DNA of 64,000 bases, from NCBI GenBank assembly GCA_963720575.1, contig CAVRGA010000002.1, positions 5,149,209 to 5,213,208 of the forward strand. Direction: 5' to 3'. The notes under the pieces are model-generated. The model was not told where the DNA came from, made no database searches, and saw nothing but the letters and a program-made list of their open reading frames with translations. The translations under genes were made by a program, and so were the position numbers. Below are positions 1 to 64,000 of this stretch, one piece after another. Numbering within the stretch: the stretch's first letter is position 1; the number at the start of each line of letters is the position of its first letter. Source of the DNA: an uncultured Actinomycetota bacterium. GTDB lineage: Bacteria; Actinomycetota; Actinomycetes; Streptosporangiales; Streptosporangiaceae.

Positions 1-99
1 GCGCAGGGCCAGCAGGCTGGCCGTCGCGCAGCCCGCTGGCCCGCCTCCCACGACCACCGCGTCGAACTGGGAACTGTGGTCCACCTCGGACACCCCTTC
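1..99 (-). CDS. FAD-dependent oxidoreductase/monooxygenase, N-terminal fragment. The gene continues beyond the window start.
   Basis: Minus-strand translation of 1-99 gives ...VSEVDHSSQFDAVVVGGGPAGCATASLLALR. This is a classic GxGxxG dinucleotide-binding N-terminus. It is in frame to position 1 without a stop. Confidence 0.4.
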
Positions 100-197
100 C
101 GGGGGTAGCAGTCTGTGCCGGCCGACGGATGGCTTGTTTACTTGACTCGCATGCTACGCGGCCAGCCCGCTAGGGGGCCGCGGATGGCCGGGCGCGT

Positions 198-1226
198 TCA
201 CTGCTCCAGCCGCTGTGCCAGATCCAGCCAGGACCTGGCATTGACCCTGGCAAGGTGGGCGATCGATGAGGCGCGATGGGCGGGAATATGCGGCACGCTT
301 TGCTCAATGGCCCTGATGCCCAGCGTGCAGGTGTGCAGCCACCGGATGATGCCGCGGCCTTTCTCGTTATATCTCAGCGCCGGGTCGCGGCTGAGCTTCT
401 GCACTATAGATTCCGCGATGCTGATTGACGTTGCCGCGGTACCGGCCGCGGCGAGGTCGGCTGGGCTAGCGGATTCGGCGCCCTGCGCCTCCGCCTGGCC
501 CGTGTGCAGCCTGGTCGGCTCGGCCTCCTGGCCGTCCTCGCTGGCGCTGTCGCGCTGGGCAGGCACAGGGTCCTGGCCGCGCCGCAGCCTGGCCCGCACG
601 TCCCTGACCGTCGCCGTGGAGATGCCGGCGGATCTTGCGATGTCCCTGAGCGACGCGGCCGGGTCGTGCGCGAGCAAGTCCGCGGCGATCCTGCGTCCAT
701 CGGCGCTGTTCAGCGGCCGGACGCGGCCGTCGCGGCCCGTCCTGGCGGTCAACTGGGTATTTGCGCCAGTCGCACACTGGCGGAGCGCGCTGACCGTCTT
801 GTGCGACAGGCCGGCGGCGATCGCGATGCGCCGGTCGGACCAGTGCGGATGGGACTGCAGTATCCGCACCGCCGCGCCCTTCCGCTCGGCCAGAGTTAAA
901 GGCAATCCGTGAACGACGTTCTCATGTACGGCAATGACAAACGCCTCGTGTTCATCTCCCTTGAACCATCGCACTAGAATGGTGTCCTCGCCGCGGAGCG
1001 TGGCGGCTCGAAGCCGATGCATTCCGTCTATGACTCGCATACTCGGCCAATGTACAATTATCGGCGGAAAGGAGACGTCCAAGTCAGCCAGGCTACGGAC
1101 GTAGCGAGCGTTCAGGTCCCCGGCGCGCGGTGAGTCTCCTGGCCGCAGTGACGCGACCCGCACCCGGGCAGTGCCGTCGTCAGCTGGCTCAGCTTTCCAT
1201 GGGACGCGAATCATATCGACCGACAT
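198..1226 (-). CDS. ParB/Srx-like nuclease-domain protein with two HTH segments; putative regulator.
   Basis: 342-aa ORF. ParB/sulfiredoxin-like core IIVHWPSMRVIDGMHRLRAATLRGE, then two HTH-like stretches (AIAAGLSHKTVSALRQ; IARSAGISTATVRDVRARL). Sits divergently from the flavoenzyme gene. Confidence 0.55.
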   Translation of the reverse strand: MSVDMIRVPWKAEPADDGTARVRVASLRPGDSPRAGDLNARYVRSLADLDVSFPPIIVHWPSMRVIDGMHRLRAATLRGEDTILVRWFKGDEHEAFVIAVHENVVHGLPLTLAERKGAAVRILQSHPHWSDRRIAIAAGLSHKTVSALRQCATGANTQLTARTGRDGRVRPLNSADGRRIAADLLAHDPAASLRDIARSAGISTATVRDVRARLRRGQDPVPAQRDSASEDGQEAEPTRLHTGQAEAQGAESASPADLAAAGTAATSISIAESIVQKLSRDPALRYNEKGRGIIRWLHTCTLGIRAIEQSVPHIPAHRASSIAHLARVNARSWLDLAQRLEQ

Positions 1227-1594
1227 TGGTTAACACTTCCTATCTATGAATTCGATAGATGGAGAGATTGCCAGACGGCAACTAAATCGGCCATGGGTTA
1301 AATATAGTAAAAAATGATCACGAAACTGCGTTACGAATCATAACTTATCGTGAGGTTACGACAGAAGAGCCTGGCTGCGGGCCTGCCCGGGCCAGGCGTC
1401 GGCGCTGCCCGCCAGCCGGTACTGCTTGATGCCGCGTTTACGCAGGCCAGCCAGCCGAGGGGGACGAGGACGGGCCGGCAGCCGGCCCGGTGACGTGTAG
1501 AGAAAATGTATCGTTCCTGTACTGACATGCACGTTCCGGGCATCCTGGTAGCTGCCAGCGGCGCCGGTCGATACGAAATTGGCGGCAGAGGTCG
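1227..1594. promoter_or_regulatory. Divergent intergenic region, AT-rich, with a small inverted repeat.
   Basis: GC content drops sharply (…aaatatagtaaaaaatgatcacgaaactgcgttacgaatcataactta…). Inverted repeat TCTAT-gaattcg-ATAGA at about 1243-1259. Lies between divergently transcribed genes. Confidence 0.3.
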
Positions 1595-2764
1595 ATGAAG
1601 CAATTGCTTAATAGCACGTCGGAACAGGTCAGCGCTTTCGCGAAAATGTTGCGCAGCCGGGCGGCTGAAGTCGAGAAACTCGGCACGATGCCAGCCGACA
1701 TCGCGCAGGCAGGAAAAGACAGCGGATTGTTTATGCTCGCGGTACCGCAGTCATTAGGCGGACTTGAGCGCGATCCGCTCACGATCATCGCCATCATCGA
1801 GGAACTGAGCCGCGCTGACGGCTCAGGCGGCTGGACGACAGCCATCAGCAACAACTCGGTCTTTTTTGCCTGGCTAGAGCCGGGCGTGGCGAAGGAGATT
1901 CTCGGCGACAGCCCGCGGATCGCGGCGACCTGCATGTTCACTCCGGTGGGGCGGGCAGTCGCGAATGGCAGCGACGCGGACTTCTCGGTCAGCGGACGAT
2001 GGCCGTTCAGCAGCGGGTGCATGCATGCTGACTGGTTCCAGGCCGGCTCATTTGTCATGGATCGCTCCAATACCCCGGTCATCAGGAACGGACGGCCTGA
2101 CTATCGTTTCGCTTTCTTTCCCAGCGACCAGGCGGAGGTCATTCCGACTTGGGACGCGCTCGGCCTTCGCGGGACCGGCAGCCATTCCATCGCGACCAAA
2201 GGCATCACCGTCGCCGAGCAGCACACGGCCGCGATGTTCTTCGAGCAAGCGCCGCACGACGGGCCGCTGTGGCGAATCCCGGCCTTTACCCTCGCTGGCA
2301 TCTTCCTGGCCGGATTTCCGCTCGGCGTCGCTGCCCGTGCCCTTGACGAATTCCGCTCGCTGGCGCTGTCAAGGGTCCGCGCGCCTGCCACCCAGCCGCT
2401 TGGCTATGAGCCCGAGTGCCAGGTGGAGTATGCGCACAGCGAGGCCGTCGTCCGAGCGGCCAGGAGCCTGGTATTCGACTCGGTCGGGCGGCTGTGGGAG
2501 ATCGCCCTGCGCGGCGACGTTCCTGACGTGCAGGTACGCGCGGAGGTTCTGCTAGCGGTGCAGCACGCGATGCACTCGTGCGCGTCAGCGGTGGACGGCA
2601 TCTTGCGGCTGGCGGGCGCCAGGGCCGTTGCCAAGGGCAATGCACTCGAGCGCTGCTTCCGCGACATTCATACCGGCGCGCAGCACGTTTTCTTCAGTTC
2701 GGACGCGGCCAAGCGGTTCGCGAAGTGCCGCTTCGGCATCGAGCAGGACACCTTCATGATCTAA
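1595..2764 (+). CDS. Acyl-CoA dehydrogenase-family flavoenzyme; possibly a tailoring oxidase.
   Basis: 389 aa. N-terminal ACAD-like fold (FMLAVPQSLGG, GSGGWTTAISNNSV) and typical length. Confidence 0.7.
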   Translation: MKQLLNSTSEQVSAFAKMLRSRAAEVEKLGTMPADIAQAGKDSGLFMLAVPQSLGGLERDPLTIIAIIEELSRADGSGGWTTAISNNSVFFAWLEPGVAKEILGDSPRIAATCMFTPVGRAVANGSDADFSVSGRWPFSSGCMHADWFQAGSFVMDRSNTPVIRNGRPDYRFAFFPSDQAEVIPTWDALGLRGTGSHSIATKGITVAEQHTAAMFFEQAPHDGPLWRIPAFTLAGIFLAGFPLGVAARALDEFRSLALSRVRAPATQPLGYEPECQVEYAHSEAVVRAARSLVFDSVGRLWEIALRGDVPDVQVRAEVLLAVQHAMHSCASAVDGILRLAGARAVAKGNALERCFRDIHTGAQHVFFSSDAAKRFAKCRFGIEQDTFMI

Positions 2765-2766
2765 GG

Positions 2767-4545
2767 TCAGATCTCGAGTCGTATCTGGTAACGCTCGAGC
2801 CAGTCGTTTATTCGCAGCACCCGCTCCAGGCCGAGGCGCACGACCTGCGCGCCGTTGGCTGGCATCGCGGCGAGGGCGCGCACCGTGGGAAGGCTGAGCA
2901 GGCTAAATACCGGGGCTTCGCGCGCCGTGAGCAGAGCACTGACGGCGCGGCGCAACTGCTCGTGATATCGCGGGTCCTGGGTCGTCGGATACGGGCTTTT
3001 CGCCCTGGCAAGCACCGATGCCGGAAGCAGGTCGCTGGCTGCCGCGCGGAGCAGGCTCTTCTCGCGCCCGTCGAATGTCTTCATCGCCCAGGGCACATTG
3101 AAGACGTATTCGACGAGCCGGTGATCAAGGAATGGCACCCGCACCTCGAGACCCGCCGCCATGCTCATCCTGTCCTTGCGCTCGAGCGGCAGTGGCAGGA
3201 ACCGGGTCAGGTGCAGGTGGCAGATCTCCCGCATCCTTCTTTCCCGCTGGCTTTCGCCCGGCAGCCGGGGCACCTCACGCAGTGCCTGCGCGTACCTCTC
3301 CGCCTGATAACCGGGCACGTCGAGGCCCTTGAGCCGCGGCTCGTAAATGGAATGGCGACCCAGGCGACGGGTCATCGCCAGCCAGGGAAAGGTGTCTGCC
3401 TCGACCGATAGCTGGTCATGGAACCAGGCGTATCCGCCGAAGACCTCGTCCGCGCCTTCGCCAGACAAGGCGACGGTTGAGTGCGCACTTATGGTTTTGC
3501 AAAGCAGATACAGCGAGGTATCCATGTCGCCGAGTGGCGGCAGGTCCCTCGCCCGCAAGGTCGCCTCCCACGCGTGCGCGCTGGTCAGGTCATCGGCGGC
3601 GATGCGGAGATCGGTGTGCTCGGTGCCGACATGGGCGGCTACGTCGCGCACGTAAGGAGCGTCGGGGGTCTGGCGCATCTCGTCGGCGGTGAAGTCGAGT
3701 TCGACGGCGAAGGATCGCAGCGGGCCGAGACCTTCGCGCTGAAGTACCTGCTGCGCGAGCGCCACGATGGTGCTTGAGTCAAGGCCGCCTCCGAGCAGGG
3801 CGCACAGCGGCACGTCGGCGATCAGCTGACGCTCGATGGCGTCCTCGATCAGCTCGCGAACATTCGCGATCGTGGTGCGCAGGTCGTCCGGGTGCTCGCC
3901 GGCTCGCAGCGACCAGTAGCAGTGCTCGGAAACGTGACCGCGCCTGACGCGGAGGAAGTGCCCTGGCTTCACTTCCCGCATGCCCTTGAATACCGCTTCC
4001 CCTGGCGTGCGGGCCATCGACAGCATTTCGAGCGCGCCCCGGCCATCGACCACGGGCTCGGCAAGCCCGCTGGCGAAGATCGCCTTCGGCTCTGACCCGA
4101 AGATCACCCCGTTAGCCAGCCGGTAGTAGTAAAGCGGCTTGATGCCGAGCCGGTCACGGGCCAGCAGGAGCTCTTCTTTCTCCGGGTCCCAGATCGCGAA
4201 GGCGAACATCCCGTTGAGCCGGCGGACTATGTCCTCGCCCCAGCGCAGGTACCCGCGCAGCAAGACCTCCGTGTCACTTCTGGTCACGCACCCGGACAGC
4301 TGCGCGCGCAGCTCGCGGTAGTTGTAGATCTCGCCGCTGAATGACAGCACCGCGCCGGCCGCCATGGGCTGCCTGCCGCCTTCGACGTCGATGACCGCGA
4401 GGCGACGGTGACCGAGCACCGCGTGCGGCCCGGTCCAGCTCCCTTGCTGGTCGGGACCCCGGTGGACCATGGTGCCGGTCATGCGCAGCACAGTCTCCTG
4501 ATCGGGCGCGCCGTCAAAGTCGATCAAGCCGCAGATGCCGCACAT
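2767..4545 (-). CDS. asnB: Asparagine synthase (glutamine-hydrolysing), AsnB family.
   Basis: 592 aa. N-terminal MCGICG carries the Cys1 glutaminase nucleophile. The synthetase domain motif SGGLDSS is present. Length matches AsnB. Confidence 0.85.
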   Translation of the reverse strand: MCGICGLIDFDGAPDQETVLRMTGTMVHRGPDQQGSWTGPHAVLGHRRLAVIDVEGGRQPMAAGAVLSFSGEIYNYRELRAQLSGCVTRSDTEVLLRGYLRWGEDIVRRLNGMFAFAIWDPEKEELLLARDRLGIKPLYYYRLANGVIFGSEPKAIFASGLAEPVVDGRGALEMLSMARTPGEAVFKGMREVKPGHFLRVRRGHVSEHCYWSLRAGEHPDDLRTTIANVRELIEDAIERQLIADVPLCALLGGGLDSSTIVALAQQVLQREGLGPLRSFAVELDFTADEMRQTPDAPYVRDVAAHVGTEHTDLRIAADDLTSAHAWEATLRARDLPPLGDMDTSLYLLCKTISAHSTVALSGEGADEVFGGYAWFHDQLSVEADTFPWLAMTRRLGRHSIYEPRLKGLDVPGYQAERYAQALREVPRLPGESQRERRMREICHLHLTRFLPLPLERKDRMSMAAGLEVRVPFLDHRLVEYVFNVPWAMKTFDGREKSLLRAAASDLLPASVLARAKSPYPTTQDPRYHEQLRRAVSALLTAREAPVFSLLSLPTVRALAAMPANGAQVVRLGLERVLRINDWLERYQIRLEI

Positions 4546-4563
4546 CTGGTCTCCGTTCGTCAG

Positions 4564-5829
4564 TCAGGCTCCGGCGATGCCGGCTGACCTTGGCCGCAGC
4601 GCGAGCGGCACCCGCGCGTAACCGCGCACGACCTGATGTGGCCGGCGGACCGGCTGGCCGGCCACGTCGATCGAGCCGCACCTCGAAATCAGCTGCTCGA
4701 ATACGGCGGCGCCTTGCGCTCTGGCGAGCAGGACGCCGAGGCAGTGATGGGCACCGCCGCCGAAGCTGAGATGCGGATTAGGCCGCCTGGTCAGGTCAAG
4801 CCGGTCTGGCTCGCGGAACTGCGACGCGTCCCGGTTTGCCGACCCCAGCATGAGCAGGACGATCCTGCCGGGGCGGAGCACGCGCTCGCCGATCCCGACT
4901 GGCTGCGTGGTCACCCTCGTGACCCACTGGAGCGGCGCGTCGTACCTCAGCACCTCCTCGGCCGCCGCGGCCACGAGCGACGGGTCGGCGGCCAGCCTGG
5001 CGCGCTGATCCGGGTGCTGAGCGAGCGCCAGGCAGCCGCCGGCGATCAGGTGCATGGTCGTCTCGAAACCCGCGAAGAGCAGGAACGTCAGGTTGTCGAG
5101 TAGCTCATCCTCGGTAAAGCGATCGCCATCAGGCTGCGGCGCGATCGCTCGCGAGATCACGTCGTCGCCCGGCGTTTTCGCCCGCTCGCGCATCAGGTCG
5201 CGCAGGTAGGCCTTGAGCCAGCTCGCCTCGCGTTCCCCGTTGCCCTGCTCCGCATTGGTAAACGGGATCAAGATGATCGCCCGGCCGAGGTCGGCTGCCA
5301 CCGAGGCGACCTGCGCGCTGTCCGCCGCCGGAATGCCGAGCAGGTCGCACACGACGCGAAGCTGAAGCGGCAGCGCGAGGTCGCTGACGATCTCGGTCTC
5401 GGCCCGGTCAAGCGCGCTCGTGACGAGTTCGTCCGTCGTCTGGCGGATGACCGTTCGCATCCTGCGGACCAGGGGCGGATTGAGCACGCGGGACATCAGG
5501 CCGCGCAGCCTCGGGTGCTGCGGCGGGTCGAGCGCGGACAGCAGGTTGGGAAGCTCGGCGTTCGGCCGGGTGGCGGCGAGCAACCGCGCGCCCAGATCGC
5601 CTTGCCGCGCGGGCAAGCGGGGTGGCCGCATGCCGCCCGGCCTGCCGTGTCCGAGCCTCGGGTCGCGCAGCAGCGCGGATACCTCGGCGTACCTGGTCAC
5701 GCCCCAGGTGCCGGGCCCGCATCGGCAGAGCGGGCCGGCCTGCCGCAGGCTGGCGTAGGCCGGATAGGGGTCTTCGGGAAAGGCGGGGCTCAAGATGTTG
5801 AACTGCGGAGGGAGGGCTGCGGTCGTCAT
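4564..5829 (-). CDS. Cytochrome P450.
   Basis: 421 aa. Heme-binding loop FGGGAHHCLG. EXXR-type helix K (EEVLRYD). AGFETT I-helix motif. Confidence 0.85.
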   Translation of the reverse strand: MTTAALPPQFNILSPAFPEDPYPAYASLRQAGPLCRCGPGTWGVTRYAEVSALLRDPRLGHGRPGGMRPPRLPARQGDLGARLLAATRPNAELPNLLSALDPPQHPRLRGLMSRVLNPPLVRRMRTVIRQTTDELVTSALDRAETEIVSDLALPLQLRVVCDLLGIPAADSAQVASVAADLGRAIILIPFTNAEQGNGEREASWLKAYLRDLMRERAKTPGDDVISRAIAPQPDGDRFTEDELLDNLTFLLFAGFETTMHLIAGGCLALAQHPDQRARLAADPSLVAAAAEEVLRYDAPLQWVTRVTTQPVGIGERVLRPGRIVLLMLGSANRDASQFREPDRLDLTRRPNPHLSFGGGAHHCLGVLLARAQGAAVFEQLISRCGSIDVAGQPVRRPHQVVRGYARVPLALRPRSAGIAGA

Positions 5830-5844
5830 GCCTGCCTGACTAGG

Positions 5845-7047
5845 TCACTTGGGATGAACCGACATGGGGACACTGGCATGCGCGCGAACCGCGCCGCCGG
5901 CCACGCGGGCAGGTGAGCCGTTCCATTCACAGCTCGCCAGGCGGCGCGCCAGGCTGGCGAAAACCGTCCTGGCCTCGAGCCGGGCCAAGGCCGCGCCGAG
6001 GCAGAAGTGAGGTCCGCCCCCGAAGCTCACGTGCGGGTTCGGCCGCCGGCCGATCTCAAGCTGCCAAGCCCGGGCGAACTGACGTTCGTCACGATTGGCC
6101 GAGCCGATGAGCAGGAGCACCATGCGTCCCGCCCGAATCGTCCGGCCGCCTATTTCCACAGGCTCGAGCGCGACCCGGTACCGGCTCTGGATCGGGGCAT
6201 CGAGCCGCAGGAACTCCTCCACCGCCGCCGGGGCCAGACCGGGATCAGCCAGCAGCCGTGCCAGCTCGGCTGGATGGTCGAGCAGGGCGGCGCAGCCCGT
6301 GGCGATGAGGCTCGTAGTCGTCTCGAAGCCGGCGAAGAACAGGAAGACGATGTTGTCGACGATCTCCTCGAGCGTCAGTCCTTCGCCGGCCTCGGGAGCG
6401 GCGAGGCGCGAGAGCAGGTCGTCGCGTGGCGCCAGGCGGCGCTCGGCGAGCTGGCCGGCTATGTAGGTCCTGAGCCAGCTGACAGCCGCGTCGGCCGCGG
6501 CCTGGGCGGCGGGCTCGCCCGTCGCGGCGACCGCCTTGCCGAGATCAGCCGCCCTGCGGCGAACTTCGTCGCGGTCAGCGGGGGGGATCCCGATCAGCTG
6601 GCAGATCACCGCGACTGGCAGCGGCGTGGCGAGGTCGGCCACGACCTCGAGGCGTCCTGCTTCGAGCCCGGGCGCGAGCAGCGAGTCGGCCAGCGCGGCA
6701 ATCGCGGGCCCGATGCGGCGCACCGCACCTGGCGTGAATCCCTGGCCGACCAGCTTGCGGATCCGCCCGTGAGCCGGGTGGTCGCGATACAGCATGATGC
6801 GCCTGGCGAACTCGCCGGCCGCGCCGGTGCCAGCGGACAGCCGGTGATAGAGATCAGGCAGCTGGCTGCCAAGACGCTGGTCGTTCAGCAGGGCGGTGAC
6901 GTCAGCGTGCCTGCTCGCCACCCACTGCCCTGGACCGCCCCGGCACAGCGCCCCGGCCCTGCGCAGCCGCTCGTAGTCCGGATAGGGATCGGCCCCTGAC
7001 GCGCTATCGCGCGGATCGAACCGATATGGCAGGAGCCCGCTGTTCAC
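5845..7047 (-). CDS. Cytochrome P450.
   Basis: 400 aa. FGGGPHFCLG heme loop, AGFETTT I-helix, EEFLRLD. Paralogous to the adjacent P450. Confidence 0.85.
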   Translation of the reverse strand: MNSGLLPYRFDPRDSASGADPYPDYERLRRAGALCRGGPGQWVASRHADVTALLNDQRLGSQLPDLYHRLSAGTGAAGEFARRIMLYRDHPAHGRIRKLVGQGFTPGAVRRIGPAIAALADSLLAPGLEAGRLEVVADLATPLPVAVICQLIGIPPADRDEVRRRAADLGKAVAATGEPAAQAAADAAVSWLRTYIAGQLAERRLAPRDDLLSRLAAPEAGEGLTLEEIVDNIVFLFFAGFETTTSLIATGCAALLDHPAELARLLADPGLAPAAVEEFLRLDAPIQSRYRVALEPVEIGGRTIRAGRMVLLLIGSANRDERQFARAWQLEIGRRPNPHVSFGGGPHFCLGAALARLEARTVFASLARRLASCEWNGSPARVAGGAVRAHASVPMSVHPK

Positions 7048-7126
7048 GTGCTTACTATCAGGCTGGCCCGAGGTTTATGGCAACACAATCAGTTACACTC
7101 TCATCTGCGGTCAGCAATTTCCGACG

Positions 7127-8224
7127 ATGACATTAGAGGGTCAGCTCATGACCAGCGCCGATATACACGAAGCGAAGTCGCGGGAGCTTGATGAGCTGAC
7201 CGAAAATATCGAGCGACTGCGGCGGCTAGCCGATTACAGTAGCGCTCTTGCGCTGCGTGCGGCTTGTTCTCTGGGTATAGCTGACTATCTTGCCGACGGT
7301 CCCCTCGCGGTCACTGAATTGGCGGCGGCGAGCGCCACCTCGGCTCCGGTGCTGCGCAGGATTCTGCACGCTCTCGCGGCGCATGGAGTATTCGAGGAGA
7401 TCGCACCTGACAGTTACGCGCTGGGCAGCCTGGGCGACCTGCTGCGCCGTGACCATCCGCTGTCGATGCACGACGCCTACGAACTCTGGCCGCTGCACAT
7501 CAGGGCCTGGAGCGCGTTCGAGTTCAGCGTCCGGACCGGGGCGGCGGCGTTCGAGCACGTGCACGGCGTCGCCCATCGGCAGTATCGCGCCAGCCACCTC
7601 GACGAAGACGCGCGGATGGACCGGGCCCATCGCGCCGCCACGAACGCTGACCTGCTGACGCTGACCCGCGTCTACGACTGGTCTGCGGGGGTCCGGGTCG
7701 TCGTCGACGTCGGCGGCGGTACCGGCGCCTTCCTGGCCGGCTTGCTGACGAGGTACAGGCAACTTCGCGGCGTGCTCTTCGACCTGCCCACGATGGTGAG
7801 CAGGTCGGGCGAGGTGCTCGACGGCTCGCCGGCAGCTGACCGCATCGAGATCGCGCCGGGGGATTTCTTCGCCAGCGTGCCGCCCGGCGGGGATCTCTAC
7901 GTACTCAAGGCGGTACTCGGCGGCTGGCCGGACGAGTCGGGCGTGCTCATCTTGCGTGCCGTCCGCAAGGCGATGGGGGCCGGAAGCCGCCTGCTGATCA
8001 TCGAGCCGATCTTGCAGCACGACGCGCGGTTCACGATCGGCAATATGGTGCACCTTCAGACACTGGTGCTCTACGGCGGCCCGGAACGCGCCATGCAGGA
8101 CTACGAGCGCCTCGCCGCCGAAGCCGGGCTGCGGCTCAGCCGGGTGATCCCGCGCGCGACGCTGTCCATCATGGAGTTCACGCTGGCTGACCGGCGGGCT
8201 CAGGCCGGCAGCGAGGCGACCTGA
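7127..8224 (+). CDS. Class I SAM-dependent O-methyltransferase (COMT-like, with dimerisation domain).
   Basis: 365 aa. Motif I VVDVGGGTGAF. LFDLP...PGDFF motifs typical of plant-like O-methyltransferases. Confidence 0.8.
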   Translation: MTLEGQLMTSADIHEAKSRELDELTENIERLRRLADYSSALALRAACSLGIADYLADGPLAVTELAAASATSAPVLRRILHALAAHGVFEEIAPDSYALGSLGDLLRRDHPLSMHDAYELWPLHIRAWSAFEFSVRTGAAAFEHVHGVAHRQYRASHLDEDARMDRAHRAATNADLLTLTRVYDWSAGVRVVVDVGGGTGAFLAGLLTRYRQLRGVLFDLPTMVSRSGEVLDGSPAADRIEIAPGDFFASVPPGGDLYVLKAVLGGWPDESGVLILRAVRKAMGAGSRLLIIEPILQHDARFTIGNMVHLQTLVLYGGPERAMQDYERLAAEAGLRLSRVIPRATLSIMEFTLADRRAQAGSEAT

Positions 8225-9489
8225 GCAGCCGGGTCGCTGGCCGCCGCCGCGGCGAGCGCGACGTACTTCGCGAGAAAAGCGCGTGCCCACCGCGGGTCAA
8301 CCCGGTCCTGGCTGAAGAAGAGCTTGACCGCGAACCCTGAGCCGCGCGGCATGAGAGCGAGCTCGAAGTCGAAGCGGCCGCTGACGTCAGGCACCATTCC
8401 GGTGAATTCGAGATCGCCTGCGGTAATGCTGGCCTCGAGAGGCTGGCTGAGCATCTGGAACACGACGTCATCAAGCCGCAGTTTCCCTGGCCTGGTGGTC
8501 ACCTGGGTCAGCAGGTGAAAGGGCAGTTCCTGGTGCGCGGTCGCTCCGATCACGACGCGCCTGGCGACCGCGACGGTGTCAGCGAAGGTCGCGTCGGCTG
8601 GCAGCCGCGCGCGGAGCACCAGCATGTTGGCGATGAAACCGACGGTGTTCTGCACCTCGGGCTTCGCGCGATTCGCGAACAGCGATGACACGGAAAGGTC
8701 CGGCTGGCTGGTGGCCCGGCAGAGCATGGCGTAATAGACCGCGAGCATGACGGCGAAGATCGTGGTCCCGCTGACCCTGGCAAGTTCCCTGAGCTTCGCG
8801 CCGACCTCATCGGGTATCTGCGACTGCTCGGCTCGTCGTCGCGCTCCGACGGCTCGTGCCTGGCCGATCGGGAGGTCGAGCGGCCCGGCGCCGGTTAGCT
8901 GAGCGCGCCAGTACTCCTGGTGCCTGAGGAAGTCAGGCCGCCTGAACTGCCGGGCCTGCCAGAGCGCGAAGTGCCGGTACTGCCAGGCGGGCGGTGGCAG
9001 CACCTGGCCGTCCTCCGCCGCGGCCGAGTAACAGAGCGCCACCTCCCGGAGCAGGACATCGCAGGACCAGGTGTCAGTGATCAGGTGATGCATGTTGACG
9101 CACAGCACGTGCTCCGTGCTGCTCGCCTGCCAGAGGTGAACGCGCACCGGCCAGATGACCGGGTCTACCCTCGTCCCGAGCTCGACCGTCAGCGCCTCAC
9201 CGACCGCGCCCGGTCCGTCGAGGCTGACGCGGGAAAGCGGCAGCGGCCCCGGATCGTGTACGACCTGGGTGAGGCCGCGGCCCGCGCCGGTGAAGGTCGT
9301 GCGCAGCGACTCGTGGCGGGCAGCGAGCTTGCCGACGGCGACAGTGAGCCTGGCCAGGTCGAGCGGCCCAGTCAGCCGGCACACCATAGGGCAGTTCAGA
9401 GTCCCGCCCTGGCCGTGGTGCCGGTCGAGGAACCACAGCAGCCGCTGACCGGCAGAAGCCGGGACCTGTCTCATTGCGCGAACCGCCAA
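8200..9489 (-). CDS. Free-standing NRPS condensation (C) domain protein.
   Basis: 429 aa. Catalytic HHxxxD core HHLITDTWS. N-terminal LLWFLDR motif. Confidence 0.8.
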   Translation of the reverse strand: MAVRAMRQVPASAGQRLLWFLDRHHGQGGTLNCPMVCRLTGPLDLARLTVAVGKLAARHESLRTTFTGAGRGLTQVVHDPGPLPLSRVSLDGPGAVGEALTVELGTRVDPVIWPVRVHLWQASSTEHVLCVNMHHLITDTWSCDVLLREVALCYSAAAEDGQVLPPPAWQYRHFALWQARQFRRPDFLRHQEYWRAQLTGAGPLDLPIGQARAVGARRRAEQSQIPDEVGAKLRELARVSGTTIFAVMLAVYYAMLCRATSQPDLSVSSLFANRAKPEVQNTVGFIANMLVLRARLPADATFADTVAVARRVVIGATAHQELPFHLLTQVTTRPGKLRLDDVVFQMLSQPLEASITAGDLEFTGMVPDVSGRFDFELALMPRGSGFAVKLFFSQDRVDPRWARAFLAKYVALAAAAASDPAAQVASLPA

Positions 9490-9697
9490 TCTGCTGTCAC
9501 GATCAAGGCTGTCAGTGGCCGCTAATGTCCGCTCAGCCTAACAATCCGTATTCGCAGGAAGCCAGGCCTTGCTGCCGTTTGCCTTCATTTTCCGACGCCG
9601 GAGGCCAGGTCATAAACAAGCACCCTCAACGGCCATCCAGCGCCAATGCCCGCTGGATTTCTGTCAAGATTGTCACATCTGTTTCTGAGGGCTGATC

Positions 9698-12600
9698 ATG
9701 ACAAGTGAGTCATCCGCGGGAAACCCGCAGGAGACGCCAGCCGAGACGGGGCTGTCGCTCGATGCGATCCGCGCAGCGGTAGCAGAAGTGCTCGGTACCG
9801 TGCCCGACGGGATAGCCGAAGACGACGACCTGATCGGCTACGGCATCGACTCGATTCGGATCATGCAGCTGCTCAACCGGTGGCGCCGCGCTGGCGTCGT
9901 GCTCAGATTCGCTGACCTGGTCGAGAAGCCGAGCCTGAGCGCCTGGTCCGTGCTCGCGGCACAGCGGCAGGCCGCCGTGCCGCGATCACAGCCCAGGCTG
10001 GCCGTGGACGAGTCGGCGCCGTTCGCGCTGGCACCCATGCAGCAGGCGTACTGGATCGGGCGGGCCGATGGTCAGATACTGGGCGGCGTCGGTGCTCATT
10101 TCTATGCCGAATTCGACGGGCCCGGCACTGATCCTGGCAGGCTTGACGAGGCGGCGCGGAAGCTGATCAGCCGGCATGGCATGCTCCGCGCGCGCTTTCT
10201 TGACGACGGCACGCAGCAGATCCGCCCTGAAGGCGCGTGGCAAGGTGTCACGGTGCACGATCTCCGCGGCGCTCCCGCGCGGGAAGCCGAGGCTCTGCGG
10301 CGGCGCTTGTCGCATCATAAGCTCGCCGTGGACCGGGGCCAGGCGCTCGACATCCAGCTTTCTTATCTGCCTGACGGCACTACCAGGACCCATGTCAACA
10401 TCGACATGCTGGTCAGTGACGCGCTGAGCTATCAGATCATCCTGGGTGAGCTCGCGCACTTCTACCTGCGGCCAGCCGCGGAGTTGCCGCCGATCGGGTA
10501 CAGCTTTCCGCGATATCTCGCCGAGCAGCGGCTCAGCCGGTCAGCCGAAGCGTCCTGCGCCAGGGACTACTGGAATGCCGCACTGGACGCGATGCCCGGC
10601 GCTCCGCAGCTGCCGCTCGCCGCCGAGCCAGAGCGGCTGGTCCGCGCGGGCATCAGCCGGCGTCACGACTGGCTGCCGGCGACCACGAAACGGCGGCTCG
10701 ATGAACGCGCCCGCGCCAGCGGCGTGACCTTGCCTGTCGCCTTCATGACGGCGTTCGCTGAGGTCATCGGGGCGTGGAGCGCTGAGCACCGGCTGCTGCT
10801 CAACGTCCCGATTTTCGATCGCGAAGAACTGCATCCGGACGTCGCGCGATTGGTCGGCGACTTCACCAACCTGGTGGTCGTCGCGGTAGATGTCACTGCT
10901 GACCTGCCGTTCGCCCGGCAGGCGCATCGCGTCCAGCGCCAGCTTCAAGGTGACCTGGCCCACGCGCAGTACTCAGGGGTAGAGGTGCTTCGCGACCTGG
11001 CACGCGAGCGGCCGGGTGACTGGATGATGGCGCCAGTGGTGTTCACGAGCGCGATCGGCATGGGGGAACTGTTCGGCGGCGCCGTCAGGCACTGCCTGGG
11101 TACCCCGGGATTCAGCACATCGGAAACACCTCAGGTATGGATCGATCACCAGGTCATCGAGCACGACGGCGGCCTGCTGCTCAACTGGGACGTTATCGAG
11201 GAGCTATTCCCCGACGGCGTGATAGACGCCATGTTCCGCGCTTATGCCGGCCTGATCGGCTGGATGGCGAGCAGCGACTGGAACGAGCCGGCGCCGTCGC
11301 TGCTTCCTGCTGGGCAGGCGCAGGTCAGGGCCACCGTCAATGCTACCGGTGAGCCGCATCGCCCCCGGCTGCTGCACGACGGGTTCTTCGAACGGGCGGC
11401 GAGCCAGCCGCTCACGCCCGCCTTGCTGTGGGGTGACGATCAGGTCATCACTTATGCCGAGCTCGCTGAGCGCGTGCTTGGCGTGGCCGGCCAGCTCGTC
11501 GCTGACGGACTGGCGCCCGGAGAGATCGTCGGCGTCTCGATCCCGAAGGGCCCCGAGCAGGTCATCGCCGTGCTGGCCGTGCTCGCGGCAGGCGGCAGCT
11601 ACCTGCCCCTCGGCGCTGACCTGCCTGAATTTCGCAAGCTGCGCATTTGCGAGCGGGCCGGGGTCAGGTCGGTGCTGACCGGGCTTCGCCAGGGCGCCGC
11701 GCCGCTGACCGGACCGGTCGCCGCTTCCCCGGATGACCTCGCGTACCTGATCTATACGTCAGGGTCGACCGGCGAGCCGAAGGGAGTGGAGATCACTCAT
11801 CGCGCGGCGATGAACACGATTGACGAGATCAACGACAGGTACCAGGTCGGTCCCGGCGACCGGGTTCTCGCGATCTCGGCGCTCGACTTCGACCTGTCCG
11901 TCTACGACATCTTCGGCTTGCTGTCGGCAGGCGGCGCCGTAGTCCTGGTGGAGGAGCGGGACAGGCGGGAAGCCAGGCGGTGGGCCGGCCTCATGCGGCG
12001 TCATCGCGTGACGGTCTGGGATTCGGTTCCTGCGCTGCTTGAGATGATGCTGGTCACCGGCGCCGCCGCTGACCTGAGGCTGGTGCTGGTGTCCGGTGAC
12101 CGGATCGGCCTCGACCTGCCGGCCCAGGTGCACGCCCAGGCGCGGCAGTGCGAGTTCGTCGCGCTCGGCGGTGCTACGGAAGCATCGATCTGGTCGAACG
12201 CCATCGACGTCAGCTCAGTCCCTGACCATTGGACCTCGATACCTTACGGCTACCCGCTGCGCGGGCAGAAGTATCGCGTCGTTGACGGCAGGGGACGCGA
12301 TTGCCCCGACTTCGTGCCCGGCGAGCTCTGGATCGGCGGCGCGGGCGTGGCCCGCGGCTACCGCGCGGGCGACGAGCTTGCCGCGGGCCGGTTCGCCTGG
12401 CATGAAGGCGAGCGCTATTACCGCACCGGTGACATCGGGCGCTACTGGCCAGACGGGACCCTGGAGTTCATCGGCAGGGCGGACTTCCAGGTGAAGATCC
12501 GCGGTCACCGGATCGAGCTCGGCGAGATCGAGAAGACCGCCGCCGCCCATCAGAAGGTCTCCGTGGCCGCGGCGACCAGGATCGTCCACGAGCGCATCGG

Positions 12601-13048
12601 CCTCGCGGTAGTCGCCGCCGACGACCTGGACGTCGTCGGCCTGCGCGGCTTCCTCGCCGCGCGGCTGCCGGGCTACATGGTGCCGGACGCGCTGGTGGTG
12701 CTCAGCGAGCTGCCGCTGAGCGCGAACGGCAAGATCGACAGGAAGTCGCTGGCCGGCCTCATCGAGAGGTGTGCCGAGAGCGCCGCGACCGAGAAGCCGG
12801 GCGGCCCCGTCGAGACCCGCCTCGCGGCGTTGTGGTCCGAGATACTCCCGGTCGCCGGGCCCGGCAGGAACGAGAGCTTCCTGGCGCTGGGCGGCGACAG
12901 CCTGGCCGCCACGCGCCTGGTCGAGGAGGTCAGGAAGCGTTTCGACGTGGAGGTGACGCTCAGGCAGCTGTTCGCCGGCCCGACCATAGCTGACCTGGCC
13001 GCGCTGATCGAGGCCAGCGCCGCGGGCACCGAGGAGGGCGAGCTGTGA
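9698..13048 (+). CDS. NRPS, PchE-like: aryl carrier protein, heterocyclisation domain, Cys-type A domain, PCP.
   Basis: 1116 aa. N-terminal carrier GYGIDSIR. Cy domain with DxxxxD (DMLVSDALS). A-domain motifs LAYLIYTSGSTGEPKGV and FDLSVYD (D-L-x-x-Y start of the Cys specificity code). GELWIGG, YRTGD, IELGEIE. C-terminal PCP LGGDSLAATRL. Confidence 0.9.
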   Translation: MTSESSAGNPQETPAETGLSLDAIRAAVAEVLGTVPDGIAEDDDLIGYGIDSIRIMQLLNRWRRAGVVLRFADLVEKPSLSAWSVLAAQRQAAVPRSQPRLAVDESAPFALAPMQQAYWIGRADGQILGGVGAHFYAEFDGPGTDPGRLDEAARKLISRHGMLRARFLDDGTQQIRPEGAWQGVTVHDLRGAPAREAEALRRRLSHHKLAVDRGQALDIQLSYLPDGTTRTHVNIDMLVSDALSYQIILGELAHFYLRPAAELPPIGYSFPRYLAEQRLSRSAEASCARDYWNAALDAMPGAPQLPLAAEPERLVRAGISRRHDWLPATTKRRLDERARASGVTLPVAFMTAFAEVIGAWSAEHRLLLNVPIFDREELHPDVARLVGDFTNLVVVAVDVTADLPFARQAHRVQRQLQGDLAHAQYSGVEVLRDLARERPGDWMMAPVVFTSAIGMGELFGGAVRHCLGTPGFSTSETPQVWIDHQVIEHDGGLLLNWDVIEELFPDGVIDAMFRAYAGLIGWMASSDWNEPAPSLLPAGQAQVRATVNATGEPHRPRLLHDGFFERAASQPLTPALLWGDDQVITYAELAERVLGVAGQLVADGLAPGEIVGVSIPKGPEQVIAVLAVLAAGGSYLPLGADLPEFRKLRICERAGVRSVLTGLRQGAAPLTGPVAASPDDLAYLIYTSGSTGEPKGVEITHRAAMNTIDEINDRYQVGPGDRVLAISALDFDLSVYDIFGLLSAGGAVVLVEERDRREARRWAGLMRRHRVTVWDSVPALLEMMLVTGAAADLRLVLVSGDRIGLDLPAQVHAQARQCEFVALGGATEASIWSNAIDVSSVPDHWTSIPYGYPLRGQKYRVVDGRGRDCPDFVPGELWIGGAGVARGYRAGDELAAGRFAWHEGERYYRTGDIGRYWPDGTLEFIGRADFQVKIRGHRIELGEIEKTAAAHQKVSVAAATRIVHERIGLAVVAADDLDVVGLRGFLAARLPGYMVPDALVVLSELPLSANGKIDRKSLAGLIERCAESAATEKPGGPVETRLAALWSEILPVAGPGRNESFLALGGDSLAATRLVEEVRKRFDVEVTLRQLFAGPTIADLAALIEASAAGTEEGEL

Positions 13049-16000
13049 CCGAGACGGATACCGGGCGGGCGCTGGTAGAGCAATTGCGCGAGGCCGGGGT
13101 CCGGCTGTGGGCAGACTCAGGCAAGCTCCGTTACCGGGCCGCGAAGGGAGTCATGACGCAGGAGTGGCAGGCCACCCTGCGGGCGCACAAGACCGCCGTG
13201 CTCGAGTACCTGAGCCAGCCCGACGACCTCATCGCCGCCAGCCGTCCGTCGGTGACCAGCTCAGATCCCTTCCCGCTGACCGACGTCCAGACGGCATACC
13301 TGCTCGGCCGGAGCGACGCGTTCCGCTATGGCGGGGTGGCCTGCCACGGCTACGGTGAGCTGGTCATCGGCGCGCTTGACCGGGACCGGCTGCAGGCCGC
13401 CTGGCACCAGCTCATCGCTCGTCACGAGATGCTGCGGACCGTCATCAGCGCGGCTGGCACTCAGCGCGTCCTCGCCGAGGTTCCCGAATTCGAGATCGAG
13501 GTGATCGACCTGGCGGCGGCTGGCTCCAGCATCGACGCCGTCAGGGACGAGATGAGTCATCGCGTCTACCCGACCGACGCCTGGCCCATGTTCGACCTGA
13601 AGATCAGCCGTGGCGCCACCATGGACGTGCTGCATTTCTCGATCGACTTCCTGATCGTGGACTTCGTCAGCACTCAGATCCTGCTTGACGAGCTGGTCAG
13701 GCTCTACCGCGGGCAGCAGTCGCTGCCCGAGCTGGCGCTGTCCTTCCGCGGCTATCTGGCCGAGGCGGAAATGCGGCAGGACAGCGATCGGCACGAGCGC
13801 GATCGCGAATACTGGCTCGATGCGGCGCAGTCCCTGCCGCCCGCACCTGACCTGCCGGTGCTCGAGCGCGCGCCGGGCAGGCGGTTTCGCCGGCTCGCGG
13901 GGTCCCTGCCCCCTGAGCAGTGGCGGGCGCTCCGGGCAGCCGCGGGTGAGCGGGGGATCACGGCGTCGGTCGCCGTGCTCGCTGCCTACGCCGAAGTGAT
14001 CAGCCGCTGGAGCCGCGACCAGCGGCTCACGCTGAACCTGACACTGCAGAACCGGCTGCCGCTGCACCCGCACGCCGGCCGGGTCGTCGGTGACTTCACC
14101 GCCGTTGAGCTGCTGGCTGTCGAACCAGCCAGCACGCTGGCCGGCCGGGCGAGCGCCATGCAAGAGCGGCTGTGGCAGGACCTTGATCACCGGCTCTGCT
14201 CCGGGCTCGACGTGATGCGCGAGGTGTCCAGGCGGCACGGGCCGGCGCCGGCCTGTTCCCTGTCGTCTTTACCAGCGCCGTGGGCGCCGACCCTGACGCG
14301 GATCGCCGCGAGTATGGGCTGAGCGACCTGGTCTACGGGATCACCCAGACTCCCCAGGTCTGGATCGACTGCCAGGTCGCCGAGGGCAACGGCGCCCTGG
14401 CCTTCAACTGGGACGTCAGGGAGGGGGTGTTCCCTGACGGCCTCGTTGGCGAGATGTTCGGTGCCTTCTCCCGCTTGCTCAGCCGGATGACGGCGCAGGA
14501 CGGGGTGTGGGACTCCGCCGAGCCCGTGCCGGTGCCGGCCAGCCAGCTTCAGCGCCGCGAGCTGATCAACTCCACTGCGGCGCCGTTGCCCGACAGCCTG
14601 CTGCACGAAGGCGTGGTGGCGCAGGCGCTGCGGGCTCCAGGCCGGCTGGCCGTCGCTGACCCTGCCGGGTCGCTGACCTATGGGGAGCTGCTCGGCCTGG
14701 CTCTTTCCCTGGCCGGCGAGCTCCGTGACGAGGGCCCTGTCGTCGCGGTGCTGATGGACTCCGGCAGGTTCCAGTTCGTCGCGGTTCTCGGGATCCTGCT
14801 CGCTGGGCTGGCCTACCTGCCGCTGGACGTCGACCAGCCCGCGGCCCGCCGCGAGCGCATTATGCGCGACGCCGGGGTGCGCTGCGCGGTCACCCGCGGA
14901 GACGCGGAGCTGCCCGCGGAAGTGCGCCGAGCGGACATCAGGACGATCGGTGCCTCGCCGCTCCCCGTCGGACCGCTGCCGCCGATGGCGGCTCCGGGTG
15001 ATCTGGCCTACGTCATCTACACCTCAGGATCGACCGGGGCTCCGAAAGGCGTGGCGATCAGCCATCGGAGCGCGGTCAACACGATCGCCGACATCAACCA
15101 GCGCTTCGCGATAACGGAGCGCGACCGGGTACTGGGGCTGGCCGCGCTGGGGTTCGACCTGTCGGTGTACGACCTGTTCGGGCCGCCCGCCCGGGGAGCG
15201 GCGCTCATCTTGCCCTCGGCCAGCCGGCACGCGGATCCGTCGCACTGGGCCGAGCTCATCGCGGAGTACCAGATCAGCTTGTGGAATTCTGTTCCCGCTC
15301 ATCTGCAGATGCTCAGCGACTACCTCGGCAGCGCCGGCGATGAGGTGCCATCGCTCCGGCTGGCGCTGCTGTCTGGCGACTGGATCCCGGTCCGGCTGCC
15401 CGACCAGGTCCGGGCTCAGGTGCCTGGCCTGCGGGTCGTCAGCCTCGGCGGCGCGACCGAGGCCGCGATCTGGTCCATCTGGCATCCCATCGAGGAAGTT
15501 GAGCCGGATTGGCACAGCATTCCCTACGGAAAGCCACTGGCGAATCAGTCATTTCACGTGCTCGACCACGACCTGCGGCCGTGCCCCGACTGGGTGCCTG
15601 GCGAACTCTTCATCGGCGGGACCGGGCTGGCGATCGGCTACCTCGGCGATGAGGCCAAGACAGCTGAGCGGTTCATCGTTCACCAGGCGCTCGGCAGGCT
15701 CTACCGGACCGGCGACCTCGGACGGTACTTGCCAGACGGCTCCATAGAGTTCCTCGGCCGGGAGGACCGCCAGGTCAAGCTTCGCGGCCACCGGATAGAG
15801 CTGGCCGAGGTCGAGGAGGCGGTGCGCGCGCATGAGCAAGTCGGGGCCGCGGTGGTGCTCGCAGACGGCCAGCGGGGTCTCGCGGCCTTCGTGGAACCGG
15901 CCAGGCGGCCAGCGGCGAGGGCCGGAGCCGGGCAGCCTGACCCGGTCGCCTGGCCGTCGCCGCCGCGGCCAGAACTCGCGGAGGCCGCCGCCACCGCCGG

Positions 16001-18026
16001 CGTCACCGACGGCGTCGACGTGCCGCGGTTCCGCGCTCATGCGAGAGCGCTCGACCAGGCATCGCTGCTGTCCATGGGACACGCGCTCGCGGCCGTCCGC
16101 CTGGCAGCCGGCGAGGTGCCCGGGCGGTATCGCAGCCTGATGCGCCGGTGGGAGCGCGCGATCGAGTCGGCCGGGCTGGCAGGAACGGGGCTGGCAAGCA
16201 CGGGGCCGACAGGCACGGAGGCGACGGCCGCGGCGGATGCCTGGCGGCGCGTCCGCGAGCGATGCGCCGATGACCCGGGGCTGATCTCCTATTTCGAGAC
16301 CTCAGCCCGCCAGCTGCCCGCCCAGCTGCTCGGCGCGACGGATCACCTGACACTGCTTTTCCCCGAGGGACAGCTGTCCGTATGCGAGGCGGTGTGGTCC
16401 GGGCCGTTAGCCGTCCGGTGGGCTAACCGCGCGGCCTCTGAACTGGTCCGCCAGCTGGCACCCGGCCGCGTGCTCGAGGTGGGCCTGGGCTCCGGCGGGA
16501 CCACTGCCGAGCTGCTCGCGGCGCTGCCTGAGGTCTCGTGCACGCTGACCGACCTTTCGCCGCTGTTCGTAACGGCCGCGCGAGACCGCTTCACGGCGCG
16601 GCCAGGACTGCGCTTCGCCGTGTTCGACATCACGCAGGACTACCGGGCTCAGGGGTTCCTGCCCAGCTCCTACGACGTGATCGTCGCTGGTGACGTCCTG
16701 CATGCCTGCTGCGACGTCCCCGACGTGCTCGCCAGGCTCGCCGAGCTGCTCGTGCCCGGCGGATGGCTGATCCTCACCGAGGTCACCAGGGAGCATCTGC
16801 CTTTCATGATCTCGCTGGAATTCCTGCTGCAGATCGACTTCGCTGACCAGCGCCGGGACGGTGACGACTGGTTCTTTACCGAGCCCCAGTGGCGCCAGCT
16901 GCTCGCCGAGGCGGGCGCCGGCACGGTACTGAGCCTGCCAGCCGACAGCCACGGGATCGTCGCCGAGTCTGGCCTGCGGGTCTTCGCTGCCCAGGTCAAG
17001 ACCGACCGGGTGCCTGTGTCCGAGTCCGGCCTGCGCGCGCATCTCGCGCAGCGGCTGCCTGACTACATGCTGCCCGCGCATGTCCAGGTCGTCGACGCGC
17101 TGCCGCTAAGCCAGAACGGCAAGATCGACCAGCGGGTTCTGGCGAGCTGGCTACCGCCGCTTCGCACCGGAGAAGCCGCGGTGCAGGTGAGCGCAAGCCA
17201 GCTCGAGGCGACCATGGCGACGCTGTGGGCAGAAGTGCTCGGACTGCCAGGCGTCGGCCTTGACCAGGGCTTTGTCGCTCTTGGCGGTGACTCGCTGCTC
17301 GCCGCGCGGCTGGCTGGCCGTATCCGCGAGGAGCTGTCACTGGCCACGCCTTTCGACACCGTGCTGCAGCAGGTTCTGGAAGGGCCGACCGTGGCCGGGC
17401 TCGCCGCCTGGATCGTCGCGCACGAGCCGCCCCGCGGGCTGACGGATGAGCCTGGCGACGCGGACGCGGGCGGGCAGCCAGCCCTGGCGATCAGGAACCT
17501 CGGCGGCAGCAGGACCGGCGAGGCGTGCGTGCTCATCCACGACGGCAGCGGCACCATCGCCTGCTATCAGCCGTACCTGGCCGCGCTCAGCGAGGACGGG
17601 CGGCTAGGCCAGCTGGCGGGACTTGAACTGGCGGACCCGTCCGGTTACCTCGCGCTCGATCCCGAGGTCGTCATCGGGCAGCTCGCCGACGACTGCGCGG
17701 ACGCGCTGCTCGATGCCGGATACCTCAGCGTGCGCATCGCCGGGCAAGGCCAGGGCGCCATTATCGCGATGGAGGTCGCCAGGCGCCTGGTCGAGGCAGG
17801 CGCCGACGTTCACCGGCTCGTCCTCGTCGGGCCCGCTGTCACCGGTCAGGACGACAGCCCGCTGTCCGCGCACCTTGCCGAGGCGCTCGGGCGCTGGCAG
17901 CCGCTCGCTTACTCGGGCGACCTCACCTTGGCCGGCGCTGGCGACGAGCGGGCCGCCGCGGCCTGCAGGCAGGCATGCCTTGGCACGGTCAGCCTGGCCG
18001 CGCACCTGGTCGAGGCGCTGCGATGA
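13045..18026 (+). CDS. NRPS, PchF-like: Cy domain, Cys-type A domain with embedded methyltransferase, PCP, TE-like domain. Apparent frame break near 14230-14280.
   Basis: ORF 13045-14322 is Cy N-terminal (DFLIVDFVS). ORF 14280-18026 continues the Cy in another frame (FPVVFTSAVGADPD…QVWIDCQ). A domain (YVIYTSGSTGAPKGV; FDLSVYD). MT insert between A8 and A10 (RVLEVGLGSGG). A10 PLSQNGKIDQ. PCP LGGDSLLAARL. TE-like domain with GQGQG where GxSxG is expected. GTGA overlap with the upstream NRPS. Confidence 0.8.
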
Positions 18027-19087
18027 CACGCCGCCTCAAGGTGGTGGTATGCGGCACCGCGTTCGGCCAGGTGTACCTGGAAGGCCTTCGCCACCTGGAG
18101 GCGAAATACGAGCTCGTCGGCGTGCATGCCAGGGGCAGCGCGCGATCGGAGGCCTGCGCCGAGCACTACGGTGTCCCGCTGCTCACCGACCTCGACGACG
18201 TGGACGCCGACGTCGCCTGTGTCATCGTCAGGGGCGGCCTGCTCGGGGGAGCAGGCAGCGACATGGCCCTGCGCCTGATGGCGCGTGGCGTCCACGTGCT
18301 GCAGGAGCATCCGCTGCATCACGACGAGCTTGCCGCGTGCCTGGCTCAGGCTCGCAAGAGCGGCGTGATCTACCAGCTCAACACCTTCTACGCCGACCTG
18401 CCCGCTGTTCGGCGGTTCCTCGCGGCCGCGCACGAGCTGACCGTCGAGCGGCCGCCCGTGTGCATCGACGCGATGACCGGCTTTCAGGTCGCCTACGCAC
18501 TGCTCGACATCATCGGCGCGGTGCTCGGGCGGCTGCGGCCCTATAGCTTCAGCGCGGCTCCGCACGACGGGACCTCGAGGCCGTTCCGCAGCCTCGACGG
18601 CCGGATCGGCGGAGTACCGGTCACGATCAGGATCGAGAACAGGATCGACCCGGCCGATCCCGACAGCCGGACGCGAATGCTGCACCGGATCTCTGTGGGC
18701 ACCGATAGCGGCGATCTCACCCTGGTCACCTCGGTCGGCCCGATCGTCTGGTCAGCGCGGCCGGGCATCCCGGGCCAGGTGCGGGACGCCGGTGCCGCCC
18801 CGCTGTTCGCTGGCCGGCCGCTCAGCGGCGGCGGCGCCTCGGCGAGGGTGATCGGGCCAGCGACAGCTCCCGATCAGGAGCAGGTGTTCGGCTCGCTCTG
18901 GCCCAGGACCGCCGCCAGGGCACTGGACCGGCTGCACGATGCTGTACTGACCCGGGCAGATCCGCTGCGACGCGGGCAGTATTACCTGGCGCTATGTCAA
19001 ATGTGGCAGGGCATCGCAGCGCAGCTAGGTCCGCCCGAACTCATGACTAGCCAGCCGCGCCTACTTACTGACAAGTCGCGGAACTAA
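18023..19087 (+). CDS. Thiazolinyl imide reductase (PchG/Irp3/YbtU family, Gfo/Idh/MocA-like).
   Basis: Starts MTRRLKVVVCGTAFGQVYLEGL with ATGA overlap to the NRPS stop. Length about 355 aa and position directly after the TE match pchG and ybtU. Confidence 0.7.
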   Translation: MTRRLKVVVCGTAFGQVYLEGLRHLEAKYELVGVHARGSARSEACAEHYGVPLLTDLDDVDADVACVIVRGGLLGGAGSDMALRLMARGVHVLQEHPLHHDELAACLAQARKSGVIYQLNTFYADLPAVRRFLAAAHELTVERPPVCIDAMTGFQVAYALLDIIGAVLGRLRPYSFSAAPHDGTSRPFRSLDGRIGGVPVTIRIENRIDPADPDSRTRMLHRISVGTDSGDLTLVTSVGPIVWSARPGIPGQVRDAGAAPLFAGRPLSGGGASARVIGPATAPDQEQVFGSLWPRTAARALDRLHDAVLTRADPLRRGQYYLALCQMWQGIAAQLGPPELMTSQPRLLTDKSRN

Positions 19088-19170
19088 ATGCCCGTCGCGG
19101 CGGCTATACCGTTGCCCTTGACTCTCCTAAGTCGCCAGCGGAGTATATCAACGGAAGAAAGGTCGCCGTC

Positions 19171-19926
19171 GTGCCTGGTCCAGTGACAGTGATCACCGGT
19201 GCGGGATCTGGCTTAGGCCGGGCGCTTGCGGTGAATCTCGCGAGGCAGGATCATCGCCTGGTGCTAGTTGGCCGGAGAAAGGAGCGGCTAGCTGAAGTCC
19301 GGAATTCCTGCCTGGTCGCGGGAACGGCCCGAGAAGACATACTGCTGGTGCCGGCGGATATAACCGCGCGGTCAGCTCCGACGCAGATTATCGATGAGAC
19401 AATGAACGCGTACGGTCAGGTCGACGCGCTTATAAACAATGCCGGCCAGGCTCGATTCGCACTGCTCGAAAATGCACTCGCCGAAGACATAGAATGCATG
19501 ATAGCGACACATCTGACAGCACCGGCTGCCCTCATTCGCGAGGCTACGCCGGCGTTGCGAGCCGCCAAGGGGATCGTCGTGAACATTGGCTCCATAGGTG
19601 GCGTGCTTGCGCTGCCCGGACGCGCTCTGTATGGCGCGACCAAAGCGGCACTGCATCATTTCACTCGCTCGCTAGCGCGTGAACTGGCTCCGGATATCCG
19701 CGTCAACGCTGTCGTGCCAGGAGCGATTGACACCGAGATGTACGACCATCTTGGTCTTTCGGTGGCTGAGGTCGCTGCCCTGCGCGACGAAATGATCCTC
19801 ACCACCCCGCTTGGCCGCATGGGCGCACCGGAGGACGTCGTGCCCTGGATCGACCTGATGCTCAAGCCCGCCGGGCACTGGATGACCGGCAGCCTGGTCG
19901 TGATAGACGGCGGGCGTTCCTGCTGA
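19171..19926 (+). CDS. Short-chain dehydrogenase/reductase (SDR).
   Basis: 251 aa. TGAGSGLGRA cofactor motif. YGATKAA catalytic Y-x3-K. Good RBS (ggaagaaagg) upstream of the GTG start. Confidence 0.85.
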   Translation: MPGPVTVITGAGSGLGRALAVNLARQDHRLVLVGRRKERLAEVRNSCLVAGTAREDILLVPADITARSAPTQIIDETMNAYGQVDALINNAGQARFALLENALAEDIECMIATHLTAPAALIREATPALRAAKGIVVNIGSIGGVLALPGRALYGATKAALHHFTRSLARELAPDIRVNAVVPGAIDTEMYDHLGLSVAEVAALRDEMILTTPLGRMGAPEDVVPWIDLMLKPAGHWMTGSLVVIDGGRSC

Positions 19927-19962
19927 TGAGGCAGCACTGACACCGACCTGGAAGGATTTGCA

Positions 19963-20850
19963 ATGACGAGCACGCAGGAGAAAGACACCGTCTACTCAAG
20001 TCCGAAGTTCCGTGACATCGATGTCGGCGCCATTATGCGAGACGGTCATCCTGACGTAGCCGACGGTGATGAGTTCATCATTTCTGTGGTAAGGGAACTG
20101 CATGCCAAGGCGAATCGCCGGCTGCGTATCATCGATGTCGGGTCTGGCTCCGGCGATCTGAGTCTCATGCTGGCAAGGCAACTGCCTGAAAGCGAGATCG
20201 TCGCCAACGACATAGAGCCCAATCCGGTCGCTCAGGCAACAGCTAAGCTCGCCGATTTCCCTCATGCCTCGGTATACGACCAGCCGTTTGAGAGCTGGGA
20301 TGGCACCGCCGACGCGGTTATCTCGTGGGGCTCGCATCATCACCTTAGCCATGACTATCTCTCACACGTCAAGCAGGTCCTGGCTCCTGGCGGGGTGCTG
20401 ATCATAGGCGACGAGTTCTGCCCGGAATACCTGACCAACGCGGACCGAGAGCGGCTGGCGGCGGCCAGTGAGATAATCATCGAAGACGGCTACATCTTCG
20501 ATAATGATGCCGACGCGACCGCTTTTCGCGACAACCGCGTGATGCCGCAGTGGACCGCGGGGCTGGAAGACGCCAGGCGCAAGGCGCTCTGGACCTGGTA
20601 CAAGTTTGTGGGCGACTATGCGGTCAGCAAAGGACACTGGCCGGTCCTGATCGCCGAGCTGGGCATTGCACGAGACGATCTGGTCACCGAATTCGACGAG
20701 GAGCACAAGACTTCGCCGTATCTGCTGGAGCGTGAATTGGAGTTGAATGGCTTCGAGGTAGCGCGGAAAAAAGTGATCGGTGACCGTGAGCCCGCGCTGC
20801 TGAGCTTCGTCGTGTACGTATGCCGAGTGGGACCGGAGAATGCCGGATGA
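19963..20850 (+). CDS. Class I SAM-dependent methyltransferase.
   Basis: 295 aa. Motif I IIDVGSGSGDLS. Acidic residue at end of beta-2 (VANDIEP). Confidence 0.75.
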   Translation: MTSTQEKDTVYSSPKFRDIDVGAIMRDGHPDVADGDEFIISVVRELHAKANRRLRIIDVGSGSGDLSLMLARQLPESEIVANDIEPNPVAQATAKLADFPHASVYDQPFESWDGTADAVISWGSHHHLSHDYLSHVKQVLAPGGVLIIGDEFCPEYLTNADRERLAAASEIIIEDGYIFDNDADATAFRDNRVMPQWTAGLEDARRKALWTWYKFVGDYAVSKGHWPVLIAELGIARDDLVTEFDEEHKTSPYLLERELELNGFEVARKKVIGDREPALLSFVVYVCRVGPENAG

Positions 20851-22031
20851 CATACTTGCCCGCCATGACGCGGACAGTGCGCCCGGTTGACGGCGTACGA
20901 GCCTCCTCGTTGCATGCCATCCACCGGCTCATGGAGAGCAGGCAGGGAGAGGCATTCCCTTTGCATGTCGGCGAGCCCTACCTGCGCATGCCCGAGGTGG
21001 CGCTTGATGCGTACGTCCGCGCTCTGCGCGACGGCAAGACCAGATACACCGACGCGCCAGGGATGCTGGCCTTGCGGGAGGCGCTTGCCGCGCGCCTGGC
21101 CGGGAACGGCGCTCCTGCTGTCGAGCGGTTGTTCGTCACCCCTGGCTCGTGCCAGGCCATCGCCGCGGTGCTGCAGTCGGTGGCGATTCCCGGCGGGATC
21201 GCCGTGCTGCCCCGCGTGCACTGGCCCATGCACCTGCAGCAGGTGGTGCTGGCTGGCCTGACACCTCGGTTCGTCGACATGTCCGGTCACCGCGCCGAGG
21301 TGACCGGCGCGCTCGAAGAGCTAGCCGGGCTAGGTGCGTGCGTGATCATCGTGAACTCGCCAGCCAATCCGGCGGGTACCGTACTCGACCGCGAACTGGT
21401 CGGCGCGATCCACGACTGGGCGAGCCGCCGCGGAATCTGGGTGATCAGCGACGAGGCGTACGAGGACTTCACCTACGAGGGGTCAGCGCCCGCGACGGCC
21501 GAGTTCGACCTGCGGCTGCCTGCTCCCGAGCGCGTGGTGTTCTCCGTGCACACCTTTTCCAAGGGCTACTCGATGACTGGCTGCCGCCTCGGCTATGTCG
21601 CCGCGCCGACGAAGGAGGCCGCTGACCGCCTGACCAGGATCCAGGAGGCGACGCTGGTGTCGCCGAGCACGCCGGTGCAGTATGCGGGCCTCGCGGCGCT
21701 GACCGACCAGCACTGCCTGCGCGAGCACAGCCAGTACGTCAGGATGACCAGGGACGCGATGCTCGCCGAAGCGTGGCTCGCTGGCCAGGTGCGGGCGTCG
21801 CCAGCCGGCGGCTGGTACATCCTCATCGATCTGGCCAGGTACACCGCTGACACCGACTGGCTGTGCCGCGAGCTGATCGAGCAGACAGGAGTCGCGGTCG
21901 CTCCCGGCGAGGATTTCTTCCCGCCCGGCGACCTGGCGGGACGTAGCATGGTCCGGCTGACGATGTGTCATGAACGCGAGATGACGTTGGAGGGAATCCA
22001 CAGGCTCCGCGAGTTTCTCGAGGCCCGATGA
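20847..22031 (+). CDS. PLP-dependent aminotransferase class I/II.
   Basis: About 395 aa from MTYLPAM, with ATGA overlap to the upstream stop. Aspartate-aminotransferase-family fold (NSPANPAGTV, SKGYSMTGCRLGY PLP-Lys region). Confidence 0.8.
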   Translation: MTYLPAMTRTVRPVDGVRASSLHAIHRLMESRQGEAFPLHVGEPYLRMPEVALDAYVRALRDGKTRYTDAPGMLALREALAARLAGNGAPAVERLFVTPGSCQAIAAVLQSVAIPGGIAVLPRVHWPMHLQQVVLAGLTPRFVDMSGHRAEVTGALEELAGLGACVIIVNSPANPAGTVLDRELVGAIHDWASRRGIWVISDEAYEDFTYEGSAPATAEFDLRLPAPERVVFSVHTFSKGYSMTGCRLGYVAAPTKEAADRLTRIQEATLVSPSTPVQYAGLAALTDQHCLREHSQYVRMTRDAMLAEAWLAGQVRASPAGGWYILIDLARYTADTDWLCRELIEQTGVAVAPGEDFFPPGDLAGRSMVRLTMCHEREMTLEGIHRLREFLEAR

Positions 22032-22706
22032 CCGGTCAGATACGCCAGCTGGCGGCGACGTACGCGGGCTACATGCGGCTGGACGGCCTGTTGGCATTGC
22101 AGCATCCGCGTACGCCCGCCATGGATGCCGCGACATGGGCGTCCGAGCACTTTTTCATCGTCTGCCATCAGGCCAGCGAGCTATGGGCGACCCAGATTCT
22201 CATCGACATCAGCGGGGCTGCGCGAAGCGCCGAAGCCGGCGACTGGGAGTTCGCGGTCGTCGCGCTCACCCGCGCATGCGCCCTGGTAGATCTGGTCAGG
22301 CAGAGCCTGACCTCGCTGCTCTGCATGCCGGTCGCGGACTTCATGCGCTTTCGCGGAGCGCTCGAAGGTGCCAGCGCGGCGGAGTCACGGCAGTTCGCCG
22401 CGCTGCTCCGGTGCGCGCGCGAGCCTGCGGTGCAGTCGCTCAGGGCCAGCCTGGCCACCGCGTTGCCCGCGACGGCGCCCGGCGGCAAGCACGGGTGCGG
22501 GTCATGCCCGGCACGCCGAGTGCGCGGCCGCCCGTGCGCTGGAGTCGCTGCTCGACGAGGTGCGCGACTGGCGGCGAATGCACGCGGAGATCGCCCGCCA
22601 TTTCATCGCCGACCTGCCGGGTACCGGTGGCACGAGCGGTGTCAGCTATCTGGTGCGTGATGACGACGACCTCGGGTGGCACGAAGGTCAGCAAAGAGAT
22701 CATTAA
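22028..22706 (+). CDS. Tryptophan 2,3-dioxygenase-like protein. Apparent frame break near 22480-22510.
   Basis: Frame A 22028-: EHFFIVCHQASELWATQILID and FMRFRGALEGASAAESRQFAALL, TDO signatures. Frame B to 22706: DWRRMHAEIARHFIADLPGTGGTSGVSYL, TDO C-terminal GTGGSSG motif. ATGA overlap with the aminotransferase stop. Confidence 0.6.
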
Positions 22707-23132
22707 AGAGGTCGGCATGGGCAGGAGCGGGTCCCTCACGTGGGCGCAGCAACGGCAGTGGCTCAACATCAGCTGGCGGCGCCTGGACCAGAACTACTCC
22801 GTCCGGCTCCGCCGCTATCAGATCACCGTCGCCGGTCGCGAGCGCGAGCAAGGCACGGATCTTTGAGCCAGCGTCGTCGGCCGCCCCGCTGACGGCCCGC
22901 ACTCCAGCCGAGATGGCGCTGGCCGCGGCGTTCGAGTTCACGCACGGCTTCGCGCCACCGGACTTCGGGCTGCCGTACTTCATGGCGGGAGGACGACTTG
23001 GCCGGGTCCCCGCGTTCATCGAGGCGGTGATCGAATCCGGTTATTCCGGCCTGGCTCCGCTGCACTTCATGGCGCCATGTTCGCTGCGCTGGGTCGCCTC
23101 GTCGTTGCGCCCGCGTGTGAGCGAAGGCAGCG

Positions 23133-23903
23133 TCACCGCGTGAAGAAGTGGGTCCGCGGGCGGTCGACGGCCTCGCCGTCAATGAGAATGTCGACCTTCT
23201 CGTTGTAGAACGAGACGAGGCCGGCGATCGGCGATAGCTGCCTGGCAGGGAATTCATAGGACCAGGCCAGGTCCTTGTGCACGCTCCCGGCTGTCGTGAC
23301 CGACCAGTAGCGGCTCGTCGTGCCCTTGTAAGGGCACATCGTGACCGTGTTCGTCGGGGTCAGGCAGGCCCAGTTCAGCTCGGTGCGGTTCAGGTAGTAT
23401 CGCGTCGGCAATCCGGTTTCGAACACCATTACTGGTGACGACGACTCGGCCAGCACGGTTCCGCCTAGCTCGACTCGAACTGTCCGGGTGGAACGCAAAG
23501 CGTCGACCCGCACGTAAGGGCTCCGAGGGTGCCCGAACACCACCTCGTCCTCTTCGAACCAGGTATCAAGAGCACACCAGTCGAATCGGATCGTCTCCGA
23601 CAGGGCGGCAATGGGGGATTCGGCGAGCACAACGGCGGCTTCCGGCCGGCGCGTGCCGGCTACGCGCAGTTCGTGCACCTCGCCAAGGCCGCGACTGCTC
23701 TCGCGCGATTGACCTGTCGGCGTCAGCAGGTCGGTCCGCACATCGGCGGCCGGCACGTAGTACTGCGGGTAGTGCGGCCATTCCCAGACGTACCTGGCGT
23801 TCGTGGTATCGAGCACCGTGGTGCCGTCCAGCATCGCCCGCACCCGGCGCGGCACCGGTTCGACGTGGTCCGCTGGCACGATCATCGCTGGGTAATCGTT
23901 CAT
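23133..23903 (-). CDS. DUF427 (tandem) domain protein.
   Basis: 256 aa. Two DUF427-like halves (…VLAESSSPVMVFETGLPTRYYLNRTEL…). Confidence 0.65.
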   Translation of the reverse strand: MNDYPAMIVPADHVEPVPRRVRAMLDGTTVLDTTNARYVWEWPHYPQYYVPAADVRTDLLTPTGQSRESSRGLGEVHELRVAGTRRPEAAVVLAESPIAALSETIRFDWCALDTWFEEDEVVFGHPRSPYVRVDALRSTRTVRVELGGTVLAESSSPVMVFETGLPTRYYLNRTELNWACLTPTNTVTMCPYKGTTSRYWSVTTAGSVHKDLAWSYEFPARQLSPIAGLVSFYNEKVDILIDGEAVDRPRTHFFTR

Positions 23904-23982
23904 CGTGCTTTCCTCGCAAGTAGGATCTGAGAAGATTTCCGACTGGCCATCGGCTGCTCTGGGGACGCGGCATGATGGCCGA

Positions 23983-24420
23983 ATGGATTACGAGCCGGTA
24001 CTCAGCCAGCTTAATCTGGCCGTACGCGACATGGGCGCGACAGCTGCGTTCTACCGCAGGCTGGGCCTGCCGATCGAGGCGAACGAGGACACGGAGCACG
24101 TCGCCTGCACTCTGCCCAACGGCATGATTATCGAGTGGGATCAGACCGACTTCGTGACCGTCTGGGACTCGAGTTCGACGGGCGAGACGGGCGGCACGAC
24201 CGTGCTGTGCTTCTCGCTGCCATCCCGGGACGCGGTCAATGACGTTTACGGCGACCTGATCGCTGGCGGGTACCATGGACGGCAGCAGCCTTACGACGCG
24301 TTCTGGGGCGCGCGCTACGCCATCGTCGCAGATCCTGATGGCAACCCTGTCGGGTTGATGAGCCCGATCGACCCTGACTTCAAATACTGGCCGCCTGAGA
24401 CGCCCCCGTCAGGACCATGA
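23983..24420 (+). CDS. VOC/glyoxalase-family protein.
   Basis: About 145 aa from MDYEPVLSQLNLAVRDMGATAAFYRRLGL. C-terminal DPDGNPVGL glyoxalase-fold motif. Confidence 0.65.
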   Translation: MDYEPVLSQLNLAVRDMGATAAFYRRLGLPIEANEDTEHVACTLPNGMIIEWDQTDFVTVWDSSSTGETGGTTVLCFSLPSRDAVNDVYGDLIAGGYHGRQQPYDAFWGARYAIVADPDGNPVGLMSPIDPDFKYWPPETPPSGP

Positions 24421-24832
24421 GCGCCCGTGGTCGCGCAGGCGTCGCTGCCGGAAGATCCGGTCCATGATCTCTGGGGCTGCTTGCGGTGACCTGTCCGATC
24501 ACCCGGCGCTTGACTGGCGGGCGGACATGCCGTTAGCTGGACGCGTGGTCTCCCCGATCCGGGGATGCCGCACCGGTCTGCGGGTTCAGGTCCTCGGACA
24601 CAGTAATCCTCATAACCGGCTGTTTTTGGGCGGGCACCGAGATTCGCCAGCGCCCAGTTCCACGCCTGCCTCCGCACATCCTCCCCTGGCCGAGCGCTCG
24701 TCGGCTGCACGGGCACTGCCGCCGAGATCGCCGCTACAGATGCCTTGCCGCGTCCTGGTACCGGCGGCACGGCTGGACGTTCCCGGCCGGGAGATGCCAC
24801 CCAGCGAACTAGAGCTGAAGGCGAATTACCAG

Positions 24833-25180
24833 CTAAGAAAACTGGATCACGAGCATCAACGAGCGCGACGGCGGATGCGGCGGGGGCGCTACCGCAGCCA
24901 GGATGTCAGCCGCGACAAACAGAGCCAATGCCGACACCATGAGCGCTCGTCGCGGAAGGCGCGCGGTGCCCGCAGCGAGGACCGGACCGCCGATTGCGCA
25001 GGCAATGGCGAAAGCGGTGACAAGGAGACCAGCCGGGCTTGTCGAGACGCCGAGGCTTCGAGCCACCGCTGGGAGCACGCCGCCGATCACGAAGGCGTCC
25101 GTGCCTATCGCGAACGTTCCGATAGCCAGCACGATCAGCGGGCGCCGGAGGCTCGTGAGATCCTGCCCGGGCGCCCTTGG
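24833..25180 (-). pseudogene. MFS transporter, N-terminal fragment only (truncated remnant).
   Basis: Minus-frame translation RRPLIVLAIGTFAIGTDAFVIGGVLPAVARSLGVS…AFAIACAIGGP… gives typical MFS TM1-TM2 with loop motif. The frame then runs into nonsense and a stop at 24833. No continuation in any frame. Confidence 0.4.
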
Positions 25181-25211
25181 CAGGTTCGCTTCCCGCGGCC
25201 CGGCCGAGAAG

Positions 25212-26756
25212 GTGGATGACACCACGTCTGGACCATTCGTCCAGGTCAGCTCCGTGTCTTGCGTCTCTCCCGGCAACTGCGTGGCGGTCGGCGCGGCGGA
25301 CGACAGCCAGCAGGCGTTCGCGGTCACCGAGCTCAAGGGGGCCTGGGGCGCCGCGCACATCATCGCCGTCCCTGCTGGCAGCCTCAGCGCCCAGCTCAAT
25401 TCGGTGTCGTGCGCCTCGCTCGCCGACTGCGGCGCCGGCGGCACCTACAGCGACGCGGACACCGCCTTCCACGCGTTCGTCGTCACCGAGACCAAGGGCG
25501 CCTGGGGCGCCGCGCAGGATGTCCCTGGCATCGTGCCCGTGCTTTCCGGTCCGGCCGCCCAGGTGCTCTCGGTGTCCTGTCCGACTGCGGGCAACTGCGC
25601 GGCCGGCGGGATCGAAGGCGACGGGGCCGCGTTCGTCGTCGACGACGTCGCCGGCGCCTGGGGCAAAGCCCGGCCCCTGAAGTCCGAGGGCAGCGGAGGC
25701 GGCATCCAGTCGGTATCGTGCTCGTCGCCCGGCAACTGCAGCGCGGTCGGCTTCACCGGTCTTGTCGTGAGCGAGGCTGACCACCACTGGACCGCCGCGC
25801 AACTCCTGCCTGGCGAGCCCTTCCTCTCGTCGGTCTCGTGCGCGGCTCCCGGCGACTGCGCGGCAGGCGGCGGCACGTCCGCCAACAAGCAGCTCGTCAT
25901 CGACGAGACGAACCCTGTCGTCGGGATTTACTCCGACTTCACCTCCACAGCCGACGTCAGGAAGGCGATCAGCCAGGGCTGGTCGCTGCTGGCCAACATC
26001 GCCGGGCTCGGGGCACCGGCCGGATGCGCAGCTCCGTGGACGAAGCCCGCACCTGCCCGCGCCAAGCTCGACTCCGACTACCAGGTCGAGCAGGTGCTCA
26101 GCAAGCAGGCAACTGACCATCCGGCCTGGATCTCCTACTGGACGCCCGAGATTCCACCCGTCGGGACCGACCTTTTCGACGCGGGCAAGGCGGCCGGCCA
26201 GGCCGCCGCGGCCGACGTCGCCAGCGTTGCCCGCACTGTCCTGAACCCGGTCACGCCCACCTACGTCGCTCTCGATTTCGAGACCAGCGCACCGGCCGGG
26301 CAGCCATCAGCGAAGTCCTGCGGGCACGACGCCGACCCGGGAAAGCGCCCCAAGAAGGGCGACAAGCAGTGCTGGGACTGGGCGAGCAAGGAGAAGGCCA
26401 ACTGCTTTGGCGTCGGGCCGGCCGACTGGAAGCAATTCGCCCTGGGCTGGGCCGCTGGCGTCGAGTCGGCAAAGTCGCTTCAGCTCGCCCCGGCCATCTA
26501 CGTCAACAAGACCGAGTACTCGACCGACAAGGCAGGCACGTTCGGCCTGCCGGTCATCGTGGCCATCAGCCCGATCCTGACGAGTAAGCCCATCCAGGGC
26601 CAAGGCCCCAACATCATCGGCTACGCCGGCTTCTACGGAACCTGCCAGGGCGCGGCAGCAGACGTGGCGAAGATCCGCAGCTGGGGCCGCCTGGATAACT
26701 CGGTGCAGTTCACCGCCAGCAAGATCTTCCCGCCGTCAGCCACGGGGACATGCTGA
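25212..26756 (+). CDS. Cys-containing repeat protein, paralogous to the 26790-28232 lipoprotein. N-terminus uncertain and possibly truncated.
   Basis: At least five repeats of S-[VC]-S-C-x-[SA]-x-G-[ND]-C-x-A-x-G separated by ETKGAWG/AFVVTE-type spacers. The annotated long ORF start (24903) is antisense to the MFS fragment. No signal peptide found. Confidence 0.45.
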   Translation: MDDTTSGPFVQVSSVSCVSPGNCVAVGAADDSQQAFAVTELKGAWGAAHIIAVPAGSLSAQLNSVSCASLADCGAGGTYSDADTAFHAFVVTETKGAWGAAQDVPGIVPVLSGPAAQVLSVSCPTAGNCAAGGIEGDGAAFVVDDVAGAWGKARPLKSEGSGGGIQSVSCSSPGNCSAVGFTGLVVSEADHHWTAAQLLPGEPFLSSVSCAAPGDCAAGGGTSANKQLVIDETNPVVGIYSDFTSTADVRKAISQGWSLLANIAGLGAPAGCAAPWTKPAPARAKLDSDYQVEQVLSKQATDHPAWISYWTPEIPPVGTDLFDAGKAAGQAAAADVASVARTVLNPVTPTYVALDFETSAPAGQPSAKSCGHDADPGKRPKKGDKQCWDWASKEKANCFGVGPADWKQFALGWAAGVESAKSLQLAPAIYVNKTEYSTDKAGTFGLPVIVAISPILTSKPIQGQGPNIIGYAGFYGTCQGAAADVAKIRSWGRLDNSVQFTASKIFPPSATGTC

Positions 26757-26789
26757 GCGTTCTCCAGACCGGAACGCACCGCGTACGGG

Positions 26790-28232
26790 CTATGGCTGTA
26801 TCCCCGGGACTCGTTCGGCTTTGCTCCAGGTGCCGTTCTTCTCGGTGGTGGCGAAAGGCTCCGGAGAGTGCTTGCCGTCGTAGGTGCCGGCGATGGCGCA
26901 GTCGCCGGGGGCGCCGCACGACAGCGTCAGGTTGTCGATGTACTCGCTCAGCGCTGCGGTGCCCGCCAGTTGCTCGGGCTTGCCCCAGCGCCCGTTCTTC
27001 TCCGTGGTGACGAAGGCCCTGACAGGGTTGCTGGACCCGGTGACGGAGTTGTAGATGCCGGCGGCGGTGCAGTTGCCCGCCGAGAAGCAGGCCAGCCCGG
27101 CGATGAAGCTGTACTTGCCGGTATTCAGCGCGGCGAGGCCGGGCAGGAGCCTGGCGCGGGCCCATGTGCCGTGTGTCTCGGTGGCGACCCATGCCTGGCC
27201 AGGCTTCTTGCCGTCGAGGTACTCGCCGCCCGCGGTGCAGTCGCCGGCCGACGAGCAGGACAGGGATGTGTCCGCGGGGATGGACACCCCGCCGCCGGGT
27301 ATGGCCCCGATGCCCGGGATCAGCCGGCCCGCGTCCCAGACACCGCGAGTCTCATTGACCGCGAAGACAAAGTCGCCTTCGGGGGTGAAGTAGTTCCCGG
27401 TGCCGGTGCAGTTGCCGCCTGGCTGGCACGAGAGCTGGTCAATGCCCTCGCCCTGCACCCCGGCCGCGATGGCAGGGAACGTATGCACCGTGCCCCAGAT
27501 GCCGTTCCTCTGGCTGGCGGCGTAGCCGCGGAACGCCCCAATAGTGCCGTAACGTCCGGCGACGGTGCAGTTGCCAGGCGATACGCAGGACAGGGCGGTA
27601 TTGCTGGCGGCCAGGCCTTGATCGAGCGCGATCAGGCCGGGAAGCGGCTCGGCCTTGCCCCACGTGCCGTTCTTCTCGCTGACCACGAACACCTGCCCGA
27701 CCCGGTGACCCGGAGCGCCGCTGGGCTGATACGTACCGGACGCGGTGCAGTTGCCCGCCGAGCGGCACGATATCTGCTGGACATGCGCCTCCCCGCCCGC
27801 GTTCAGGGCGGCCAGGCCGGGAACCGCCTCCGCGATGCCCCACACCCCGCCGCGCTCGGTAACCACGAGCGCCTGCAGCCCGCTTTTCTCGAAAATGCCG
27901 CCGCCCGCTCCGCAGTTGCCCTTGGACGAACACGACACCGACCCCAGCCAGGCGCTCAGGTGACCGCCCGGCAGGCGAACTGTCCCTGCCTTGCCCCAGG
28001 CGCCCCTGTTCTCGCTCACCACCAGCGGCCCGTTCGCGTGCCGGTAATAGAGGATGCCGACGGCCGCGCAACTGCCGGCCGAGACGCAGTTGACCGAGTC
28101 AATCTCACCGCCGACCGGCTGCGCGCCAGCTGCCGAAGCCGGCCCGGCTCCGAGCCCGCACGCCGAGATCACCGCCGCCGTCACCGCTGCCGCCCGCGCC
28201 AAAGGAACCAAGTCCCGTAACCGTCCCGCCAT
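26790..28232 (-). CDS. Secreted lipoprotein with about nine repeats of a roughly 45-aa Cys-containing unit.
   Basis: Start MAGRLRDLVPLARAAAVTAAVISAC, signal peptide plus lipobox ISAC. Repeats of …SC.S.GNC.A.G.Y…FVV.E.NG.WGKA..LPGL.AL…. Confidence 0.6.
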   Translation of the reverse strand: MAGRLRDLVPLARAAAVTAAVISACGLGAGPASAAGAQPVGGEIDSVNCVSAGSCAAVGILYYRHANGPLVVSENRGAWGKAGTVRLPGGHLSAWLGSVSCSSKGNCGAGGGIFEKSGLQALVVTERGGVWGIAEAVPGLAALNAGGEAHVQQISCRSAGNCTASGTYQPSGAPGHRVGQVFVVSEKNGTWGKAEPLPGLIALDQGLAASNTALSCVSPGNCTVAGRYGTIGAFRGYAASQRNGIWGTVHTFPAIAAGVQGEGIDQLSCQPGGNCTGTGNYFTPEGDFVFAVNETRGVWDAGRLIPGIGAIPGGGVSIPADTSLSCSSAGDCTAGGEYLDGKKPGQAWVATETHGTWARARLLPGLAALNTGKYSFIAGLACFSAGNCTAAGIYNSVTGSSNPVRAFVTTEKNGRWGKPEQLAGTAALSEYIDNLTLSCGAPGDCAIAGTYDGKHSPEPFATTEKNGTWSKAERVPGIQP

Positions 28233-28472
28233 CGAGATCACCGCCCCATGGATTCGTCGTCGCCTGGTTAGCTGACGCCTGACGCGCCGCCCGGGTTTAC
28301 CTCCCAGGTGCCTCTGCGGCCGATTAGCACGGCACTGCGGGGCGGTCACCGCTTATATCACGGTAAAGTCGCACCCTTTGGGGGGCCGCTCCGGTTATGC
28401 GCCGGGCTACGATCGGAGCATGGGCGAGCAGTTGCCGTCTACGGCGCACGCATCCGGAGAGCGTCCGGGGCC

Positions 28473-28952
28473 ATGACGAAGTACCAGGCAGCGTGGCAGG
28501 AGATACGGGACTTACCGATCGGGCTTCGCGTCTTCTTTGGGCTTATCGCAGCCGGTTTCGTAGCGTTCTTCGGCGTATTCGACCTGCCGGTCACGGTCAA
28601 CGCGGTCGCGTTCCTAGCGGGCGCCGGCGGCCATGGCAGGTTCATCGCTACCGGCACCCGCGTCTCCTGCGGCGGGGATAACGGTTGCAACACGTTCACC
28701 GATGGCTACCTGGAACCCGGCCATATCTCGGCCACGGTGCCGGGTGTGGTCCATGGCTCGTTCCCGGCCCGGCTCCCAGTCTGGGTCTGGGGGCCAGACA
28801 ATGCCATGCCTTTCAGCCGCGACTCGGCGATCTTATGGGCGGTCTTTCTAGGTGGCATCCAGCTGGTACTGGCAGGGATCATCGCGTTCGCGGTCTACCA
28901 CGGGGCACGGGCATGGCGGTCTGCCAGGAGGCGCCGGGCCAAGCGAGAATGA
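28473..28952 (+). CDS. Small membrane protein (two predicted TM helices), unknown function.
   Basis: Start MTKYQAAWQEIRDLPIGLRVFFGLIAAGFVAFFGVF. Second hydrophobic segment near the C-terminus. Confidence 0.45.
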   Translation: MTKYQAAWQEIRDLPIGLRVFFGLIAAGFVAFFGVFDLPVTVNAVAFLAGAGGHGRFIATGTRVSCGGDNGCNTFTDGYLEPGHISATVPGVVHGSFPARLPVWVWGPDNAMPFSRDSAILWAVFLGGIQLVLAGIIAFAVYHGARAWRSARRRRAKRE

Positions 28953-28957
28953 GCGGC

Positions 28958-30283
28958 TCAGCTTCCTCCGGCGCACATGAGCGTCGATCCTCCGATGTAG
29001 GCCTCCAGGCCGTCCAGGACGGACGCCCGCGTCCCGAAGTTGACGTTGGTGTCGGAGCCCGGCTCCCACGTGAACCCGAAATGCGGCAGGGCGGCGATCG
29101 CATCGGCGTTGTTCTCGATGAAAACCCTCAGGTCGCCGTCATTGAAGTCGTGCAGCGAACAGTAGGCGCCGCGCTCGAAGTTCCCCTTGAAGATCAGGAA
29201 CTGGCCGAAGCCGTTGGTATTGGGTCCGCCTATGGTGCAGCCATCCGGCCAGGTGGCCGATTCGCACGGCTCGCTCAGAATGGCCGGCACGCCGGAGACC
29301 GTCGGCGGGCTGGTCAGGCTTGAGTTTGTGGTGACGGTGGTCGCCAGTTCGTCGGCCAGATTGCCGAAGAGGCTGCTGTAGGCGCCGCAGGTCGTCGTCA
29401 CGGGGCAGTACGCCTTGGCCGCTACCGACAGGTCAGCGTAGGCGTTGACCATCTCTCCTTGAGTGGACAGCCATTTTTGGGTGCCAGTTGCCGCGGTGCA
29501 GCCCGAGCTTGGGTCGGTTTCCCCGGCGATAAAGAACTCCGAGCCGGATGCGCCCGGGGCGGGCGTGCCGGCCACGTGGTTAGTCATCTCCGACATGACG
29601 CTGTCGGCAACCTGGAGGGCACCGCCCTTGCCGTCAGCCTTGCCGCCCATGTACTCGGCGTTACCGGTGATCTCGTACAGCCAGGCCGAGTCCCGTACGT
29701 ACAGGGAGTTAGCGAAACCGTCTTCGAGTTCGGGCTTCGACGCATCGGCGTTCTGCTGGACGATGAGGTCGCAGTCCTCCATGTACCCCTGGTCGGTGAT
29801 GTTGTTCCAGAGCTGCTCGGCCGCGTACAGGTACTTGCTGAGCTTGGTGTCCTCGTAAGCGTTGATCAGCGCCTGCTCCCACCAGCCCATGTCGTCGTAC
29901 CAGTGATTGTCGAACGGCGAGACTCCCTCGTCATCCGCGCCAGCGGGGCATCCTCCGTCGCAGAAGGTGCTGAACGTGTTCGAGAAGTCGGCCTTGATCG
30001 AGGTGATATTGCCCTGCCGGGTCGTGTTCGTGGTGCCGGTGTTGTTCTCGGCGTAATCAAAGAGCGCCATGAACGTGTCCGCCGTCCACCACCAGCAGTT
30101 TCCCGACTCCTGGCTGGCCGGACAGGTCGTGCTGAACAGGCCCGTGCTGTTCTGGTAAACGCCGAGAATGTCACTGGCGGCCGTGTCAGCCGCCGCGCTG
30201 GGCGTGACGGCTGCGCCGGCACCGGGTATTCCGAAAGCGAGAATGCCTAATGTGGTTACTAGCACACAAAGGATTCGTTTCAT
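28958..30283 (-). CDS. Secreted glycoside-hydrolase-like protein (possibly GH76 family).
   Basis: Start MKRILCVLVTTLGILAFGIPGAGAA (signal peptide). YDDMGWW and WLYEITGN segments resemble the GH76 six-hairpin family. The family call is tentative. Confidence 0.45.
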   Translation of the reverse strand: MKRILCVLVTTLGILAFGIPGAGAAVTPSAAADTAASDILGVYQNSTGLFSTTCPASQESGNCWWWTADTFMALFDYAENNTGTTNTTRQGNITSIKADFSNTFSTFCDGGCPAGADDEGVSPFDNHWYDDMGWWEQALINAYEDTKLSKYLYAAEQLWNNITDQGYMEDCDLIVQQNADASKPELEDGFANSLYVRDSAWLYEITGNAEYMGGKADGKGGALQVADSVMSEMTNHVAGTPAPGASGSEFFIAGETDPSSGCTAATGTQKWLSTQGEMVNAYADLSVAAKAYCPVTTTCGAYSSLFGNLADELATTVTTNSSLTSPPTVSGVPAILSEPCESATWPDGCTIGGPNTNGFGQFLIFKGNFERGAYCSLHDFNDGDLRVFIENNADAIAALPHFGFTWEPGSDTNVNFGTRASVLDGLEAYIGGSTLMCAGGS

Positions 30284-30415
30284 CCTTTGACAGTAAGTTA
30301 AGCTGGATACGCTGACAATACCCGAAACGACAGCCACTTCAGATAATCAACGCGCCGGCACGCGCGCGGCGAGCCTAGCCTAGATGGCCCGTCGGCGCGC
30401 GCACGGCTGCGGTTA

Positions 30416-30871
30416 CTACTTGTGCGGCTTCTTGACCGTGATGGTGATGGCGTTGCTGTGGCTCGCGCGCAGATGCGGCGTGCTCGCGGTATCGCCGGCG
30501 AACTTGGCCTCATAGTGCGAGGTCCGCGACGGCGCCGCGATGGTGAAGGTGAACGCGCCGCCAGTGCCGGTCGCCGCGGTCTCGCCGGTCGAGACGAAGC
30601 TCTTGTGCTTGCGCGACCAGGTGAACAACGTCACCATCTCGCCGCTGACGCCCTTGCGGTGAGCCCTGAGCACCCCGCTGATCGCGTCCGTGTGGTGCCT
30701 GGCGTGCGCGACGGCCTTGTTGTTCAGGTGCAGGAACGTAACCTCAGCCTTGGCCGGCTTCTTGCCGCTGACCGCGGCACCCGCCGTGCCGGCGGTCAAC
30801 AGGACGCCGCTGGCGGCCAGAACGGTGACAGCAGCCGCGGAGCCCAGCCGGGCGGCCAGAGATACGCGCAT
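30416..30871 (-). CDS. Small secreted protein, unknown function.
   Basis: Start MRVSLAARLGSAAAVTVLAASGVLLTAGTAGAA (signal peptide). About 150 aa. Confidence 0.5.
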   Translation of the reverse strand: MRVSLAARLGSAAAVTVLAASGVLLTAGTAGAAVSGKKPAKAEVTFLHLNNKAVAHARHHTDAISGVLRAHRKGVSGEMVTLFTWSRKHKSFVSTGETAATGTGGAFTFTIAAPSRTSHYEAKFAGDTASTPHLRASHSNAITITVKKPHK

Positions 30872-31065
30872 GGAGTGTCTCCTTCGGTGGGGGAAATGCA
30901 GCACCCAGGCTGCAACGGAACTGCTACTACAGCGATGCCGATCACCCCGGCGTTACTGCGCCCCATGATCGGCAACCGCGCTAGCCCTAGAGCCGCCTGC
31001 CTGTGACCTGAAGGCGTACGCTCATAGGCGTAGAACACAGTACATATCGGGGGAAGCGGCTTCAG

Positions 31066-31290
31066 ATGCCTTCTGGATCGCCGGACAGCCTGCTTGGCGC
31101 CATCGGCAGGGTGACCGTGTCCATCCCAGCGCATGGCCCTGGTGAGGTTCTCTTGCCGGTTCGGGGCGGCACTGAAGCGTTCGCTGCCTGGTCCGACGAG
31201 CCAGTCGCCAGGCACAGCCGCGTGGTTGTCGTCGAATGCCTGTCCGCACGGTCGGTTTTCGTTTCCATGCTTTCCACCCGTCCGGCTTGA
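31066..31290 (+). CDS. NfeD-like OB-fold small protein (short form), partner of the flotillin gene.
   Basis: GEVLLPVRGGTEAFAAWSDEPVARHSRVVVVEC resembles the NfeD C-terminal beta-barrel. Positioned immediately upstream of an SPFH gene. Start is uncertain. Confidence 0.3.
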   Translation: MPSGSPDSLLGAIGRVTVSIPAHGPGEVLLPVRGGTEAFAAWSDEPVARHSRVVVVECLSARSVFVSMLSTRPA

Positions 31291-31325
31291 GGGCCGGCCG
31301 GGCGCGTACTCATCGAGGAGTCGAG

Positions 31326-32672
31326 ATGATGTGGTGGCGGGTACCCGCGCCGAACGAGGCGCTGCTGATCTCCGGTTCGAAGGGGCGCAAGGACGGCTCC
31401 GAGCAGTTCCGGATCGTCACCGGTCACGGTGCCATGGTCCTGCCGATCAAGCAGAAGGCCCGGCTGCTCTCGCTCGCCCTGCGCGAGGCCGAGATCGTCG
31501 AGGACTGCATCACCCAGCAGGGAATCAAGCTCAACGTCCGGGCCGTCGCCGCTTTCAAGGTCGGCGACGACCCGGTCTCGATCGCCAACGCGGCCCGCAG
31601 GTTCCTGGCTGAGCAGGACAAGATGGAAGTGCTGGTCGGCCGGGTGTTCGCCGGGCACCTGCGGTCGATCATCGGCGGCCTGACGGTCGAGCAGATAATC
31701 CGGGAGCGCGACCGGGTCGCCCAGGAGGTCAAGGACGGCAGCCACGGCGAGATGGAGAAGCTCGGCATCGTCGTCGATGCCCTGGAGATCCAGGAAATCG
31801 AGGACGCCTCCGGTTACATCAACAATCTCGCGGCCCCGCATGCGGCGGCAGTCGCCAGCGCAGCCCGCATCGCCCGGGCCCGGGCTGATCAGGAAGCCGC
31901 TCAGCGCGAGCTTGAAGTAGCCGCGATGAAGGCTCAGTACGAGCGCGATACCGAGATCAAGAAAGCCGGCTTCCTGGCGGAGACCGAGCAGGCCAGGTCA
32001 AGGGCCGCCCAGTCCGGCCCGCTTGCCTCGGCTCAGGCGTCGCAGGAAGTCATCGAGCAGCAGACAGCGCTCGCCAGCAGGCAGGCCGACCTGGCCGCGC
32101 AGCGCCTGGAGGCAGAGGTGCGGCGGCCCGCCGACGCCGAGGCCTACCGCAAGCGCGCCATCGCCGAGGCCGACCGCGACCAGGCCAAGCTCGCCGCGGA
32201 AGCCGACGCCTATCGCAAGAGAATGCTCGCCGAGGCAGACCGCGACCAGGCCAAGCTCGCTGCCGAGGCCGAGGCTTACCGCAACACCACGATTGCCGCG
32301 GCACAGGCCACGGCCGCCAAGCTGCAGGCCGACGCGGCAGCCTACGCCGAGAGGGCGACGGCTCAAGGTGAAGCCGACGCGAACGAAGCCAGGGCCACCT
32401 CGCTCCGCGCGGGTAACCAGGAGCTCATCGCAGCCAGCCGTCTCATCGAGCAGCTGCCCGTGCTGGTTGAGGCAGCAGCGCGCGGCATCGCCGATTCCAA
32501 CCTGACTGTCCTGAATGGCGCGCAGGGCGTCAATGAGCTGCTTGCCGGCCTGGTAGGCCAGGGCCTGTCGATTTTCGAGCTGCTCAAGAAGTCGACTGCC
32601 GCAGCAGTCGGAGAACTCCCGGCCTCCGATGTGAACGGAAAGGCCGCGCCCAAGGCCACCGCTCCGCACTGA
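31326..32672 (+). CDS. Flotillin-like SPFH/band-7 protein.
   Basis: Start MMWWRVPAPNEALLISGS. SPFH core. Long Ala/Glu-rich coiled coil with repeated AEADRDQAKLAAEA (flotillin EA repeats). Confidence 0.8.
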   Translation: MMWWRVPAPNEALLISGSKGRKDGSEQFRIVTGHGAMVLPIKQKARLLSLALREAEIVEDCITQQGIKLNVRAVAAFKVGDDPVSIANAARRFLAEQDKMEVLVGRVFAGHLRSIIGGLTVEQIIRERDRVAQEVKDGSHGEMEKLGIVVDALEIQEIEDASGYINNLAAPHAAAVASAARIARARADQEAAQRELEVAAMKAQYERDTEIKKAGFLAETEQARSRAAQSGPLASAQASQEVIEQQTALASRQADLAAQRLEAEVRRPADAEAYRKRAIAEADRDQAKLAAEADAYRKRMLAEADRDQAKLAAEAEAYRNTTIAAAQATAAKLQADAAAYAERATAQGEADANEARATSLRAGNQELIAASRLIEQLPVLVEAAARGIADSNLTVLNGAQGVNELLAGLVGQGLSIFELLKKSTAAAVGELPASDVNGKAAPKATAPH

Positions 32673-32997
32673 CAAAGTGCCCAGAGCCCGGATGCTGATG
32701 ACGACCCGCCGAGATCCGCTCAGCACCACAACGTTAAAGCTGAAACCAATTTTCTTAATGAAAAATTTGCGGTGCCTGGACGTGCACTCCTGAGGCCAGT
32801 GCAGCCGGCCTGCCAGCGGAAGCCACCCGCCTGGTGCGCCTTAGTAACATCTTCCGTAATCTACTGGTTCATAGATTTTCCCGATTACAAGGTATATCGT
32901 GGGCGTAGTCGGGCGTGCTCAAGATAGCTAGAACGTCGGCTATCGCCTTGGGCATACGGATAGTTAAAGATCGGTACAGTCCTGTATGCTCCCCCTC

Positions 32998-33378
32998 ATG
33001 GGCGAAATAGAAGAAGGGCCGCCACCTGTCCTTGTGACCATCGGCGATATTTCCTGTACATCCCAGTCAGTTATCACGCCTTCAGGGAGCCACCCCATCA
33101 AGGATGTGGTGTGGTCCGTCAACGACATGACTTCCACCGTCCGGGTCATTCCGGTCTGGGCGATTATTCTGACAATCATTACTTTTTGGTTCTTTCTTAT
33201 TGGGCTACTCTTCTTGCTCGTCCGGGAGACCAGGACGACCGGGAGCGTTCAGGTGGCCGTCCAGGGCGCGAATTTCTTCCATTCGACGCAAGTTTCCGTG
33301 AGCAGCCCAGCCCAGGTGGCCGATGTCAACTCGCGGGTCGGATTCGCGCGCTCGCTGACCGCTGGCGCGACCGCCTAG
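32998..33378 (+). CDS. Small membrane protein (one TM), unknown function. First gene of the ATPase/toxin operon. GC content is atypical.
   Basis: MGEIEEGPP…VIPVWAIILTIITFWFFLIGLLFLLVRETR. Codon usage is AT-richer (att/ttt/ctt) than its neighbours. Preceded by an AT-rich leader. Confidence 0.45.
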   Translation: MGEIEEGPPPVLVTIGDISCTSQSVITPSGSHPIKDVVWSVNDMTSTVRVIPVWAIILTIITFWFFLIGLLFLLVRETRTTGSVQVAVQGANFFHSTQVSVSSPAQVADVNSRVGFARSLTAGATA

Positions 33379-33402
33379 CTGGCCGGATCTCAAGGGGGGC
33401 AC

Positions 33403-35271
33403 ATGGTGCAGGATCTTCCGGCAGAGCGGCCGGAGCCAGCAGTCGCCGCGCAGGAGATCAGCCTCGCTGAGAAGCTGTTCGTGCCGGCGGAGAGGTGGGG
33501 GTGGGAGTACGCCGAGCCCGCGAGGCTCGAAGTTCCGGCCCGGCTCCAGCAGAAGCCCGAGTGGCGCGAGCCCTCGATCACGGCTCGGCCCCCGGTGCCG
33601 CTGACTCGTTCCGCGCAGCGACCGCCGCCCCGGCTGGGCTGGCGCCTGGCGGTCTTCATTCCCGTGACGCTCATCTGCCTGCTGATCGCCGTGCATGCTG
33701 CCGGGATACTCGTCATTCCGCTAGTACTCGGCCTCATCCTGTTCGTGCCGATGGCGTCAGCGGGCACGCGGCAGCCCGCGGTTGGCCCGCATGACCTCCG
33801 CCAGGCGGAGTGGAGCAAGTATCAGCAAGAGCTCAGGCTGTGGGAAACGGCGGTCGCCCAGCACGAGCATGCCGAGGTGGCTCGCCTGGCGGGCATGCCC
33901 GTCTGGTATCCGCTCAGCACCGATGCCGCCGCCCGCCGGGTCGACATCGTGGGCGGCACCGGCGACGGGTGGGCCGCCATGCTGGCGACATTCGGCATGT
34001 CAGCGCTCGCGAACGACGACATGATGCTGCTGCTCGACTTCTCTCAGCATGACGTCGGAGGCGGCTTAGCCGAACTGGCTTCCGTGCCCGATCTGGCGGT
34101 GGAGTGGCTGCATCTCCCGGCCGATCTGGCCGCGATTGACCTGCTTGACGAGCTCGACGCCGAAGCGTGCGCCGAGACGATCGCCGAGGCGGTCGCGACG
34201 CTGCGGCCTGTGCCGGGAAACGCTGATGTGCGCGCCATGCACGCGGCGTTCCTCCGCACCGTCACCAGCAGGCTCGACGGGAGTCTCACCTTCGCCCGGA
34301 TCGCCGCCGGCCTGCGGGTCCTGCAGCGACGCTACGACGACACTGGCGAAACGACCCCGCTGGCCGCGCAGGAGCTACGGGCACTGCATGCCCAGGTCGA
34401 TACCGTCGGCGGCTCGGAACGAGCTGATGGCGAATTGTCATTCCTGTGCGAGATGCTCGAGCTACTGGCTACCGGAAGCGTTACCGGAGTCAATGACCTG
34501 CGATCCTGGCATCAGGCACAGCTGACTGTTATCGCCACGGACGATCTCAATGAGCGCAGGAAGGACCTGATCGACAGGGTGCTGCTTCAGGTGGTGCTCC
34601 AGCATCTGCGCAGGCGCCGTTTCGGCAATGGCCATGGGCTGCTCGCTATCGCCGGGGCCGACCACCTTGGCGCGGTTACGCTGGAAGCGCTGACCCGGCA
34701 CGCCAGGCTTAACGGCGCCCGCCTGATCCTCTTCTTCGAGCATCTGCGCGCCGATGCCGTTCAGATGCTCGGCGGGTCCGACAGCGCTGCCATATTGATG
34801 CGGATGGGAAACGCGCAAGAGGCAGCGGCGGCCGCCGAATTCATCGGACGGGCCCATCGTTTCGTTCAGAGCCAGCTGACCAGGCAGGTCGGCCAGACGA
34901 AGACCGTGTCAAGCGGAGTTACAGGCGGCGGACAGTCAGGGCTCAGCACGACGTCCGGTCAGAGTTCGGGACACAGCCACAGCGCTGGCGCGATATCGCG
35001 GCATTCTTCCTGGCATTCGTCAGTCACGGACTCTCGCATGCTCACCTGGAACGAAACAAAGAACTGGTCGACGGCCTCGTCGGTTACCGAAGGCGAGACG
35101 TCCCAGCGCGTCTATGAATTCGCCGTCGAGCCCACCGAAATCCAGTCGCTGCCGCTGACGGCGTTCATCCTCGTGGAGTCCGGTCACGGTGGCCGCCGCG
35201 TCACGCTCGGGGACTGTAATCCCGGGATCGTGACGCTCGACCGGGTGTCGGCCGCGTCCCGTAGCGCCTGA
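33403..35271 (+). CDS. Membrane-anchored protein (2 TM) with a degenerate P-loop NTPase-like domain, paralogous to the downstream ATPase.
   Basis: 622 aa. TM hairpin LAVFIPVTLICLLIAVHAAGILVIPLVLGLILFV. VDIVGGTGDGWAAML…DDMMLLLDFSQ lines up with AFVCGATGAGKSQTV…PWLVIEPAKS of the next gene, with the Walker A Lys replaced by Trp. Ser/Gly-rich C-terminus. Confidence 0.55.
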   Translation: MVQDLPAERPEPAVAAQEISLAEKLFVPAERWGWEYAEPARLEVPARLQQKPEWREPSITARPPVPLTRSAQRPPPRLGWRLAVFIPVTLICLLIAVHAAGILVIPLVLGLILFVPMASAGTRQPAVGPHDLRQAEWSKYQQELRLWETAVAQHEHAEVARLAGMPVWYPLSTDAAARRVDIVGGTGDGWAAMLATFGMSALANDDMMLLLDFSQHDVGGGLAELASVPDLAVEWLHLPADLAAIDLLDELDAEACAETIAEAVATLRPVPGNADVRAMHAAFLRTVTSRLDGSLTFARIAAGLRVLQRRYDDTGETTPLAAQELRALHAQVDTVGGSERADGELSFLCEMLELLATGSVTGVNDLRSWHQAQLTVIATDDLNERRKDLIDRVLLQVVLQHLRRRRFGNGHGLLAIAGADHLGAVTLEALTRHARLNGARLILFFEHLRADAVQMLGGSDSAAILMRMGNAQEAAAAAEFIGRAHRFVQSQLTRQVGQTKTVSSGVTGGGQSGLSTTSGQSSGHSHSAGAISRHSSWHSSVTDSRMLTWNETKNWSTASSVTEGETSQRVYEFAVEPTEIQSLPLTAFILVESGHGGRRVTLGDCNPGIVTLDRVSAASRSA

Positions 35272-35286
35272 CGCGGCTGGCAGCAC

Positions 35287-38205
35287 ATGCGGCAAGAGGC
35301 CGGCGATCACGCGGCGGCGCCCTGGACGAGCTACCGCTTCGTCCAGCTGCTGGCCGTACCCCGGTCAAAGCGGCCCGCGTCAGCAGCGCGGGACGCCGAG
35401 CCGGACCCGGGTTACCGTCGCCTCACTCAGCTGTTCGCGGCCCTGACATCGGCACATGCGACCTTGTCCGGTCATCGGGCTGACGGCGCCGGGGCGTTCG
35501 CCATGGCGTGGTTCCGGTCACCGGCTCAGGCGGATCACCGCGTCGTGCTCGGCGGGCAGCCCGTCCTCCCCTGGTCAGCGGCAGTATCAGCGAAGCCGGC
35601 GAAGACGCTGCGGATTCCCTACCCGCCGGGCGCCCTTGTCCGGGAGCTTCCTGCCGGCCAGCTGGGCGGCTGGCTGACTGAGTTCCCGTCATGGGTGGCG
35701 TGCACGGCCGTGCCGGACGCGCTGTGGACTAAAGATGACGGCAAGGCTCGGGACGGCTCCTTTGACGACTACGCGGCTTGCCTGTCCGAGCCGTTCGCCT
35801 GGGTCGTGCTGGCCGAGCCGCTACAGGCCGAGGAGCTCGACGAGGAGCTCACCAGCCTCGAAACGCAGATTCCCAGGATGCGGCAGCGGCAGAATTCCGA
35901 GGCCGACCGGGTGCGCCTGGAGCGTTCCGAGGCGCGATACCGGGAACTAGCCAGATCCAGGATCTACGGCACCTGGAGCGTGCGCGTGCTGGTGGGCGGC
36001 ATGAACGTCGCCCAGGCGCGCGCTACGGCGGCGTTGCTCTGCGGCGCGAGCGAGCTGGGCGGCCTGCCCTACGCGCTGACGCCTTCGGGAGGCTGCGGCT
36101 CGCAGGAGAGCCTGCTCCAGGCTTTCGCGCACCGACGGGCCGGAGATGCGCCGTTCGCGGCGAGCACCGAGATGGTCGCCGCCCTGGCACGGCCGCCCGA
36201 GAAAGAAATGCCTGGCATCAGGGTGATCACCCCGCCGACCTTCGACATCACCCCTGAGCACTCGACCGGGACCGGGTTCAGCCTCGGAACGGTGCTGGAC
36301 GAGACGCTGACGTCCGCAGGTGAGTTCCTGCTCTCCCCGGCGACGCTCAACCGGCATGCCTTCGTCTGCGGGGCTACCGGCGCAGGAAAGTCACAGACCG
36401 TGCGGTCCCTGCTTGACGCTCTGGCCACCAGCCAGCCTCCGGTGCCCTGGCTGGTGATCGAGCCCGCCAAGTCTGAATACGCCCGCATGGCAGGCCGGCT
36501 CGCGGGCCGCGGCAAGGTGACGATCATCAGGCCGGGCGACTCGACGTCGGTGCCAGGCTGTCTTAACCCGCTCGAGCCTGAGCCCGGATTCCCGATCCAA
36601 ACCCACATCGACCTGATCAGGGCGCTTTTCCTGGCTGCCTTCGAGGCGTACGAGCCGTTCCCTCAGGTACTCAGCCACGCCCTGACCCGCTGCTATCAGA
36701 ACATGGGCTGGGATCTCGCGCTGAGCGAGTCGCGCCTGCCCGGCATCACGCCCGCTTGGCCGACCCTGACCGACTTGCAGCGCGAGGCGCTCTCGGTGGT
36801 CGAGCACATCGGCTACGGCCGGGAGGTGACCGCCGACGTCAGGGGCTTCATCGACGTCCGGATCAGCAGCCTGCGACTTGGCACCCCAGGCCGGTTCTTC
36901 GAAGGCGGCCATCCGCTCGACCTGGCCAGCCTGCTGAGCAGCAACACCGTCCTGGAGCTCGAGGACATCGGCAACGACCAGGACAAGGCATTCCTCATCG
37001 GCGCCGTCCTCATTCGCGTGGCCGAGCACCTGCGCCAGCGCTGGGGCCGGTATGAGGGCGAGCTGACCCTGCGGCACGTCACCGTCGTCGAGGAAGCGCA
37101 CCGGCTGCTCAAGGTCGCTGAGCTTGGCAGCCCCGCCGCCCACGCCGTCGAGCTGTTCGCCGCGCTGATCGCCGAGATTCGCGCCTACGGCGAAGGCATC
37201 GTCGTGGCCGAGCAGATCCCCGGCAAGATAGTGACCGACGTCATCAAGAACTCAGCGCTCAAGATCGTCCATCGGCTGCCCGCTCAGGATGACCGGCTCG
37301 CCGTCGGGGCGACCATGAACCTCGACGAACGGCAGTCACAGTACGTCGTCACGCTGCCGCCAGGCCAGGCGGCGGTCTTCGCCGACGGCATGGACCATCC
37401 GGTACTCGTCGCGATGCCGTACCGGGAAGAGCAGGAAACCGCGACCGGGGCGAGCCGCGAAGTTGGCCTGGCGGGCAGGCGCGGCATGGCCTGCGGCACG
37501 CAGTGCCGGGTCCGAGCCTGCACGCTGCGCGAGATCGCCCTCGGTGAACGGGCGGCCGCCGATCCGCACGTGATCTTGTGGCTTGAGCTCCTCATCGTCG
37601 CCCACCTGGTCGGCGAGCCAGAGCCCAGGCCGGACCGCACCTGGCTGGCCGGCCTGCGGAAAGCAGCCGACCGCAGAACGCTGGAGTGCGCCGTCGCAAA
37701 CAGGATCGATACGGCGATCACGAGCCGCTATGGCGAGCTGGTCAGCTTCTACCAGCCGGAATCGCTCGCGGCCCACGTCGCCGACTGCGCCATGCGCTGG
37801 CTGGATGGCGCGGCCGGCAGCTGCGAAGGCAATGAGATCGGCTGGCAGGCCGGCCGGTACCGGTGGATCGACGTCGTCAGGTCACTGCACGACGGCACCC
37901 CGAAGGACAGGCCCCATCCGGCCACCGCGAGCTGGCGTGCCCGCGGCCTCGAGCTGCCCGGCAGCACCCAGGCCAAGCAGCTTGAGGCCTGGCGGCGCCA
38001 CCCGGATACGTGGCTGCCATCGCGGACGGTCATCGAGGGCAGGGATAGCCCGCCCGCGTACGAGCGCGCGGCCAGCCAGCTCAGCGACGCCATCGAGCCG
38101 ATCGACCGCCTCGCGCGGGCGGTCACGTTCCTGGCTACCGGCACGGACTGGCCAGAGACACGCCTGTACCCGGAGGCGTGGCGCGCTCGCCGGGAGGCGA
38201 CATGA
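35287..38205 (+). CDS. HerA/FtsK-superfamily (DUF87-like) ATPase with N- and C-terminal extension domains.
   Basis: 972 aa. Walker A AFVCGATGAGKSQTV. Walker B / HerA signature TVVEEAHRLL. Second HerA signature IVVAEQIPGKIVTDVIKNSALKIVHRLPAQDDRLAV. Cys cluster CGTQCRVRAC in the C-terminal domain. Confidence 0.75.
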   Translation: MRQEAGDHAAAPWTSYRFVQLLAVPRSKRPASAARDAEPDPGYRRLTQLFAALTSAHATLSGHRADGAGAFAMAWFRSPAQADHRVVLGGQPVLPWSAAVSAKPAKTLRIPYPPGALVRELPAGQLGGWLTEFPSWVACTAVPDALWTKDDGKARDGSFDDYAACLSEPFAWVVLAEPLQAEELDEELTSLETQIPRMRQRQNSEADRVRLERSEARYRELARSRIYGTWSVRVLVGGMNVAQARATAALLCGASELGGLPYALTPSGGCGSQESLLQAFAHRRAGDAPFAASTEMVAALARPPEKEMPGIRVITPPTFDITPEHSTGTGFSLGTVLDETLTSAGEFLLSPATLNRHAFVCGATGAGKSQTVRSLLDALATSQPPVPWLVIEPAKSEYARMAGRLAGRGKVTIIRPGDSTSVPGCLNPLEPEPGFPIQTHIDLIRALFLAAFEAYEPFPQVLSHALTRCYQNMGWDLALSESRLPGITPAWPTLTDLQREALSVVEHIGYGREVTADVRGFIDVRISSLRLGTPGRFFEGGHPLDLASLLSSNTVLELEDIGNDQDKAFLIGAVLIRVAEHLRQRWGRYEGELTLRHVTVVEEAHRLLKVAELGSPAAHAVELFAALIAEIRAYGEGIVVAEQIPGKIVTDVIKNSALKIVHRLPAQDDRLAVGATMNLDERQSQYVVTLPPGQAAVFADGMDHPVLVAMPYREEQETATGASREVGLAGRRGMACGTQCRVRACTLREIALGERAAADPHVILWLELLIVAHLVGEPEPRPDRTWLAGLRKAADRRTLECAVANRIDTAITSRYGELVSFYQPESLAAHVADCAMRWLDGAAGSCEGNEIGWQAGRYRWIDVVRSLHDGTPKDRPHPATASWRARGLELPGSTQAKQLEAWRRHPDTWLPSRTVIEGRDSPPAYERAASQLSDAIEPIDRLARAVTFLATGTDWPETRLYPEAWRARREAT

Positions 38206-38840
38206 CTGAACTCAGGGAGCCCGAGCCGCCCGTCATCGACCAGGCGGAGCTGAATGACCGCGCCGGCACCCAGGATGCGCCAGCAGCCCAGCGAGACGCC
38301 GAGCTGATCCCAGCACCTCGGCAGCAGGAAGTGCGGGACACCGGCACGACCGACGACCAGCAGGCTGACAACCCTCCGCCCAGCGTCGACGGACCGCACG
38401 AGTCGCCCGAGAGCTGGGCCGGCGACATCAACCCGGCAGACGACCGGGCCAACTGCGGCGACTGCGCGCGTGCCAGTCAGCAAACCTGGGAAGGCGATCC
38501 GCGTGCGGCGGCGATGTCTGCGGACACCGACGGTGAGCCTCCAGAACGGATGGCCGAATGGGCGGGCGAGACGCCCAGGGAGGTCACCATGGCTGAGGTC
38601 GGCGAGCGACTGCAGGACCTTGGGCCGGGAAGTTCCGCGATCGTCGGCTTTGATCGAGAGGACGACGTCGGTCACTGGTTCAATGCCGTCAACGATGATG
38701 GAGAGATCAAGGCAGTGGACGGCCAGAGCGGGGCCGTTGAGCCGTGGCCGCCTACCGTGGACGGACTCGGTTTCAGCGAAGCTGAGATGAGTTACTCGGA
38801 CGCCATTTTCTTTGATCCATCAGGGAGGACCGTTACGTGA
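38202..38840 (+). CDS. Papain-fold toxin-like protein (Tox-PL-type Cys-His-Asp/Gln catalytic triad) with an acidic, disordered N-terminal half.
   Basis: ATGA overlap with the ATPase stop. NCGDCARASQQTW (Cys nucleophile motif), …SSAIVGFDREDDVGHWFNAVNDDGEIKAVDGQSG (His and Asp/Gln). The arrangement matches papain-like polymorphic-toxin domains. Confidence 0.55.
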   Translation: MTELREPEPPVIDQAELNDRAGTQDAPAAQRDAELIPAPRQQEVRDTGTTDDQQADNPPPSVDGPHESPESWAGDINPADDRANCGDCARASQQTWEGDPRAAAMSADTDGEPPERMAEWAGETPREVTMAEVGERLQDLGPGSSAIVGFDREDDVGHWFNAVNDDGEIKAVDGQSGAVEPWPPTVDGLGFSEAEMSYSDAIFFDPSGRTVT

Positions 38841-39115
38841 TTACACACGACGATGCTGAGCGCATCGCGACCGATATCCTCGGGGCACCCGGCCCGGTCG
38901 AGGATCCCGACTGGAGGCTCGTCGAGTTCGACTCAGGCTGGCTCATCAAGAAAAAATCCCAGGGTCGGCGCGGCGGTGTGACCAGGGTTATCGAACGCTC
39001 ATCCGGTGAGGTACTTGAGTTTCCATCGAGCATCTCATCTCGTCGCATCCTGGATGATTTCGCGGCGGTAGCAGATCGCGGCCGCGTCAATAAGGACGCG
39101 CGTGGCGGAGGCTGA
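38837..39115 (+). CDS. YrhB-like immunity protein.
   Basis: 92 aa. ATGA overlap with the toxin stop. MITHDDAERIATDILG…WRLVEFDSGWLIKKKS…VIERSSGEVLEFPSSISSRRIL matches the YrhB-family pattern (MI..EA..IA…GW…G…FPSS). Confidence 0.55.
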   Translation: MITHDDAERIATDILGAPGPVEDPDWRLVEFDSGWLIKKKSQGRRGGVTRVIERSSGEVLEFPSSISSRRILDDFAAVADRGRVNKDARGGG

Positions 39116-39118
39116 CCA

Positions 39119-39470
39119 ATGACGCTGAAGACCGCCCGGCTCACGATCGACCGCAGCTTGCTCCCGCAAAAATGGGACGGCCTTGGCATCAAGTTCGAGC
39201 GTCGTTCCGTCGTGGCCATCAAGGCCTCCGCCCCGCCCCGTGACCTGGTGCTTGTCAAGCCGGCGGGATCGCTTCTCGCCGCCGGCGATGCGGTGGGCCC
39301 CGAGCCGCGCTGGAACAACATTCTCTGCGGGCCTCAAGGCCATGGACGGCACGGACGCGCAAGGGCAGGGCCAGCTGCTCATCACGGGCCAGCGGATCAT
39401 CGGCATGATCGAGAACGGACAGGTGGCAGGCGGGTCGCCGCTCTCCGATTCCACCGGCAACATATAAAAA
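39119..39470 (+). CDS. Hypothetical small protein; the reading frame appears broken near 39290-39330.
   Basis: Frame A: MTLKTARLTIDRSLLPQKWDGLGIKFERRSVVAIKA…PEPRWNNILCG. Frame B continues plausibly to a stop at 39467: …MDGTDAQGQGQLLITGQRIIGMIENGQVAGGSPLSDSTGNI. Confidence 0.25.
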
Positions 39471-39769
39471 CTGGGCTACTGGCCCGGCGGCGGGAAGAAG
39501 AAGCGCCGCAGGCCGCCGGCCGGCGAGGCGCTGCGCGAGGTCCGGGCAGACGGCTCGACCTTTCTCAAAACGCCCATAACCCCTCAGACGCGCCGCCAGG
39601 GCTGCACGCCCTGATGAGACGGGACTGGCCGGCGAGCACCGTTCTGACCCCGGCCCGCCTGACAGCGGCGTGCGACGATGGCGCCTGATGAGCGGGCCGC
39701 AGGCCAGCGGTTGCGGGCCGGGATGCTCCGCAGGGCGGAGCAAGCTCAGGCCGCCCGGCTAATCGGAGA

Positions 39770-40555
39770 TCATCGGCTGCGGATCTGATTACGCACGGGT
39801 GGCTTGCCGAAGATGGCTTCCTTGGAGGCCTGCGCGAGGGTGGCCTGGGTACTGGCGGGCAGCCCGATCCTGTTCCAGTGGAAGATCACGTGCAAAGCGA
39901 TAACTGCCCGAAGTCCGCAGGTGAGTTCCCCTGTTTCCCGCAGCCTCCGCAGGTCGGTGCCTGCGTTTTCGAATGCTGCGTGCCATTCGCCGGCAGCCCT
40001 GGGGATCCCGGTGAGGAGCAGGCGGGCGCTGGCTGTGAAGTCGTCCCATGCGCGGGCTTCCGAGACTAGGGGGCGGTTGATGTGCTGAGCGCGATAATCG
40101 AGGACTCTTGCCCAGACGTCGCCTTGTTCGTTGAGGTCGAGCGCGGCTGCGCGCATGAGTCCCGTGCAAAGCACGAGCGAGCGTTCCCGCCGGTCAGCCG
40201 GGTCCTGGCGGAGGTAGGTGAGGAGGTGGCGGCTGTCGTGGTGGAACAGCGCATGCGCGCTGGCCATGGCTTCGGTGCCGCCGAACGCGTGGGTCTCAGG
40301 TTCGTAGATATCTGCGGTCCAGCTGACTCCGCAGCCGATCATCCTGGAGGCGAGGCCGGGGTTATCGGGTTCCTTCGCGGGCTGGTATCGGATACGCCAG
40401 GGGCCTTTGCGGATGAACCACCAGGAGGTGATTAGACCGTCGGTTTCAGCGGCGGGAAGCACCTGCGAAAGATGGGCGACAGCGTGATGTTCTTGCCGCT
40501 GGCGTGTGTCGCCGAGCCAGGTGATGTTGATCTGCTGCCAGGGAGTCTCGTCCAC
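39770..40555 (-). CDS. Stand-alone SpaB_C-type (lantibiotic dehydratase C-terminal / thiopeptide-type) elimination-domain protein.
   Basis: WWFIRKGPWRIRYQ and IYEPETHAFGG…LFHHDSR motifs. Proposed GTG start at 40555, 14 nt after the LanC stop. The annotated ORF start (40732) would overlap LanC. Confidence 0.7.
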   Translation of the reverse strand: MDETPWQQINITWLGDTRQRQEHHAVAHLSQVLPAAETDGLITSWWFIRKGPWRIRYQPAKEPDNPGLASRMIGCGVSWTADIYEPETHAFGGTEAMASAHALFHHDSRHLLTYLRQDPADRRERSLVLCTGLMRAAALDLNEQGDVWARVLDYRAQHINRPLVSEARAWDDFTASARLLLTGIPRAAGEWHAAFENAGTDLRRLRETGELTCGLRAVIALHVIFHWNRIGLPASTQATLAQASKEAIFGKPPVRNQIRSR

Positions 40556-40568
40556 GGCTGGCCTTTCG

Positions 40569-41639
40569 TCAGGTGAGGAGCAGGCACGCGTCCCACGAGG
40601 TGGCGGTGGTTCCGGCAGTGGCGAGGTCGGCGCCTGCCGTGCCGTCGAGGAGGCCGGTGATTTCGCCGGGGGCAGCGGGAGCCTGCCGGTGCAGGTCGTG
40701 GAGCGGGGTGAGGGATACCGGGGTGGAGGCATCGCCGGCGATACGGCGGGCGGTGGCGAGGAGCCCAGCGGTGCCGTGGCAGAGGCTGCGGCCGGTCAGG
40801 AGCCCGGTCTGGGATGGGTCGGTGACGCAACTGGCGAATGCGGTCTCGGCGAGGTGCTGGCGGGCGGGGTCGCGCAGGGCCTGCGCGGCGAGTTGCTGGG
40901 CGCGGGCGATGCCGGGGGTGCCGTAGCACCAGGACGGCCTGGGCGGGGTCCGCTGGGCTGACGCGCCGTGGTGCAGCTCGGCGCGGGTAATGGCCTGGGG
41001 CCACCAGGTGATTCCGCCGGTGCCTTGCTGCCAGGTATCCAGCCATTGGCAGATGCGGCCGATCGCGGTGGTGTGGCCGTCGACCGTAATGCGGTCGGTG
41101 CGGGTGAGGGCGAGCAGCGCGAGCGGGCCGGCGATGCCGTGGGCCATGCCGAAGTTAGCGTGGCCTCCGGCGAGCTGCGCGCGTCCTGGTCCGTTCCTGC
41201 ACCACCAGCCCGGCAGTGTGCCGATCGGCTCGGTAAGCCGGACCAGGTACTCCAGGATGTCGCGGAGCAGGTCGTGGTCGCCGAGCCGCCGCGCGGTGAC
41301 GCCGAGTCCGGTCAGGCCCCGGATGAGGTCATATTCAGCGTAGTGCGGCTGCTCGTGCCGGTCGATGCGGCGACGGGCGGCATCGAGCCGCTGGCTGGTG
41401 ACGATGGCTGTGCCCTCGGCGGTGAGCGCCTGTGCGTGCGCGAGTCCGGGGCGGTCGGTAGTGGCGAGTACGAAAGCGATTGCGGGGGCGCCGTAGAAGA
41501 GGCTGGCGCCAGCGCCGATGCTGACACCGCCGGCGGTGGCGCGGCGCAGTGCCTCCTGCGCCGCCGGCCAGTTGCTGGTCTCCAGGTGCAGCAGGGCTAC
41601 CCCGGCCATTCCGTCGGCGAGGGATTGCTCGTTGCTCAT
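40569..41639 (-). CDS. lanC: LanC-like lanthipeptide cyclase.
   Basis: 356 aa. Zinc-ligand motifs SWCYGTPGI and CHGTAGL. GxxG repeats (HANFGMAHGIAG). Confidence 0.85.
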   Translation of the reverse strand: MSNEQSLADGMAGVALLHLETSNWPAAQEALRRATAGGVSIGAGASLFYGAPAIAFVLATTDRPGLAHAQALTAEGTAIVTSQRLDAARRRIDRHEQPHYAEYDLIRGLTGLGVTARRLGDHDLLRDILEYLVRLTEPIGTLPGWWCRNGPGRAQLAGGHANFGMAHGIAGPLALLALTRTDRITVDGHTTAIGRICQWLDTWQQGTGGITWWPQAITRAELHHGASAQRTPPRPSWCYGTPGIARAQQLAAQALRDPARQHLAETAFASCVTDPSQTGLLTGRSLCHGTAGLLATARRIAGDASTPVSLTPLHDLHRQAPAAPGEITGLLDGTAGADLATAGTTATSWDACLLLT

Positions 41640-44429
41640 GGTGCTTGCCGGGCGCGGGCGGTGCGGGCTATGGCGCGGGCCAGGCGCAGGCAGTGCCGTT
41701 CGGAGGCGGGATCGACGCTGATCATGCGGGCGTGGTGCAGGTGGAGCAGGTCAGCGAGAACCTGGTCGGGGTCGAGGCCGTCGCGGCTGGCCAGGGTGCG
41801 GTAGGCGGTCAGTGCTGCGGTGAGCTGTTCGTCGCGGAACGGTATCCGGGCGAGAGTGAGCTGGGCGGGGTTCAGGCGGGGTCCGGTGAGGTGCGTGGTG
41901 CCTGCGAGCCAGCTGAGGCCGTGGCCGGTGAAGCTGTCAGCGATGGTGATCATGCTGGCGGCGGTGGCTGCCTGCCGGTCGCCGGCCAGGCGGTGCAGGA
42001 CGGCGCGGGAATCGGCCGCGAAGACCGCCTCGGCGGCGGCGAGTGCCGCTCCGGTGCCGTGCCGGGTTTCGGGCCGGTAGGGGTGGAGGCTGTAGTCGTG
42101 CGCGGCGGCGTGATCGTGCAGTTCCCGGCCAGGCAGCGAGGTGCCGGGCGGTGTCGGCGAACTGGCCGGGGCGCGGGAGCGGGATGCGCAACCGCAGGTG
42201 GGGCGCGGGGTCGGGATACCGCACGAACCACCAGCCTGAGGGCAGGTGGTCGCCCGGGCGGGTGGCGAGGTCGGCCAGGATGTCGTCGGTCCGGCCGTGC
42301 AGGTGCGCCTCGAGCCAGCGTCCCTGTCCCGGGTGGTACTCGACAGTGCTGGCCGGGCGGGCGGGCCGTGCTGGCCGGGCCGGCTGGGTGCGGGTCAGTG
42401 TGAGCACGATCTCTGCGGGGCGTCCGCCGATCCAGCCGGCCGGACCCGGAGCCTCGGTGATCATGATGCGGGCCTGCCGGCTGAGCTGGCTGCGCAGGAT
42501 GGCGAGGTGAGCGGGCTCGTCGAGGTCCAGCTGCAGTCGCACGTCGTCGTCGCCTTCCAGGACCTCGCGGGGAAGCCGGAGCTGTTCGCGGTGGTGCTGC
42601 CAGGCGTCGCGCCATTGCGGCCAGGTCGCGGTGCGGGCGGGAAGCGCTTCCCGGTCGATGATCCACCGGGCGGGGTGCACGATGCTGCGGCCGTGGCGGA
42701 CTCGGGGCAGGAACGGCAGGCTGCTGGCATGTCCCCAGTCGAACCGGCTGCACGGCGCTGTCCACGCGGTCCAGATCTCGGTCAGGAACCGCATCAGGGG
42801 CTGCTGCAGGGCCGGCAGCAGCACGCTGTTGAGCAGCAGCGGCTCCACGGGCCGCCCGGTGACCTTCGATACCAGCCACAGCCGCTGGCCGTCGCCGGTC
42901 ACCGCCAGGTCCTGCACCGTCCGCTGCGGTACCGGATGGAACTCGCCCAGGGGGAGGACGGGCAGCACCTCGGGCACCCGGGCCACTGCCGTCAGGCGGG
43001 CGTCCAGCGGAGGGCCGGAGAGCTGGACGATATCCGCGCCGGGCAGCGCCGTCGGCAGGTACCGGAAGGCACGCCGGTATGAGGCGAGCTCGGCGGGGGT
43101 CAGCAGGTGCAGGAACCGGCCGGCGGCGACGCCGGCGTGACGTGACCCGCTGAGCACCGTCAGCGTGAACTCTCCCCGGTCCAGGTCTGCCAGGGTGCCG
43201 GCGGCCAGGGTGAACCGCAGGTCGGCGTGCGGGACCGGCGGCCGGCGGTCATCGCCGCGTAAGGCACCGATCAGCGCGTCGTCGAGTATCACCTCGGTGC
43301 CGCCGTTCAGCGCGGACTGCTGGGCGACCTGGCCGAGCAGCCGGTCGCGGGCGGTGAACACCGCTGGGGAGCGCCGGGCGGATCCCCGGTATCCGGCGGG
43401 GTATCCCAGGACGTTCAGCAGATCACGGACCGGCACGGCTGCTCCGGGCCCCCACCGCTCGATGAACGCATGGTGGTACTCGGCCCATCCGGGCATGCCA
43501 GGCGCCACCGCGGTCAGCGCCGACGCAGCCCGGCCCGCCTCACGGAGTACCGCGGGCGGCAGTGTAACGGCGGCGTCGGCACGCAGATCGACTGCGACCC
43601 GGCTGCCGGGGCGCGGCAGGGTGTAGCAGCGAGCCGCGTACCCGGCCGGATCGGTTACGGTCATCGCCGGGCGCAGCTCTGACAGCAGCACCCCCGTCTG
43701 CACCAACCCGGCCAGCAGCTGCTCGGCCGCGGCGGCGTCCGCTGGTCCGGCGATCGTCGCGGCGAGCCCGGCGAACCCGGCCGGCGAGCGCGCTGCATCG
43801 ATGGCGGCCCGGACCGGGCCGGTCAGCCGGACCTCGGCATCCCACCTGCGCTCCCCGTCCGTGCGGGCACAGGGCACCACCCACCGGTCGCCGCGCTGAT
43901 ATCCGAGCGTATTCGTCACCACCGCGACGGTGCGCAAGACATCGAGGTCCGTCTCGGCCCGCGTGGCGTGCTCGGCGATGAACTGGCCGTCGGGACGGGT
44001 GACCAGCTGGTGCTCGTCACCGATACGGACTGCCGCGCGGTCACCGAAGCGGACCGGGGCGATGCCGGCGAAGCTGCCGAACGGCGTCGCGCGGGTGGTC
44101 CATCGCAGCAGGTATCGGATCGCTGACTCGGTCAGCCGGCGCAGCCGCTGCCGGGGCACCGGATCACCGGTCACCGCGCTGCTGATCTGTGCGGCCAGCT
44201 GGGGAGCTGCGGAACTGACGGCCGCCGCGAAGCCAGGCAGCCGCCAGGCGAGGGTCAGCCACTCCTGCCACTGCGCGGGAGCGCCCGAGGCCAGGTCAGG
44301 CCAGGCCGGCAGATCCAGGCCGGCCGGATACGAGGCGGCCCGGATGTGGGCCGTGCCTTCTGCGGGAATCATCGGACGCTCCGGGGAAGCTCGGCCCGGC
44401 GCGCGAGGTACCGGACCCGAGGAGGCCAA
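41636..44429 (-). CDS. lanB: LanB-type class I lanthipeptide dehydratase, full length (glutamylation plus elimination domains). Apparent frame break near 42130.
   Basis: ORF 41937-44429 gives the Lant_dehydr_N-like domain and ends …GWWFVRYPDPAPHLRLR…HLAAW, then Arg/Pro nonsense. A third frame from about 42130 reads …YRPETRHGTGAALAAAEAVFAADSRA…, which continues into ORF 41636-41953 (…VLADLLHLHHARMISVDPASERHCLRLARAIA). This parallels the SpaB_C protein at 39770. ATGA overlap with lanC. Confidence 0.8.
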
Positions 44430-44440
44430 CGGATCGGCCG

Positions 44441-44589
44441 CTATGCGTCGGAGCGGGTCGTGCAGGCCGTCCCGCTCGTGTTGCCTGAGCCGCAGTTGTC
44501 GTCAGTGGTGGTGCTGTGGCCGGTGGCGGCGGCCCGGAGTCAACCAGGCTGACGTCCAGGGTGAACTCCGGGGATCGGGTTTCGCTCAT
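44441..44589 (-). CDS. FxLD-family lanthipeptide precursor (LanA), apparently interrupted by a single-base indel.
   Basis: ATGA overlap with the upstream methyltransferase stop. Leader MSETRSPEFTLDVSLVDS(G) contains F-x-L-D. After a G/C run (about 44520-44545) a different frame reads …ATGHSTTTDDNCGSGNTSGTACTTRSDA-stop (TAG at 44441-44443): a Ser/Thr/Cys-rich core. The in-frame continuation lacks any Cys and runs into lanB. Confidence 0.5.
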
Positions 44590-45845
44590 GGCAATTGCCC
44601 TTCTGGTGCGGGGGTGAAGGTGAGGACAAGACGGCTGTGCCGCTTGTCCAGCACCGTCCCGGGCGGCAGGTCGCCGTCGGGAGTCTTCAGGGGCAGAACA
44701 TGCATCACCGGCGCGGGAGTGCCCGCGTCGACCCAGGCGCGCATCTGGCCGGCCAGTCGGGCGGCCGCCGCCGCGGCATCAGGTCCGTGCGCGCGGGCAC
44801 CGAGGTCGAACATGCGGTCGGTCCAGCGCAGCGCTGACCGGTAGCACAACGTGCCGCCATCAAAGGTGGCGGGCGAGCCGAAACGCCAGCCCGGGGCGAC
44901 GACCCCGGCATCGACGGCCTCCTGCTGGGCCGCCAGGACAGCGAACTGCCCGGTGTCAGCCCCGGGAGCGGCTGCCAGCCACATGTCGAGGTCGGCCAGG
45001 ACAGTCGTGGGCGGCAGGCTCACCCCGGCCCACGCCTGCTCGGAAGACCTGGACAGCAACTCGCCGAGCACCCCGGCATCCATCTGCTGGCCCTCGTCGA
45101 GGCGCAAGTGGACGCCCTCGGCGATGTCGACGTACTGCATCTCGTGAGCACTGGCGCCCCGCACCAGGACAAACCCGCACAGCCGCTGGCTGTGACTGAC
45201 CAGCCGGTCGCCCTCCCGGCTCAGCGCCCACGAACGCGTCATCCCGAACGTCCGCAGCGGCACGACCAGCGTCCCAGTCGCGGCAAGCTGCCCGATCCAG
45301 GCCGGAGGGATATCCCAGGCCCCGGCCGTCACGATAATCACGTCGAAAGAACCATCGCCGGCGATGGGCTGCTCTGCGTCCGTGCACACCACGGTCACGT
45401 CGTCATAGCCGGCTGCCGCCAGGCATGCCGTAGCGCGGCTGGTCACGTCAGGATCGATATCGACCGTCGTCACAGATCCGGACGGGCCGACCAGCTCGCG
45501 GAGCAGCGCCGCGTTATAGCCACCGGAGCCGATCTCCAGCACCTGGCGGCCGCGGAGGCCGCCGTCGCTGGCATCAGCGGCCTGGCCGAGCATCTCCGCG
45601 ATGAGCCACGACGCCGACACCGAGCTGACGGTCTCGTCACCGACTCGCTTGGTGATCACGGCGTGGTCAGTCCGGTACGCCTCTTCCAGCCCGGTACCTG
45701 GGGTAAACAGATGCCGCGGCACCGCCCGCAGCGCCGCCTGCACCTCGGGCCGCATGATCAGCCCCTTGTCCACATGATCAGCGACTAGCTGATCAACCAT
45801 CGCGGTGTGAAAGCCCTCGGCGCTCACCGTGCCGACCGTCATCAT
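44586..45845 (-). CDS. Protein-L-isoaspartate O-methyltransferase-like methyltransferase with C-terminal extension (FxLD-system / OlvSA-type).
   Basis: 419 aa. PIMT core VLEIGSGGYNAALL. About 200-aa C-terminal domain. Immediately upstream of, and coupled to, the precursor gene. Confidence 0.8.
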   Translation of the reverse strand: MMTVGTVSAEGFHTAMVDQLVADHVDKGLIMRPEVQAALRAVPRHLFTPGTGLEEAYRTDHAVITKRVGDETVSSVSASWLIAEMLGQAADASDGGLRGRQVLEIGSGGYNAALLRELVGPSGSVTTVDIDPDVTSRATACLAAAGYDDVTVVCTDAEQPIAGDGSFDVIIVTAGAWDIPPAWIGQLAATGTLVVPLRTFGMTRSWALSREGDRLVSHSQRLCGFVLVRGASAHEMQYVDIAEGVHLRLDEGQQMDAGVLGELLSRSSEQAWAGVSLPPTTVLADLDMWLAAAPGADTGQFAVLAAQQEAVDAGVVAPGWRFGSPATFDGGTLCYRSALRWTDRMFDLGARAHGPDAAAAAARLAGQMRAWVDAGTPAPVMHVLPLKTPDGDLPPGTVLDKRHSRLVLTFTPAPEGQLP

Positions 45846-45871
45846 GTTGCCTTTCGTCCTTGGATGGATGA

Positions 45872-46354
45872 TTACTGACGAGAATGATTACTGACGAGTC
45901 CGTGCTGCTTGCGGAACCCGGCCGCTGCCGCCGGAAATCCCTGCGGTGTTACTTCCTGCGGGCCAGTAGGCGAACGCAGGCCGTCGGCCGCCAGCGGCGG
46001 CCTGATGCCAGGCCGTAATCTGGGCGGCCATCGCGCTCGCGGCCTGGCGGACCGGGGACCCCAGGCACGGGACCCGAATTCGACTCCTGACTCATCTGGC
46101 GTCGGCCGGACGGCGAGGACGGCGACGGAGCCGTCGCGGAAGGCGCCGTAGGGAAACCACGCCTTGAAGCGGGTCGCGGCAAGCTCAGTGCCGTCCTGGG
46201 CGGCGACGCGGCAGAACCCGGGCAGCCACGCGCCGAGCCAGAGGTACAGGTCAGCGAACGACATACGGTGCGCGATCGTGATGCCTGTCCACTCCTCAGC
46301 AGGGCGCGCGGAGCTGGCCGCATCGGCGGGGCCTGAGAGTGTGATGTCGGCCAA
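45872..46354 (-). CDS. Hypothetical protein; the C-terminal half of the ORF reads as low-complexity sequence and its true extent is unclear.
   Basis: First about 105 aa look protein-like (MADITLSGP…FADLYLWLGAWLPGF…VAVLAVRPTPDESGVEF). The remainder is Arg/Pro-rich. Confidence 0.3.
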   Translation of the reverse strand: MADITLSGPADAASSARPAEEWTGITIAHRMSFADLYLWLGAWLPGFCRVAAQDGTELAATRFKAWFPYGAFRDGSVAVLAVRPTPDESGVEFGSRAWGPRSARPRARWPPRLRPGIRPPLAADGLRSPTGPQEVTPQGFPAAAAGFRKQHGLVSNHSRQ

Positions 46355-46668
46355 TTCTGATTACCTTTGCTGCTCTTCGGGCGATGTGGCTGGTAAGCCG
46401 ATCAATGGGATGACGTGCTGCGGAGACTACAGGCCAGGCAGGCGACCGAGTTAACAAGCAGTTAACGTTTCCGGGATCGGAACTGCACGCTACGAAAGAC
46501 GCTGACGACTCTTGATGCTCAAGATCAGCAGGAAAGGTCAGGAGATGGTCACCAGATAAGTAGCACTTTCGCCTGTCATCGCCTCGACGGCGCACGCTCT
46601 CATCCTGGAGCGGTCTTAACTGGTGGTTAAGCTTGCGGTGTGGAAAGCCATGTGATCGATGAGGCCTT

Positions 46669-48171
46669 ATGACAGTGGTCAGCCGCACCTGCGCGCGCTG
46701 TAGTCGACCGCTCAGCCGCTATAACAACGGTGACTATTGCGGTTCCTGCGAAGTATCAGACGATCGCGCGAAGAACGACCGAATTAGTCCTGAAGCGGCG
46801 AGCGAGATCGGCGAGCGGCTGAAAGCTGTCCGGCAGCGGCGAGGCATGACCCTCAGGGTCGTCGCTGGGCTCGCCGGCGTCTCCGCGCCGTACCTGTCGA
46901 TGGTCGAGACCGGCAAGCGCTCCCTGGACAGGTACTCGCTGATCCGCGATCTCGCAGAAGCCCTGCGAGTCCCGGCGAGCGACCTTGCGCCTGAGCTGTC
47001 GGAGGCCAGAGCGAAGCAGAGCCTGCCGGTGCCGCTTGCTGGGCCAGACTGGAACTGGTGTAGTGACCCTCTTATCGACCTAGCCGAGCTGGAGGGCACT
47101 GACTTGCACACTCGCCGTAGAGAACTGCTCACAGGAGCCGCCTGCTCAGCGATGGCCATAGCTCTTCCGGATGCTGCGTGGTGGCGGTCGCAAGAGGCAG
47201 TTCAAGCAGCAGTGCCGAAGGTTCAGGGGAAGACCCACCGAATCGGAGCTGACGACGTGGCGGCCGTCCAGCAGCTGGGCCTCGCTTTCTCCCGGCTCGA
47301 CCAGCTGCGCGGCGGAGGTCACAGCCGAAAAGCCATCGCTCAGTATCTGCATTCAAATGCGGCCACGATGCTGCAAGGCTGTTTCGCGTCCGAACGGGTT
47401 CGCTCGGACATGTTCTCAGCTCTAGGCGAGCTAGCGTATTTGTCAGGATGGATGGCATTCGATAATTACGAGCACATCGTCGCCAGACGATACTTCGTTC
47501 TTGCGCTGAAGCTGGCAGCACGTGCGGCGAACGCGTCGCTGGCTGGGCACATCCTGAGGGCCATGGCTCATCAGGCCCTTGACCTGGGCATGGCGAGTCT
47601 GGGCCTGGATCTAGCCGAGGCCTCGGTGGAGGGCCAGCGATACCGGTCGGCCACTCCGCGAGAACGAGCCTTGCTCGGTGTCGTACATGCCAGGGCGCTG
47701 GCTGCGACCGGGAGCAAAGCGGCTGCGGGCAGAGCGCTGCTTAGGGCAGAGGATGATCTCAGGTGTGCCAGCCCTGGCATCGCGGAACCCTCGCGAACTT
47801 TCTTCTTCGGCGAGGCGTCACTTGCGCACGAGACAGGGCGGACCCTGCTGAGCTGCGGCGATACGCGAAGTGCGATCCGGCAGTTTCAGGACAGTGTGGG
47901 AACCAGGGGTGCGGCGTTCCGGCGGACTCAAGCGGTGACCCTGGGCTACCTCGGTGCCGCGCAGATGACGTCTGGTGATATCGAAGAGGCGTGCGCCACC
48001 TGGAGCCAGGCCCTTGACCTCATCGAGGACGGCGGCATCAAATCCGGGCGTACCCGGCAAACAGCTGCCGACATCCGGCAGATGACCACACCCTTCCGCC
48101 ATAGCCGCCGTATTCCAGTCCTGGCGTCAATGGAGGAACGCGTCTCGGCATATCTCGCGGAGATCGACTAG
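46669..48171 (+). CDS. XRE-family HTH transcriptional regulator with N-terminal Cys4 segment and C-terminal TPR-like domain.
   Basis: CARCSRPLSRYNNGDYCGSC. HTH LRVVAGLAGVSAPYLSMVETGKR. Long alpha-helical C-terminal domain. Confidence 0.75.
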   Translation: MTVVSRTCARCSRPLSRYNNGDYCGSCEVSDDRAKNDRISPEAASEIGERLKAVRQRRGMTLRVVAGLAGVSAPYLSMVETGKRSLDRYSLIRDLAEALRVPASDLAPELSEARAKQSLPVPLAGPDWNWCSDPLIDLAELEGTDLHTRRRELLTGAACSAMAIALPDAAWWRSQEAVQAAVPKVQGKTHRIGADDVAAVQQLGLAFSRLDQLRGGGHSRKAIAQYLHSNAATMLQGCFASERVRSDMFSALGELAYLSGWMAFDNYEHIVARRYFVLALKLAARAANASLAGHILRAMAHQALDLGMASLGLDLAEASVEGQRYRSATPRERALLGVVHARALAATGSKAAAGRALLRAEDDLRCASPGIAEPSRTFFFGEASLAHETGRTLLSCGDTRSAIRQFQDSVGTRGAAFRRTQAVTLGYLGAAQMTSGDIEEACATWSQALDLIEDGGIKSGRTRQTAADIRQMTTPFRHSRRIPVLASMEERVSAYLAEID

Positions 48172-48193
48172 CCTCCCCCGGGAAGGAACCGAA

Positions 48194-48664
48194 ATGACTC
48201 AAGGCGGGCTGGAGATCCAGCCGATCGGACTCGTCGTGGGCGGACGCGCCGAAATCAGCGACGACCACTGGACCGGAATGGCGATCATACGCCTGAACGA
48301 AAATTACCCGGCAGAAGTCGTTCAGGGCCTGGACCAGTTCTCGCACCTGGTGGTCGTCTGGCACTTCCACCGTGCATCCGAATCAGAAGTCGCATTGCAT
48401 GCGCGAAGCCCTAGAGGAAACCCGGCCTGGCCAGCCACCGGGACGTTCGTCCACCGTAACCATCGCAGGCCAAACCAGCTCGCGCAGTCCTTCCCCCGGC
48501 TGCTGAAAGTTGACGGGCTGGATCTCCACGTCACCGACCTGGACGCGATCGACGGCACGCCAATCTATGATCTCGCCCCGTACTTCGCGGAGATGGGGCC
48601 GCGAGGCGTGATCCGCCAGCCGACGTGGCCAGCGGAAATGCTCCGGAACTACTGGGCCGATTAA
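48194..48664 (+). CDS. tsaA: TsaA/YaeB-family SAM-dependent methyltransferase (tRNA m6t6A-type fold).
   Basis: 156 aa. FSHLVVVWHFHR and LDAIDGTPIYDLAPY motifs of the TsaA family. Confidence 0.75.
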   Translation: MTQGGLEIQPIGLVVGGRAEISDDHWTGMAIIRLNENYPAEVVQGLDQFSHLVVVWHFHRASESEVALHARSPRGNPAWPATGTFVHRNHRRPNQLAQSFPRLLKVDGLDLHVTDLDAIDGTPIYDLAPYFAEMGPRGVIRQPTWPAEMLRNYWAD

Positions 48665-48718
48665 CGCCGCGCTATGCGGTTCCCGCGACGCCGATGAGGT
48701 GTCCCTCGGGGCCAGTGC

Positions 48719-48824
48719 GATGTTCCGTGATCATGTTCGTGGGCGTGATCACGGAAGATCGCCCAGGTCAGGAAAGCGGCGATGTTCCGTGATCATGACC
48801 GCGTCCTTGATCACGGAGTATCGC
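48719..48824. repeat. Two tandem 44-bp repeat units (48719-48762; 48781-48824), each an 11-bp-arm inverted repeat TTCCGTGATCA-N12-TGATCACGGAA.
   Basis: Unit 1 gatgttccgtgatcatgttcgtgggcgtgatcacggaagatcgc. Unit 2 gatgttccgtgatcatgaccgcgtccttgatcacggagtatcgc. Located between convergent gene ends. Confidence 0.7.
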
Positions 48825-48865
48825 GCCTGCCGCCCCCGCCCTGACAGATGCGGGCCGCCAGCGGC

Positions 48866-49636
48866 TCACCCGTGACTTCGCCTGCGGCTGTGCAGCCAGT
48901 CGCCGAAATTACGGGCGACGATCCGCTCGTCGTGGACGCCGGCGGCAGCCGGAGAGGCAAGCCAGACTATCGGCGGTCCCATGATCGCCGGGTCGAGCAG
49001 GCTGGCGCGCTGAGCAGCCCCGATCTCGGCGGGAATCATCCCCGTCGCGGTCGCGCCGCCGGGCAGCAGGATGTTGGCGGTGACCGGCGTGCCGGCCAGG
49101 TCGGCCGCCATCACCCGGGCCAGGGCCTCCACGGCGGCACCAGATGGCCCGTAGGGGACGAACCCGCGGCGGGTCATCGTCTGCTCGCTCATCGAGATCG
49201 TGACCACCCGCCCGCCCCCGGTGCTCAGCATGCGCGGCACTACCGCCCGGGCGACCAGGAACGTGCCGGTCACCTTGGTCTCCATCACGTCGCTAAAGCC
49301 CGCGGCCGGCACCTCCCAGAACGGCCGGGGCTCGGTCATGAACCGCGGGTTGACGGTCCGCATCCCGATCCCGGCGTTGCTGACGAGCAGGTCCAGGCCG
49401 CCGAGCATCCTCCAGGTGCTCTCGACCGCCGCCGATACCGAACTGGCATCGCGGACGTCGAGTTCGATTCCCAGTGCTCCGGCACCCAGTTCGGCGGCGG
49501 TGGCCTGCGCGCGCCCCCGGTAGCGGCTAGTCACCGCCACCCAGGCGCCCGCCGCCGCGAGCGCCGCCGCCATCGCCCGCCCCAGCCCGCTCGTGCCCCC
49601 GGTCACCAAGACCCGGGTACCTATCAGCTGCGACAT
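48866..49636 (-). CDS. Short-chain dehydrogenase/reductase (SDR).
   Basis: 256 aa. TGGTSGLGRA. NAG motif. YGPSGAAVEAL region. Confidence 0.85.
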   Translation of the reverse strand: MSQLIGTRVLVTGGTSGLGRAMAAALAAAGAWVAVTSRYRGRAQATAAELGAGALGIELDVRDASSVSAAVESTWRMLGGLDLLVSNAGIGMRTVNPRFMTEPRPFWEVPAAGFSDVMETKVTGTFLVARAVVPRMLSTGGGRVVTISMSEQTMTRRGFVPYGPSGAAVEALARVMAADLAGTPVTANILLPGGATATGMIPAEIGAAQRASLLDPAIMGPPIVWLASPAAAGVHDERIVARNFGDWLHSRRRSHG

Positions 49637-49877
49637 CCAGGTTCAGCTCCCCTGATAGTCATGAATAGCTCAGACGCTGCCAAGCATGATCTCGTCACCA
49701 GCGCCGGCCGGGAGCCACTCGCCACCACGCGGCCCGCTCGCCACCCGGATTGCCGCCCTCGACCTTAGAGTCAGGTGAATGGCTAAGTCGGCCTAACTCG
49801 GGTGTTTCCGCAATGGCATGCTTGCCTTTTTAGCGGGCAGTGGTGCAGGGTCGCGCGCTGGGGAGGGGCAGGCAAAC

Positions 49878-52800
49878 ATGGGGCGAGCGTTCTTTACCGG
49901 TCGGCGAGTACTCGAGATATCAGCGGCGTCGCTGGCAGGAACCGGCCTGCTGATCGGCAGCCAGGTACCGGCCTCGGCAGTTTCGCGGGCACCGGCGGCG
50001 CTTCCGGGCGCGCCGACGGCGGTCTCGGCCCGCGGCACCGATCACGGCGCACTGCTGAGCTGGAAAGCTCCGGCCGCTACCGGGGGGTCGCCGGTGACCG
50101 GGTACCTGATCAAGGCCTCACCCGGCGGCCGGCAGGTGCGCACCGCCGCGGTCACCAGATACGCCGTCGGCGGGCTGTCCAACGGGCACGCGTACAGATT
50201 CACGGTCGCCGCGGTCAACCACGCCGGAACCGGACGCGCCAGCAAGCCATCGCCTCCCGTCACGCCCCGCCCGCCCGCCGCACCGTCCGAGGTCAGGGCG
50301 CTGCGAGTCACCGCGGGTTTCCGGCTGCTCAACGTCTCCTGGCAGGCACCGAAATCGGATGGCGGAACTCCGGTCACCGGCTATCACCTCACCGTGAAGC
50401 CCGGCAATCGCACCCTGGCCGCGGCCGGAGCGGCCCGTTCTGCCATTGTGACCGGCCTGAAGAACGGCATTACGTACCGCGTCACAGTTTCGGCCGTCAA
50501 TGCCGCCGGGCGCGGCAAGACGCTGACATCCGCCGGCGTCAAGCCCAGGGTCACCGCGCCCAGTGCGGTAGCAAGCGTCACCGCTGCCTCCGCCGCCTCG
50601 GGCGTCACCGTGTCCTGGTCGCCGCCGGCCAGTAACGGCGGATCGGCGATCAAGGCCTACCAGATAGCGATCTCAGGCACGCGCAGGACCATCAAGGTCT
50701 CCGCCAGCGCACGATCGGACACTATTACCGGGCTCGCGAATGGCCACAGCTACACCTTCGCGGTGACCGCGCTGAACGGCAAGGGACCTGGGCCGGCCGC
50801 TACGTCGGCCGCGGCGTCCGCGAGCGGGACGGTCGGCGCGCGCACCGTGGTGCTTTCCGCCGCCTCGCTGGCCGCGCTGTCAGAAGTGCAGACCGACCGC
50901 ACGCTGATGTTCACCAGTCCGCCGGCTCAGGTGAAGCACCTGGCCAAGGGCGACATCGTCGTCGCCGGCATCAGCAAGGCGACACCCGGCGGACTGCTGC
51001 TCGACGTCACCAGCGTGTCCGCGACCGCGTCCGTGGTCACTGTGCGGACCTCGCCCGCCTCCCTTGACCAGGCGCTGTCAGCCGCGGGTTTCGGCGGCAC
51101 GATGGCATTGACCCCGGGCCAGGTCGCCGGCTTCACGCCGGCCAGGTCCGGCGTGAGCCTGATGCCCGCCAGCCCCCTGGCAGCGTCCGGGCTGCCGGGC
51201 ATCGGGATCAGCGTGCACACGATCTTGTACACCGGGACCGGGCACAGGACCGTGAGCGTGTCCGGCAACCTCAGCCTGACGCCTGACCTGTCGTTCTCCG
51301 CGTCGATCAGTTGCTGCGTGCACGTCAGCACCAAGTTCACCGCCACGATCACCGCCTCGGCCGCGCTGTCTCTCCACGCGGGCGTCGACGCCAAGACCGA
51401 AGGCGACTACCCCCTGGGCGACATCGACTTCAAGCCCTTCCTGGTCGACGTTCTCGGCGTCCCGGTCGTGATCCAGGCGGCGCTCGGTATCTCGCTGACC
51501 GCCAAGGGCGAGGTCAAAGCGGGCCTTGATACAGGAGCCAGCCAGATCCTGACCGTAGGCGGGGAAGTGACCACCAGGGACTCGCATGTATCGGCCAAGC
51601 CCGTGTACTCGCACACCAGCACGTGGACACCGCCGGCCGTGGCCGGCAGCTTCGAAGCCGCGGCAGGCATCAAGACGGAACTCTCGGCCACGTTCAATGA
51701 GATCCCAGGTCCGAGCCTCGTCAACACCTGGTACCTGCTCGAGCTGACCGCCAACACGGCGCTCAATCCCTGGTGGACCCTGTGGATCGAGAACGTGGTC
51801 GGCATCGAGTACAAGCTGTCGATGTTCGGTGACCAGTTCACCGACGTGTTCCTCTCGCTGCTTGACAACAAGTTCCCGCTCACCCGGGCGCCCGCGCCCT
51901 ATCAGGACATCGCGATCACGCCGGACCCCGCGACCGTCAATCCCGGCGGCACGCTGCAACTGCATGCCAAGGTCGCGGGCTCGGCGGCGCAGAACGTCAC
52001 CTGGACGCTTCCCGACGGCGGCGGCAGCATCAGCCCGCAAGGCCTGTACACCGCCCCGGCTCAGCCGGGCACCTACTTGGTGGTCGCGGCCCAGCCCCCA
52101 GGCGGGCTCAAGCTCCCGCAAGAAGGCGAGCTGTCGATCCTGGTCGGGGCCATACCACCAGGCGCGCCCGTCAGCCCGGCGGCCAGCTCGGCCAGCTACG
52201 GCAGCGCGACCGTGACCTGGCAGCCGCCGGCCAACACCAGCGGCGCCGCGATCAGCCAGTACACGATCACCGCGCACCCGGGGAATCAGAGCCAGACCGC
52301 GGCAGGGACCGCCACCAGCACGGTCATGGGCGACCTGATCCCCGGCGCCGTCTACACCTTCACCGTCACCGCGTCGAGCAGCGGCGGAAGCAGCATCGCG
52401 TCCCCGCCCTCCAGCCCGGTCACCATCGACGACACCGCGACTGTGCTCACGGCGTTCGACGGATCACCGGGGTCCGGCTCGCCTCCCGCGACACTCGGCC
52501 CCTATCAGATGACCAAGTTCGGCAAGGACACCCAGCCTGTCGGCGGAGTCGTCAGCGTGGCCGGGCCTACCGGAACCGTCGGCCTCAAGTTCGAAGTCGA
52601 GCACCTCAAGGTCGGCGCGACCGGCTTCACCAGCTGGAGCAACGGCTACGCCGGCGACATCTACCACTCCAACGGCGAGGGATTCACCCAGTTCGACTTC
52701 ACGCTTCCGCCCGGCACGCGGGCGTTCTACTTCTACGCCCAGCCCAGTGACGTCATCGCCTCGACCGGCCTGATAGCGACCACGCCCGACGGAGCCACCT

Positions 52801-52952
52801 CGGGCACGGTCAGCGCCACCCCGGACGGCGGTGCCATGTACTTCGGCTTCTACGCGACCGGCTCCGCGCCACTGACAGAAATCGACGTACGCAACACCTC
52901 CGACGCTACCTTCGCGGTCGGGGAATTCGGCATCGCGGCAGGAGCCGGGTGA
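49878..52952 (+). CDS. Large secreted protein with fibronectin type III repeats and a bacterial Ig-like (BIG_2-like) domain.
   Basis: Start MGRAFFTGRRVLEISAASLAGTGLLIGSQVPASA (signal peptide). Three N-terminal FN3 units (LSWKAP…GGSPVTGY…YRFTVAAVN). BIG-like ITPDPATVNPGGTLQLHAKVAG. One more FN3 near the C-terminus. Confidence 0.7.
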   Translation: MGRAFFTGRRVLEISAASLAGTGLLIGSQVPASAVSRAPAALPGAPTAVSARGTDHGALLSWKAPAATGGSPVTGYLIKASPGGRQVRTAAVTRYAVGGLSNGHAYRFTVAAVNHAGTGRASKPSPPVTPRPPAAPSEVRALRVTAGFRLLNVSWQAPKSDGGTPVTGYHLTVKPGNRTLAAAGAARSAIVTGLKNGITYRVTVSAVNAAGRGKTLTSAGVKPRVTAPSAVASVTAASAASGVTVSWSPPASNGGSAIKAYQIAISGTRRTIKVSASARSDTITGLANGHSYTFAVTALNGKGPGPAATSAAASASGTVGARTVVLSAASLAALSEVQTDRTLMFTSPPAQVKHLAKGDIVVAGISKATPGGLLLDVTSVSATASVVTVRTSPASLDQALSAAGFGGTMALTPGQVAGFTPARSGVSLMPASPLAASGLPGIGISVHTILYTGTGHRTVSVSGNLSLTPDLSFSASISCCVHVSTKFTATITASAALSLHAGVDAKTEGDYPLGDIDFKPFLVDVLGVPVVIQAALGISLTAKGEVKAGLDTGASQILTVGGEVTTRDSHVSAKPVYSHTSTWTPPAVAGSFEAAAGIKTELSATFNEIPGPSLVNTWYLLELTANTALNPWWTLWIENVVGIEYKLSMFGDQFTDVFLSLLDNKFPLTRAPAPYQDIAITPDPATVNPGGTLQLHAKVAGSAAQNVTWTLPDGGGSISPQGLYTAPAQPGTYLVVAAQPPGGLKLPQEGELSILVGAIPPGAPVSPAASSASYGSATVTWQPPANTSGAAISQYTITAHPGNQSQTAAGTATSTVMGDLIPGAVYTFTVTASSSGGSSIASPPSSPVTIDDTATVLTAFDGSPGSGSPPATLGPYQMTKFGKDTQPVGGVVSVAGPTGTVGLKFEVEHLKVGATGFTSWSNGYAGDIYHSNGEGFTQFDFTLPPGTRAFYFYAQPSDVIASTGLIATTPDGATSGTVSATPDGGAMYFGFYATGSAPLTEIDVRNTSDATFAVGEFGIAAGAG

Positions 52953-52995
52953 CTGGCGCTCAGCGCGGAGACTCATGGTGATCGAGGAAGTCCGT

Positions 52996-53811
52996 ATGGG
53001 TGACGAGGTTGTGTTCGCGGCGGATCTGTACCGTGGCAGCGCGGAATTCTATGACCGCTACCGGCTGCCTTACCCGGAGGCGCTGCTGGCGGACCTGGCC
53101 CGGCGCGCCGGGGTTTCGGGGCGCGGGTGCCTGCTGGACCTGGCGTGCGGGACGGGCCAGCTCGCCTTCCCGCTGCGCCGCTGGTTCTCCGCGGTGTGGG
53201 CGGTGGACCAGGAGCCGGACATGGCGGAAATGGTCCGGGGCAAGGCAGCCGCCGCGGGCGACGGTAATGTTCGGCCGGTCGTGTCGAGCGCGGAGGCCCT
53301 TGACGCCGGGCCGGGTTCCTTCGAGCTGGCCGTCATCGGCAACGCGTTCCACCGGCTCGACCGCGACCTGGTCGCCCGCCGGGTCTTCGGCTGGCTCCAG
53401 CCGGGCGGCTGCCTGGCGCTGTGCTGGTCGTCCTCCCCGTGGGCCGGCCAGCAGGACTGGCAGCGGGAACTCGCGGCCGTCATGGGCAGGTGGAAGGCGG
53501 CGCTCGGAGCCGGGGACAGGGTTCCGGCTGGCTGGGACCTGGCGCGGCAGCGCCGGCCTGATGCCCGGGTGCTGTCCGATGCCGGTTTCGAGACCGCCGG
53601 GCGGTACGAGTTCACCGCCGGGCACCGCTGGAGCCTGCCGGAACTCGCCGGGCACATCCGGTCGACATCGGCACTGCCGCCGCCGGTACTCGGCGACCAG
53701 GCCGGGGCATTCGATGACGACCTCGCGGCCAGCCTCAGCCCGCACGGCGACGACGGTGCCTTCTCCGAGACCGTGAGCTTCGCCTACGAGCTTGCCCGCA
53801 AGCCCGCATGA
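52996..53811 (+). CDS. Class I SAM-dependent methyltransferase.
   Basis: Motif I LLDLACGTGQLA. Motif II. About 270 aa. Confidence 0.7.
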   Translation: MGDEVVFAADLYRGSAEFYDRYRLPYPEALLADLARRAGVSGRGCLLDLACGTGQLAFPLRRWFSAVWAVDQEPDMAEMVRGKAAAAGDGNVRPVVSSAEALDAGPGSFELAVIGNAFHRLDRDLVARRVFGWLQPGGCLALCWSSSPWAGQQDWQRELAAVMGRWKAALGAGDRVPAGWDLARQRRPDARVLSDAGFETAGRYEFTAGHRWSLPELAGHIRSTSALPPPVLGDQAGAFDDDLAASLSPHGDDGAFSETVSFAYELARKPA

Positions 53812-53899
53812 GCCCGCGGGGGATGGCCGCGGCGTGCGGGTGCCCGCGGCGACGCGGGCACCCGCCAGGATTACTTACATGCGAGACGCGCAGGATCAG

Positions 53900-56101
53900 T
53901 TACGGCACGACGTAGTTGACTGACGTGCCCCAGTTGGCCCTCCCGTCTCTGGTCCCGCCGCAAGTGCTCAGCGTCAGCGCGAAGGCCGCGCCGGTGCAGT
54001 TCGGGAACTGGATGTAATTGTTTGCGAAATAGATTCTGCCGGTCCCTGGGAGGAACACGCCCTCGCTGTAGTCGCCCCAGCGCGGCCGGGTACGGCCAGG
54101 GAACCCCTGGTACTCGGAGAAGCCGTCCTGCGGCGACTGGCCCAGGTCAGCGATGTTGATGACCGATCCTTGCACGCCGTTCGACAGGCTGGTAAGGCGG
54201 CCGTAGGCAGTGCTGGGGAAGAAGCCCCCGTTGTCTGCCCCGGTGGGCCCGCCGTTTCCTGACAAGGTGAACAAGACGATGGCGCGGCCGTTTCCGCCAT
54301 CCTGGCTGCGGAAGCCCTCGGCGGCCATGGCCGACATCTCCAGGTCCTCATGCTGCGGCGAGACATACGACTGGCTGGTGAGGGTGAAGACCCCGTGCCG
54401 GTCGAAGCTGTCGGTGCCGACGACCCAGTAGACGACGCCCTGGTGGGCCTCGGGGGCCGCCTCAGAGGAGAACGTCTGGCTGATGCCCGTCTCGGAGGAA
54501 GTCCACAACTGGCCCCGCGCCTGCGACGCTTGGGTGACGCCATCGCCGTTGGTGGCGATCGTGCCCTCCGGGCAGCTCGCGGGGGCCGGGTTGCCCGTGC
54601 TCAGGCCGGCCGCTCCGCATTCGTCGCCCAGCGGGATCGGGCCGGCCTTCTGCGCTGCCCGGCTTCCGTTGTCGTAGGACAGCACGTCGGAGAACAGCTG
54701 ACCGCCGAACTGGATGCCGCCGCAGCCGGCGCAGTCGTGGCTGTTCAGACCGCCCAAGCCGGTCCAGTCGAAGACGGCGAGCCGGTTGTCGCCCTGCCCG
54801 CGGAAGTCGAGCGTCGCGAGCATGAACGCGGAGCCGTCGTGACTGTTGTCGAACTGGGACGAGTCCGGCGGCTGCGCCGGAATCACCTGGATCCAGCACG
54901 TGATGCCGGGCCGCTGGGTCTGGTTATCAGAGGAGCAGGTCCCGTCTGGCGTCGGCACCAGGCCCATGTTCTCGATGGCGACATTGAAGCCACGGTTCGG
55001 GCTTCCGTCGGGCTCGGTGACCGGCTGGCCCTCCTCCATCGCCTTCTTGTCGAATGCGAACTCCTGCGCTCCGTTGAAGAATCCGCCGCCCAGGCCGGGA
55101 TTGTTCCCGTCGAGCGGGAACTCGTCGTACATCATCAGGAACGCGTCTCGCGAAGTCGCGATCTTCGCGAAGTCGTTGAGCAGGCTGGGCGAGCCCGGCT
55201 CGGCCGGGTTGTAGTTGGCGTTGAGGAAGTAGACGTTGTACGGGCCGAACGGGTTTGAGCCCACGGTCACGGCGATGGCCTCGAAGCAGCCATTGGCCAC
55301 GGCGGCGAAGCAGCCCGCGAACGGGCCGCCGGACGCCTCGGTGCTGGCAGAAGCGATCTCGGTGAAGAACCAGTGCCCGCCATGGTCGGGGTCGAATACA
55401 CAGGAGGGATCCCCGCCGGAGCTCCAGCCCCGGGCAGTGAGCCCCATCACGGTGTCCAGCGGGATCGCTCCGGACAACCGGTGCAGGGCCGCGTTGAAGA
55501 TCATGATCTCGCCGATGTTATTCGCCTCGGCGACGACTCCCTTGCCAGCGCACAGGCCCTGGTCCGGGGGCTCGATGTCGCCCTGCGGGTTGGTGGCCAG
55601 CGTTCCGCTGTCGACCGCGTTCAGGCCCTTCACGCCGACGGCACCGCCCGAGGCAGAGCTGACGTTGTCGCAGCCAGGGCCTAGCGGCTCGCAGCTCACG
55701 GCCGGGATAACGGGAGCGTCGGCACTTGCCAGCTTTCCGGCAGCGCGGGCAGCACTTGCACGCGGCAGCATGGGCAGCGTCATGGCGTGCTGCTGGTCGG
55801 CCCGGACTGACTGGCTGGCCTTAGCAGCCCGATGACCGGCTGCCAGGGCCAGCGTGGATGGCGTGCGGAAGGGGCCGGTGAGCAGGGAACAGCCCGAAGC
55901 GCAGCCGGTCGCGGCCGGGCCGGCGAAGGTTGGCGAGAACTGTCCCAGGCTTGCTGACGAGCTCGACTGCCCGGCGGAGGCACGGGACATGGCAGTCGCC
56001 GCCGCTTCACCAGGGCCAGAGGTGAGCAGCGCGACCGGAAGGGACAGCAGCGAAAGCATCGCGGCCGCCCCCAGGAAGCGTTTGTTTCTGCTGTTCGGCA
56101 T
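53900..56101 (-). CDS. Secreted protein of unknown function.
   Basis: Start MPNSRNKRFLGAAAMLSLLSLPVALLTSGPGEAAA (signal peptide). 733 aa. No confident family recognised. Confidence 0.55.
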   Translation of the reverse strand: MPNSRNKRFLGAAAMLSLLSLPVALLTSGPGEAAATAMSRASAGQSSSSASLGQFSPTFAGPAATGCASGCSLLTGPFRTPSTLALAAGHRAAKASQSVRADQQHAMTLPMLPRASAARAAGKLASADAPVIPAVSCEPLGPGCDNVSSASGGAVGVKGLNAVDSGTLATNPQGDIEPPDQGLCAGKGVVAEANNIGEIMIFNAALHRLSGAIPLDTVMGLTARGWSSGGDPSCVFDPDHGGHWFFTEIASASTEASGGPFAGCFAAVANGCFEAIAVTVGSNPFGPYNVYFLNANYNPAEPGSPSLLNDFAKIATSRDAFLMMYDEFPLDGNNPGLGGGFFNGAQEFAFDKKAMEEGQPVTEPDGSPNRGFNVAIENMGLVPTPDGTCSSDNQTQRPGITCWIQVIPAQPPDSSQFDNSHDGSAFMLATLDFRGQGDNRLAVFDWTGLGGLNSHDCAGCGGIQFGGQLFSDVLSYDNGSRAAQKAGPIPLGDECGAAGLSTGNPAPASCPEGTIATNGDGVTQASQARGQLWTSSETGISQTFSSEAAPEAHQGVVYWVVGTDSFDRHGVFTLTSQSYVSPQHEDLEMSAMAAEGFRSQDGGNGRAIVLFTLSGNGGPTGADNGGFFPSTAYGRLTSLSNGVQGSVINIADLGQSPQDGFSEYQGFPGRTRPRWGDYSEGVFLPGTGRIYFANNYIQFPNCTGAAFALTLSTCGGTRDGRANWGTSVNYVVP

Positions 56102-56403
56102 AAATCCTCCATTACGGAGCAAACGCACCCCCGGGGACTGCGATGCAGAATGCGGCTCTCCCGCACCCGGGGGCCCACGCGGGAAGGCCTAGGCAGCAGC
56201 CCGCGGCGGCCGATGCGACCGCCATGGCTGGCGCCGTTATCGTCCTGCCGGAGGAACTATCCGTCAATCCCCAAAAAGCACGCTATGGCCAGCCGGGCGC
56301 CTGCCGGCCCGGCGGTGCCGCAGTGAGCCGTCCTACGCTTGGCCAGGTCATGCCGATACTGGGGACAAGGATCACGTCCGTTCCCGTCAGGAGATGATCT
56401 GCC

Positions 56404-57759
56404 ATGAGCGTGGCCGCCGGTACCCGCGCAGTGCTTCACGACCAGGCAGCCGCAGTGCTGCGCGGCAACGACGCGGGCGACTGGACCAGGGCGGCACCTG
56501 TCCTTTATCCGCACCAGTGGAGCTGGGACAGCGCCTTCATAGCTATCGGATGGGCGCACCTGGACGTCCGGCGGGCCATGACCGAGCTCGAGCAACTCTT
56601 CACGGCGCAGTGGGCGACGGGAATGGTGCCTCATGTCGTGTTCCGGGCGGGTCCGGACCGTCCTTACTTTCCCGGGCCGGAGTGGTGGGGCACCTCCGTC
56701 TCGCCGGCGGCGCCCGCGCCTCCTGTCAAGACGACCGGGATCTGCCAGCCGCCGGTGCATGCCCTGGCCTTGCAGCGGATCTGGCAGCTCACACCGCAGG
56801 CGCGGCAGCCGGAGATCCGCGCGCGCATTCAGGCGCTGTACCCCCGGATGGTCAGCTGGCATCGCTATCTCGCCACCTACCGCGACCCCGAGGAATCCGG
56901 CCTGGTCAGCACCTATCACCCATGGGAGGGCACGGACAACTCCCCGCGCTGGGACAGCGCGCTTCAGCGCATCACGGTGGCCAAGCCCGGCCCGTACACT
57001 CGCCTGGACACCAGCGCGGTGGCCGACCCGTCGCAGCGGCCCACCAACTGGGACTATGACCGGTTCCTCTGGCTGGTCGAACAGTTGCGGAAATACCGGT
57101 ACGACGACGCCCAGATCTACCGCGAGTACCCGTTCCTGATCAAGGACGTTTTCTTCAGCGCCATCCTCGTCGCGGCCAACGCCGCGCTCCTTGACCTAGC
57201 CGAGGTGGCCGGGGCCAGCGACGACGACCGCGAGCAGCTGACCCGCTGGCTCAGCCGCGGCCGCGCCGGGCTGGCCAGCCGCTTCGACACCCAGGCCGGC
57301 CTGTGCGCCGACTACGACGTCCGCGCCGGGCAGGACATCCGGCTGCGAACGTTCGCGGGCTTCGCGCCGCTGTTCGCCCGGACCGCGGACACCGGCCAGC
57401 GCGCTGCCCAGCTGCGGCTTCTCGACTCCGACGATTTCTGCGGCCACCCGGGACTGCGCTGGCGCCTGCTGCCGAGCACCTCCCCCGCCGAGCCGGGGTT
57501 CGAGCCGGAGAACTACTGGCGCGGCCCGGTCTGGCCCATCATCAACTGGCTGCTGTGGCAGTCGCTGAGCCTGCTCGGCTACTCGGCCCGAGCGGACGAG
57601 ATCCGCAGCGACTCGCTCAGCCAGATCGCAGCCGACGGGGACTTCGGCGAGTATTTCGAGCCGTTCACCGGCAAACAGCTCGGCTCGGCGCAGCAGTCCT
57701 GGACAGCCGCCGTCACGCTGGACTGGTCGGCCTCCGGCCACAGCGGCGGAGCATGCTAG
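56404..57759 (+). CDS. GH63-like six-hairpin glycosidase (glucosyl-/mannosyl-glycerate-hydrolase-like).
   Basis: 451 aa. HQWSWDSAFIAIGW motif characteristic of the GH63/MGH family. Confidence 0.65.
   Translation: MSVAAGTRAVLHDQAAAVLRGNDAGDWTRAAPVLYPHQWSWDSAFIAIGWAHLDVRRAMTELEQLFTAQWATGMVPHVVFRAGPDRPYFPGPEWWGTSVSPAAPAPPVKTTGICQPPVHALALQRIWQLTPQARQPEIRARIQALYPRMVSWHRYLATYRDPEESGLVSTYHPWEGTDNSPRWDSALQRITVAKPGPYTRLDTSAVADPSQRPTNWDYDRFLWLVEQLRKYRYDDAQIYREYPFLIKDVFFSAILVAANAALLDLAEVAGASDDDREQLTRWLSRGRAGLASRFDTQAGLCADYDVRAGQDIRLRTFAGFAPLFARTADTGQRAAQLRLLDSDDFCGHPGLRWRLLPSTSPAEPGFEPENYWRGPVWPIINWLLWQSLSLLGYSARADEIRSDSLSQIAADGDFGEYFEPFTGKQLGSAQQSWTAAVTLDWSASGHSGGAC
57366..57406. repeat. 41-bp segment inside the GH63 gene, duplicated at 59575-59615 (1 mismatch).
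   Basis: gccgctgttcgcccggac[c/t]gcggacaccggccagcgcgctg. Both copies encode LFARTADTGQRA in their local frame. Confidence 0.8.
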
Positions 57760-57859
57760 CGCTTCACCGGCGGTACCTTGGCGGCGCGGGACATCCGAAG
57801 ATGTCAACAAGCAGTAGGTCCAGATCGACAGGCGCTAACTGGTGTGCGAAAATCGCACC

Positions 57860-58981
57860 ATGGCTGGTCGTGAAACTGTGTCAGCTGCTGACCTTGGGCG
57901 CCGCATCGCGCAGGCTCGCCAAGAAGCGGACCTGACTCAAGCTGAGCTTGGACATGTCGTGGGCTTGGATCGAACTGCCATCGCCAAGCTAGAGTCAGGA
58001 GTCCGGAAGGTCTCGGCATCTGAACTGCTGGCCATCGCGTCTGCCCTCGATCGGCCCATCGACTGGTTCGTCTTTGACTCACCGCCATCAGTTGTCAGCC
58101 GTCGATCGGATGCCCTCGCTGGTGGCCGCTCTCGTCTGCTCGACAACTGGATCGATCGCCTGGCTCGCGATGTCGGGTTCCTGGTCGAGCAGGGTGTTCT
58201 TGCAGATACGCAAGAGCGGCCCAGCCTGGAGTTGCCTTCTGACGTTGCGGGTGCAGAACTTCTTGCTGCTCAGGCCAGGGATCTCATGGCTGTATCTGAT
58301 GGTCCTGTCCTCGATCTGCAGCGTGCTTGCGAGCGAGTGGGTCTGCTGGCCTTCTCCCTTGACCTAGGTGAGACGGGCGGTGATGCGGCATACGTCGAGG
58401 TCGGAAGCATAGGCATTGCGTTGGTGAATGGCCGCATAGATCCCGGCCGACGTCGGTTCAACCTTGCGCATGAACTCGGCCACCACCTGTTCGGGGACGC
58501 GTACGCACCGGAGATCACGATTAGTGGAACCGACGACATGGAACGGTTGATCAATGCCTTCGCGATTCATCTGATCTTGCCTCGCGGGTCTGTCACTAGC
58601 GTATGGCGGGCGTTGGCAGACCAGGACGCTCGGCTAGCCGCAGTCGCAATCTCGGTTCGATTCCGCGCAAGCTGGACTGCCACCTGTAGCCAGCTTTGCA
58701 ATCTAGACCTCATCGATACTCCGCAACGCCAGCAGCTGACCAATGCACCCCCAAACGCGGCAGATTTCGTGGCCCTTGGCGAGCGCTGGGAAGCCGAACT
58801 CGAGGCGCCTACAGTCCCGCCGCAATATGGTGTGCGTGTGATGAGCGCTTATCAGGCTGGCCGGCTATCGGCATCACGAACAGTAGAGCTGCTGTGGGGA
58901 ACCGTGTCGATCGAGGAACTACCGGAACAACGCGTGCTACCTTTGGAGTCGCTCCGACGGGAATTCGACCACATGTCATGA
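57860..58981 (+). CDS. XRE-family HTH fused to an ImmA/IrrE-family zinc metallopeptidase domain.
   Basis: HTH LTQAELGHVVGLDRTAIAKLESG. HEXXH LAHELGHHLFGD. Confidence 0.75.
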   Translation: MAGRETVSAADLGRRIAQARQEADLTQAELGHVVGLDRTAIAKLESGVRKVSASELLAIASALDRPIDWFVFDSPPSVVSRRSDALAGGRSRLLDNWIDRLARDVGFLVEQGVLADTQERPSLELPSDVAGAELLAAQARDLMAVSDGPVLDLQRACERVGLLAFSLDLGETGGDAAYVEVGSIGIALVNGRIDPGRRRFNLAHELGHHLFGDAYAPEITISGTDDMERLINAFAIHLILPRGSVTSVWRALADQDARLAAVAISVRFRASWTATCSQLCNLDLIDTPQRQQLTNAPPNAADFVALGERWEAELEAPTVPPQYGVRVMSAYQAGRLSASRTVELLWGTVSIEELPEQRVLPLESLRREFDHMS

Positions 58982-59511
58982 CGACTCTGGTGTTCGACAA
59001 CACGCCGTTGAGCCACTTCGCTCGCGCTAGCGCTCTTCCAATATTAGAGAGCATCTCAGCCGGCTTCCGATGCGTCTCTCCCGCTGAGGTAATGACAGAA
59101 ATAATCCGCGGCGCTACAAAGTATCCGGCCATTGCTGCGGCGGTTAGCTTGCCATGGGTGGATATCGTCGAGTTGACTGAGGTTGAGGAGATCGTTGCCT
59201 TCGCACGGTACAAGTCTGAACTCGGCGGTGGCCTGGAACGGAATAATGGTGAGGCCGCAGCACTCGCGTGGGCGAGTGTGCACGGAGGAACCGTAGTCAT
59301 CGACGAGCGGGCGGGTACACGGGCGGCTCGTCGCGATCATATTGAGGTCCACGGCACGCTGTGGCTCATTACCAATGCCATTCGCGGCAGTAAGCTCCAA
59401 GAAGCCGACGCGATCAAAATGATTGACCAGCTTGCCGCCACGGACATGGCTTTGCCTACAGACGGTGCAGGTTTCATTGCATGGGCTCATGAGCAGGGAC
59501 TGCTCCCGTAG
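58978..59511 (+). CDS. PIN-like (DUF3368-type) predicted nuclease; candidate toxin/effector partner of the XRE-ImmA protein.
   Basis: ATGA overlap with the upstream stop. MTTLVFDNTPLSHFARA…, GEAAALAWASVHGGTVVIDERAGTRAARRDHIEVHGTLWLI matches the DUF3368 PIN_3 pattern (GEAEAIALA…DD..AR..A…G…GT). Confidence 0.5.
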   Translation: MTTLVFDNTPLSHFARASALPILESISAGFRCVSPAEVMTEIIRGATKYPAIAAAVSLPWVDIVELTEVEEIVAFARYKSELGGGLERNNGEAAALAWASVHGGTVVIDERAGTRAARRDHIEVHGTLWLITNAIRGSKLQEADAIKMIDQLAATDMALPTDGAGFIAWAHEQGLLP

Positions 59512-59574
59512 CACGCAAGGTCTCCTGCCCGGTCTGGAGTTGAGCCGGCGGACCCGCGCTCAGACGTCTGCGCG

Positions 59575-59615
59575 GCCGCTGTTCGCCCGGACTGCGGACA
59601 CCGGCCAGCGCGCTG
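59575..59615. repeat. Second copy of the 41-bp GH63 segment; part of a short GH63-paralog remnant reading …RPLFARTADTGQRAGLARHSLS.
   Basis: See 57366-57406. Copy 2 lies immediately downstream of the XRE-ImmA/PIN module. Confidence 0.8.
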
Positions 59616-59698
59616 GTCTTGCCCGCCATTCGCTGTCATAGTCGAATGACGGGCGCGAACGACGTGACGCCGATGCGGAGCACCACCTGGGAGGACCG

Positions 59699-60022
59699 AT
59701 GAAGCACGGGATCATTCGCATGGCGGCCGCCGCCGCGTCTCTTGGCCTTGCCGCCGGGGTCACCCTGACCGGGGCGGGCAGCGCCCAGGCTGTAGCGTCC
59801 AACTGGTTATGCGACACGCTGTCGCCCCCGTCCGGCGGAACGGTGTTCGGGGGTCACTGCCAGGGCCTCGGGGGCGGCACCGGCTGGTTCCAGGTATATA
59901 TCGGCGGAGGCGCGTACATGATTGTCTACAGGTGCACCAACTTCGTGTCCACGCTGGTGAATGATCCTCCCACTCCGCAGTACTACAACGTCACCGGCAC
60001 CGGCTGCATCCCGGCTTCGTAG
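59699..60022 (+). CDS. Small secreted Cys-containing protein (4 Cys), unknown function.
   Basis: MKHGIIRMAAAAASLGLAAGVTLTGAGSAQA (signal peptide). 107 aa. Confidence 0.5.
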   Translation: MKHGIIRMAAAAASLGLAAGVTLTGAGSAQAVASNWLCDTLSPPSGGTVFGGHCQGLGGGTGWFQVYIGGGAYMIVYRCTNFVSTLVNDPPTPQYYNVTGTGCIPAS

Positions 60023-60097
60023 ACACCGGCGGCCATACCCCGGATCAATCCGCGGCAAAGGCGGCTCTACGGCCATCGCGCCCCTTCCGGACGTTAC

Positions 60098-60535
60098 GGT
60101 GACCCCGGTCGCTTATTTCCCGGAGAAGTACTTCCCGGAGAACCTCGTCGTGCGCGCCGACGGCTCGGTGCTGATCACCGCCGTGCTGCAGAAGGAGCTG
60201 TGGTACGTTCCGCAGTCGACAACGGCGATGACTTCTGCATCGATCAGGACGCCGGCTTCGCGTACGTCACCCGGCATCGCGTCAGTACCCTCGACCGCGT
60301 GCCGCTCGCTCCGCGCCACGGCAGCGAGGTGCGCCACATCGCAGGCGACCCGTTCGACCCAGTTATCGTCGGGCCGTCAAGCGCCTGCTGGGGACGCGAG
60401 CCCGGCGACGAAGGTAAGGTCATGTACGTGACCACGGACGGCGGCACCACCGCACCGCCCGAAGGCGTGACCCGCAACGCCGCCCTCCTGCGCGTCGAAC
60501 TCGCCCCGGACCCCGGCGCGCTCAGACGTCGGTGA
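60098..60535 (+). CDS. Hypothetical protein; the frame appears broken near 60215.
   Basis: Frame A …VTPVAYFPEKYFPENLVVRADGSVLITAVLQKELWYVP. Frame B …AVDNGDDFCIDQDAGFAYVTRH…KVMYVTTDGGTTAPPEG…. Confidence 0.25.
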   Translation, partial: GDPGRLFPGEVLPGEPRRARRRLGADHRRAAEGAVVRSAVDNGDDFCIDQDAGFAYVTRHRVSTLDRVPLAPRHGSEVRHIAGDPFDPVIVGPSSACWGREPGDEGKVMYVTTDGGTTAPPEGVTRNAALLRVELAPDPGALRRR

Positions 60536-60579
60536 GGCCTCACTACGACAGGCTTGCCATCTGAGCGGCCATCGGCCGG

Positions 60580-60645
60580 GCCTGCCGCGGCGCAGTGCTC
60601 GCCCGGCGCCCCGCCGCCCAGGACGATCACGTCATAGCTGCTCAT
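60580..60645 (-). pseudogene. Remnant (about 22 aa) of an FAD/NAD(P)-binding disulfide-oxidoreductase N-terminus.
   Basis: MSSYDVIVLGGGAPGEHCAAAG then nonsense. ATGA overlap with the upstream VOC gene stop. Confidence 0.3.
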
Positions 60646-61265
60646 GTCGGCAGTTCCGTCCCGGCGTGCTCCGCCACCATGTAGGCGGCGTACCAGCCGG
60701 GCCAGTCCGGGTCTGCGGCGCCGATCCGCTTCTCGTGCTCGCCGTGCGCGGCCTCCGCGCGCCGCATCGCGCCTGCCAGGTCCGCCGCAGACGCGAATGC
60801 CGTCTCGGCAGCGTCGACCCGGCCGGGCAGCCGCGTCGTGACTTCCTGGAGCAGCCAGCCGTTGCCGTCCGGGTCGCTGAACGTGGCGAAGGAGCTGTAG
60901 CTGGCATCATCTGGCGCGGGCCCGCTCACGCGGCCGCTCGTCCCGTCAGCCTGGAACTGAGCACCCGGCGTGCCAGCGTGGAACACCTCGCTCACGTCGG
61001 CACCGCGCCGGGCCAGCTCGCCGCGCACCGCAGCGACGTCGGAGACGATCAGGTACAGGCCCTGGGCCGAGCCGGGCGCAGCTGACGTAATGTTCGTGCC
61101 GAACTGGACCGAGCACCCCGAGCCCGGTGGGGTGAACTGAACGACCCGGAAGCCGTTATCGAAGGAGAAGTCGGCGTCGAGCCGCCACCCGAGCTTCCCG
61201 TAGAACTCCTTCGCCCGGTCAGCATCCGACACCGGTATGACGGCAACCTCAAACCTCATGTCCAT
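60642..61265 (-). CDS. VOC/glyoxalase-family protein with C-terminal extension.
   Basis: MDMRFEVAVIPVSDADRAKEFYGKLGWRLDADF…DPDGNGWLLQE. Conserved C-terminal PDWPGWYAAYMVAEHAG tail. Confidence 0.7.
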   Translation of the reverse strand: MDMRFEVAVIPVSDADRAKEFYGKLGWRLDADFSFDNGFRVVQFTPPGSGCSVQFGTNITSAAPGSAQGLYLIVSDVAAVRGELARRGADVSEVFHAGTPGAQFQADGTSGRVSGPAPDDASYSSFATFSDPDGNGWLLQEVTTRLPGRVDAAETAFASAADLAGAMRRAEAAHGEHEKRIGAADPDWPGWYAAYMVAEHAGTELPT

Positions 61266-61688
61266 GATGACGGCTCCTCCCGTTTCCATTACGTCACGTA
61301 TCTCAGGTCCGCCACTCTCGGACCGCATAGGGGAAAGCCCGATCAGGGCTAAGGCCGCCCGGACCGCGAGCGTGGTCCCGGCGTCAGCAATCGGGGTGTC
61401 CCGTGGTCGCCGAGGAATGGCCCGCGATCGAAGGTTCTAGGACAGGTCGCGCCGAGCCATGCCCGAACGCCACCGTCGGCAAACCGCGCGGCGCTCGCAG
61501 ACGCCCAGTCCCGCCTGCGGCAGAAGATCGTAGCTGCCCCAGCGGAGACGTCATCTTCCTCGACGCCGGCGGCTGAGGACTCGCTCGCAACGTGGGCTGA
61601 CTTTACGATTAGTCAGGAATGACACCGTGGCCGGCGCCGCTGACCTGATCGATGCTGGCTGCCGCAGCCGAATGCGCGAGGTCTGCAC

Positions 61689-63431
61689 ATGGCCGACTAT
61701 GACTTGATCATCCGCTCGGGCCTGGTCGTGGACGGCACGGGTGGCGAACCGTTCGCGGGCGACGTCGCGGTCGACGGCGGCGCGATCGCGGCGGTAGGCA
61801 AGGTGACCGGCAGGGGCAGGCGGGAGATCGACGCCGAGGGCGCGCTGACCACCCCTGGTTTCGTGGACGTCCACACCCACTACGACGGCCAGGCGACCTG
61901 GGATGCCCGGCTCCAGCCGTCGTCCTGGCACGGAGTCACCACGGTGGTCATGGGCAACTGCGGTGTCGGGTTCGCGCCAGTGCGGGCCAGGAACCGGGAT
62001 CGGCTCGTCGAGCTGATGGAGGGCGTCGAGGACATCCCGGGATCGGCCCTTCGGGAAGGGCTGACCTGGGACTGGGAGTCGTTTCCCGACTATCTTGACG
62101 TGCTGGCTCAGCGACGCTTCGACGTCGATGTCGCCGCGCAGGTGCCGCACGCCGCGCTGAGGGTCGAGGTCATGGGCGGCAGGGCCGCGGCACAGGTGCA
62201 GGCGACACCTGATGAGGCGGCGGAGATCGCGCGGCTGGCCGGTGAGGCCGTGACGGCGGGCGCGCTCGGATTCACCACCTCGCGCACGCTGAACCACAAG
62301 AGCAGCGGCGGCGAGCTGACGCCCTCGTACGGGACCGGTCAAGACGAGCTGGTCGCGATCGGCCGAGCTGTCGGCCAGACCGGGCGGGGCGTCCTGCAGG
62401 TGGTGTCGGACTTCACCAACGCCGAGTCTGAGTTTGAATTGCTGCGGCAAGTGATGCGCGCCGGCCGCGCCCCTCTGTCGGTTTCGCTGATCCAGTCCAA
62501 CCTCGCTGCGGACAGCTACCGCCAGGTCCTTGACTTCGTGACCGACTGCCAGCTGGAAGGGCTCACCATCCGGGCTCAGGTGGCACCACGGCCGATCGGC
62601 CTGCTGCTCGGCCTGCAGAACACGCTGCACCCGTTCATGGAGAACCCAATCTGGCAGCGGATCGCTGATCGCAGCGCCGCCGACCAAGCCAGGCTGATGC
62701 GCTCGGATGGCCTGCGCGCCGAGGTCCTCGCCGCCCAGAGCCGGGCCAAGAACCGGCGGCGGCTTGGCGGCATTCTCATTCACAAGTACGAGCTGATGTA
62801 TGAGGTGACCGACCCGCCGCAGTACGAGCCAGACCTCACGGAGACCATAGCCGCCCGGGCAGGCCGGCTCGGAGTGACACCGGAAGAACTGGCATACGAC
62901 ATCATGGCGGCAGGCAATGGCGACGCGATGCTCTACCTGACCTTCGCCAACTACGCCCGCGGCAACCTGGACGTCGTCAAGGAAATGCTCGAGCACCCGC
63001 ACACAATCCCCGGTCTGTCCGACGGCGGCGCTCACGTTGGCACTATCTGCGACGGCAGCTTCCCCACGACTCTGCTCGGGCACTGGGCCAGAGACCGCGA
63101 AGCGGGGCTGAGCCTGCCATTCGTGATTCAGCGTCAGGCGCGCGACACTGCCAGGGCCGTCGGCCTCAACGACCGCGGCGTGCTGGCGCCGGGCTACCGC
63201 GCCGACGTCAACGTCATCGACCTGCGGGCTCTTCGGCTGCACCGCCCGACCATGCTGTTCGACCTGCCGGGCGGCGGAAGACGGCTGATGCAGCGAGCTG
63301 ATGGCTACCGGCACACCATCGTCGCTGGCCTGGAAACCTACCGAAACGGTCAGGCCACCGGCGCTCTACCCGGACGACTCGTTCGCGGCCCGCAGGCGAC
63401 CAGGGAACACAAGGCATCCGGCGAACAGTAG
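61689..63431 (+). CDS. N-acyl-D-amino-acid deacylase (D-aminoacylase) family amidohydrolase.
   Basis: 580 aa. [44 protein letters not shown] metal-binding motif. [11 protein letters not shown]. Confidence 0.8.
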
Positions 63432-63650
63432 GCCACCGCCGAACTGCTTGAGCGAGCACAGATTTGCGCCGTTCTGTATCGGTGCTGGTCATCGACCGTG
63501 GCGAGTACGCCATTATCCGCCCCATCCCGATGATCCGGTCTCAGCCCTCGAAGGATCGCAGGCCGGACCTGATGGAAGCGCGGACGATGCCCGCGCCGCC
63601 GAGCGGCGAGCCGAGGAAGCAGCCGAGCAGCGCCGAGCCGCCCGCACGCA

Positions 63651-63864
63651 GTGACCGTCCTGGACGCCTAAGCCGTCATTGCCTACCTGCGCGGAGAGCC
63701 GTCCGCCGGAGAGGTCGCCGACCTGCTAGGCAGCGGTCAGCCTCGCCGCAGCCATCGCATGCCACGAGCCGCTCGCCACCTGCGATCCCGCCCTCGCCCA
63801 AGTACTCCGGGCGGAAGGGGGCAAAGTGCACGCTCTTCCCGACAGCAAAGGTCGACGGCCCTAA
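63651..63864 (+). pseudogene. Decayed vapC-like PIN toxin gene: in-frame stop, frameshift and internal deletion.
   Basis: VTVLDA-stop-AVIAYLRGEPSAGEVADLL is a VapC N-terminus with TAA where Ser is expected. After a frame change: AAVSLAAAIACHEPLATCDPALAQVLRAEGGKVHALP, a VapC C-terminus. GTGA overlap with an upstream small ORF. Confidence 0.35.
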
Positions 63865-64000
63865 CCAGCACCCCGTTGGCGCCATCTGCCCTGGCAGTCA
63901 CAGACCTAGTATCCCGCACCGCCCGGCACATGCGCGCTGCCTGCACCTGGCGTTACTCGACGCACGCTTCCCGCAGGCGGCGTCGCCTGGTTCCGTACGT

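Follow-up and report, generated by a model that had tools for sequence, protein, structure and literature searches.

The window analysed here, a 64,000-nucleotide stretch of the genome of an uncultured Actinomycetota bacterium, contains a run of four genes that encode, in turn, a membrane protein (p622), a HerA-type ATPase, a putative toxin and a putative immunity protein (Table 1). Both junctions at the toxin gene had been described in the initial annotation as ATGA overlaps. This is correct for the overlap of the ATPase stop and toxin start codons, but the second is a GTGA overlap in which the GTG start of the immunity gene lies on the toxin stop codon; this GTG start is supported by the MIT N-terminus, which is common to the homologues of the immunity protein and to YrhB. 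The downstream 92-aa reading frame proposed at the outset is present and conserved, and with 118 toxin homologues, 55 cluster representatives of the immunity protein and 72 metagenome loci, the two short reading frames are real genes and not chance ORFs. Their GC3 (0.74 and 0.66) is lower than that of the ATPase gene (0.86). A class I lanthipeptide cluster is located 650 bp downstream of the pair on the opposite strand.

Table 1. Genes, junctions and motifs of the locus, with positions in the window.
Feature	Position (nt)	Residues	Strand	Basis or remark
p622, 622-aa membrane partner	33403–35271		+	directly upstream of ATPase in 18 genome loci plus L098–L101 and L108
Two predicted TM helices of p622	33634–33759	78–119	
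972-aa HerA/FtsK-superfamily P-loop ATPase	35287–38205		+	Pfam DUF87 and HerA_C
ATPase Walker A, GATGAGKSQT	36370–36399	362–371	+	
ATPase Walker B, VVEEAHR	37084–37104	600–606	+	
ATPase Cys-rich motif		736–745	+	
Shine-Dalgarno-like GGGAGG, 4 nt ahead of toxin ATG	38192–38197		+	sequence reading
ATGA overlap, ATPase stop/toxin start codon	38202–38205		+	sequence reading
Toxin gene, 212 aa	38202–38840		+	
Acidic Pro-rich disordered leader (candidate recognition/targeting segment)	38202–38381	1–60	+	AF2, composition
Tox-PL1 papain-like domain and family-specific N-terminal extension	38382–38840	61–212	+	Pfam, alignment, AF2, Foldseek
Match to PF15644	38451–38732	84–177		Pfam
N84-C85	38451–38456	84–85		signature
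C85, candidate catalytic	38454–38456	85	+	
H158, candidate catalytic	38673–38675	158	+	in GHWFN
D173-G174-Q175	38718–38726	173–175		signature
D173, candidate catalytic	38718–38720	173	+	
Q175	38724–38726	175	+	
Shine-Dalgarno-like GGGAGG, 8 nt ahead of immunity GTG	38823–38828		+	sequence reading
GTGA overlap, immunity start/toxin stop codon	38837–38840			
92-aa Imm35/YrhB-like immunity protein, GTG start	38837–39115		+	conserved ORF

The p622 protein has a pair of predicted transmembrane helices flanked by basic residues, from which its large domain is predicted to be cytoplasmic; a Ser/Thr/Gly-rich linker (residues 501–566) leads to a small conserved C-terminal domain. It has no match in Pfam, PDB sequences or PADLOC, and no similarity to known components of secretion systems was detected. 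The ATPase contains a single P-loop domain in Pfam, with DUF8350 (PF27615) at its C-terminus in the precomputed annotation, and its Walker residues are invariant in the family alignment. Profile matches to solved HerA proteins (8yho, 9.5e-13; 4d2i, 6e-9), an 80% hhalign match to the motor of E. coli FtsK and matches of PADLOC HerA models with E-values between 1e-13 and 1e-2 (two of the models match in two stretches) place it by sequence in the FtsK-HerA superfamily of translocases with intact Walker motifs; PADLOC gives no match for the toxin or the immunity protein. The p622 gene is directly upstream of the ATPase gene in 18 species genomes, in four further genomes and on pSCL4 of S. clavuligerus (counted as 18 genome loci plus L098–L101 and L108), and the two-gene module is present in many Actinomycetota. 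Upstream of p622 there is no gene family conserved across the loci, and the loci show no recognisable channel component.

The toxin matches Pfam PF15644 (Gln_amidase/Tox-PL1) over profile positions 2–113 of 114 with 59.7 bits (gathering cut-off 24.1; E 7e-16), and this domain is present in 118 of 118 homologues. The NC-H-DxQ signature of Tox-PL1 as defined in Zhang et al. 2012 is intact, and the Cys (NC), His (GHWFN) and Asp/Gln (DGQ) elements noted initially are invariant or nearly so in an alignment of 36 toxin homologues (H158, D173 and Q175 invariant; N84 and C85 at least 90% conserved). An AF2 model has a pLDDT of 84.9 overall, above 90 in the core and 84–98 for residues 61–212, and its Foldseek neighbours in the PDB, with weak E-values of 3e-3 to 7e-2, are papain-like and include OspI (4ip3), a Shigella effector that is a glutamine deamidase, AvrPphB (1ukf), MERS PLpro and the toxin 9l5u. 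The profile score, signature and structural neighbours bear out the proposed papain-fold toxin and support its assignment as an enzyme of the Tox-PL1 family, with predicted activity and toxicity.

The first 95 residues of the toxin had been characterised as acidic and of low complexity. Residues 1–60 are indeed acidic (net charge -9, with 9 Pro) and disordered in the model (pLDDT 51–76), but residues 61–83 (SVDGPHESPESWAGDINPADDRAN) show conservation throughout the family and are modelled as ordered (pLDDT 84–97). A family-specific extension, VDGPHExPExWxxDINP, precedes the catalytic Cys in this subfamily, whose members are 120–370 aa long. The window toxin is like described Tox-PL1 proteins in its HMM match, NC-H-DxQ signature, papain-like fold, C-terminal position of the domain and immunity gene directly downstream. 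However, Tox-PL1 toxins have been described as fused to folded trafficking modules (WXG/T7SS, SpvB/TcdB-TcaC, MuF, RHS; Zhang et al. 2012), whereas members of this small subfamily carry only the disordered acidic leader and the conserved extension. There is no sequence relationship detected between the window toxin and Cpe1 of the E. coli Cpe1-Cpi1 pair (PMC12136450), which is an interbacterial toxin of a different, C39-like papain clade, relies on T6SS or CDI for delivery in Gram-negatives and acts on GyrB/ParE; the pairs are alike in combining a papain-fold Cys-His-Asp toxin with a small cognate immunity protein, and Cpe1-Cpi1 (9l5u) is a weak structural neighbour.

The 92-aa protein has no match to Pfam Imm35 (PF15567; gathering score 27.5 bits) even at E <= 10, and the Imm35 HMM matches two of 40 relatives at E about 0.004 (best 0.0041); Imm-NTF2-2 matches five of the 40 just as weakly. 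Escherichia coli YrhB, the positive control, is recovered by Pfam Imm35 at 81.8 bits. Aligned by hhalign, the family profile matches E. coli YrhB at 89.8% (E 1.8e-6) over 73 columns spanning both proteins, with a score of 38.2 compared with 10.4 ± 2.4 for shuffled YrhB (maximum 20.7, n=200) and 13.1 for reversed YrhB. W35 is invariant, SG at residues 56–57 aligns with the SG of YrhB, and the predicted fold is alpha1-beta4-alpha. The immunity gene directly follows the toxin gene in 45 of 55 loci, and in P0155 an Imm35-like domain is fused to Gln_amidase. Imm35 is described as specifically associated with Tox-PL1 and as an alpha+beta protein in which a W and an [ST] are conserved, and fusions of Imm35 to Gln_amidase have also been noted (Zhang et al. 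2012). The suggested YrhB-type identity is thus borne out by the full-length alignment and the toxin adjacency but not by the Pfam Imm35 profile. On these sequence comparisons the most fitting description of the protein is that of a divergent sister family of Imm35/YrhB in actinobacteria, similar in size (~90 aa), alpha+beta composition, MIT...A N-terminus, GW and SG motifs and Tox-PL1 partner, and different in scoring below the Pfam gathering threshold.

Behind the p622-ATPase module there is almost always a variable cargo gene, which in most cases overlaps the ATPase gene by 4 nt. Cargoes include Tox-PL1 proteins, a GH-E nuclease with SuFu, RHS proteins (three loci), an annotated ADP-ribosyltransferase, a Peptidase_C2/calpain-like protein and a RelA/SpoT-like protein (its RelA_SpoT match falls 0.3 bits short of the Pfam cut-off), and range from enzymes of 150 aa to RHS proteins of ~1500–1600 aa. 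Each of these cargoes has an immunity-like gene behind it, with SUFU behind GH-E (L007) and an Imm49 domain in L010, and small overlapping partner genes are located after the cargo in L008, L098, L108 and L011. Single 4-nt overlaps are common in bacterial operons; the cargo start overlaps the ATPase stop at the same offset (-3) in about 20 further loci whose cargo genes differ, and this recurrence is beyond chance.

The cargoes share a leader, in accord with the initial proposal that the N-terminal segment serves recognition or export by the ATPase. Across 31 loci the first 60 cargo residues have a mean net charge of -8.9, compared with -1.1 in 125 control proteins (p = 2e-10), and are Pro-rich with a hydrophobic fraction of 0.13 (0.32 in controls), a likeness that is mainly compositional and drawn from a phylogenetically non-independent sample. 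In four Streptomyces loci whose ATPases are 89–92% identical, cargo residues 1–60 are 57–79% identical and the last 150 residues are unrelated, such that the C-terminal toxin domain is replaced behind a retained leader. The cargoes, RHS proteins included, show neither a signal peptide nor a WXG or LXG domain, so that another route out of the cell would be needed, and no Pfam domain is located N-terminal to the toxin domain in the window toxin or the other cargoes. Tox-PL1 genes lie directly behind the ATPase gene in the window and L002, as well as in 9 of the 32 metagenome loci that extend 1 kb or more upstream. The ATPase gene does not adjoin the pair in the other 23 (about 70%) or in genome loci L003 and L005, and the cassette can therefore exist without an ATPase in cis; these orphan toxins retain a similar leader (MSAD..., MSEL..., poly-Pro/acidic).

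The arrangement has the conserved N-terminal part, swapped C-terminal toxins and immediately downstream immunity gene of polymorphic toxin systems (Zhang et al. 2012), but not their known trafficking domains (signal peptide, WXG/LXG, PAAR, TPS, SpvB or MuF). It resembles ESX/T7SSb systems (EccC/EssC, LXG/WXG toxins) in having an ATPase of the FtsK-HerA superfamily linked to a membrane protein, in toxins with a conserved N-terminus, variable C-terminus and downstream immunity gene, and in Gram-positive hosts. However, the ESX/T7SSb ATPase has three FtsK-like domains whereas that of the window has a single HerA-clade P-loop domain plus DUF8350, and the T7SS leader is a helical bundle whereas that of the cargoes is disordered and acidic. 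The sole T7SS_EccC_a match to the window ATPase covers only the P-loop (E 0.0038), the module loci contain no WXG100, LXG, EccB/D/E or MycP genes, and an ESX/T7SS identity is rejected, there being no three-domain EccC/EssC ATPase, WXG100 or EccB/D/E. The SIR2-HerA and DUF4297-HerA anti-phage systems also place a HerA-family ATPase gene beside a toxic effector and provide the best solved-structure matches. Their partner is SIR2 or DUF4297, whereas here it is a membrane protein with two TM helices; the effectors here are polymorphic, with leaders and immunity genes and some of them RHS, and the window ATPase is longer by about 340 residues at its N-terminus and about 250 at its C-terminus. Membership of these systems is rejected because the locus has no SIR2 or DUF4297 effector.

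The locus appears to be a polymorphic-toxin system whose ATPase-dependent trafficking module is undescribed, and we infer that this module acts in export. On balance, the pair is probably a polymorphic-type toxin-immunity cassette that forms one exchangeable cargo of a p622-ATPase export operon. To poison a cell, the toxin would attack an essential protein, either deamidating one of its glutamines or cutting one of its peptide bonds, and the 92-aa protein, made in the same cell by translational coupling, would most likely bind and block it. Membrane-anchored p622 may dock a ring of the ATPase on the cytoplasmic side of the membrane, where the ATPase would recognise the acidic, Pro-rich, disordered leader common to all cargoes; ATP hydrolysis would then power the passage of the toxin to the outside of the producing cell or into an adjacent hypha, and recipients without the immunity gene would be inhibited. 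A channel role for p622 is speculative because it has only two TM helices per subunit. No paper was found describing a p622-ATPase-cargo system. A broader and more tentative proposal is that filamentous Actinomycetota possess an undescribed delivery pathway in which p622 and the HerA/DUF8350 ATPase export leader-bearing polymorphic toxins or transfer them between hyphae. If so, its cargoes span 150-aa enzymes to 1600-aa RHS cages, each with its own immunity gene, and the window Tox-PL1/Imm35-like pair is one of its cargo cassettes.

An unlikely alternative is an intracellular conflict or abortive-infection system, in which p622-HerA senses phage or stress and frees or activates the toxin inside the producer, the small protein being an antitoxin and nothing being exported. 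In both the solved structures and PADLOC, the nearest relatives of the ATPase are HerA proteins from anti-phage defence, no recognisable channel component was found in the loci, some of which sit among NACHT, Mrr (Mrr_cat) or STALD conflict genes, and P0137 joins an Imm35-like domain to a giant Sel1-AAA-trypsin protein of a kind typical for NTP-dependent conflict systems. However, neither SIR2 nor DUF4297, the known partners of HerA in defence, is present, RHS cage toxins of 1500 aa and classic pairs of an exported toxin with its immunity protein (GH-E with SuFu, Imm49, Tox-PL1 with Imm35) are among the cargoes, and swapping of toxin C-termini on a conserved N-terminus is the signature of interbacterial polymorphic toxins (Zhang et al. 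2012).

The pair could instead be an autonomous mobile cassette that landed behind an unrelated ATPase operon and is either an orphan or exported by a pathway encoded elsewhere, such as ESX/T7SS. The loci lacking an adjoining ATPase and the lower GC3 of the pair, which suggests a separate origin, fit this reading, and T7SS is among the Tox-PL1 trafficking modes in Zhang et al. 2012; it is nonetheless quite improbable, as many unrelated cargoes use the same junction with its 4-nt overlap, at least 11 loci independently have Tox-PL1 behind the ATPase, and the toxin has a disordered N-terminus and no WXG or LXG domain. Retention of the leader type by orphan copies is expected if the ATPase acts in trans. 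It is very doubtful that the Tox-PL1 protein is a processing peptidase, for example for the nearby lanthipeptide cluster or another cargo, with the small protein as its regulator: some Tox-PL1 domains are releasing peptidases (Zhang et al. 2012) and the cluster is close by, but over 70 loci carry the pair among unrelated neighbours, none of them conserved, and a sole globular domain with an Imm35-like partner gene is the toxin configuration.

The toxin and immunity genes are the last two of four consecutive rightwards-transcribed genes, and are preceded by p622, encoding a 622-aa membrane protein, and by a gene for a HerA-type ATPase. The initial annotation placed ATGA overlaps on both sides of the toxin gene; this holds at the ATPase/toxin junction, but the toxin/immunity junction is GTGA. 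Two features support the GTG start of the immunity gene: a GGGAGG motif lying 8 nt before it, and an MIT N-terminus common to all homologues and E. coli YrhB. A second GGGAGG lies 4 nt upstream of the toxin ATG. Third-position GC is 0.74 and 0.66 in the two small genes versus 0.86 in the ATPase gene, consistent with a cassette of separate origin. A promoter and terminator scan of the operon gave no informative signal.

Positions of the operon, its neighbours and related features at other loci
Feature	Location	Coordinates	Strand	Remark
Long ORF	window	24903-26756	+	
Long ORF	window	26790-28349	-	
Long ORF	window	28958-30337	-	
SPFH/Band-7 protein	window	31326-32672		
Low-GC stretch	window	32500-33400		
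p130, 130-aa ORF	window	32986-33378		
p622, 622-aa ORF	window	33403-35271	+	read from sequence
ATPase, 972-aa ORF	window	35287-38205	+	read from sequence
Toxin, 212-aa ORF	window	ATG at 38202	+	start overlaps ATPase stop as ATGA
Immunity protein, 92-aa ORF	window	38837-39115	+	start overlaps toxin stop as GTGA
189-aa ORF	window	39119-39688		
Class I lanthipeptide cluster	window	39770-45845	-	
LanC-like cyclase	window	40569-41639	-	
LanB dehydratase, N-terminal part	window	41937-44429	-	
PCMT-type O-methyltransferase	window	44586-45845	-	
Lant_dehydr_C pieces	window	tail of 41937-44429, 41636-41953, 39770-40732	-	over three ORFs
Full module with cargo	L108, NZ_CP016560.1	391634-397698		S. clavuligerus pSCL4
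IU_nuc_hydro gene	L100	11435-12433		Nocardia asiatica
p622 homologue	L064	7149-8315	-	metagenome contig
Leader tandem duplications	L009	8853-9290		
Leader tandem duplications	L012	7294-8922		
Leader tandem duplications	L020	8649-9524		
Leader tandem duplications	L022	8652-9422		

The 212-aa toxin matches Pfam PF15644 (Gln_amidase, 'papain fold toxin 1') over residues 84–177 with 59.7 bits (cut-off 24.1), and a word-indexed search yields 118 homologues of 117–370 aa, all of which contain this domain. Among 36 aligned homologues H158, D173, G174 and Q175 are invariant, and N84, C85, G86 and C88 are at least 90% conserved, matching the NC-H-DxQ signature that defines Tox-PL1 (Zhang et al. 2012). 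The catalytic Cys is preceded by a family-specific stretch, VDGPHExPExWxxDINP (residues 62–78), N-terminal to which the alignment is hypervariable and rich in Pro, Asp, Glu and Ala. An AlphaFold2 model built on the homologue alignment (mean pLDDT 84.9) is confident for residues 61–212 and not for 1–60; the acidic low-complexity N-terminus (net charge -9, 9 prolines) is thus about 60 residues long rather than the 95 first proposed. Among the Foldseek neighbours of the model in the PDB many are papain-like enzymes, with modest E-values (3e-3 to 7e-2); OspI, a glutamine deamidase, is one, and others are AvrPphB, coronavirus PLpro, a CdiA-CT cysteine peptidase toxin and a papain-like toxin/immunity pair. 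Sequence searches detect no solved relative, and no NCBIfam or PADLOC family matches. The Pfam match, the conserved signature and these structural neighbours bear out the original description of a papain-fold toxin with Cys, His and Asp/Gln elements.

The 92-aa protein has no match in Pfam, NCBIfam or PADLOC, and a word-indexed search finds almost nothing; exhaustive phmmer recovers 55 cluster representatives. ORFs directly downstream of toxin homologues belong to the same family: 72 metagenome loci were recovered with a toxin alignment, and in the 55 with enough downstream sequence an immunity homologue begins at the toxin stop in 45 and lies inside a fused ORF in five more. We read the pair as a genuine toxin-immunity cassette. 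The proposed YrhB resemblance stands at the profile level, though not as a Pfam match. The family profile aligns with E. coli YrhB, a bona fide Imm35 member (81.8 bits), over its full length (hhalign 89.8%, E 1.8e-6; score 38.2, versus 10.4±2.4 with a maximum of 20.7 for 200 shuffled YrhB sequences and 13.1 for reversed YrhB). The Imm35 HMM touches only 2/40 family members (E 0.004) and Imm-NTF2-2 touches 5/40. On these profile comparisons we regard the protein as one of a divergent Imm35/YrhB-like family, not as belonging to the Pfam family itself. Zhang et al. (2012) link Imm35 specifically to Tox-PL1 and suggest that it could inhibit a peptidase. Two relatives have unusual architectures: P0155 fuses the Imm35-like domain to a Gln_amidase toxin domain and may be a self-inhibited toxin, and P0137, of 1603 aa, has it N-terminally and also contains Sel1 repeats, three AAA domains and a trypsin-like peptidase, which may reflect a sensor-like use.

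The 972-aa protein is a P-loop ATPase of the HerA/FtsK superfamily with Pfam domains DUF87, HerA_C and a C-terminal DUF8350; its Walker A (GATGAGKSQT) and Walker B (VVEEAHR) motifs are intact and invariant in 14 homologues. Its profile matches solved HerA proteins, with an hhalign probability of 80% to the FtsK motor. At least 2113 clusters match at E ≤ 1e-10, a number that is an upper bound for the family proper as some may be other HerA-like proteins; they are annotated only as 'ATP-binding protein' or 'HerA-like'. Organism-named entries among the matches listed are all actinomycetes (Streptomyces, Amycolatopsis, Saccharothrix, Lentzea, Nocardia, Kribbella, Micromonospora and others). In IMG/VR, virus-classified low-GC contigs (L103–L107) encode HerA-like ATPases of ~920–1150 aa with 30–34% identity, representing a wider, uncharacterised ATPase family beyond Actinomycetota. 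These distant ATPases are the only ones seen there and have no p622 homologue, and a phage origin was rejected.

The p622 protein has two predicted transmembrane helices (residues 78–119) with basic residues on their flanks, a Ser/Thr/Gly-rich linker and a small conserved C-terminal domain; the large domain is presumably cytoplasmic. It matches nothing in Pfam, NCBIfam, PADLOC or a profile search against PDB sequences. The segments GGTGDGW and AGADHLG...ARRxGVRLxLLFEH raised the suspicion of a degenerate FtsK/VirD4-like P-loop protein, which is unsupported: that same PDB-sequence search finds no such protein, and hhalign gives 0.2% against the ATPase family and 1.2% against the E. coli FtsK motor, though the sole stretch aligned with the latter is the suspected one.

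A scan of one genome per species recovers 18 ATPase loci, 16 of which have a p622 homologue upstream on the same strand; of the others, L019 has p622 on the opposite strand and L016 ends at a contig edge. The same p622–ATPase–cargo layout, with cargo denoting the variable gene directly after the ATPase, occurs in four further genomes and on the S. clavuligerus megaplasmid pSCL4, and besides the module no gene family is conserved upstream of p622. A downstream gene is nearly always present, and in ~20 loci its first 4 nt overlap the end of the ATPase gene, with small overlapping partner genes following most cargoes. The C-terminal domain of the cargo varies between loci: Tox-PL1 (the window, L002 and nine metagenome loci), a GH-E HNH nuclease with a SuFu-family immunity protein encoded after it (L007), RHS-repeat proteins of 1529–1594 aa (L014, L017, L023), a calpain-like peptidase (L018), a PI3/4-kinase-like protein (L019), a RelA/SpoT-like protein below the cut-off (L011; 26.7 versus 27.0 bits), a toxin of no known family followed by Imm49 (L010) and an annotated ADP-ribosyltransferase (pSCL4). 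Many cargoes lack any Pfam domain. At one locus (L100) a gene for an inosine-uridine nucleoside hydrolase-like protein overlaps the end of a 543-aa cargo, and its product may be an enzymatic immunity protein against a nucleotide-directed toxin.

All cargoes open with an acidic, hydrophobic-poor and often Pro-rich leader of 50–420 residues, typically beginning MS[AIVT]D or M[ST]E[LM], with S, T or N at position 2 partly forced by the ATGA overlap. Over the first 60 residues, mean net charge is -8.9 in 31 cargoes versus -1.1 in 125 other proteins of the same loci (p 2e-10), and hydrophobic fraction is 0.13 versus 0.32 (p 3e-16), the cargoes being phylogenetically non-independent. The acidic N-terminus of the window toxin belongs to this leader class, which co-occurs with the p622–HerA module. 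No signal peptide is seen on any cargo, nor any WXG, LXG, PAAR or other trafficking domain of a known kind. In four Streptomyces species the ATPases are 89–92% identical and the first 60 cargo residues 57–79% identical, with unrelated last 150 residues; a conserved N-terminus with a replaced C-terminus is the defining pattern of polymorphic toxins (Zhang et al. 2012). The pSCL4 copy (L108), genes BB341_RS29380-29395, is a full module in a model streptomycete, and its cargo leader (MSTDRETISPPPES...) has ~110 acidic disordered residues, with a 134-aa overlapping partner next. Leaders at four loci contain long internal tandem duplications, with a ~50-aa unit repeated in L012, which suggests rapid length evolution.

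The most economical reading is that of a polymorphic-toxin system in which the p622–ATPase pair would be the trafficking module: membrane-anchored p622 would hold a ring ATPase, and this ATPase would recognise the disordered leader and translocate it. The host genera named in the records are all filamentous actinomycetes, so delivery from hypha to hypha is conceivable. The main competing reading is an intracellular conflict or abortive-infection system built on HerA, to which the closest characterised relatives of the ATPase and some locus neighbourhoods point; the RHS cages, the presence of immunity families classic for interbacterial toxins and the C-terminal replacement among cargoes argue against it. 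Where upstream sequence is available, about 70% of Tox-PL1/immunity pairs have no ATPase next to them, and no conserved alternative partner was found upstream of these orphan pairs. Chance juxtaposition of pair and ATPase is unlikely, as is a processing-peptidase role for the Tox-PL1 protein. Orphan pairs keep similar leaders, which would fit an ATPase acting in trans. On one metagenome contig (L064) a Tox-PL1/immunity pair has a p622 homologue ~3 kb downstream, encoded on the other strand, so some orphan pairs may still be near a module.

Tox-PL1 and Imm35 are already known, and the subfamily with a disordered leader and the sub-threshold Imm35 branch are new members; alone, the pair is a divergent actinobacterial branch of these families, useful but ordinary, and the context is what counts. 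No description of the p622–HerA–cargo–immunity operon was found in the full texts searched, which include few subscription-journal papers, or in key reviews and surveys, and an earlier description is possible. We rate the finding as a polymorphic-toxin system with an undescribed trafficking module; that the module represents a new export pathway is a tentative proposal, plausible but somewhat short of probable. The four-gene architecture ties a HerA-type ATPase to a large, exchangeable toxin repertoire lacking known secretion signals, and is found widely among actinomycetes that produce antibiotics (Streptomyces, Amycolatopsis, Saccharothrix, Nocardia, Micromonospora, Kribbella and others). 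Were the module an exporter, it would constitute a new secretion route in Gram-positive bacteria, account for the exit of leaderless RHS and enzyme toxins, make the disordered acidic leader a targeting signal, and offer a genomic 'hook', the gene after the ATPase, by which new families of toxins and immunity proteins could be found. The idea is directly testable because the S. clavuligerus pSCL4 copy, with its ADP-ribosyltransferase cargo, is a ready experimental system.

The operon adjoins a gene for an SPFH/Band-7 protein, and three long ORFs farther to the left have no Pfam matches. Just upstream of p622 is a stretch with a GC content of 0.57 versus ~0.68 in its surroundings, which could be a promoter region or a strain-specific insertion. 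It contains p130, a 130-aa ORF with a single transmembrane helix that also has a gene call on the matching public contig; p130 was rejected as a conserved fourth component, with no homologue or analogous ORF upstream of p622 at other loci. A 189-aa ORF beginning 4 nt past the immunity stop has an Arg-rich tail, atypical codon-position GC, no Pfam match and a sole match to the same public contig, and is probably a non-gene or a decayed cassette remnant. To its right is a leftwards-transcribed class I lanthipeptide cluster, in which the division of Lant_dehydr_C may mean that LanB is split or frameshifted, or that a separate protein carries the elimination domain.

Follow-up and report, generated by a model that had tools for sequence, protein, structure and literature searches.

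A five-gene FxLD lanthipeptide cluster

The minus strand of the window (the whole 64-kb stretch of DNA analysed here, to which all coordinates refer) carries, in this order, genes for an FxLD-system PIMT-like methyltransferase, an FxLD precursor, a LanB, a LanC and a stand-alone glutamyl-lyase-like protein. The same cassette order is kept in 62 of 65 related loci. The features considered are listed below.

46669–48171, plus strand: XRE-type HTH protein with a TPR tail, 500 aa; PF13560 and PF01381 matches
44586–45845, minus strand: lanSA/lphE, PIMT-like O-methyltransferase of the FxLD system, 419 aa; TIGR04364, PF01135
44441–44589, minus strand: lanA precursor as assembled; leader in frame 1 (44589–44531), core in the −1 frame (44530–44441), TAG stop
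44530–44532, minus strand: missing-base site in lanA; GGGCC followed directly by GCC in the window versus GGGCCCGCC in the independent assembly (Pro20 codon CCC)
44392–44393, minus strand: second one-base deletion, in the lanA–lanB spacer, GGGCCC to GGGCC (Logan contig L085 versus window); no coding consequence
41636–44372, minus strand: lanB/lphB, full-length class I dehydratase with glutamylation and glutamyl-lyase domains; split as assembled, 912 aa after restoring two bases
42124–42131 (around 42128), minus strand: lanB frame-break site; window TGG CC GGG AA, a 2-nt gap versus relatives
40569–41639, minus strand: lanC/lphC, lanthionine cyclase, 356 aa; PF05147, 106.4 bits
39770–40555, minus strand: lphD-type stand-alone second glutamyl-lyase-like protein (SpaB_C/PF14028), 261 aa; TIGR03891

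The methyltransferase matches TIGR04364 with 403.5 bits over model positions 4–394 of 394 (cut-off 320) and PF01135 over residues 18–212, its N-terminal half matches solved PIMT structures, and the named proteins among its 1656 homologues are called "methyltransferase, FxLD system". Together with the adjoining precursor, these matches place it in the FxLD system and agree with its previous description as an OlvSA-type PIMT-like enzyme. LanC carries the motifs WCYG and CHG, likely Zn ligands, and is 74.5% identical over its full length to the LanC of a related locus (L002). The stand-alone lyase-like gene starts 13 nt past lanC, and its product covers positions 1–262 of the 263 in TIGR03891 (176.8 bits); in 62 of 65 related loci such a PF14028 gene likewise sits within 600 nt after lanC. 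BLASTP found no significant similarity between this protein and LanB's own lyase domain, and its sequence brings up no solved structure. Lyases encoded on their own, in addition to a full LanB, have been grouped with syn-lyases (PMC9486935); by analogy, the protein is probably a syn-eliminating glutamyl lyase of the CoiSA-GL/SptBb type that makes (E)-Dhb.

With a full-length LanB (PF04738 and PF14028), whole only after an inferred 2-nt restoration at 42128, and a LanC (PF05147), the locus qualifies as a class I lanthipeptide cluster, and both FxLD models, TIGR04364 and (for the restored precursor) TIGR04363, score above their cut-offs. The assignment to the FxLD family in an earlier note on this DNA thus holds, as do the places and identities of the five minus-strand genes that it listed; its single LanB open reading frame at 41636–44429 does not. 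The same note took the first four genes to be translationally coupled. Indeed, the methyltransferase stop overlaps the precursor ATG and the lanC ATG overlaps the lanB stop (ATGA in both cases); however, lanA and lanB lie 68 nt apart as assembled, so that not all four genes are coupled. We conclude that this five-gene cluster is ordinary and belongs to a lanthipeptide family that is very common in actinobacteria.

The XRE-type HTH protein encoded divergently from the cluster is a possible regulator, its membership in the cluster being uncertain. The gene and its TrmO_N neighbour also adjoin the methyltransferase in two related loci (L001 and L083), and 8 of 82 loci have such a gene in divergent orientation no more than 1.5 kb upstream. 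Simple scans gave no promoter-like matches and only two terminator-like ones, both inside the methyltransferase gene and close to the number in shuffled sequence. Defence-like genes, for a HerA-like ATPase, a toxin and an RmrA-like regulator, are also found near the cluster.

The precursor gene and its intact counterpart

As assembled, the open reading frame from ATG 44589 reads MSETRSPEFTLDVSLVDSGPPPP... and contains no Cys, while the −1 frame reads ...AAATGHSTTTDDNCGSGNTSGTACTTRSDA and stops at TAG 44443–44441. These translations agree with the earlier reading of a Cys-less in-frame precursor and a Ser/Thr/Cys core, ending at a TAG, in a shifted frame. Putting back one C gives the true lanA product, the 49-aa MSETRSPEFTLDVSLVDSGPAATGHSTTTDDNCGSGNTSGTACTTRSDA, with the leader motif FTLD at residues 9–12 and with two Cys and ten Ser/Thr in the core. 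Against TIGR04363 (cut-off 30) the assembled open reading frame reaches 14.7 bits, through its leader half only, and the joined peptide 46–49 bits; it is the missing base alone that makes the assembled window fail this model. The break had been placed in the G/C run at 44520–44545, and there it lies, a C missing between 44531 and 44530. All 16 relatives that align across this stretch have one more base than the window at the site. Moreover, of 82 related loci, 79 have the precursor in one frame, and none has it split.

The earlier note had also raised a precursor located elsewhere. A profile of the precursors of 24 relatives, run against the 64-kb window in six-frame translation, picked up the two halves of lanA (44444–44589) and nothing else. 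The missing third Cys (TTRSDA) was considered as a sign of decay and dismissed, since intact relatives (L005, L008, L019 and L022) also have two Cys in their cores.

The exact 49-aa LanA (P0241) is on record from Logan only, on a contig (L085) assembled from run ERR10755946. This contig corresponds to window positions 44662–43335 over 1330 nt, with no mismatches and two one-base gaps, at 44530 and 44392; at both, Logan has GGGCCC and the window GGGCC. On L085, leader and core lie in one frame, the split being confined to the window assembly, and the encoded peptide scores 49.2 bits against TIGR04363. Three further Logan contigs from the same run (L082, L086 and L087) match the window with 100% identity over 1397, 7118 and 2031 nt (10.5 kb), L082 at the stand-alone lyase gene. 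Only two differences were thus found across the 11.9 kb compared, both at GGGCCC sites. This identity indicates that the Logan contigs and the window represent the same strain.

Given an intact gene on otherwise identical DNA, the lanA frame break goes back to a motif-specific error in the consensus of the 5.8-Mb source contig, where one C of a GGGCCC hexamer was lost. By our own count, the compared regions contain five GGGCCC sites, of which two have collapsed, and 16 such sites are kept in the window, so that the error is not universal at this hexamer. If the long reads are nanopore reads, base methylation at GGGCCC, as by an ApaI-type methyltransferase, could account for deletions tied to this motif. 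The re-inspection against reads that had been called for is in effect provided by the Logan assembly of that run. The former framing of the precursor as recoverable only across a frame break is therefore superseded, and the cluster exhibits no special frame-break biology. The fold of the lanA–lanB spacer, considered as an attenuator hairpin, is no stabler than shuffled sequences (z = +0.9). A frame break suspected at about 39330 from a codon-usage track was discarded: L086, with a separate 59-aa gene call, is identical to the window there, which excludes a difference between the assemblies.

A second break, in lanB, and the origin of the breaks

The span 41636–44429 measures 2794 nt, which is not divisible by 3, and LanB can therefore not be one open reading frame over it. 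A second break, absent from the earlier note, lies within lanB: the gene reads from ATG 44372 to 42129 and then, in another frame, from 42127 to 41636, and tblastn searches with the LanB proteins of two related loci (L002 and L005) returned 44372–42129 in frame −3 and 42127–41639 in frame −1. Translation probably starts at ATG 44372 rather than at TTG 44429. At TGGCCGGGAA, lanB is two bases short compared with all 14 relatives aligned at the site, which is assembled as TGGCCGGG. We propose that the original sequence was TGG GCC CGG GAA (W-A-R-E), which contains GGGCCC (TGGGCCCGGG). The closest relative (L083) has TGG GCA CGG GAA CTG here, that is W-A-R-E-L, equal to the restored reading, and another (L035) has TGGGCCC at the position of the break.

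The corrected frame has no internal stop, and its product matches PF04738 with 533.6 bits and PF14028 with 107.4 bits (positions 1–252 of 255), whereas the uncorrected fragments alone reach 32.7 and 25.3 bits. Identity to the L002 homologue is 72% and 70% on either side of the break. A homology search with the C-terminal 315 aa of the corrected LanB found nothing near-identical, and an exact look-up of the corrected protein gave no match. As no independent contig over 42128 was retrieved, the claim that this break too is an artefact rests on analogy; by that analogy, a GGGCCC most probably shrank to GGCC here through an error like that in lanA. We therefore favor, at a probability of roughly 85%, an intact, ordinary FxLD/LanSA cluster in which the break in the precursor is a consensus error and the break in lanB most probably an error of the same kind.

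In a sister assembly (L083), the same cluster is broken about four times: twice in the methyltransferase, once in LanC and, by a one-base difference from the window, at the 5′ end of lanB. One Logan contig differs from this assembly by a single base exactly at the LanC break, in the frame-restoring direction.

Were the breaks real, the cluster would be pseudogenised, with frameshifted alleles of lanA and lanB, and the Logan contig would stem from a co-occurring strain with an intact cluster. Two breaks in one operon are indeed what relaxed selection would produce and are unlikely for uniformly random errors, and the reading of the lanB break as an artefact is one by analogy. In addition, another gene of the window, encoding tryptophan 2,3-dioxygenase and located outside the cluster, around 22,400–22,560, is frame-broken, making some real pseudogenes in this genome possible; exact look-ups of guessed corrected sequences of that gene gave no match. 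However, 11.9 kb of Logan contigs align to the window without one mismatch, so that a second strain would have to be indistinguishable from the first but for a pair of like indels, one of them non-coding, at the same hexamer. Moreover, L085 passes both sites unbranched, and the corrected genes show neither stop codons nor a drop in similarity. We therefore consider decay of the cluster unlikely.

The unbranched course of L085 also bears on the idea that the GGGCCC indels constitute a heritable on/off switch, with GGGCC and GGCC alleles coexisting with GGGCCC and the long contig capturing the "off" state. Under such phase variation, length changes at GGGCCC would turn off lanA and lanB together in a presumed anti-phage lanthipeptide cluster, and three lesions (at 44530, 44392 and probably 42128) do fall on the same palindromic hexamer. 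Yet runs of three bases are poor substrates for slippage, one of the lesions is intergenic with no obvious role, and the breaks in the sister assembly occur in different sequence contexts; motif-specific consensus errors account for the lesions more simply, and we regard a switch as very improbable. Least credible of all is a joining of leader and core by programmed −1 ribosomal frameshifting or by slippage during transcription. The two frames are related by −1 inside a G/C-rich run, but TCC GGG CCG offers no X XXY YYZ slippery heptamer, all aligned relatives, even those at 85% nucleotide identity, are single-frame with one more base at this point, and a split precursor occurs in 0 of 82 loci. 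The existence of otherwise identical DNA with the extra base, on L085, effectively refutes this explanation.

Proposed maturation and relation to known systems

Maturation of the restored precursor can be proposed along the lines of characterised relatives. LanB, directed by the FTLD leader motif, would glutamylate Ser and Thr residues of the 49-aa LanA and would then eliminate glutamate to leave dehydro residues, with the stand-alone lyase probably syn-eliminating one glutamylated Thr to (E)-Dhb. LanC would close two thioether rings, one from T29 to C33 (a T-D-D-N-C A-ring) and one onto C43. Subsequently, the PIMT-like enzyme would methylate the conserved ring Asp, D31, which would pass through an aspartimide to isoAsp/Asp. 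LanA has the conserved Asp of the family motif T-x-D-[G/N]-C (T29 D30 D31 N32 C33), and family conservation makes D31 the likely target. Of the two sites named before, the DD pair is supported in this way, through D31, and the C-terminal SDA is not.

According to earlier descriptions, no class I type is more abundant in Actinobacteria than this family, which goes under several names, LanSA "lanthimiditides" and anti-phage "lanthiphage/lanthivirin" clusters among them. With regard to the NCBIfam FxLD system (TIGR04363 and TIGR04364), both models exceed their curated cut-offs and no difference at the level of sequence family is apparent. In the account given in PMC13001092, the olv cluster of Streptomyces olivaceus NRRL B-3009 (OlvA, OlvB, OlvC and OlvSA) yields a "lanthimiditide" (Acedo et al. 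2019, as cited there), and the ring Asp is methylated after cyclisation and converted via an aspartimide to isoAsp/Asp; such activity is known for OlvSA only. The window cluster resembles olv in its class I LanB and LanC, its FxLD-type leader, a PIMT-like LanSA adjoining the precursor and a conserved Asp inside the N-terminal MeLan ring; unlike olv, it has a second glutamyl lyase, and its core has Asn rather than Gly after the conserved Asp.

The coi cluster (lanthiphage_Sco) of Streptomyces coelicolor A3(2) (CoiA1-3, CoiB, CoiC, CoiSA and CoiH) shares the full-length LanB, the second PF14028 lyase, the PIMT-like methyltransferase and an A-ring motif, Thr-Asp-Asp/Asn-x-Cys. There, (E)-Dhb and hence D-allo-L-MeLan arise through the extra lyase, and the cluster protects against phages. 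In coi, however, lyase and methyltransferase form one fused protein, CoiSA; in the window they are separate genes at opposite ends of the operon, and coi has three precursors and the sulfoxide-forming CoiH where the window has one precursor. In a search for a CoiH/LphF-like extra gene after the lyase, the downstream open reading frames of L002 and L005 matched neither each other nor the window. The window core, TDDNCGSGNTSGTAC, with two Cys, is unlike the characterised Olv and Coi cores.

The architecture of methyltransferase, precursor, LanB, LanC and second glutamyl lyase matches that termed lanthiphage or lanthivirin (Shomar et al., bioRxiv 10.1101/2024.06.26.600839), a name for class I clusters of Actinobacteria that combine LphB and LphC with the accessory LphD (PF14028) and LphE (PF01135); all four of these genes lie in one operon here. 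The dominant lanthiphage motif, TXDXCXXXCXXXC, is only partly present (TDDNC, then no CxxxC). Phage protection in Streptomyces has been shown experimentally only for five Streptomyces clusters, with other core variants, and the family is of current interest for this activity. Lanthiphage clusters are frequent in Salinispora and Frankia (bioRxiv 10.1101/2024.06.26.600839), and the cassette of the window was also found in genomes of both genera.

The core variant of the window, TDDNCGSGNT…AC, lies next to the methyltransferase in dozens of genomes. The product of this core type is chemically uncharacterised, as the earlier note expected; the family itself is already known, and the novelty of the core was overstated. 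The value of the present analysis is chiefly corrective, in that the locus proves to be a standard cluster with an assembly error, from the class I lanthipeptide family that is commonest in actinobacteria. Single-base consensus errors in long contigs can hide RiPP precursor genes and split LanB for annotation pipelines; those found here are tied to GGGCCC, and the sister assembly has the same problem. For expression of the two-Cys core variant, the corrected sequences now comprise the verified 49-aa LanA and the inferred 912-aa LanB.

Composition of the FxLD-type cluster and its relatives

The cluster consists of five tandem genes, all on the minus strand.

Genes of the lanthipeptide cluster
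44586-45845, minus strand: PIMT-like methyltransferase, 419 aa; TIGR04364 ("methyltransferase, FxLD system"), 403.5 bits (cut-off 320 bits); PF01135 match
44441-44589, minus strand: short precursor region (lanA), comprising the ORF from ATG 44589 and the -1 frame
44372 (probable ATG) to 41636, minus strand: LanB, from alignments of homologous LanB proteins
40569-41639, minus strand: LanC; PF05147
39770-40555, minus strand: stand-alone lyase, 261 aa; PF14028/TIGR03891

The earlier note's assignment to the FxLD family of class I lanthipeptide clusters is borne out by the methyltransferase score and by the intact precursor, which reaches 49.2 bits on TIGR04363 ("FxLD family lanthipeptide"; cut-off 30 bits). 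LanB had been placed at 41636-44429; its end holds, but relatives point to ATG 44372 as the most likely start, rather than TTG 44429, which would leave a 68-nt spacer between the precursor stop and lanB. ATGA overlaps are found only at the methyltransferase/lanA and lanB/lanC junctions, so the proposed translational coupling of the first four genes applies to these two pairs but not to lanA/lanB.

The cluster belongs to an already known, very common family. We detected 1656 homologues of the methyltransferase, the closest named ones from Micromonosporaceae, Frankia and Streptosporangiales, and fetched 81 loci, namely the closest relative's metagenome contig (L001) and 80 loci from species-representative genomes; a sister assembly, L083 (ENA ERZ25039479, 'contig_12866', 4713-9987), was added afterwards, giving 82. 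L083 is the closest long relative, with 85% nucleotide identity across the entire 6.2-kb cluster. The order methyltransferase, precursor, LanB, LanC, stand-alone lyase recurs in 62 of the 65 loci having methyltransferase, LanB and LanC.

Frame break in the precursor gene

The ORF from ATG 44589 reads MSETRSPEFTLDVSLVDSGPPPPATAPP..., lacks Cys and continues into lanB; translation in the -1 frame gives ...AAATGHSTTTDDNCGSGNTSGTACTTRSDA, ending at TAG 44443-44441. On TIGR04363, the assembled ORF scores 14.7 bits and the joined peptide 46 bits. The central observation, a precursor split across frames, was therefore correct, as a Cys-free ORF is followed by a core in the -1 frame and the cut-off is reached only when the two are joined. 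A single-frame precursor is present in 79 of the 82 loci (nearest: MSETASPEFTLDLDLVDAGPAATGYVSATDDNCGSGNTSGTACTTKCDGGY in L001 and MTETDSREFTLDISLVDAGPAGTGYSTSTDDNCGDGNTGGTACTTRPDAC in L083) and a split precursor in none, and all 16 relatives aligned across the stretch carry one extra base compared with the window at the junction of GGGCC and GCC. Restoring one C yields the peptide MSETRSPEFTLDVSLVDSGPAATGHSTTTDDNCGSGNTSGTACTTRSDA. In exact-sequence look-up, this peptide is recorded, in Logan assemblies only (P0241, 49 aa), and no record was obtained for the 97 aa that the assembled ORF encodes.

The precursor had been described as recoverable only across a frame break; in lanA this break is an assembly artefact. 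Logan contig L085 (run ERR10755946; 1330 nt) carries the restored peptide and aligns to window 44662-43335 with no mismatches and exactly two one-base gaps, one at 44530 within the precursor, restoring the frame, and one at 44392 in the lanA-lanB spacer; both sites read GGGCCC in Logan and GGGCC in the window. Three further contigs of this run match the window with 100% identity and no gaps (L082, 39518-40914; L086, 32424-39541; L087, 46713-48743), and the run thus contains the same strain. Over the 11.9 kb compared with Logan contigs, the only two differences are window deletions at the palindromic hexamer GGGCCC, and two of the five GGGCCC sites within the compared regions are collapsed in the window. 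This pattern is characteristic of a motif-specific consensus error rather than of strain variation or mutation, and the error may be linked to GGGCCC methylation. The window retains 16 GGGCCC sites.

Frame breaks in lanB and elsewhere

LanB, previously regarded as one gene, is also split into two frames, which had been overlooked: homologues match 44372-42129 and 42127-41639 in different frames, and each of the 14 relatives aligned at TGGCCGGGAAC has two bases more there than the window. LanB is one ORF in L002 (about 928 aa) and L005 (947 aa from an upstream TTG). Inserting one G and one C converts TGGCCGGGAA to TGG GCC CGG GAA and recreates GGGCCC; the repaired site (42124-42131) reads W-A-R-E-L, the residues of L083 (TGG GCA CGG GAA CTG), and another relative, L035, carries TGGGCCC at this position. 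The corrected LanB has 912 aa, is free of internal stops and matches PF14028 positions 1-252 of 255 with 107.4 bits, compared with 1-70 (32.7 bits) and 200-252 (25.3 bits) for the assembled fragments; its identity to L002 LanB is 72% before and 70% after the break. Searches for an independent contig spanning 42128 yielded none; we infer from the comparisons above that the lanB break is very probably an artefact as well.

The window comes from one contig of 5.80 Mb, deposited at NCBI and ENA without protein names; most other genes in the window are intact, among them NRPS ORFs totalling 8.3 kb. In L083, the corresponding cluster contains roughly four frame breaks, of which two fall in the methyltransferase gene, one in that for LanC and one, judged by a one-base difference from the window, at the 5' end of lanB. 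At precisely the site of the LanC break (L083 position 9334), Logan contig L084 (run ERR11571142) has a one-base difference from L083 that restores the frame and lies 4 nt from the contig end.

A tryptophan 2,3-dioxygenase (TDO) gene at 22028-22700 (plus strand) is interrupted by a frame break: one frame encodes the part whose residues 10-125 match PF03301 and residues 24-131 of TDO structure 2NOX, and a different frame encodes the conserved C-terminal GTGGxxGxxYL segment (2NOX 227-265); guessed repairs found no match by exact-sequence look-up. At 59800-60460 (plus strand), the codon-usage signal changes frame twice and peptide-like translations, without family match, run across frames; the region possibly represents a gene that is degraded or interrupted by frame breaks.

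Predicted product and neighbourhood

PIMT-type methyltransferases are the commonest accessory enzymes in class I lanthipeptide clusters. A gene for one adjoins the precursor gene in each of the four commonest class I precursor families of Actinobacteria, which conserve a core Asp. This Asp belongs to a TxDGC motif in which Asn, Thr or Asp at times takes the place of Gly (PMC13001092). According to that source, OlvSA acts on OlvA after cyclisation and methylates the Asp within the ring; the methyl ester proceeds via an aspartimide to hydrolysis, giving about 70-80% isoAsp. By analogy, T29 would be joined to C33 in an A-ring (T-D-D-N-C) with D31 as the methylated Asp, and a second ring would be closed onto C43 from T38, S39 or T41. 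Loss of a third Cys as a sign of decay is ruled out by two-Cys cores in the intact relatives L005 (ending ...TTRSDAG), L008, L019 and L022. The product, thought likely uncharacterised, is indeed chemically undescribed, but its core type is carried by dozens of genomes.

In the coi cluster, an additional lyase leads to (E)-Dhb and hence D-allo-L-MeLan, and stand-alone extra lyases from clusters with a full LanB group with syn-lyases (PMC9486935; bioRxiv 10.64898/2026.08.26.747419). The stand-alone lyase here showed no significant pairwise similarity to the lyase domain of the cluster's own LanB, and no solved structure was detectable by sequence. Clusters with LphB, LphC, LphD (PF14028) and LphE (PF01135) have been termed lanthiphages, five of which, from Streptomyces, conferred phage protection (bioRxiv 10.1101/2024.06.26.600839).

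Neighbouring features
33403-39115, plus strand, first: 622-aa protein without match in family search
33403-39115, plus strand, second: HerA/FtsK-like ATPase, 972 aa; PADLOC mad8/HerA matches
33403-39115, plus strand, third: papain-fold glutamine-deamidase toxin, 212 aa; PF15644
within 33403-39115, plus strand: 92-aa ORF translationally coupled to the PF15644 toxin
57842-58981, plus strand: HTH and M78-peptidase (IrrE-like) protein; PADLOC RmrA and CapP/CapH-type regulator models

The 33403-39115 region resembles a module of the toxin or defence type immediately beside the lanthipeptide cluster, and the 57842-58981 protein represents another defence-island-like element. Downstream of the lyase gene, overlapping ORFs at 39119-39688 and 39288-39467 (both plus strand) show no clear-cut coding frame; a single 59-aa gene is all that the Logan annotation places in the 39119-39688 region, and the independent assembly has the identical sequence there. 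The methyltransferase gene and a divergent HTH gene are separated by 823 nt (45846-46668), compared with 328 nt in L001, and this spacer holds a 160-aa ORF (45872-46354, minus strand) with some coding signal, for which we found no Pfam match and no counterpart in the 82 related loci. A non-ribosomal peptide gene cluster spans about 1600-22700, with condensation, adenylation, carrier, methyltransferase, thioesterase and TubC-type docking domains, accompanied by an Irp3-like thiazolinyl imine reductase, two P450s, asparagine synthase, an O-methyltransferase, an aminotransferase and the broken TDO.

Follow-up and report, generated by a model that had tools for sequence, protein, structure and literature searches.

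Introduction

The pairing of HTH-COG2856 proteins with PIN proteins of the COG2405 type has been described before (Makarova 2009, PMC2701414; Matelska 2017, PMC5499597), the latter study listing 2mdt as the structure for COG2405. In these three-component toxin-antitoxin (TA) systems, an HTH-DUF955 protein (COG2856, M78) is combined with a PIN-like protein (COG2405/DUF3368, DUF4411 or others). RmrA-type antitoxins, as found in RosmerTA, have been reported together with anti-phage activity (Millman 2022; Ernits 2023, PMC10440598), and in NetFlax the RmrA-type antitoxin is a hub that pairs with PIN-like toxins too. RmrT toxins are heterogeneous by definition. To our knowledge, the HTH-COG2856 plus PIN class has been predicted but not characterised biochemically.

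The locus reported here lies in a 64-kb stretch of DNA from an uncultured actinomycete, the whole of which will be referred to as the window. It shares with the three-component class a fused XRE HTH/Zn-peptidase gene immediately followed by a PIN-like gene in the same orientation, the mobility and patchy distribution of the module, and a PIN fold closest to 2mdt. However, its PIN subfamily is too divergent for the Pfam DUF3368 threshold, and the PIN protein carries ~40 C-terminal residues more than minimal PINs. The likeness to RosmerTA resides in the architecture of the presumed antitoxin, HTH plus ImmA-type peptidase, whereas the RmrT toxins validated so far have no relation to PIN, one of them depolarising the membrane. 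VapBC is resembled in the PIN fold with D/E/D acidic residues (fold matches to VapC4, VapC15, VapC43 and others), in the order of the genes with that of the presumed antitoxin first, in their overlap and in a palindromic candidate operator suggesting autoregulation; nevertheless, the presumed antitoxin is a 373-aa HTH-metallopeptidase instead of a small RHH, AbrB or Phd protein, and sequence identity to VapC proteins is just 10-23%. PDC-S70 has been described as a PIN nuclease (PMC12988326). Its HMM matches the PIN protein of the window, but PDC-S70 is a mostly archaeal, single-gene candidate, whereas the PIN gene here is always paired with an HTH-M78 gene. We consider it probable, though by no means assured, that the locus represents an acquired HTH-XRE/M78 plus PIN TA operon accompanied by a short repeat copy left as a footprint of illegitimate recombination.

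The HTH-M78 and PIN-Fold Proteins

The cassette comprises the following features:
57825..59511: cassette, putative self-contained mobile operon
57825..57853, + strand: predicted promoter, TCGACA, 17-nt spacer, (TG)GAAAAT (consensus scan and six-copy alignment)
57844..57858, no strand assigned: perfect palindrome GTGCGAAAATCGCAC overlying the -10 box and stopping 1 nt short of the ATG
57860..58981, + strand: gene (ORF A) for a 373-aa HTH_XRE and Peptidase_M78 (ImmA/IrrE, COG2856) fusion (Pfam, PADLOC RmrA)
58978..59511, + strand: gene (ORF B) for a 177-aa PIN-fold protein (COG2405/DUF3368-like; PADLOC PDC-S70)

The two genes overlap by ATGA (58978-58981), and the coordinates of this coupled pair in the initial annotation were correct. 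The fusion of HTH_XRE and ImmA/IrrE domains recognised there in ORF A was confirmed by Pfam, with matches to HTH_3 (1.7e-13) and HTH_31 (5.8e-10) at residues 11-70 and to Peptidase_M78 (PF06114, 2.1e-12, above its cut-off). The motif HELGH occupies residues 204-208, of which H204, E205 and H208 are invariant even in a homolog with 33% identity. Thirteen PADLOC RmrA models, for which no curated cut-off is given, matched the protein, the best with 1.7e-19 over residues 9-291. ORF A showed a dN/dS of 0.08-0.10. The ORF A product is presumed to be an RmrA-like antitoxin or repressor.

For ORF B, a PIN fold was predicted with high confidence, the nearest structures being 2mdt and VapC proteins; a sequence-profile search of solved structures with the protein returned nothing. 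Acidic residues are conserved in the protein, 40 sequences showing no variation at D7 (end of strand 1), E41, E92, D109 and E110. The fourth canonical acidic position, past the strand at 123-125, reads H-G-T and is apparently non-acidic, as placed by secondary-structure register and not by superposition. The label "DUF3368-like" held only in part. The closest solved fold, 2mdt, is the COG2405/DUF3368 representative, but direct scans gave no Pfam or NCBIfam hit, PF11848 (DUF3368) not appearing even at E up to 10, and the best homolog (P0110) reached 17.4 bits against a gathering cut-off of 27.3. Precomputed tables assign PF11848 to the identical protein and its homologs. Considering the sub-threshold PF11848 score together with the closest structure, ORF B encodes a distant relative of DUF3368 and not a formal member. 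No PADLOC RmrT model matched the protein, only the PDC-S70 HMM, which covered residues 1-157 with 2.7e-14. The ORF B product is presumed to be a nuclease and represents the candidate toxin.

Boundaries and Distribution of the Cassette

Homology among the cassette copies begins exactly at the predicted promoter, as seen from blastn boundaries at 57825-57827 and the alignment of six copies, and ends exactly at the PIN stop codon. The palindrome GTGCGAAAATCGCAC is invariant in this alignment; it was found once in each of the 10 cassette-bearing loci and in 0 of 165 other loci, and within the window exclusively at the cassette's own promoter. It is presumed to be a candidate operator for the XRE domain. 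With the palindrome on the -10 box ending 1 nt from the ATG, a leaderless mRNA is implied.

In all contexts examined (including L081-L089, L170 and L175), the PIN gene was immediately preceded by the HTH-M78 gene. The cassette is located elsewhere in relatives, for instance behind a Band_7 gene 93% identical to window positions 31013-32665, and further copies are found among IS21, rve and integrase genes. Its GC3 of ~0.60 compares to 0.83-0.89 in host genes, and dN/dS values of 0.03-0.10 demonstrate strong purifying selection. To judge from these sequence features, the cassette appears to be horizontally acquired. The cassette subfamily was absent from the phage collection searched and had one distant match in the plasmid collection, so that a defence role would follow by analogy alone.

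Proposed Function of the Cassette

By analogy to ImmA/ImmR, IrrE/DdrO and RosmerTA, and from its anatomy, the cassette may be regarded as a type II ("three-component") TA operon with a RosmerTA-like antitoxin. A toxin-antitoxin or abortive-infection function is the usual reading of such an architecture and is not new. The XRE domain would bind the palindrome on its own -10 box and thereby repress the leaderless bicistronic mRNA, and the HTH-M78 protein would in addition neutralise the PIN nuclease. Activation or redirection of the Zn-peptidase might then be set off by, for instance, DNA damage or phage infection; with repression and neutralisation lost, the PIN RNase would arrest growth.

Alternatively, the HTH-M78 protein might be a stress or mobile-element regulator of other genes, of the ImmA/ImmR or IrrE/DdrO type, with the PIN protein as a regulated accessory nuclease and not a toxin checked by direct binding. 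This possibility was raised for Xre-COG2856 proteins by Makarova 2009 (PMC2701414), and M78 proteins of known mechanism cleave XRE repressors (PMC12828697). We nevertheless judge it unlikely, as the cassette moves between unrelated contexts in the form of a minimal two-gene operon, delimited by its own -35 box and its stop codon, its genes overlap in the order antitoxin then toxin, and the putative operator occurs in the window nowhere but at its own promoter. Furthermore, in RosmerTA an RmrA deletion could not be transformed, possibly through toxicity.

As the architecture has been described since 2009 and 2017 and overlaps RosmerTA, the cassette belongs to a known kind and will not surprise specialists. 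What it adds is a divergent actinomycete subfamily of the HTH-M78 plus PIN TA class, for which a profile search yielded ~1,300 clusters at 50% identity. The clean boundaries, from the -35 box through the candidate operator to the stop codon, make the unit easy to clone and test. Since we know of no member of the PIN-paired branch whose trigger or peptidase role has been established, the cassette offers a reasonable experimental entry point.

A 41-nt Direct Repeat on Both Sides of the Cassette

The regions next to the cassette contain the following features:
56404..57759, + strand: intact GH63-like (MGH1-like) glycoside hydrolase (GH) gene (Pfam PF22422, E 1.3e-102)
57366..57406, + strand: repeat copy 1 (DR1), lying within the coding sequence of the GH gene and encoding A-PLFARTADTGQRA
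57760..57824, no strand assigned: 65-nt gap between GH stop codon and cassette, GC 0.615
59512..59574, no strand assigned: 63-nt orphan spacer from PIN stop codon to copy 2, GC 0.71, outside the conserved cassette
59575..59615, + strand: repeat copy 2 (DR2), isolated 41-nt GH fragment with sharp edges, 41/41 to the GH allele of L090 and present in L170
59628..59649, + strand: motif ATTCGCTGTCATAGTCGAATGA, conserved ahead of the downstream gene (aligned to L171, L173 and L174)
59699..60022, + strand: gene for a 107-aa protein, right-hand neighbour (ORF list; four homologs found)

The left-hand neighbour had been labelled GH63; its match to MGH1-like_GH is very strong, but Glyco_hydro_63 stayed below the Pfam threshold. 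Its composition is host-like (GC3 0.89), and over 40 contigs carry genes that share 78-91% nucleotide identity with this gene. This identity is even along the gene, the 5' and 3' parts being alike and the 3' GC host-like, and revealed no mosaic breakpoint in the resident gene, including at copy 1. In surroundings that otherwise lack synteny, the GH gene stands out as an island of gene size with 78-91% identity.

The 41-bp recurrence with one mismatch pointed out in the initial annotation was verified at 57366-57406 and 59575-59615 (40/41, C to T at repeat position 19). The copies have the same orientation and are 2209 nt apart; being direct repeats, they cannot pair within one transcript. Allowing up to three mismatches, the window contains no third copy, and 100 dinucleotide-preserving shuffles of it produced not a single match. 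Among 175 loci the repeat was not part of a longer or widespread one: the homologous 41-mer was detected in 36 related loci, solely at the position equivalent to copy 1 inside GH genes. A dispersed repeat family of REP or MITE type was rejected on this distribution and the two copies in 64 kb. Copy 2 is identical (41/41) to a natural GH allele, that of L090, from which the resident copy 1 differs at one site; at the C/T site copy 2 has the same state as the three closest foreign GH alleles. An artefact of one assembler is not the source of the repeat, as a second assembly, L170, carries copy 2: a Logan contig of run ERR10755946, derived from the same strain and the sole other contig found by exact-protein look-up, is 100% identical to window positions 57402-60753.

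The cassette had been described as bounded by the repeat. Both copies are real, but they do not strictly bound it: copy 1 is situated inside the intact GH gene 459 nt upstream of the promoter, the cassette starting 419 nt beyond its end, and copy 2 is 63 nt past the PIN stop codon. A target-site duplication of a transposon was therefore rejected, since the repeats fail to abut the cassette and the GH coding sequence continues without interruption for 353 nt past copy 1. The short ORF 59423-59641 does encode the GH peptide ...PLFARTADTGQRA..., as stated earlier; this is a trivial outcome of the DNA identity, and nothing suggests that the ORF is a gene.

Blastn and blastn-short detected no residual GH similarity beside copy 2, and by eye the codons flanking it showed 2/9 and 2/8 identities to GH. 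Neither the 63-nt spacer nor the 65-nt gap gave a significant blastn-short match in the 175 loci or elsewhere in the window. The spacer shares exact 15-nt and 14-nt stretches with other window sites (p ~0.03 versus random 63-mers); a patchwork origin on this basis was discarded, the p value being judged too weak to use.

On the right-hand side, blastn homology to relatives of the downstream gene starts at 59628, and native DNA begins at ~59613-59628. These relatives have only that gene and ~70 nt upstream in common with the window. The 107-aa product has a signal-peptide-like N-terminus by eye and gave no Pfam hit. Copy 2 ends at most 13 nt from the start of homology, and CTG(G) is common to its right edge and the conserved native sequence. 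By sequence comparison, copy 2 is placed where apparently orphan DNA meets the native, predicted promoter region of the downstream gene.

Origin of the Second Repeat Copy

Copy 2 probably lacks any function of its own and is likely to be a trace of illegitimate recombination, left at the right-hand joint of acquired or orphan DNA. It had been taken for the scar of a second GH63 copy, which is possible. Its complete identity to the L090 allele, one site off the resident gene, agrees with this proposal; the missing flanking GH similarity, the even identity along the resident gene and the fact that neither a second GH copy nor a pre-insertion state was found among the 175 loci do not. Likewise, of 160 loci obtained by a GH protein search of genome and metagenome contigs, none had either flank in common with the window or with each other, on DNA or protein level, and no empty site was recovered. 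Two explanations account for the same data. We somewhat favour copy 2 as a relic: it would be the last remnant of a GH allele replaced when GH-plus-cassette DNA recombined in, by homology-facilitated illegitimate recombination followed by deletion. The cost of this model is at least two events, and no degraded GH similarity extends past the 41 nt. The argument from the single base is weak, because a T to C mutation of copy 1 after local duplication is equally parsimonious.

The other explanation, doubtful on balance but worth serious attention, is a one-step patch for which the resident GH gene, at a distance of 2.2 kb, would have served as template, either as the cassette inserted or in a separate event, with no second GH copy ever present. 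SPDIR patches of 3 to ~100 bp arise from intragenomic single-stranded DNA annealing at microhomologies, and copy 2 resembles them in being a short ectopic patch of suitable size, with sharp edges devoid of flanking GH similarity and the CTG(G) microhomology at the junction. A single event would make both edges, the source is close by on the same strand, and the exact matches of the adjacent spacer add a weak hint (p ~0.03). However, SPDIR is known from Acinetobacter laboratory selection, with a frequency of ~1e-13 in the wild type, and is not known to be documented in actinomycetes, whereas the patch here would be deduced from the end state without an ancestral sequence; the C/T difference, moreover, requires an extra mutation, and copy 2 agrees at this site with all three of the closest foreign alleles. 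Far less probable is a Campbell-type insertion with the 41-mers as attL and attR, in which a 2.2-kb unit (GH 3' end plus cassette) integrated into a GH gene at the 41-nt stretch of identity and supplied a replacement 3' end, in the manner of e14 and phage 21 at icd and of actinomycete integrative elements at tRNA genes. The direct repeats have an att-like length and, at 2209 nt apart, would in principle permit excision of the unit by recombination between them, and the gene is intact across copy 1. But no integrase, transposase or tRNA gene is present in or near the unit, the sequence past copy 2 is unrelated to GH and is not the displaced 3' end, the GH 3' part matches the 5' part in identity and the host in GC with no breakpoint at copy 1, and the other cassette copies stop at the stop codon and lack the 41-mer; the model is largely refuted. 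We give still less credence to a functional copy 2, that is, a cis-regulatory or RNA element (decoy or antisense target) through which GH expression would be coupled to the downstream gene or the cassette. The nearly perfect copy (40/41) and its location directly upstream of the conserved promoter motif would fit, but no convergent gene is placed for an antisense RNA, the local fold is ordinary (z = -0.63), Rfam gave no matches, and the 41-mer is missing upstream of the downstream gene's relatives and downstream of the other cassette copies.

The interest of copy 2 is confined to its being a possible natural trace of illegitimate recombination in gene acquisition; as a single instance without ancestral state, it cannot carry a general claim. 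A wider reading, that the repeat pair marks recombinase-independent chromosomal entry of small TA or defence cassettes, either as a natural SPDIR-type patch or by homology-facilitated capture anchored on a conserved, often exchanged GH gene, seems improbable to us. If true, an uncultured actinomycete would here provide a rare natural record of a mechanism so far known only under laboratory selection, and this would tie in with the GH gene being an island of 78-91% identity.

The 41-nt Direct Repeat

The direct repeat that the initial annotation had placed inside the glycoside hydrolase (GH) gene (57366-57406, copy 1) and behind the two-gene cassette (59575-59615, copy 2) was borne out. The copies are identical at 40 of 41 positions, they are the only two in the 64-kb window when up to 3 mismatches are allowed, and 100 shuffles preserving dinucleotide composition produced no match. 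Copy 2 was also present in a contig generated by another assembler (L170, Logan, run ERR10755946), which is 100% identical to window 57402-60753. This contig starts 5 nt short of the end of copy 1; since the longest exact run common to both copies is 22 nt, co-occurring GH alleles in the sample are more likely to have caused the contig break than the repeat. The intervening DNA comprises the final 353 nt of the GH gene, a gap of 65 nt, a pair of overlapping genes and a 63-nt spacer. The genes concerned are as follows.

56404-57759, + strand: intact glycoside hydrolase gene holding copy 1 (Pfam MGH1-like_GH, E = 1.3e-102; Glyco_hydro_63 match sub-threshold)
57860-58981: upstream cassette gene (Pfam HTH_3, 1.7e-13; Peptidase_M78, 2.1e-12)
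58978-59511: PIN-fold gene, sharing an ATGA overlap with the upstream gene at 58978-58981

Genes with 78-91% nucleotide identity to the GH gene occur in more than 40 contigs from genomes and metagenomes (L001-L006, L010, L090-L124), the homology (window 56381-57762) always beginning ~20 nt 5′ of the ATG and ending with the stop codon. The flanks of these loci (6-8 kb) matched neither the window nor, where compared (L005 against 16 other loci), one another. Synteny limited to the size of one gene at 90% identity is unusual, a hint that the GH gene may often be exchanged or relocated. Upstream and divergent lies a gene (53900-56128, - strand) whose product of 742 aa matches no Pfam family and has an N-terminus resembling a signal peptide.

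The Two-Gene Cassette

The coordinates agree with the ATGA-coupled gene pair described initially, and its reading as an HTH_XRE-ImmA/IrrE regulator plus PIN protein is supported by the HTH_3, Peptidase_M78 and VapC/PIN fold matches, although it is not novel. The HExxH motif of the upstream protein is invariant, including in a homolog at 33% identity, and 13 PADLOC models of RmrA, the RosmerTA antitoxin, match this protein (best 1.7e-19). The PIN protein gave no Pfam or NCBIfam match at E values up to 10; it is matched at 2.7e-14 by the PADLOC candidate PDC-S70. An AlphaFold2 model based on 40 homologs was confident (pLDDT 93, pTM 0.88), and Foldseek searches with it returned VapC/PIN structures with a probability of 1.00. 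Residues D7, E41, E92, D109 and E110 are invariant among homologs. By secondary-structure register, D7, E41 and D109 would fall on three of the acidic positions canonical for PIN domains, and the fourth such position would read H-G-T. The earlier label "DUF3368-like" holds in part: PF11848 is assigned to the identical protein and to its homologs in precomputed tables, but when scanned directly the highest-scoring homolog reached 17.4 bits, short of the 27.3-bit cut-off, and we therefore regard the protein as DUF3368-like and not as a formal member.

The only predicted cassette promoter (57825-57853) consists of TCGACA, a 17-nt spacer and TG-GAAAAT, with the -35 box forming the left edge of the cassette. 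A perfect palindrome, GTGCGAAAATCGCAC (57844-57858), spans the -10 box and ends 1 nt short of the ATG. All cassette copies preserve it unchanged, and it occurs once per locus in 10 out of 10 cassette loci, once in the window and in 0 of 165 other loci. As only 7 nt separate the end of the -10 box from the A of the ATG, the arrangement suggests a leaderless, autorepressed mRNA.

Several precedents exist. Xre-COG2856 fusions encoded in the same operons as PIN and RelE toxins have been described, and a three-component toxin-antitoxin system was proposed (Makarova et al. 2009, PMC2701414); COG2405/DUF3368 is one of the PIN-like families listed as sharing transcripts with HTH and DUF955 (Matelska et al. 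2017, PMC5499597). RosmerTA is an anti-phage toxin-antitoxin system whose antitoxin is a Zn-peptidase, the ImmA antitoxin hub of NetFlax has PIN-like toxins among its partners, and PDC-S70 is an unvalidated defence candidate with a PIN domain (PMC12988326). On these grounds the cassette belongs to a known kind, its mechanism being proposed by analogy; toxin, antitoxin and defence functions are putative.

The Cassette as a Mobile Unit

Cassette copies on other contigs show 77-80% nucleotide identity, and the alignment is limited to window 57825-57827 through 59501-59511. One copy, in a related 531-kb contig (L081, 4970-8534), lies directly 3′ of a Band_7/SPFH gene with 93% nucleotide identity to window 31013-32665; further copies sit amid IS21, rve and integrase genes, and a distant one is located on a Tsukamurella plasmid. 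The cassette is thus a minimal mobile unit. Profile searches of 1.84 billion cluster representatives yielded 1,278 relatives with E≤1e-3, and tightening the limit to E≤1e-30 left 83; the phage collection gave no match.

GC content in the window drops from ~0.70 to 0.56-0.61 over 57750-59550. Every cassette copy (L081-L089, L175 and the window) has a GC content of 0.59-0.62, with hosts at 0.66-0.72, and GC3 is 0.60-0.62 in the cassette versus 0.83-0.89 in neighbouring genes. Either movement outpaces compositional adjustment to the host, or the low GC is itself maintained. Selection acts on both genes: compared with two copies, the upstream gene has a dN/dS of 0.08-0.10 and the PIN gene one of 0.03-0.05, dS being saturated.

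In window 31013-38205, the Band_7/SPFH gene (31236-32672) is followed instead by two orphan ORFs (130 and 622 aa, no Pfam match) and a gene for a 972-aa HerA/FtsK-like ATPase. The site may be a variable hot spot, open to different occupants that perhaps serve in defence.

Origin of Copy 2

Relatives of the downstream gene, which encodes a 107-aa protein (59699-60022), share homology over the gene and its upstream region only rightwards of ~59613-59628, which places copy 2 on the joint between orphan and native DNA. Copy 2 stands alone as a patch with sharply defined edges, its right edge having CTG(G) in common with the native sequence. In the adjacent spacer, 15-nt and 14-nt matches to other parts of the window are weakly unusual (p ~0.03).

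A longer or widespread repeat family was rejected, related 41-mers in 175 fetched loci being confined to the homologous position within GH genes. Contiguous GH coding sequence follows copy 1, which argues against a target-site duplication. An att pair was likewise rejected: the window is without tRNA genes, Pfam scans revealed neither integrase nor transposase in neighbouring genes, no displaced GH 3′ end follows copy 2, and GH identity to ten alleles has no breakpoint at copy 1. No RNA element was evident for copy 2.

The copies differ by one synonymous change (ACC/ACT). Copy 2 carries ACT, as do the three closest GH alleles (L090, L092, L005), and L090 matches it at 41 of 41 positions, which mildly favours descent of copy 2 from a different GH allele. 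Homology-facilitated illegitimate recombination, for example, might have imported a GH gene together with the cassette, and a deletion would then have followed. Equally parsimonious is a local duplication followed by a T to C mutation in the resident copy 1. A one-step templated patch also fits, as SPDIR patches are 3 to ~100 bp long and intragenomic single-stranded DNA is a possible source. The proposed scar of a second GH copy is plausible as one candidate origin; no empty site or closer strain was found among the GH and downstream-gene loci searched.

The downstream protein has four homologs only among 5.8 billion clusters; the family (107-123 aa) has a signal-peptide-like N-terminus and no assigned function. 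The motif ATYCGCTGTCATAGTCGAAKGA (59628-59649; ~8544-8565 in the fetched locus L171, also in L173 and L174) is invariant ~50 nt 5′ of this gene in four otherwise unrelated contexts and is probably its promoter or operator.
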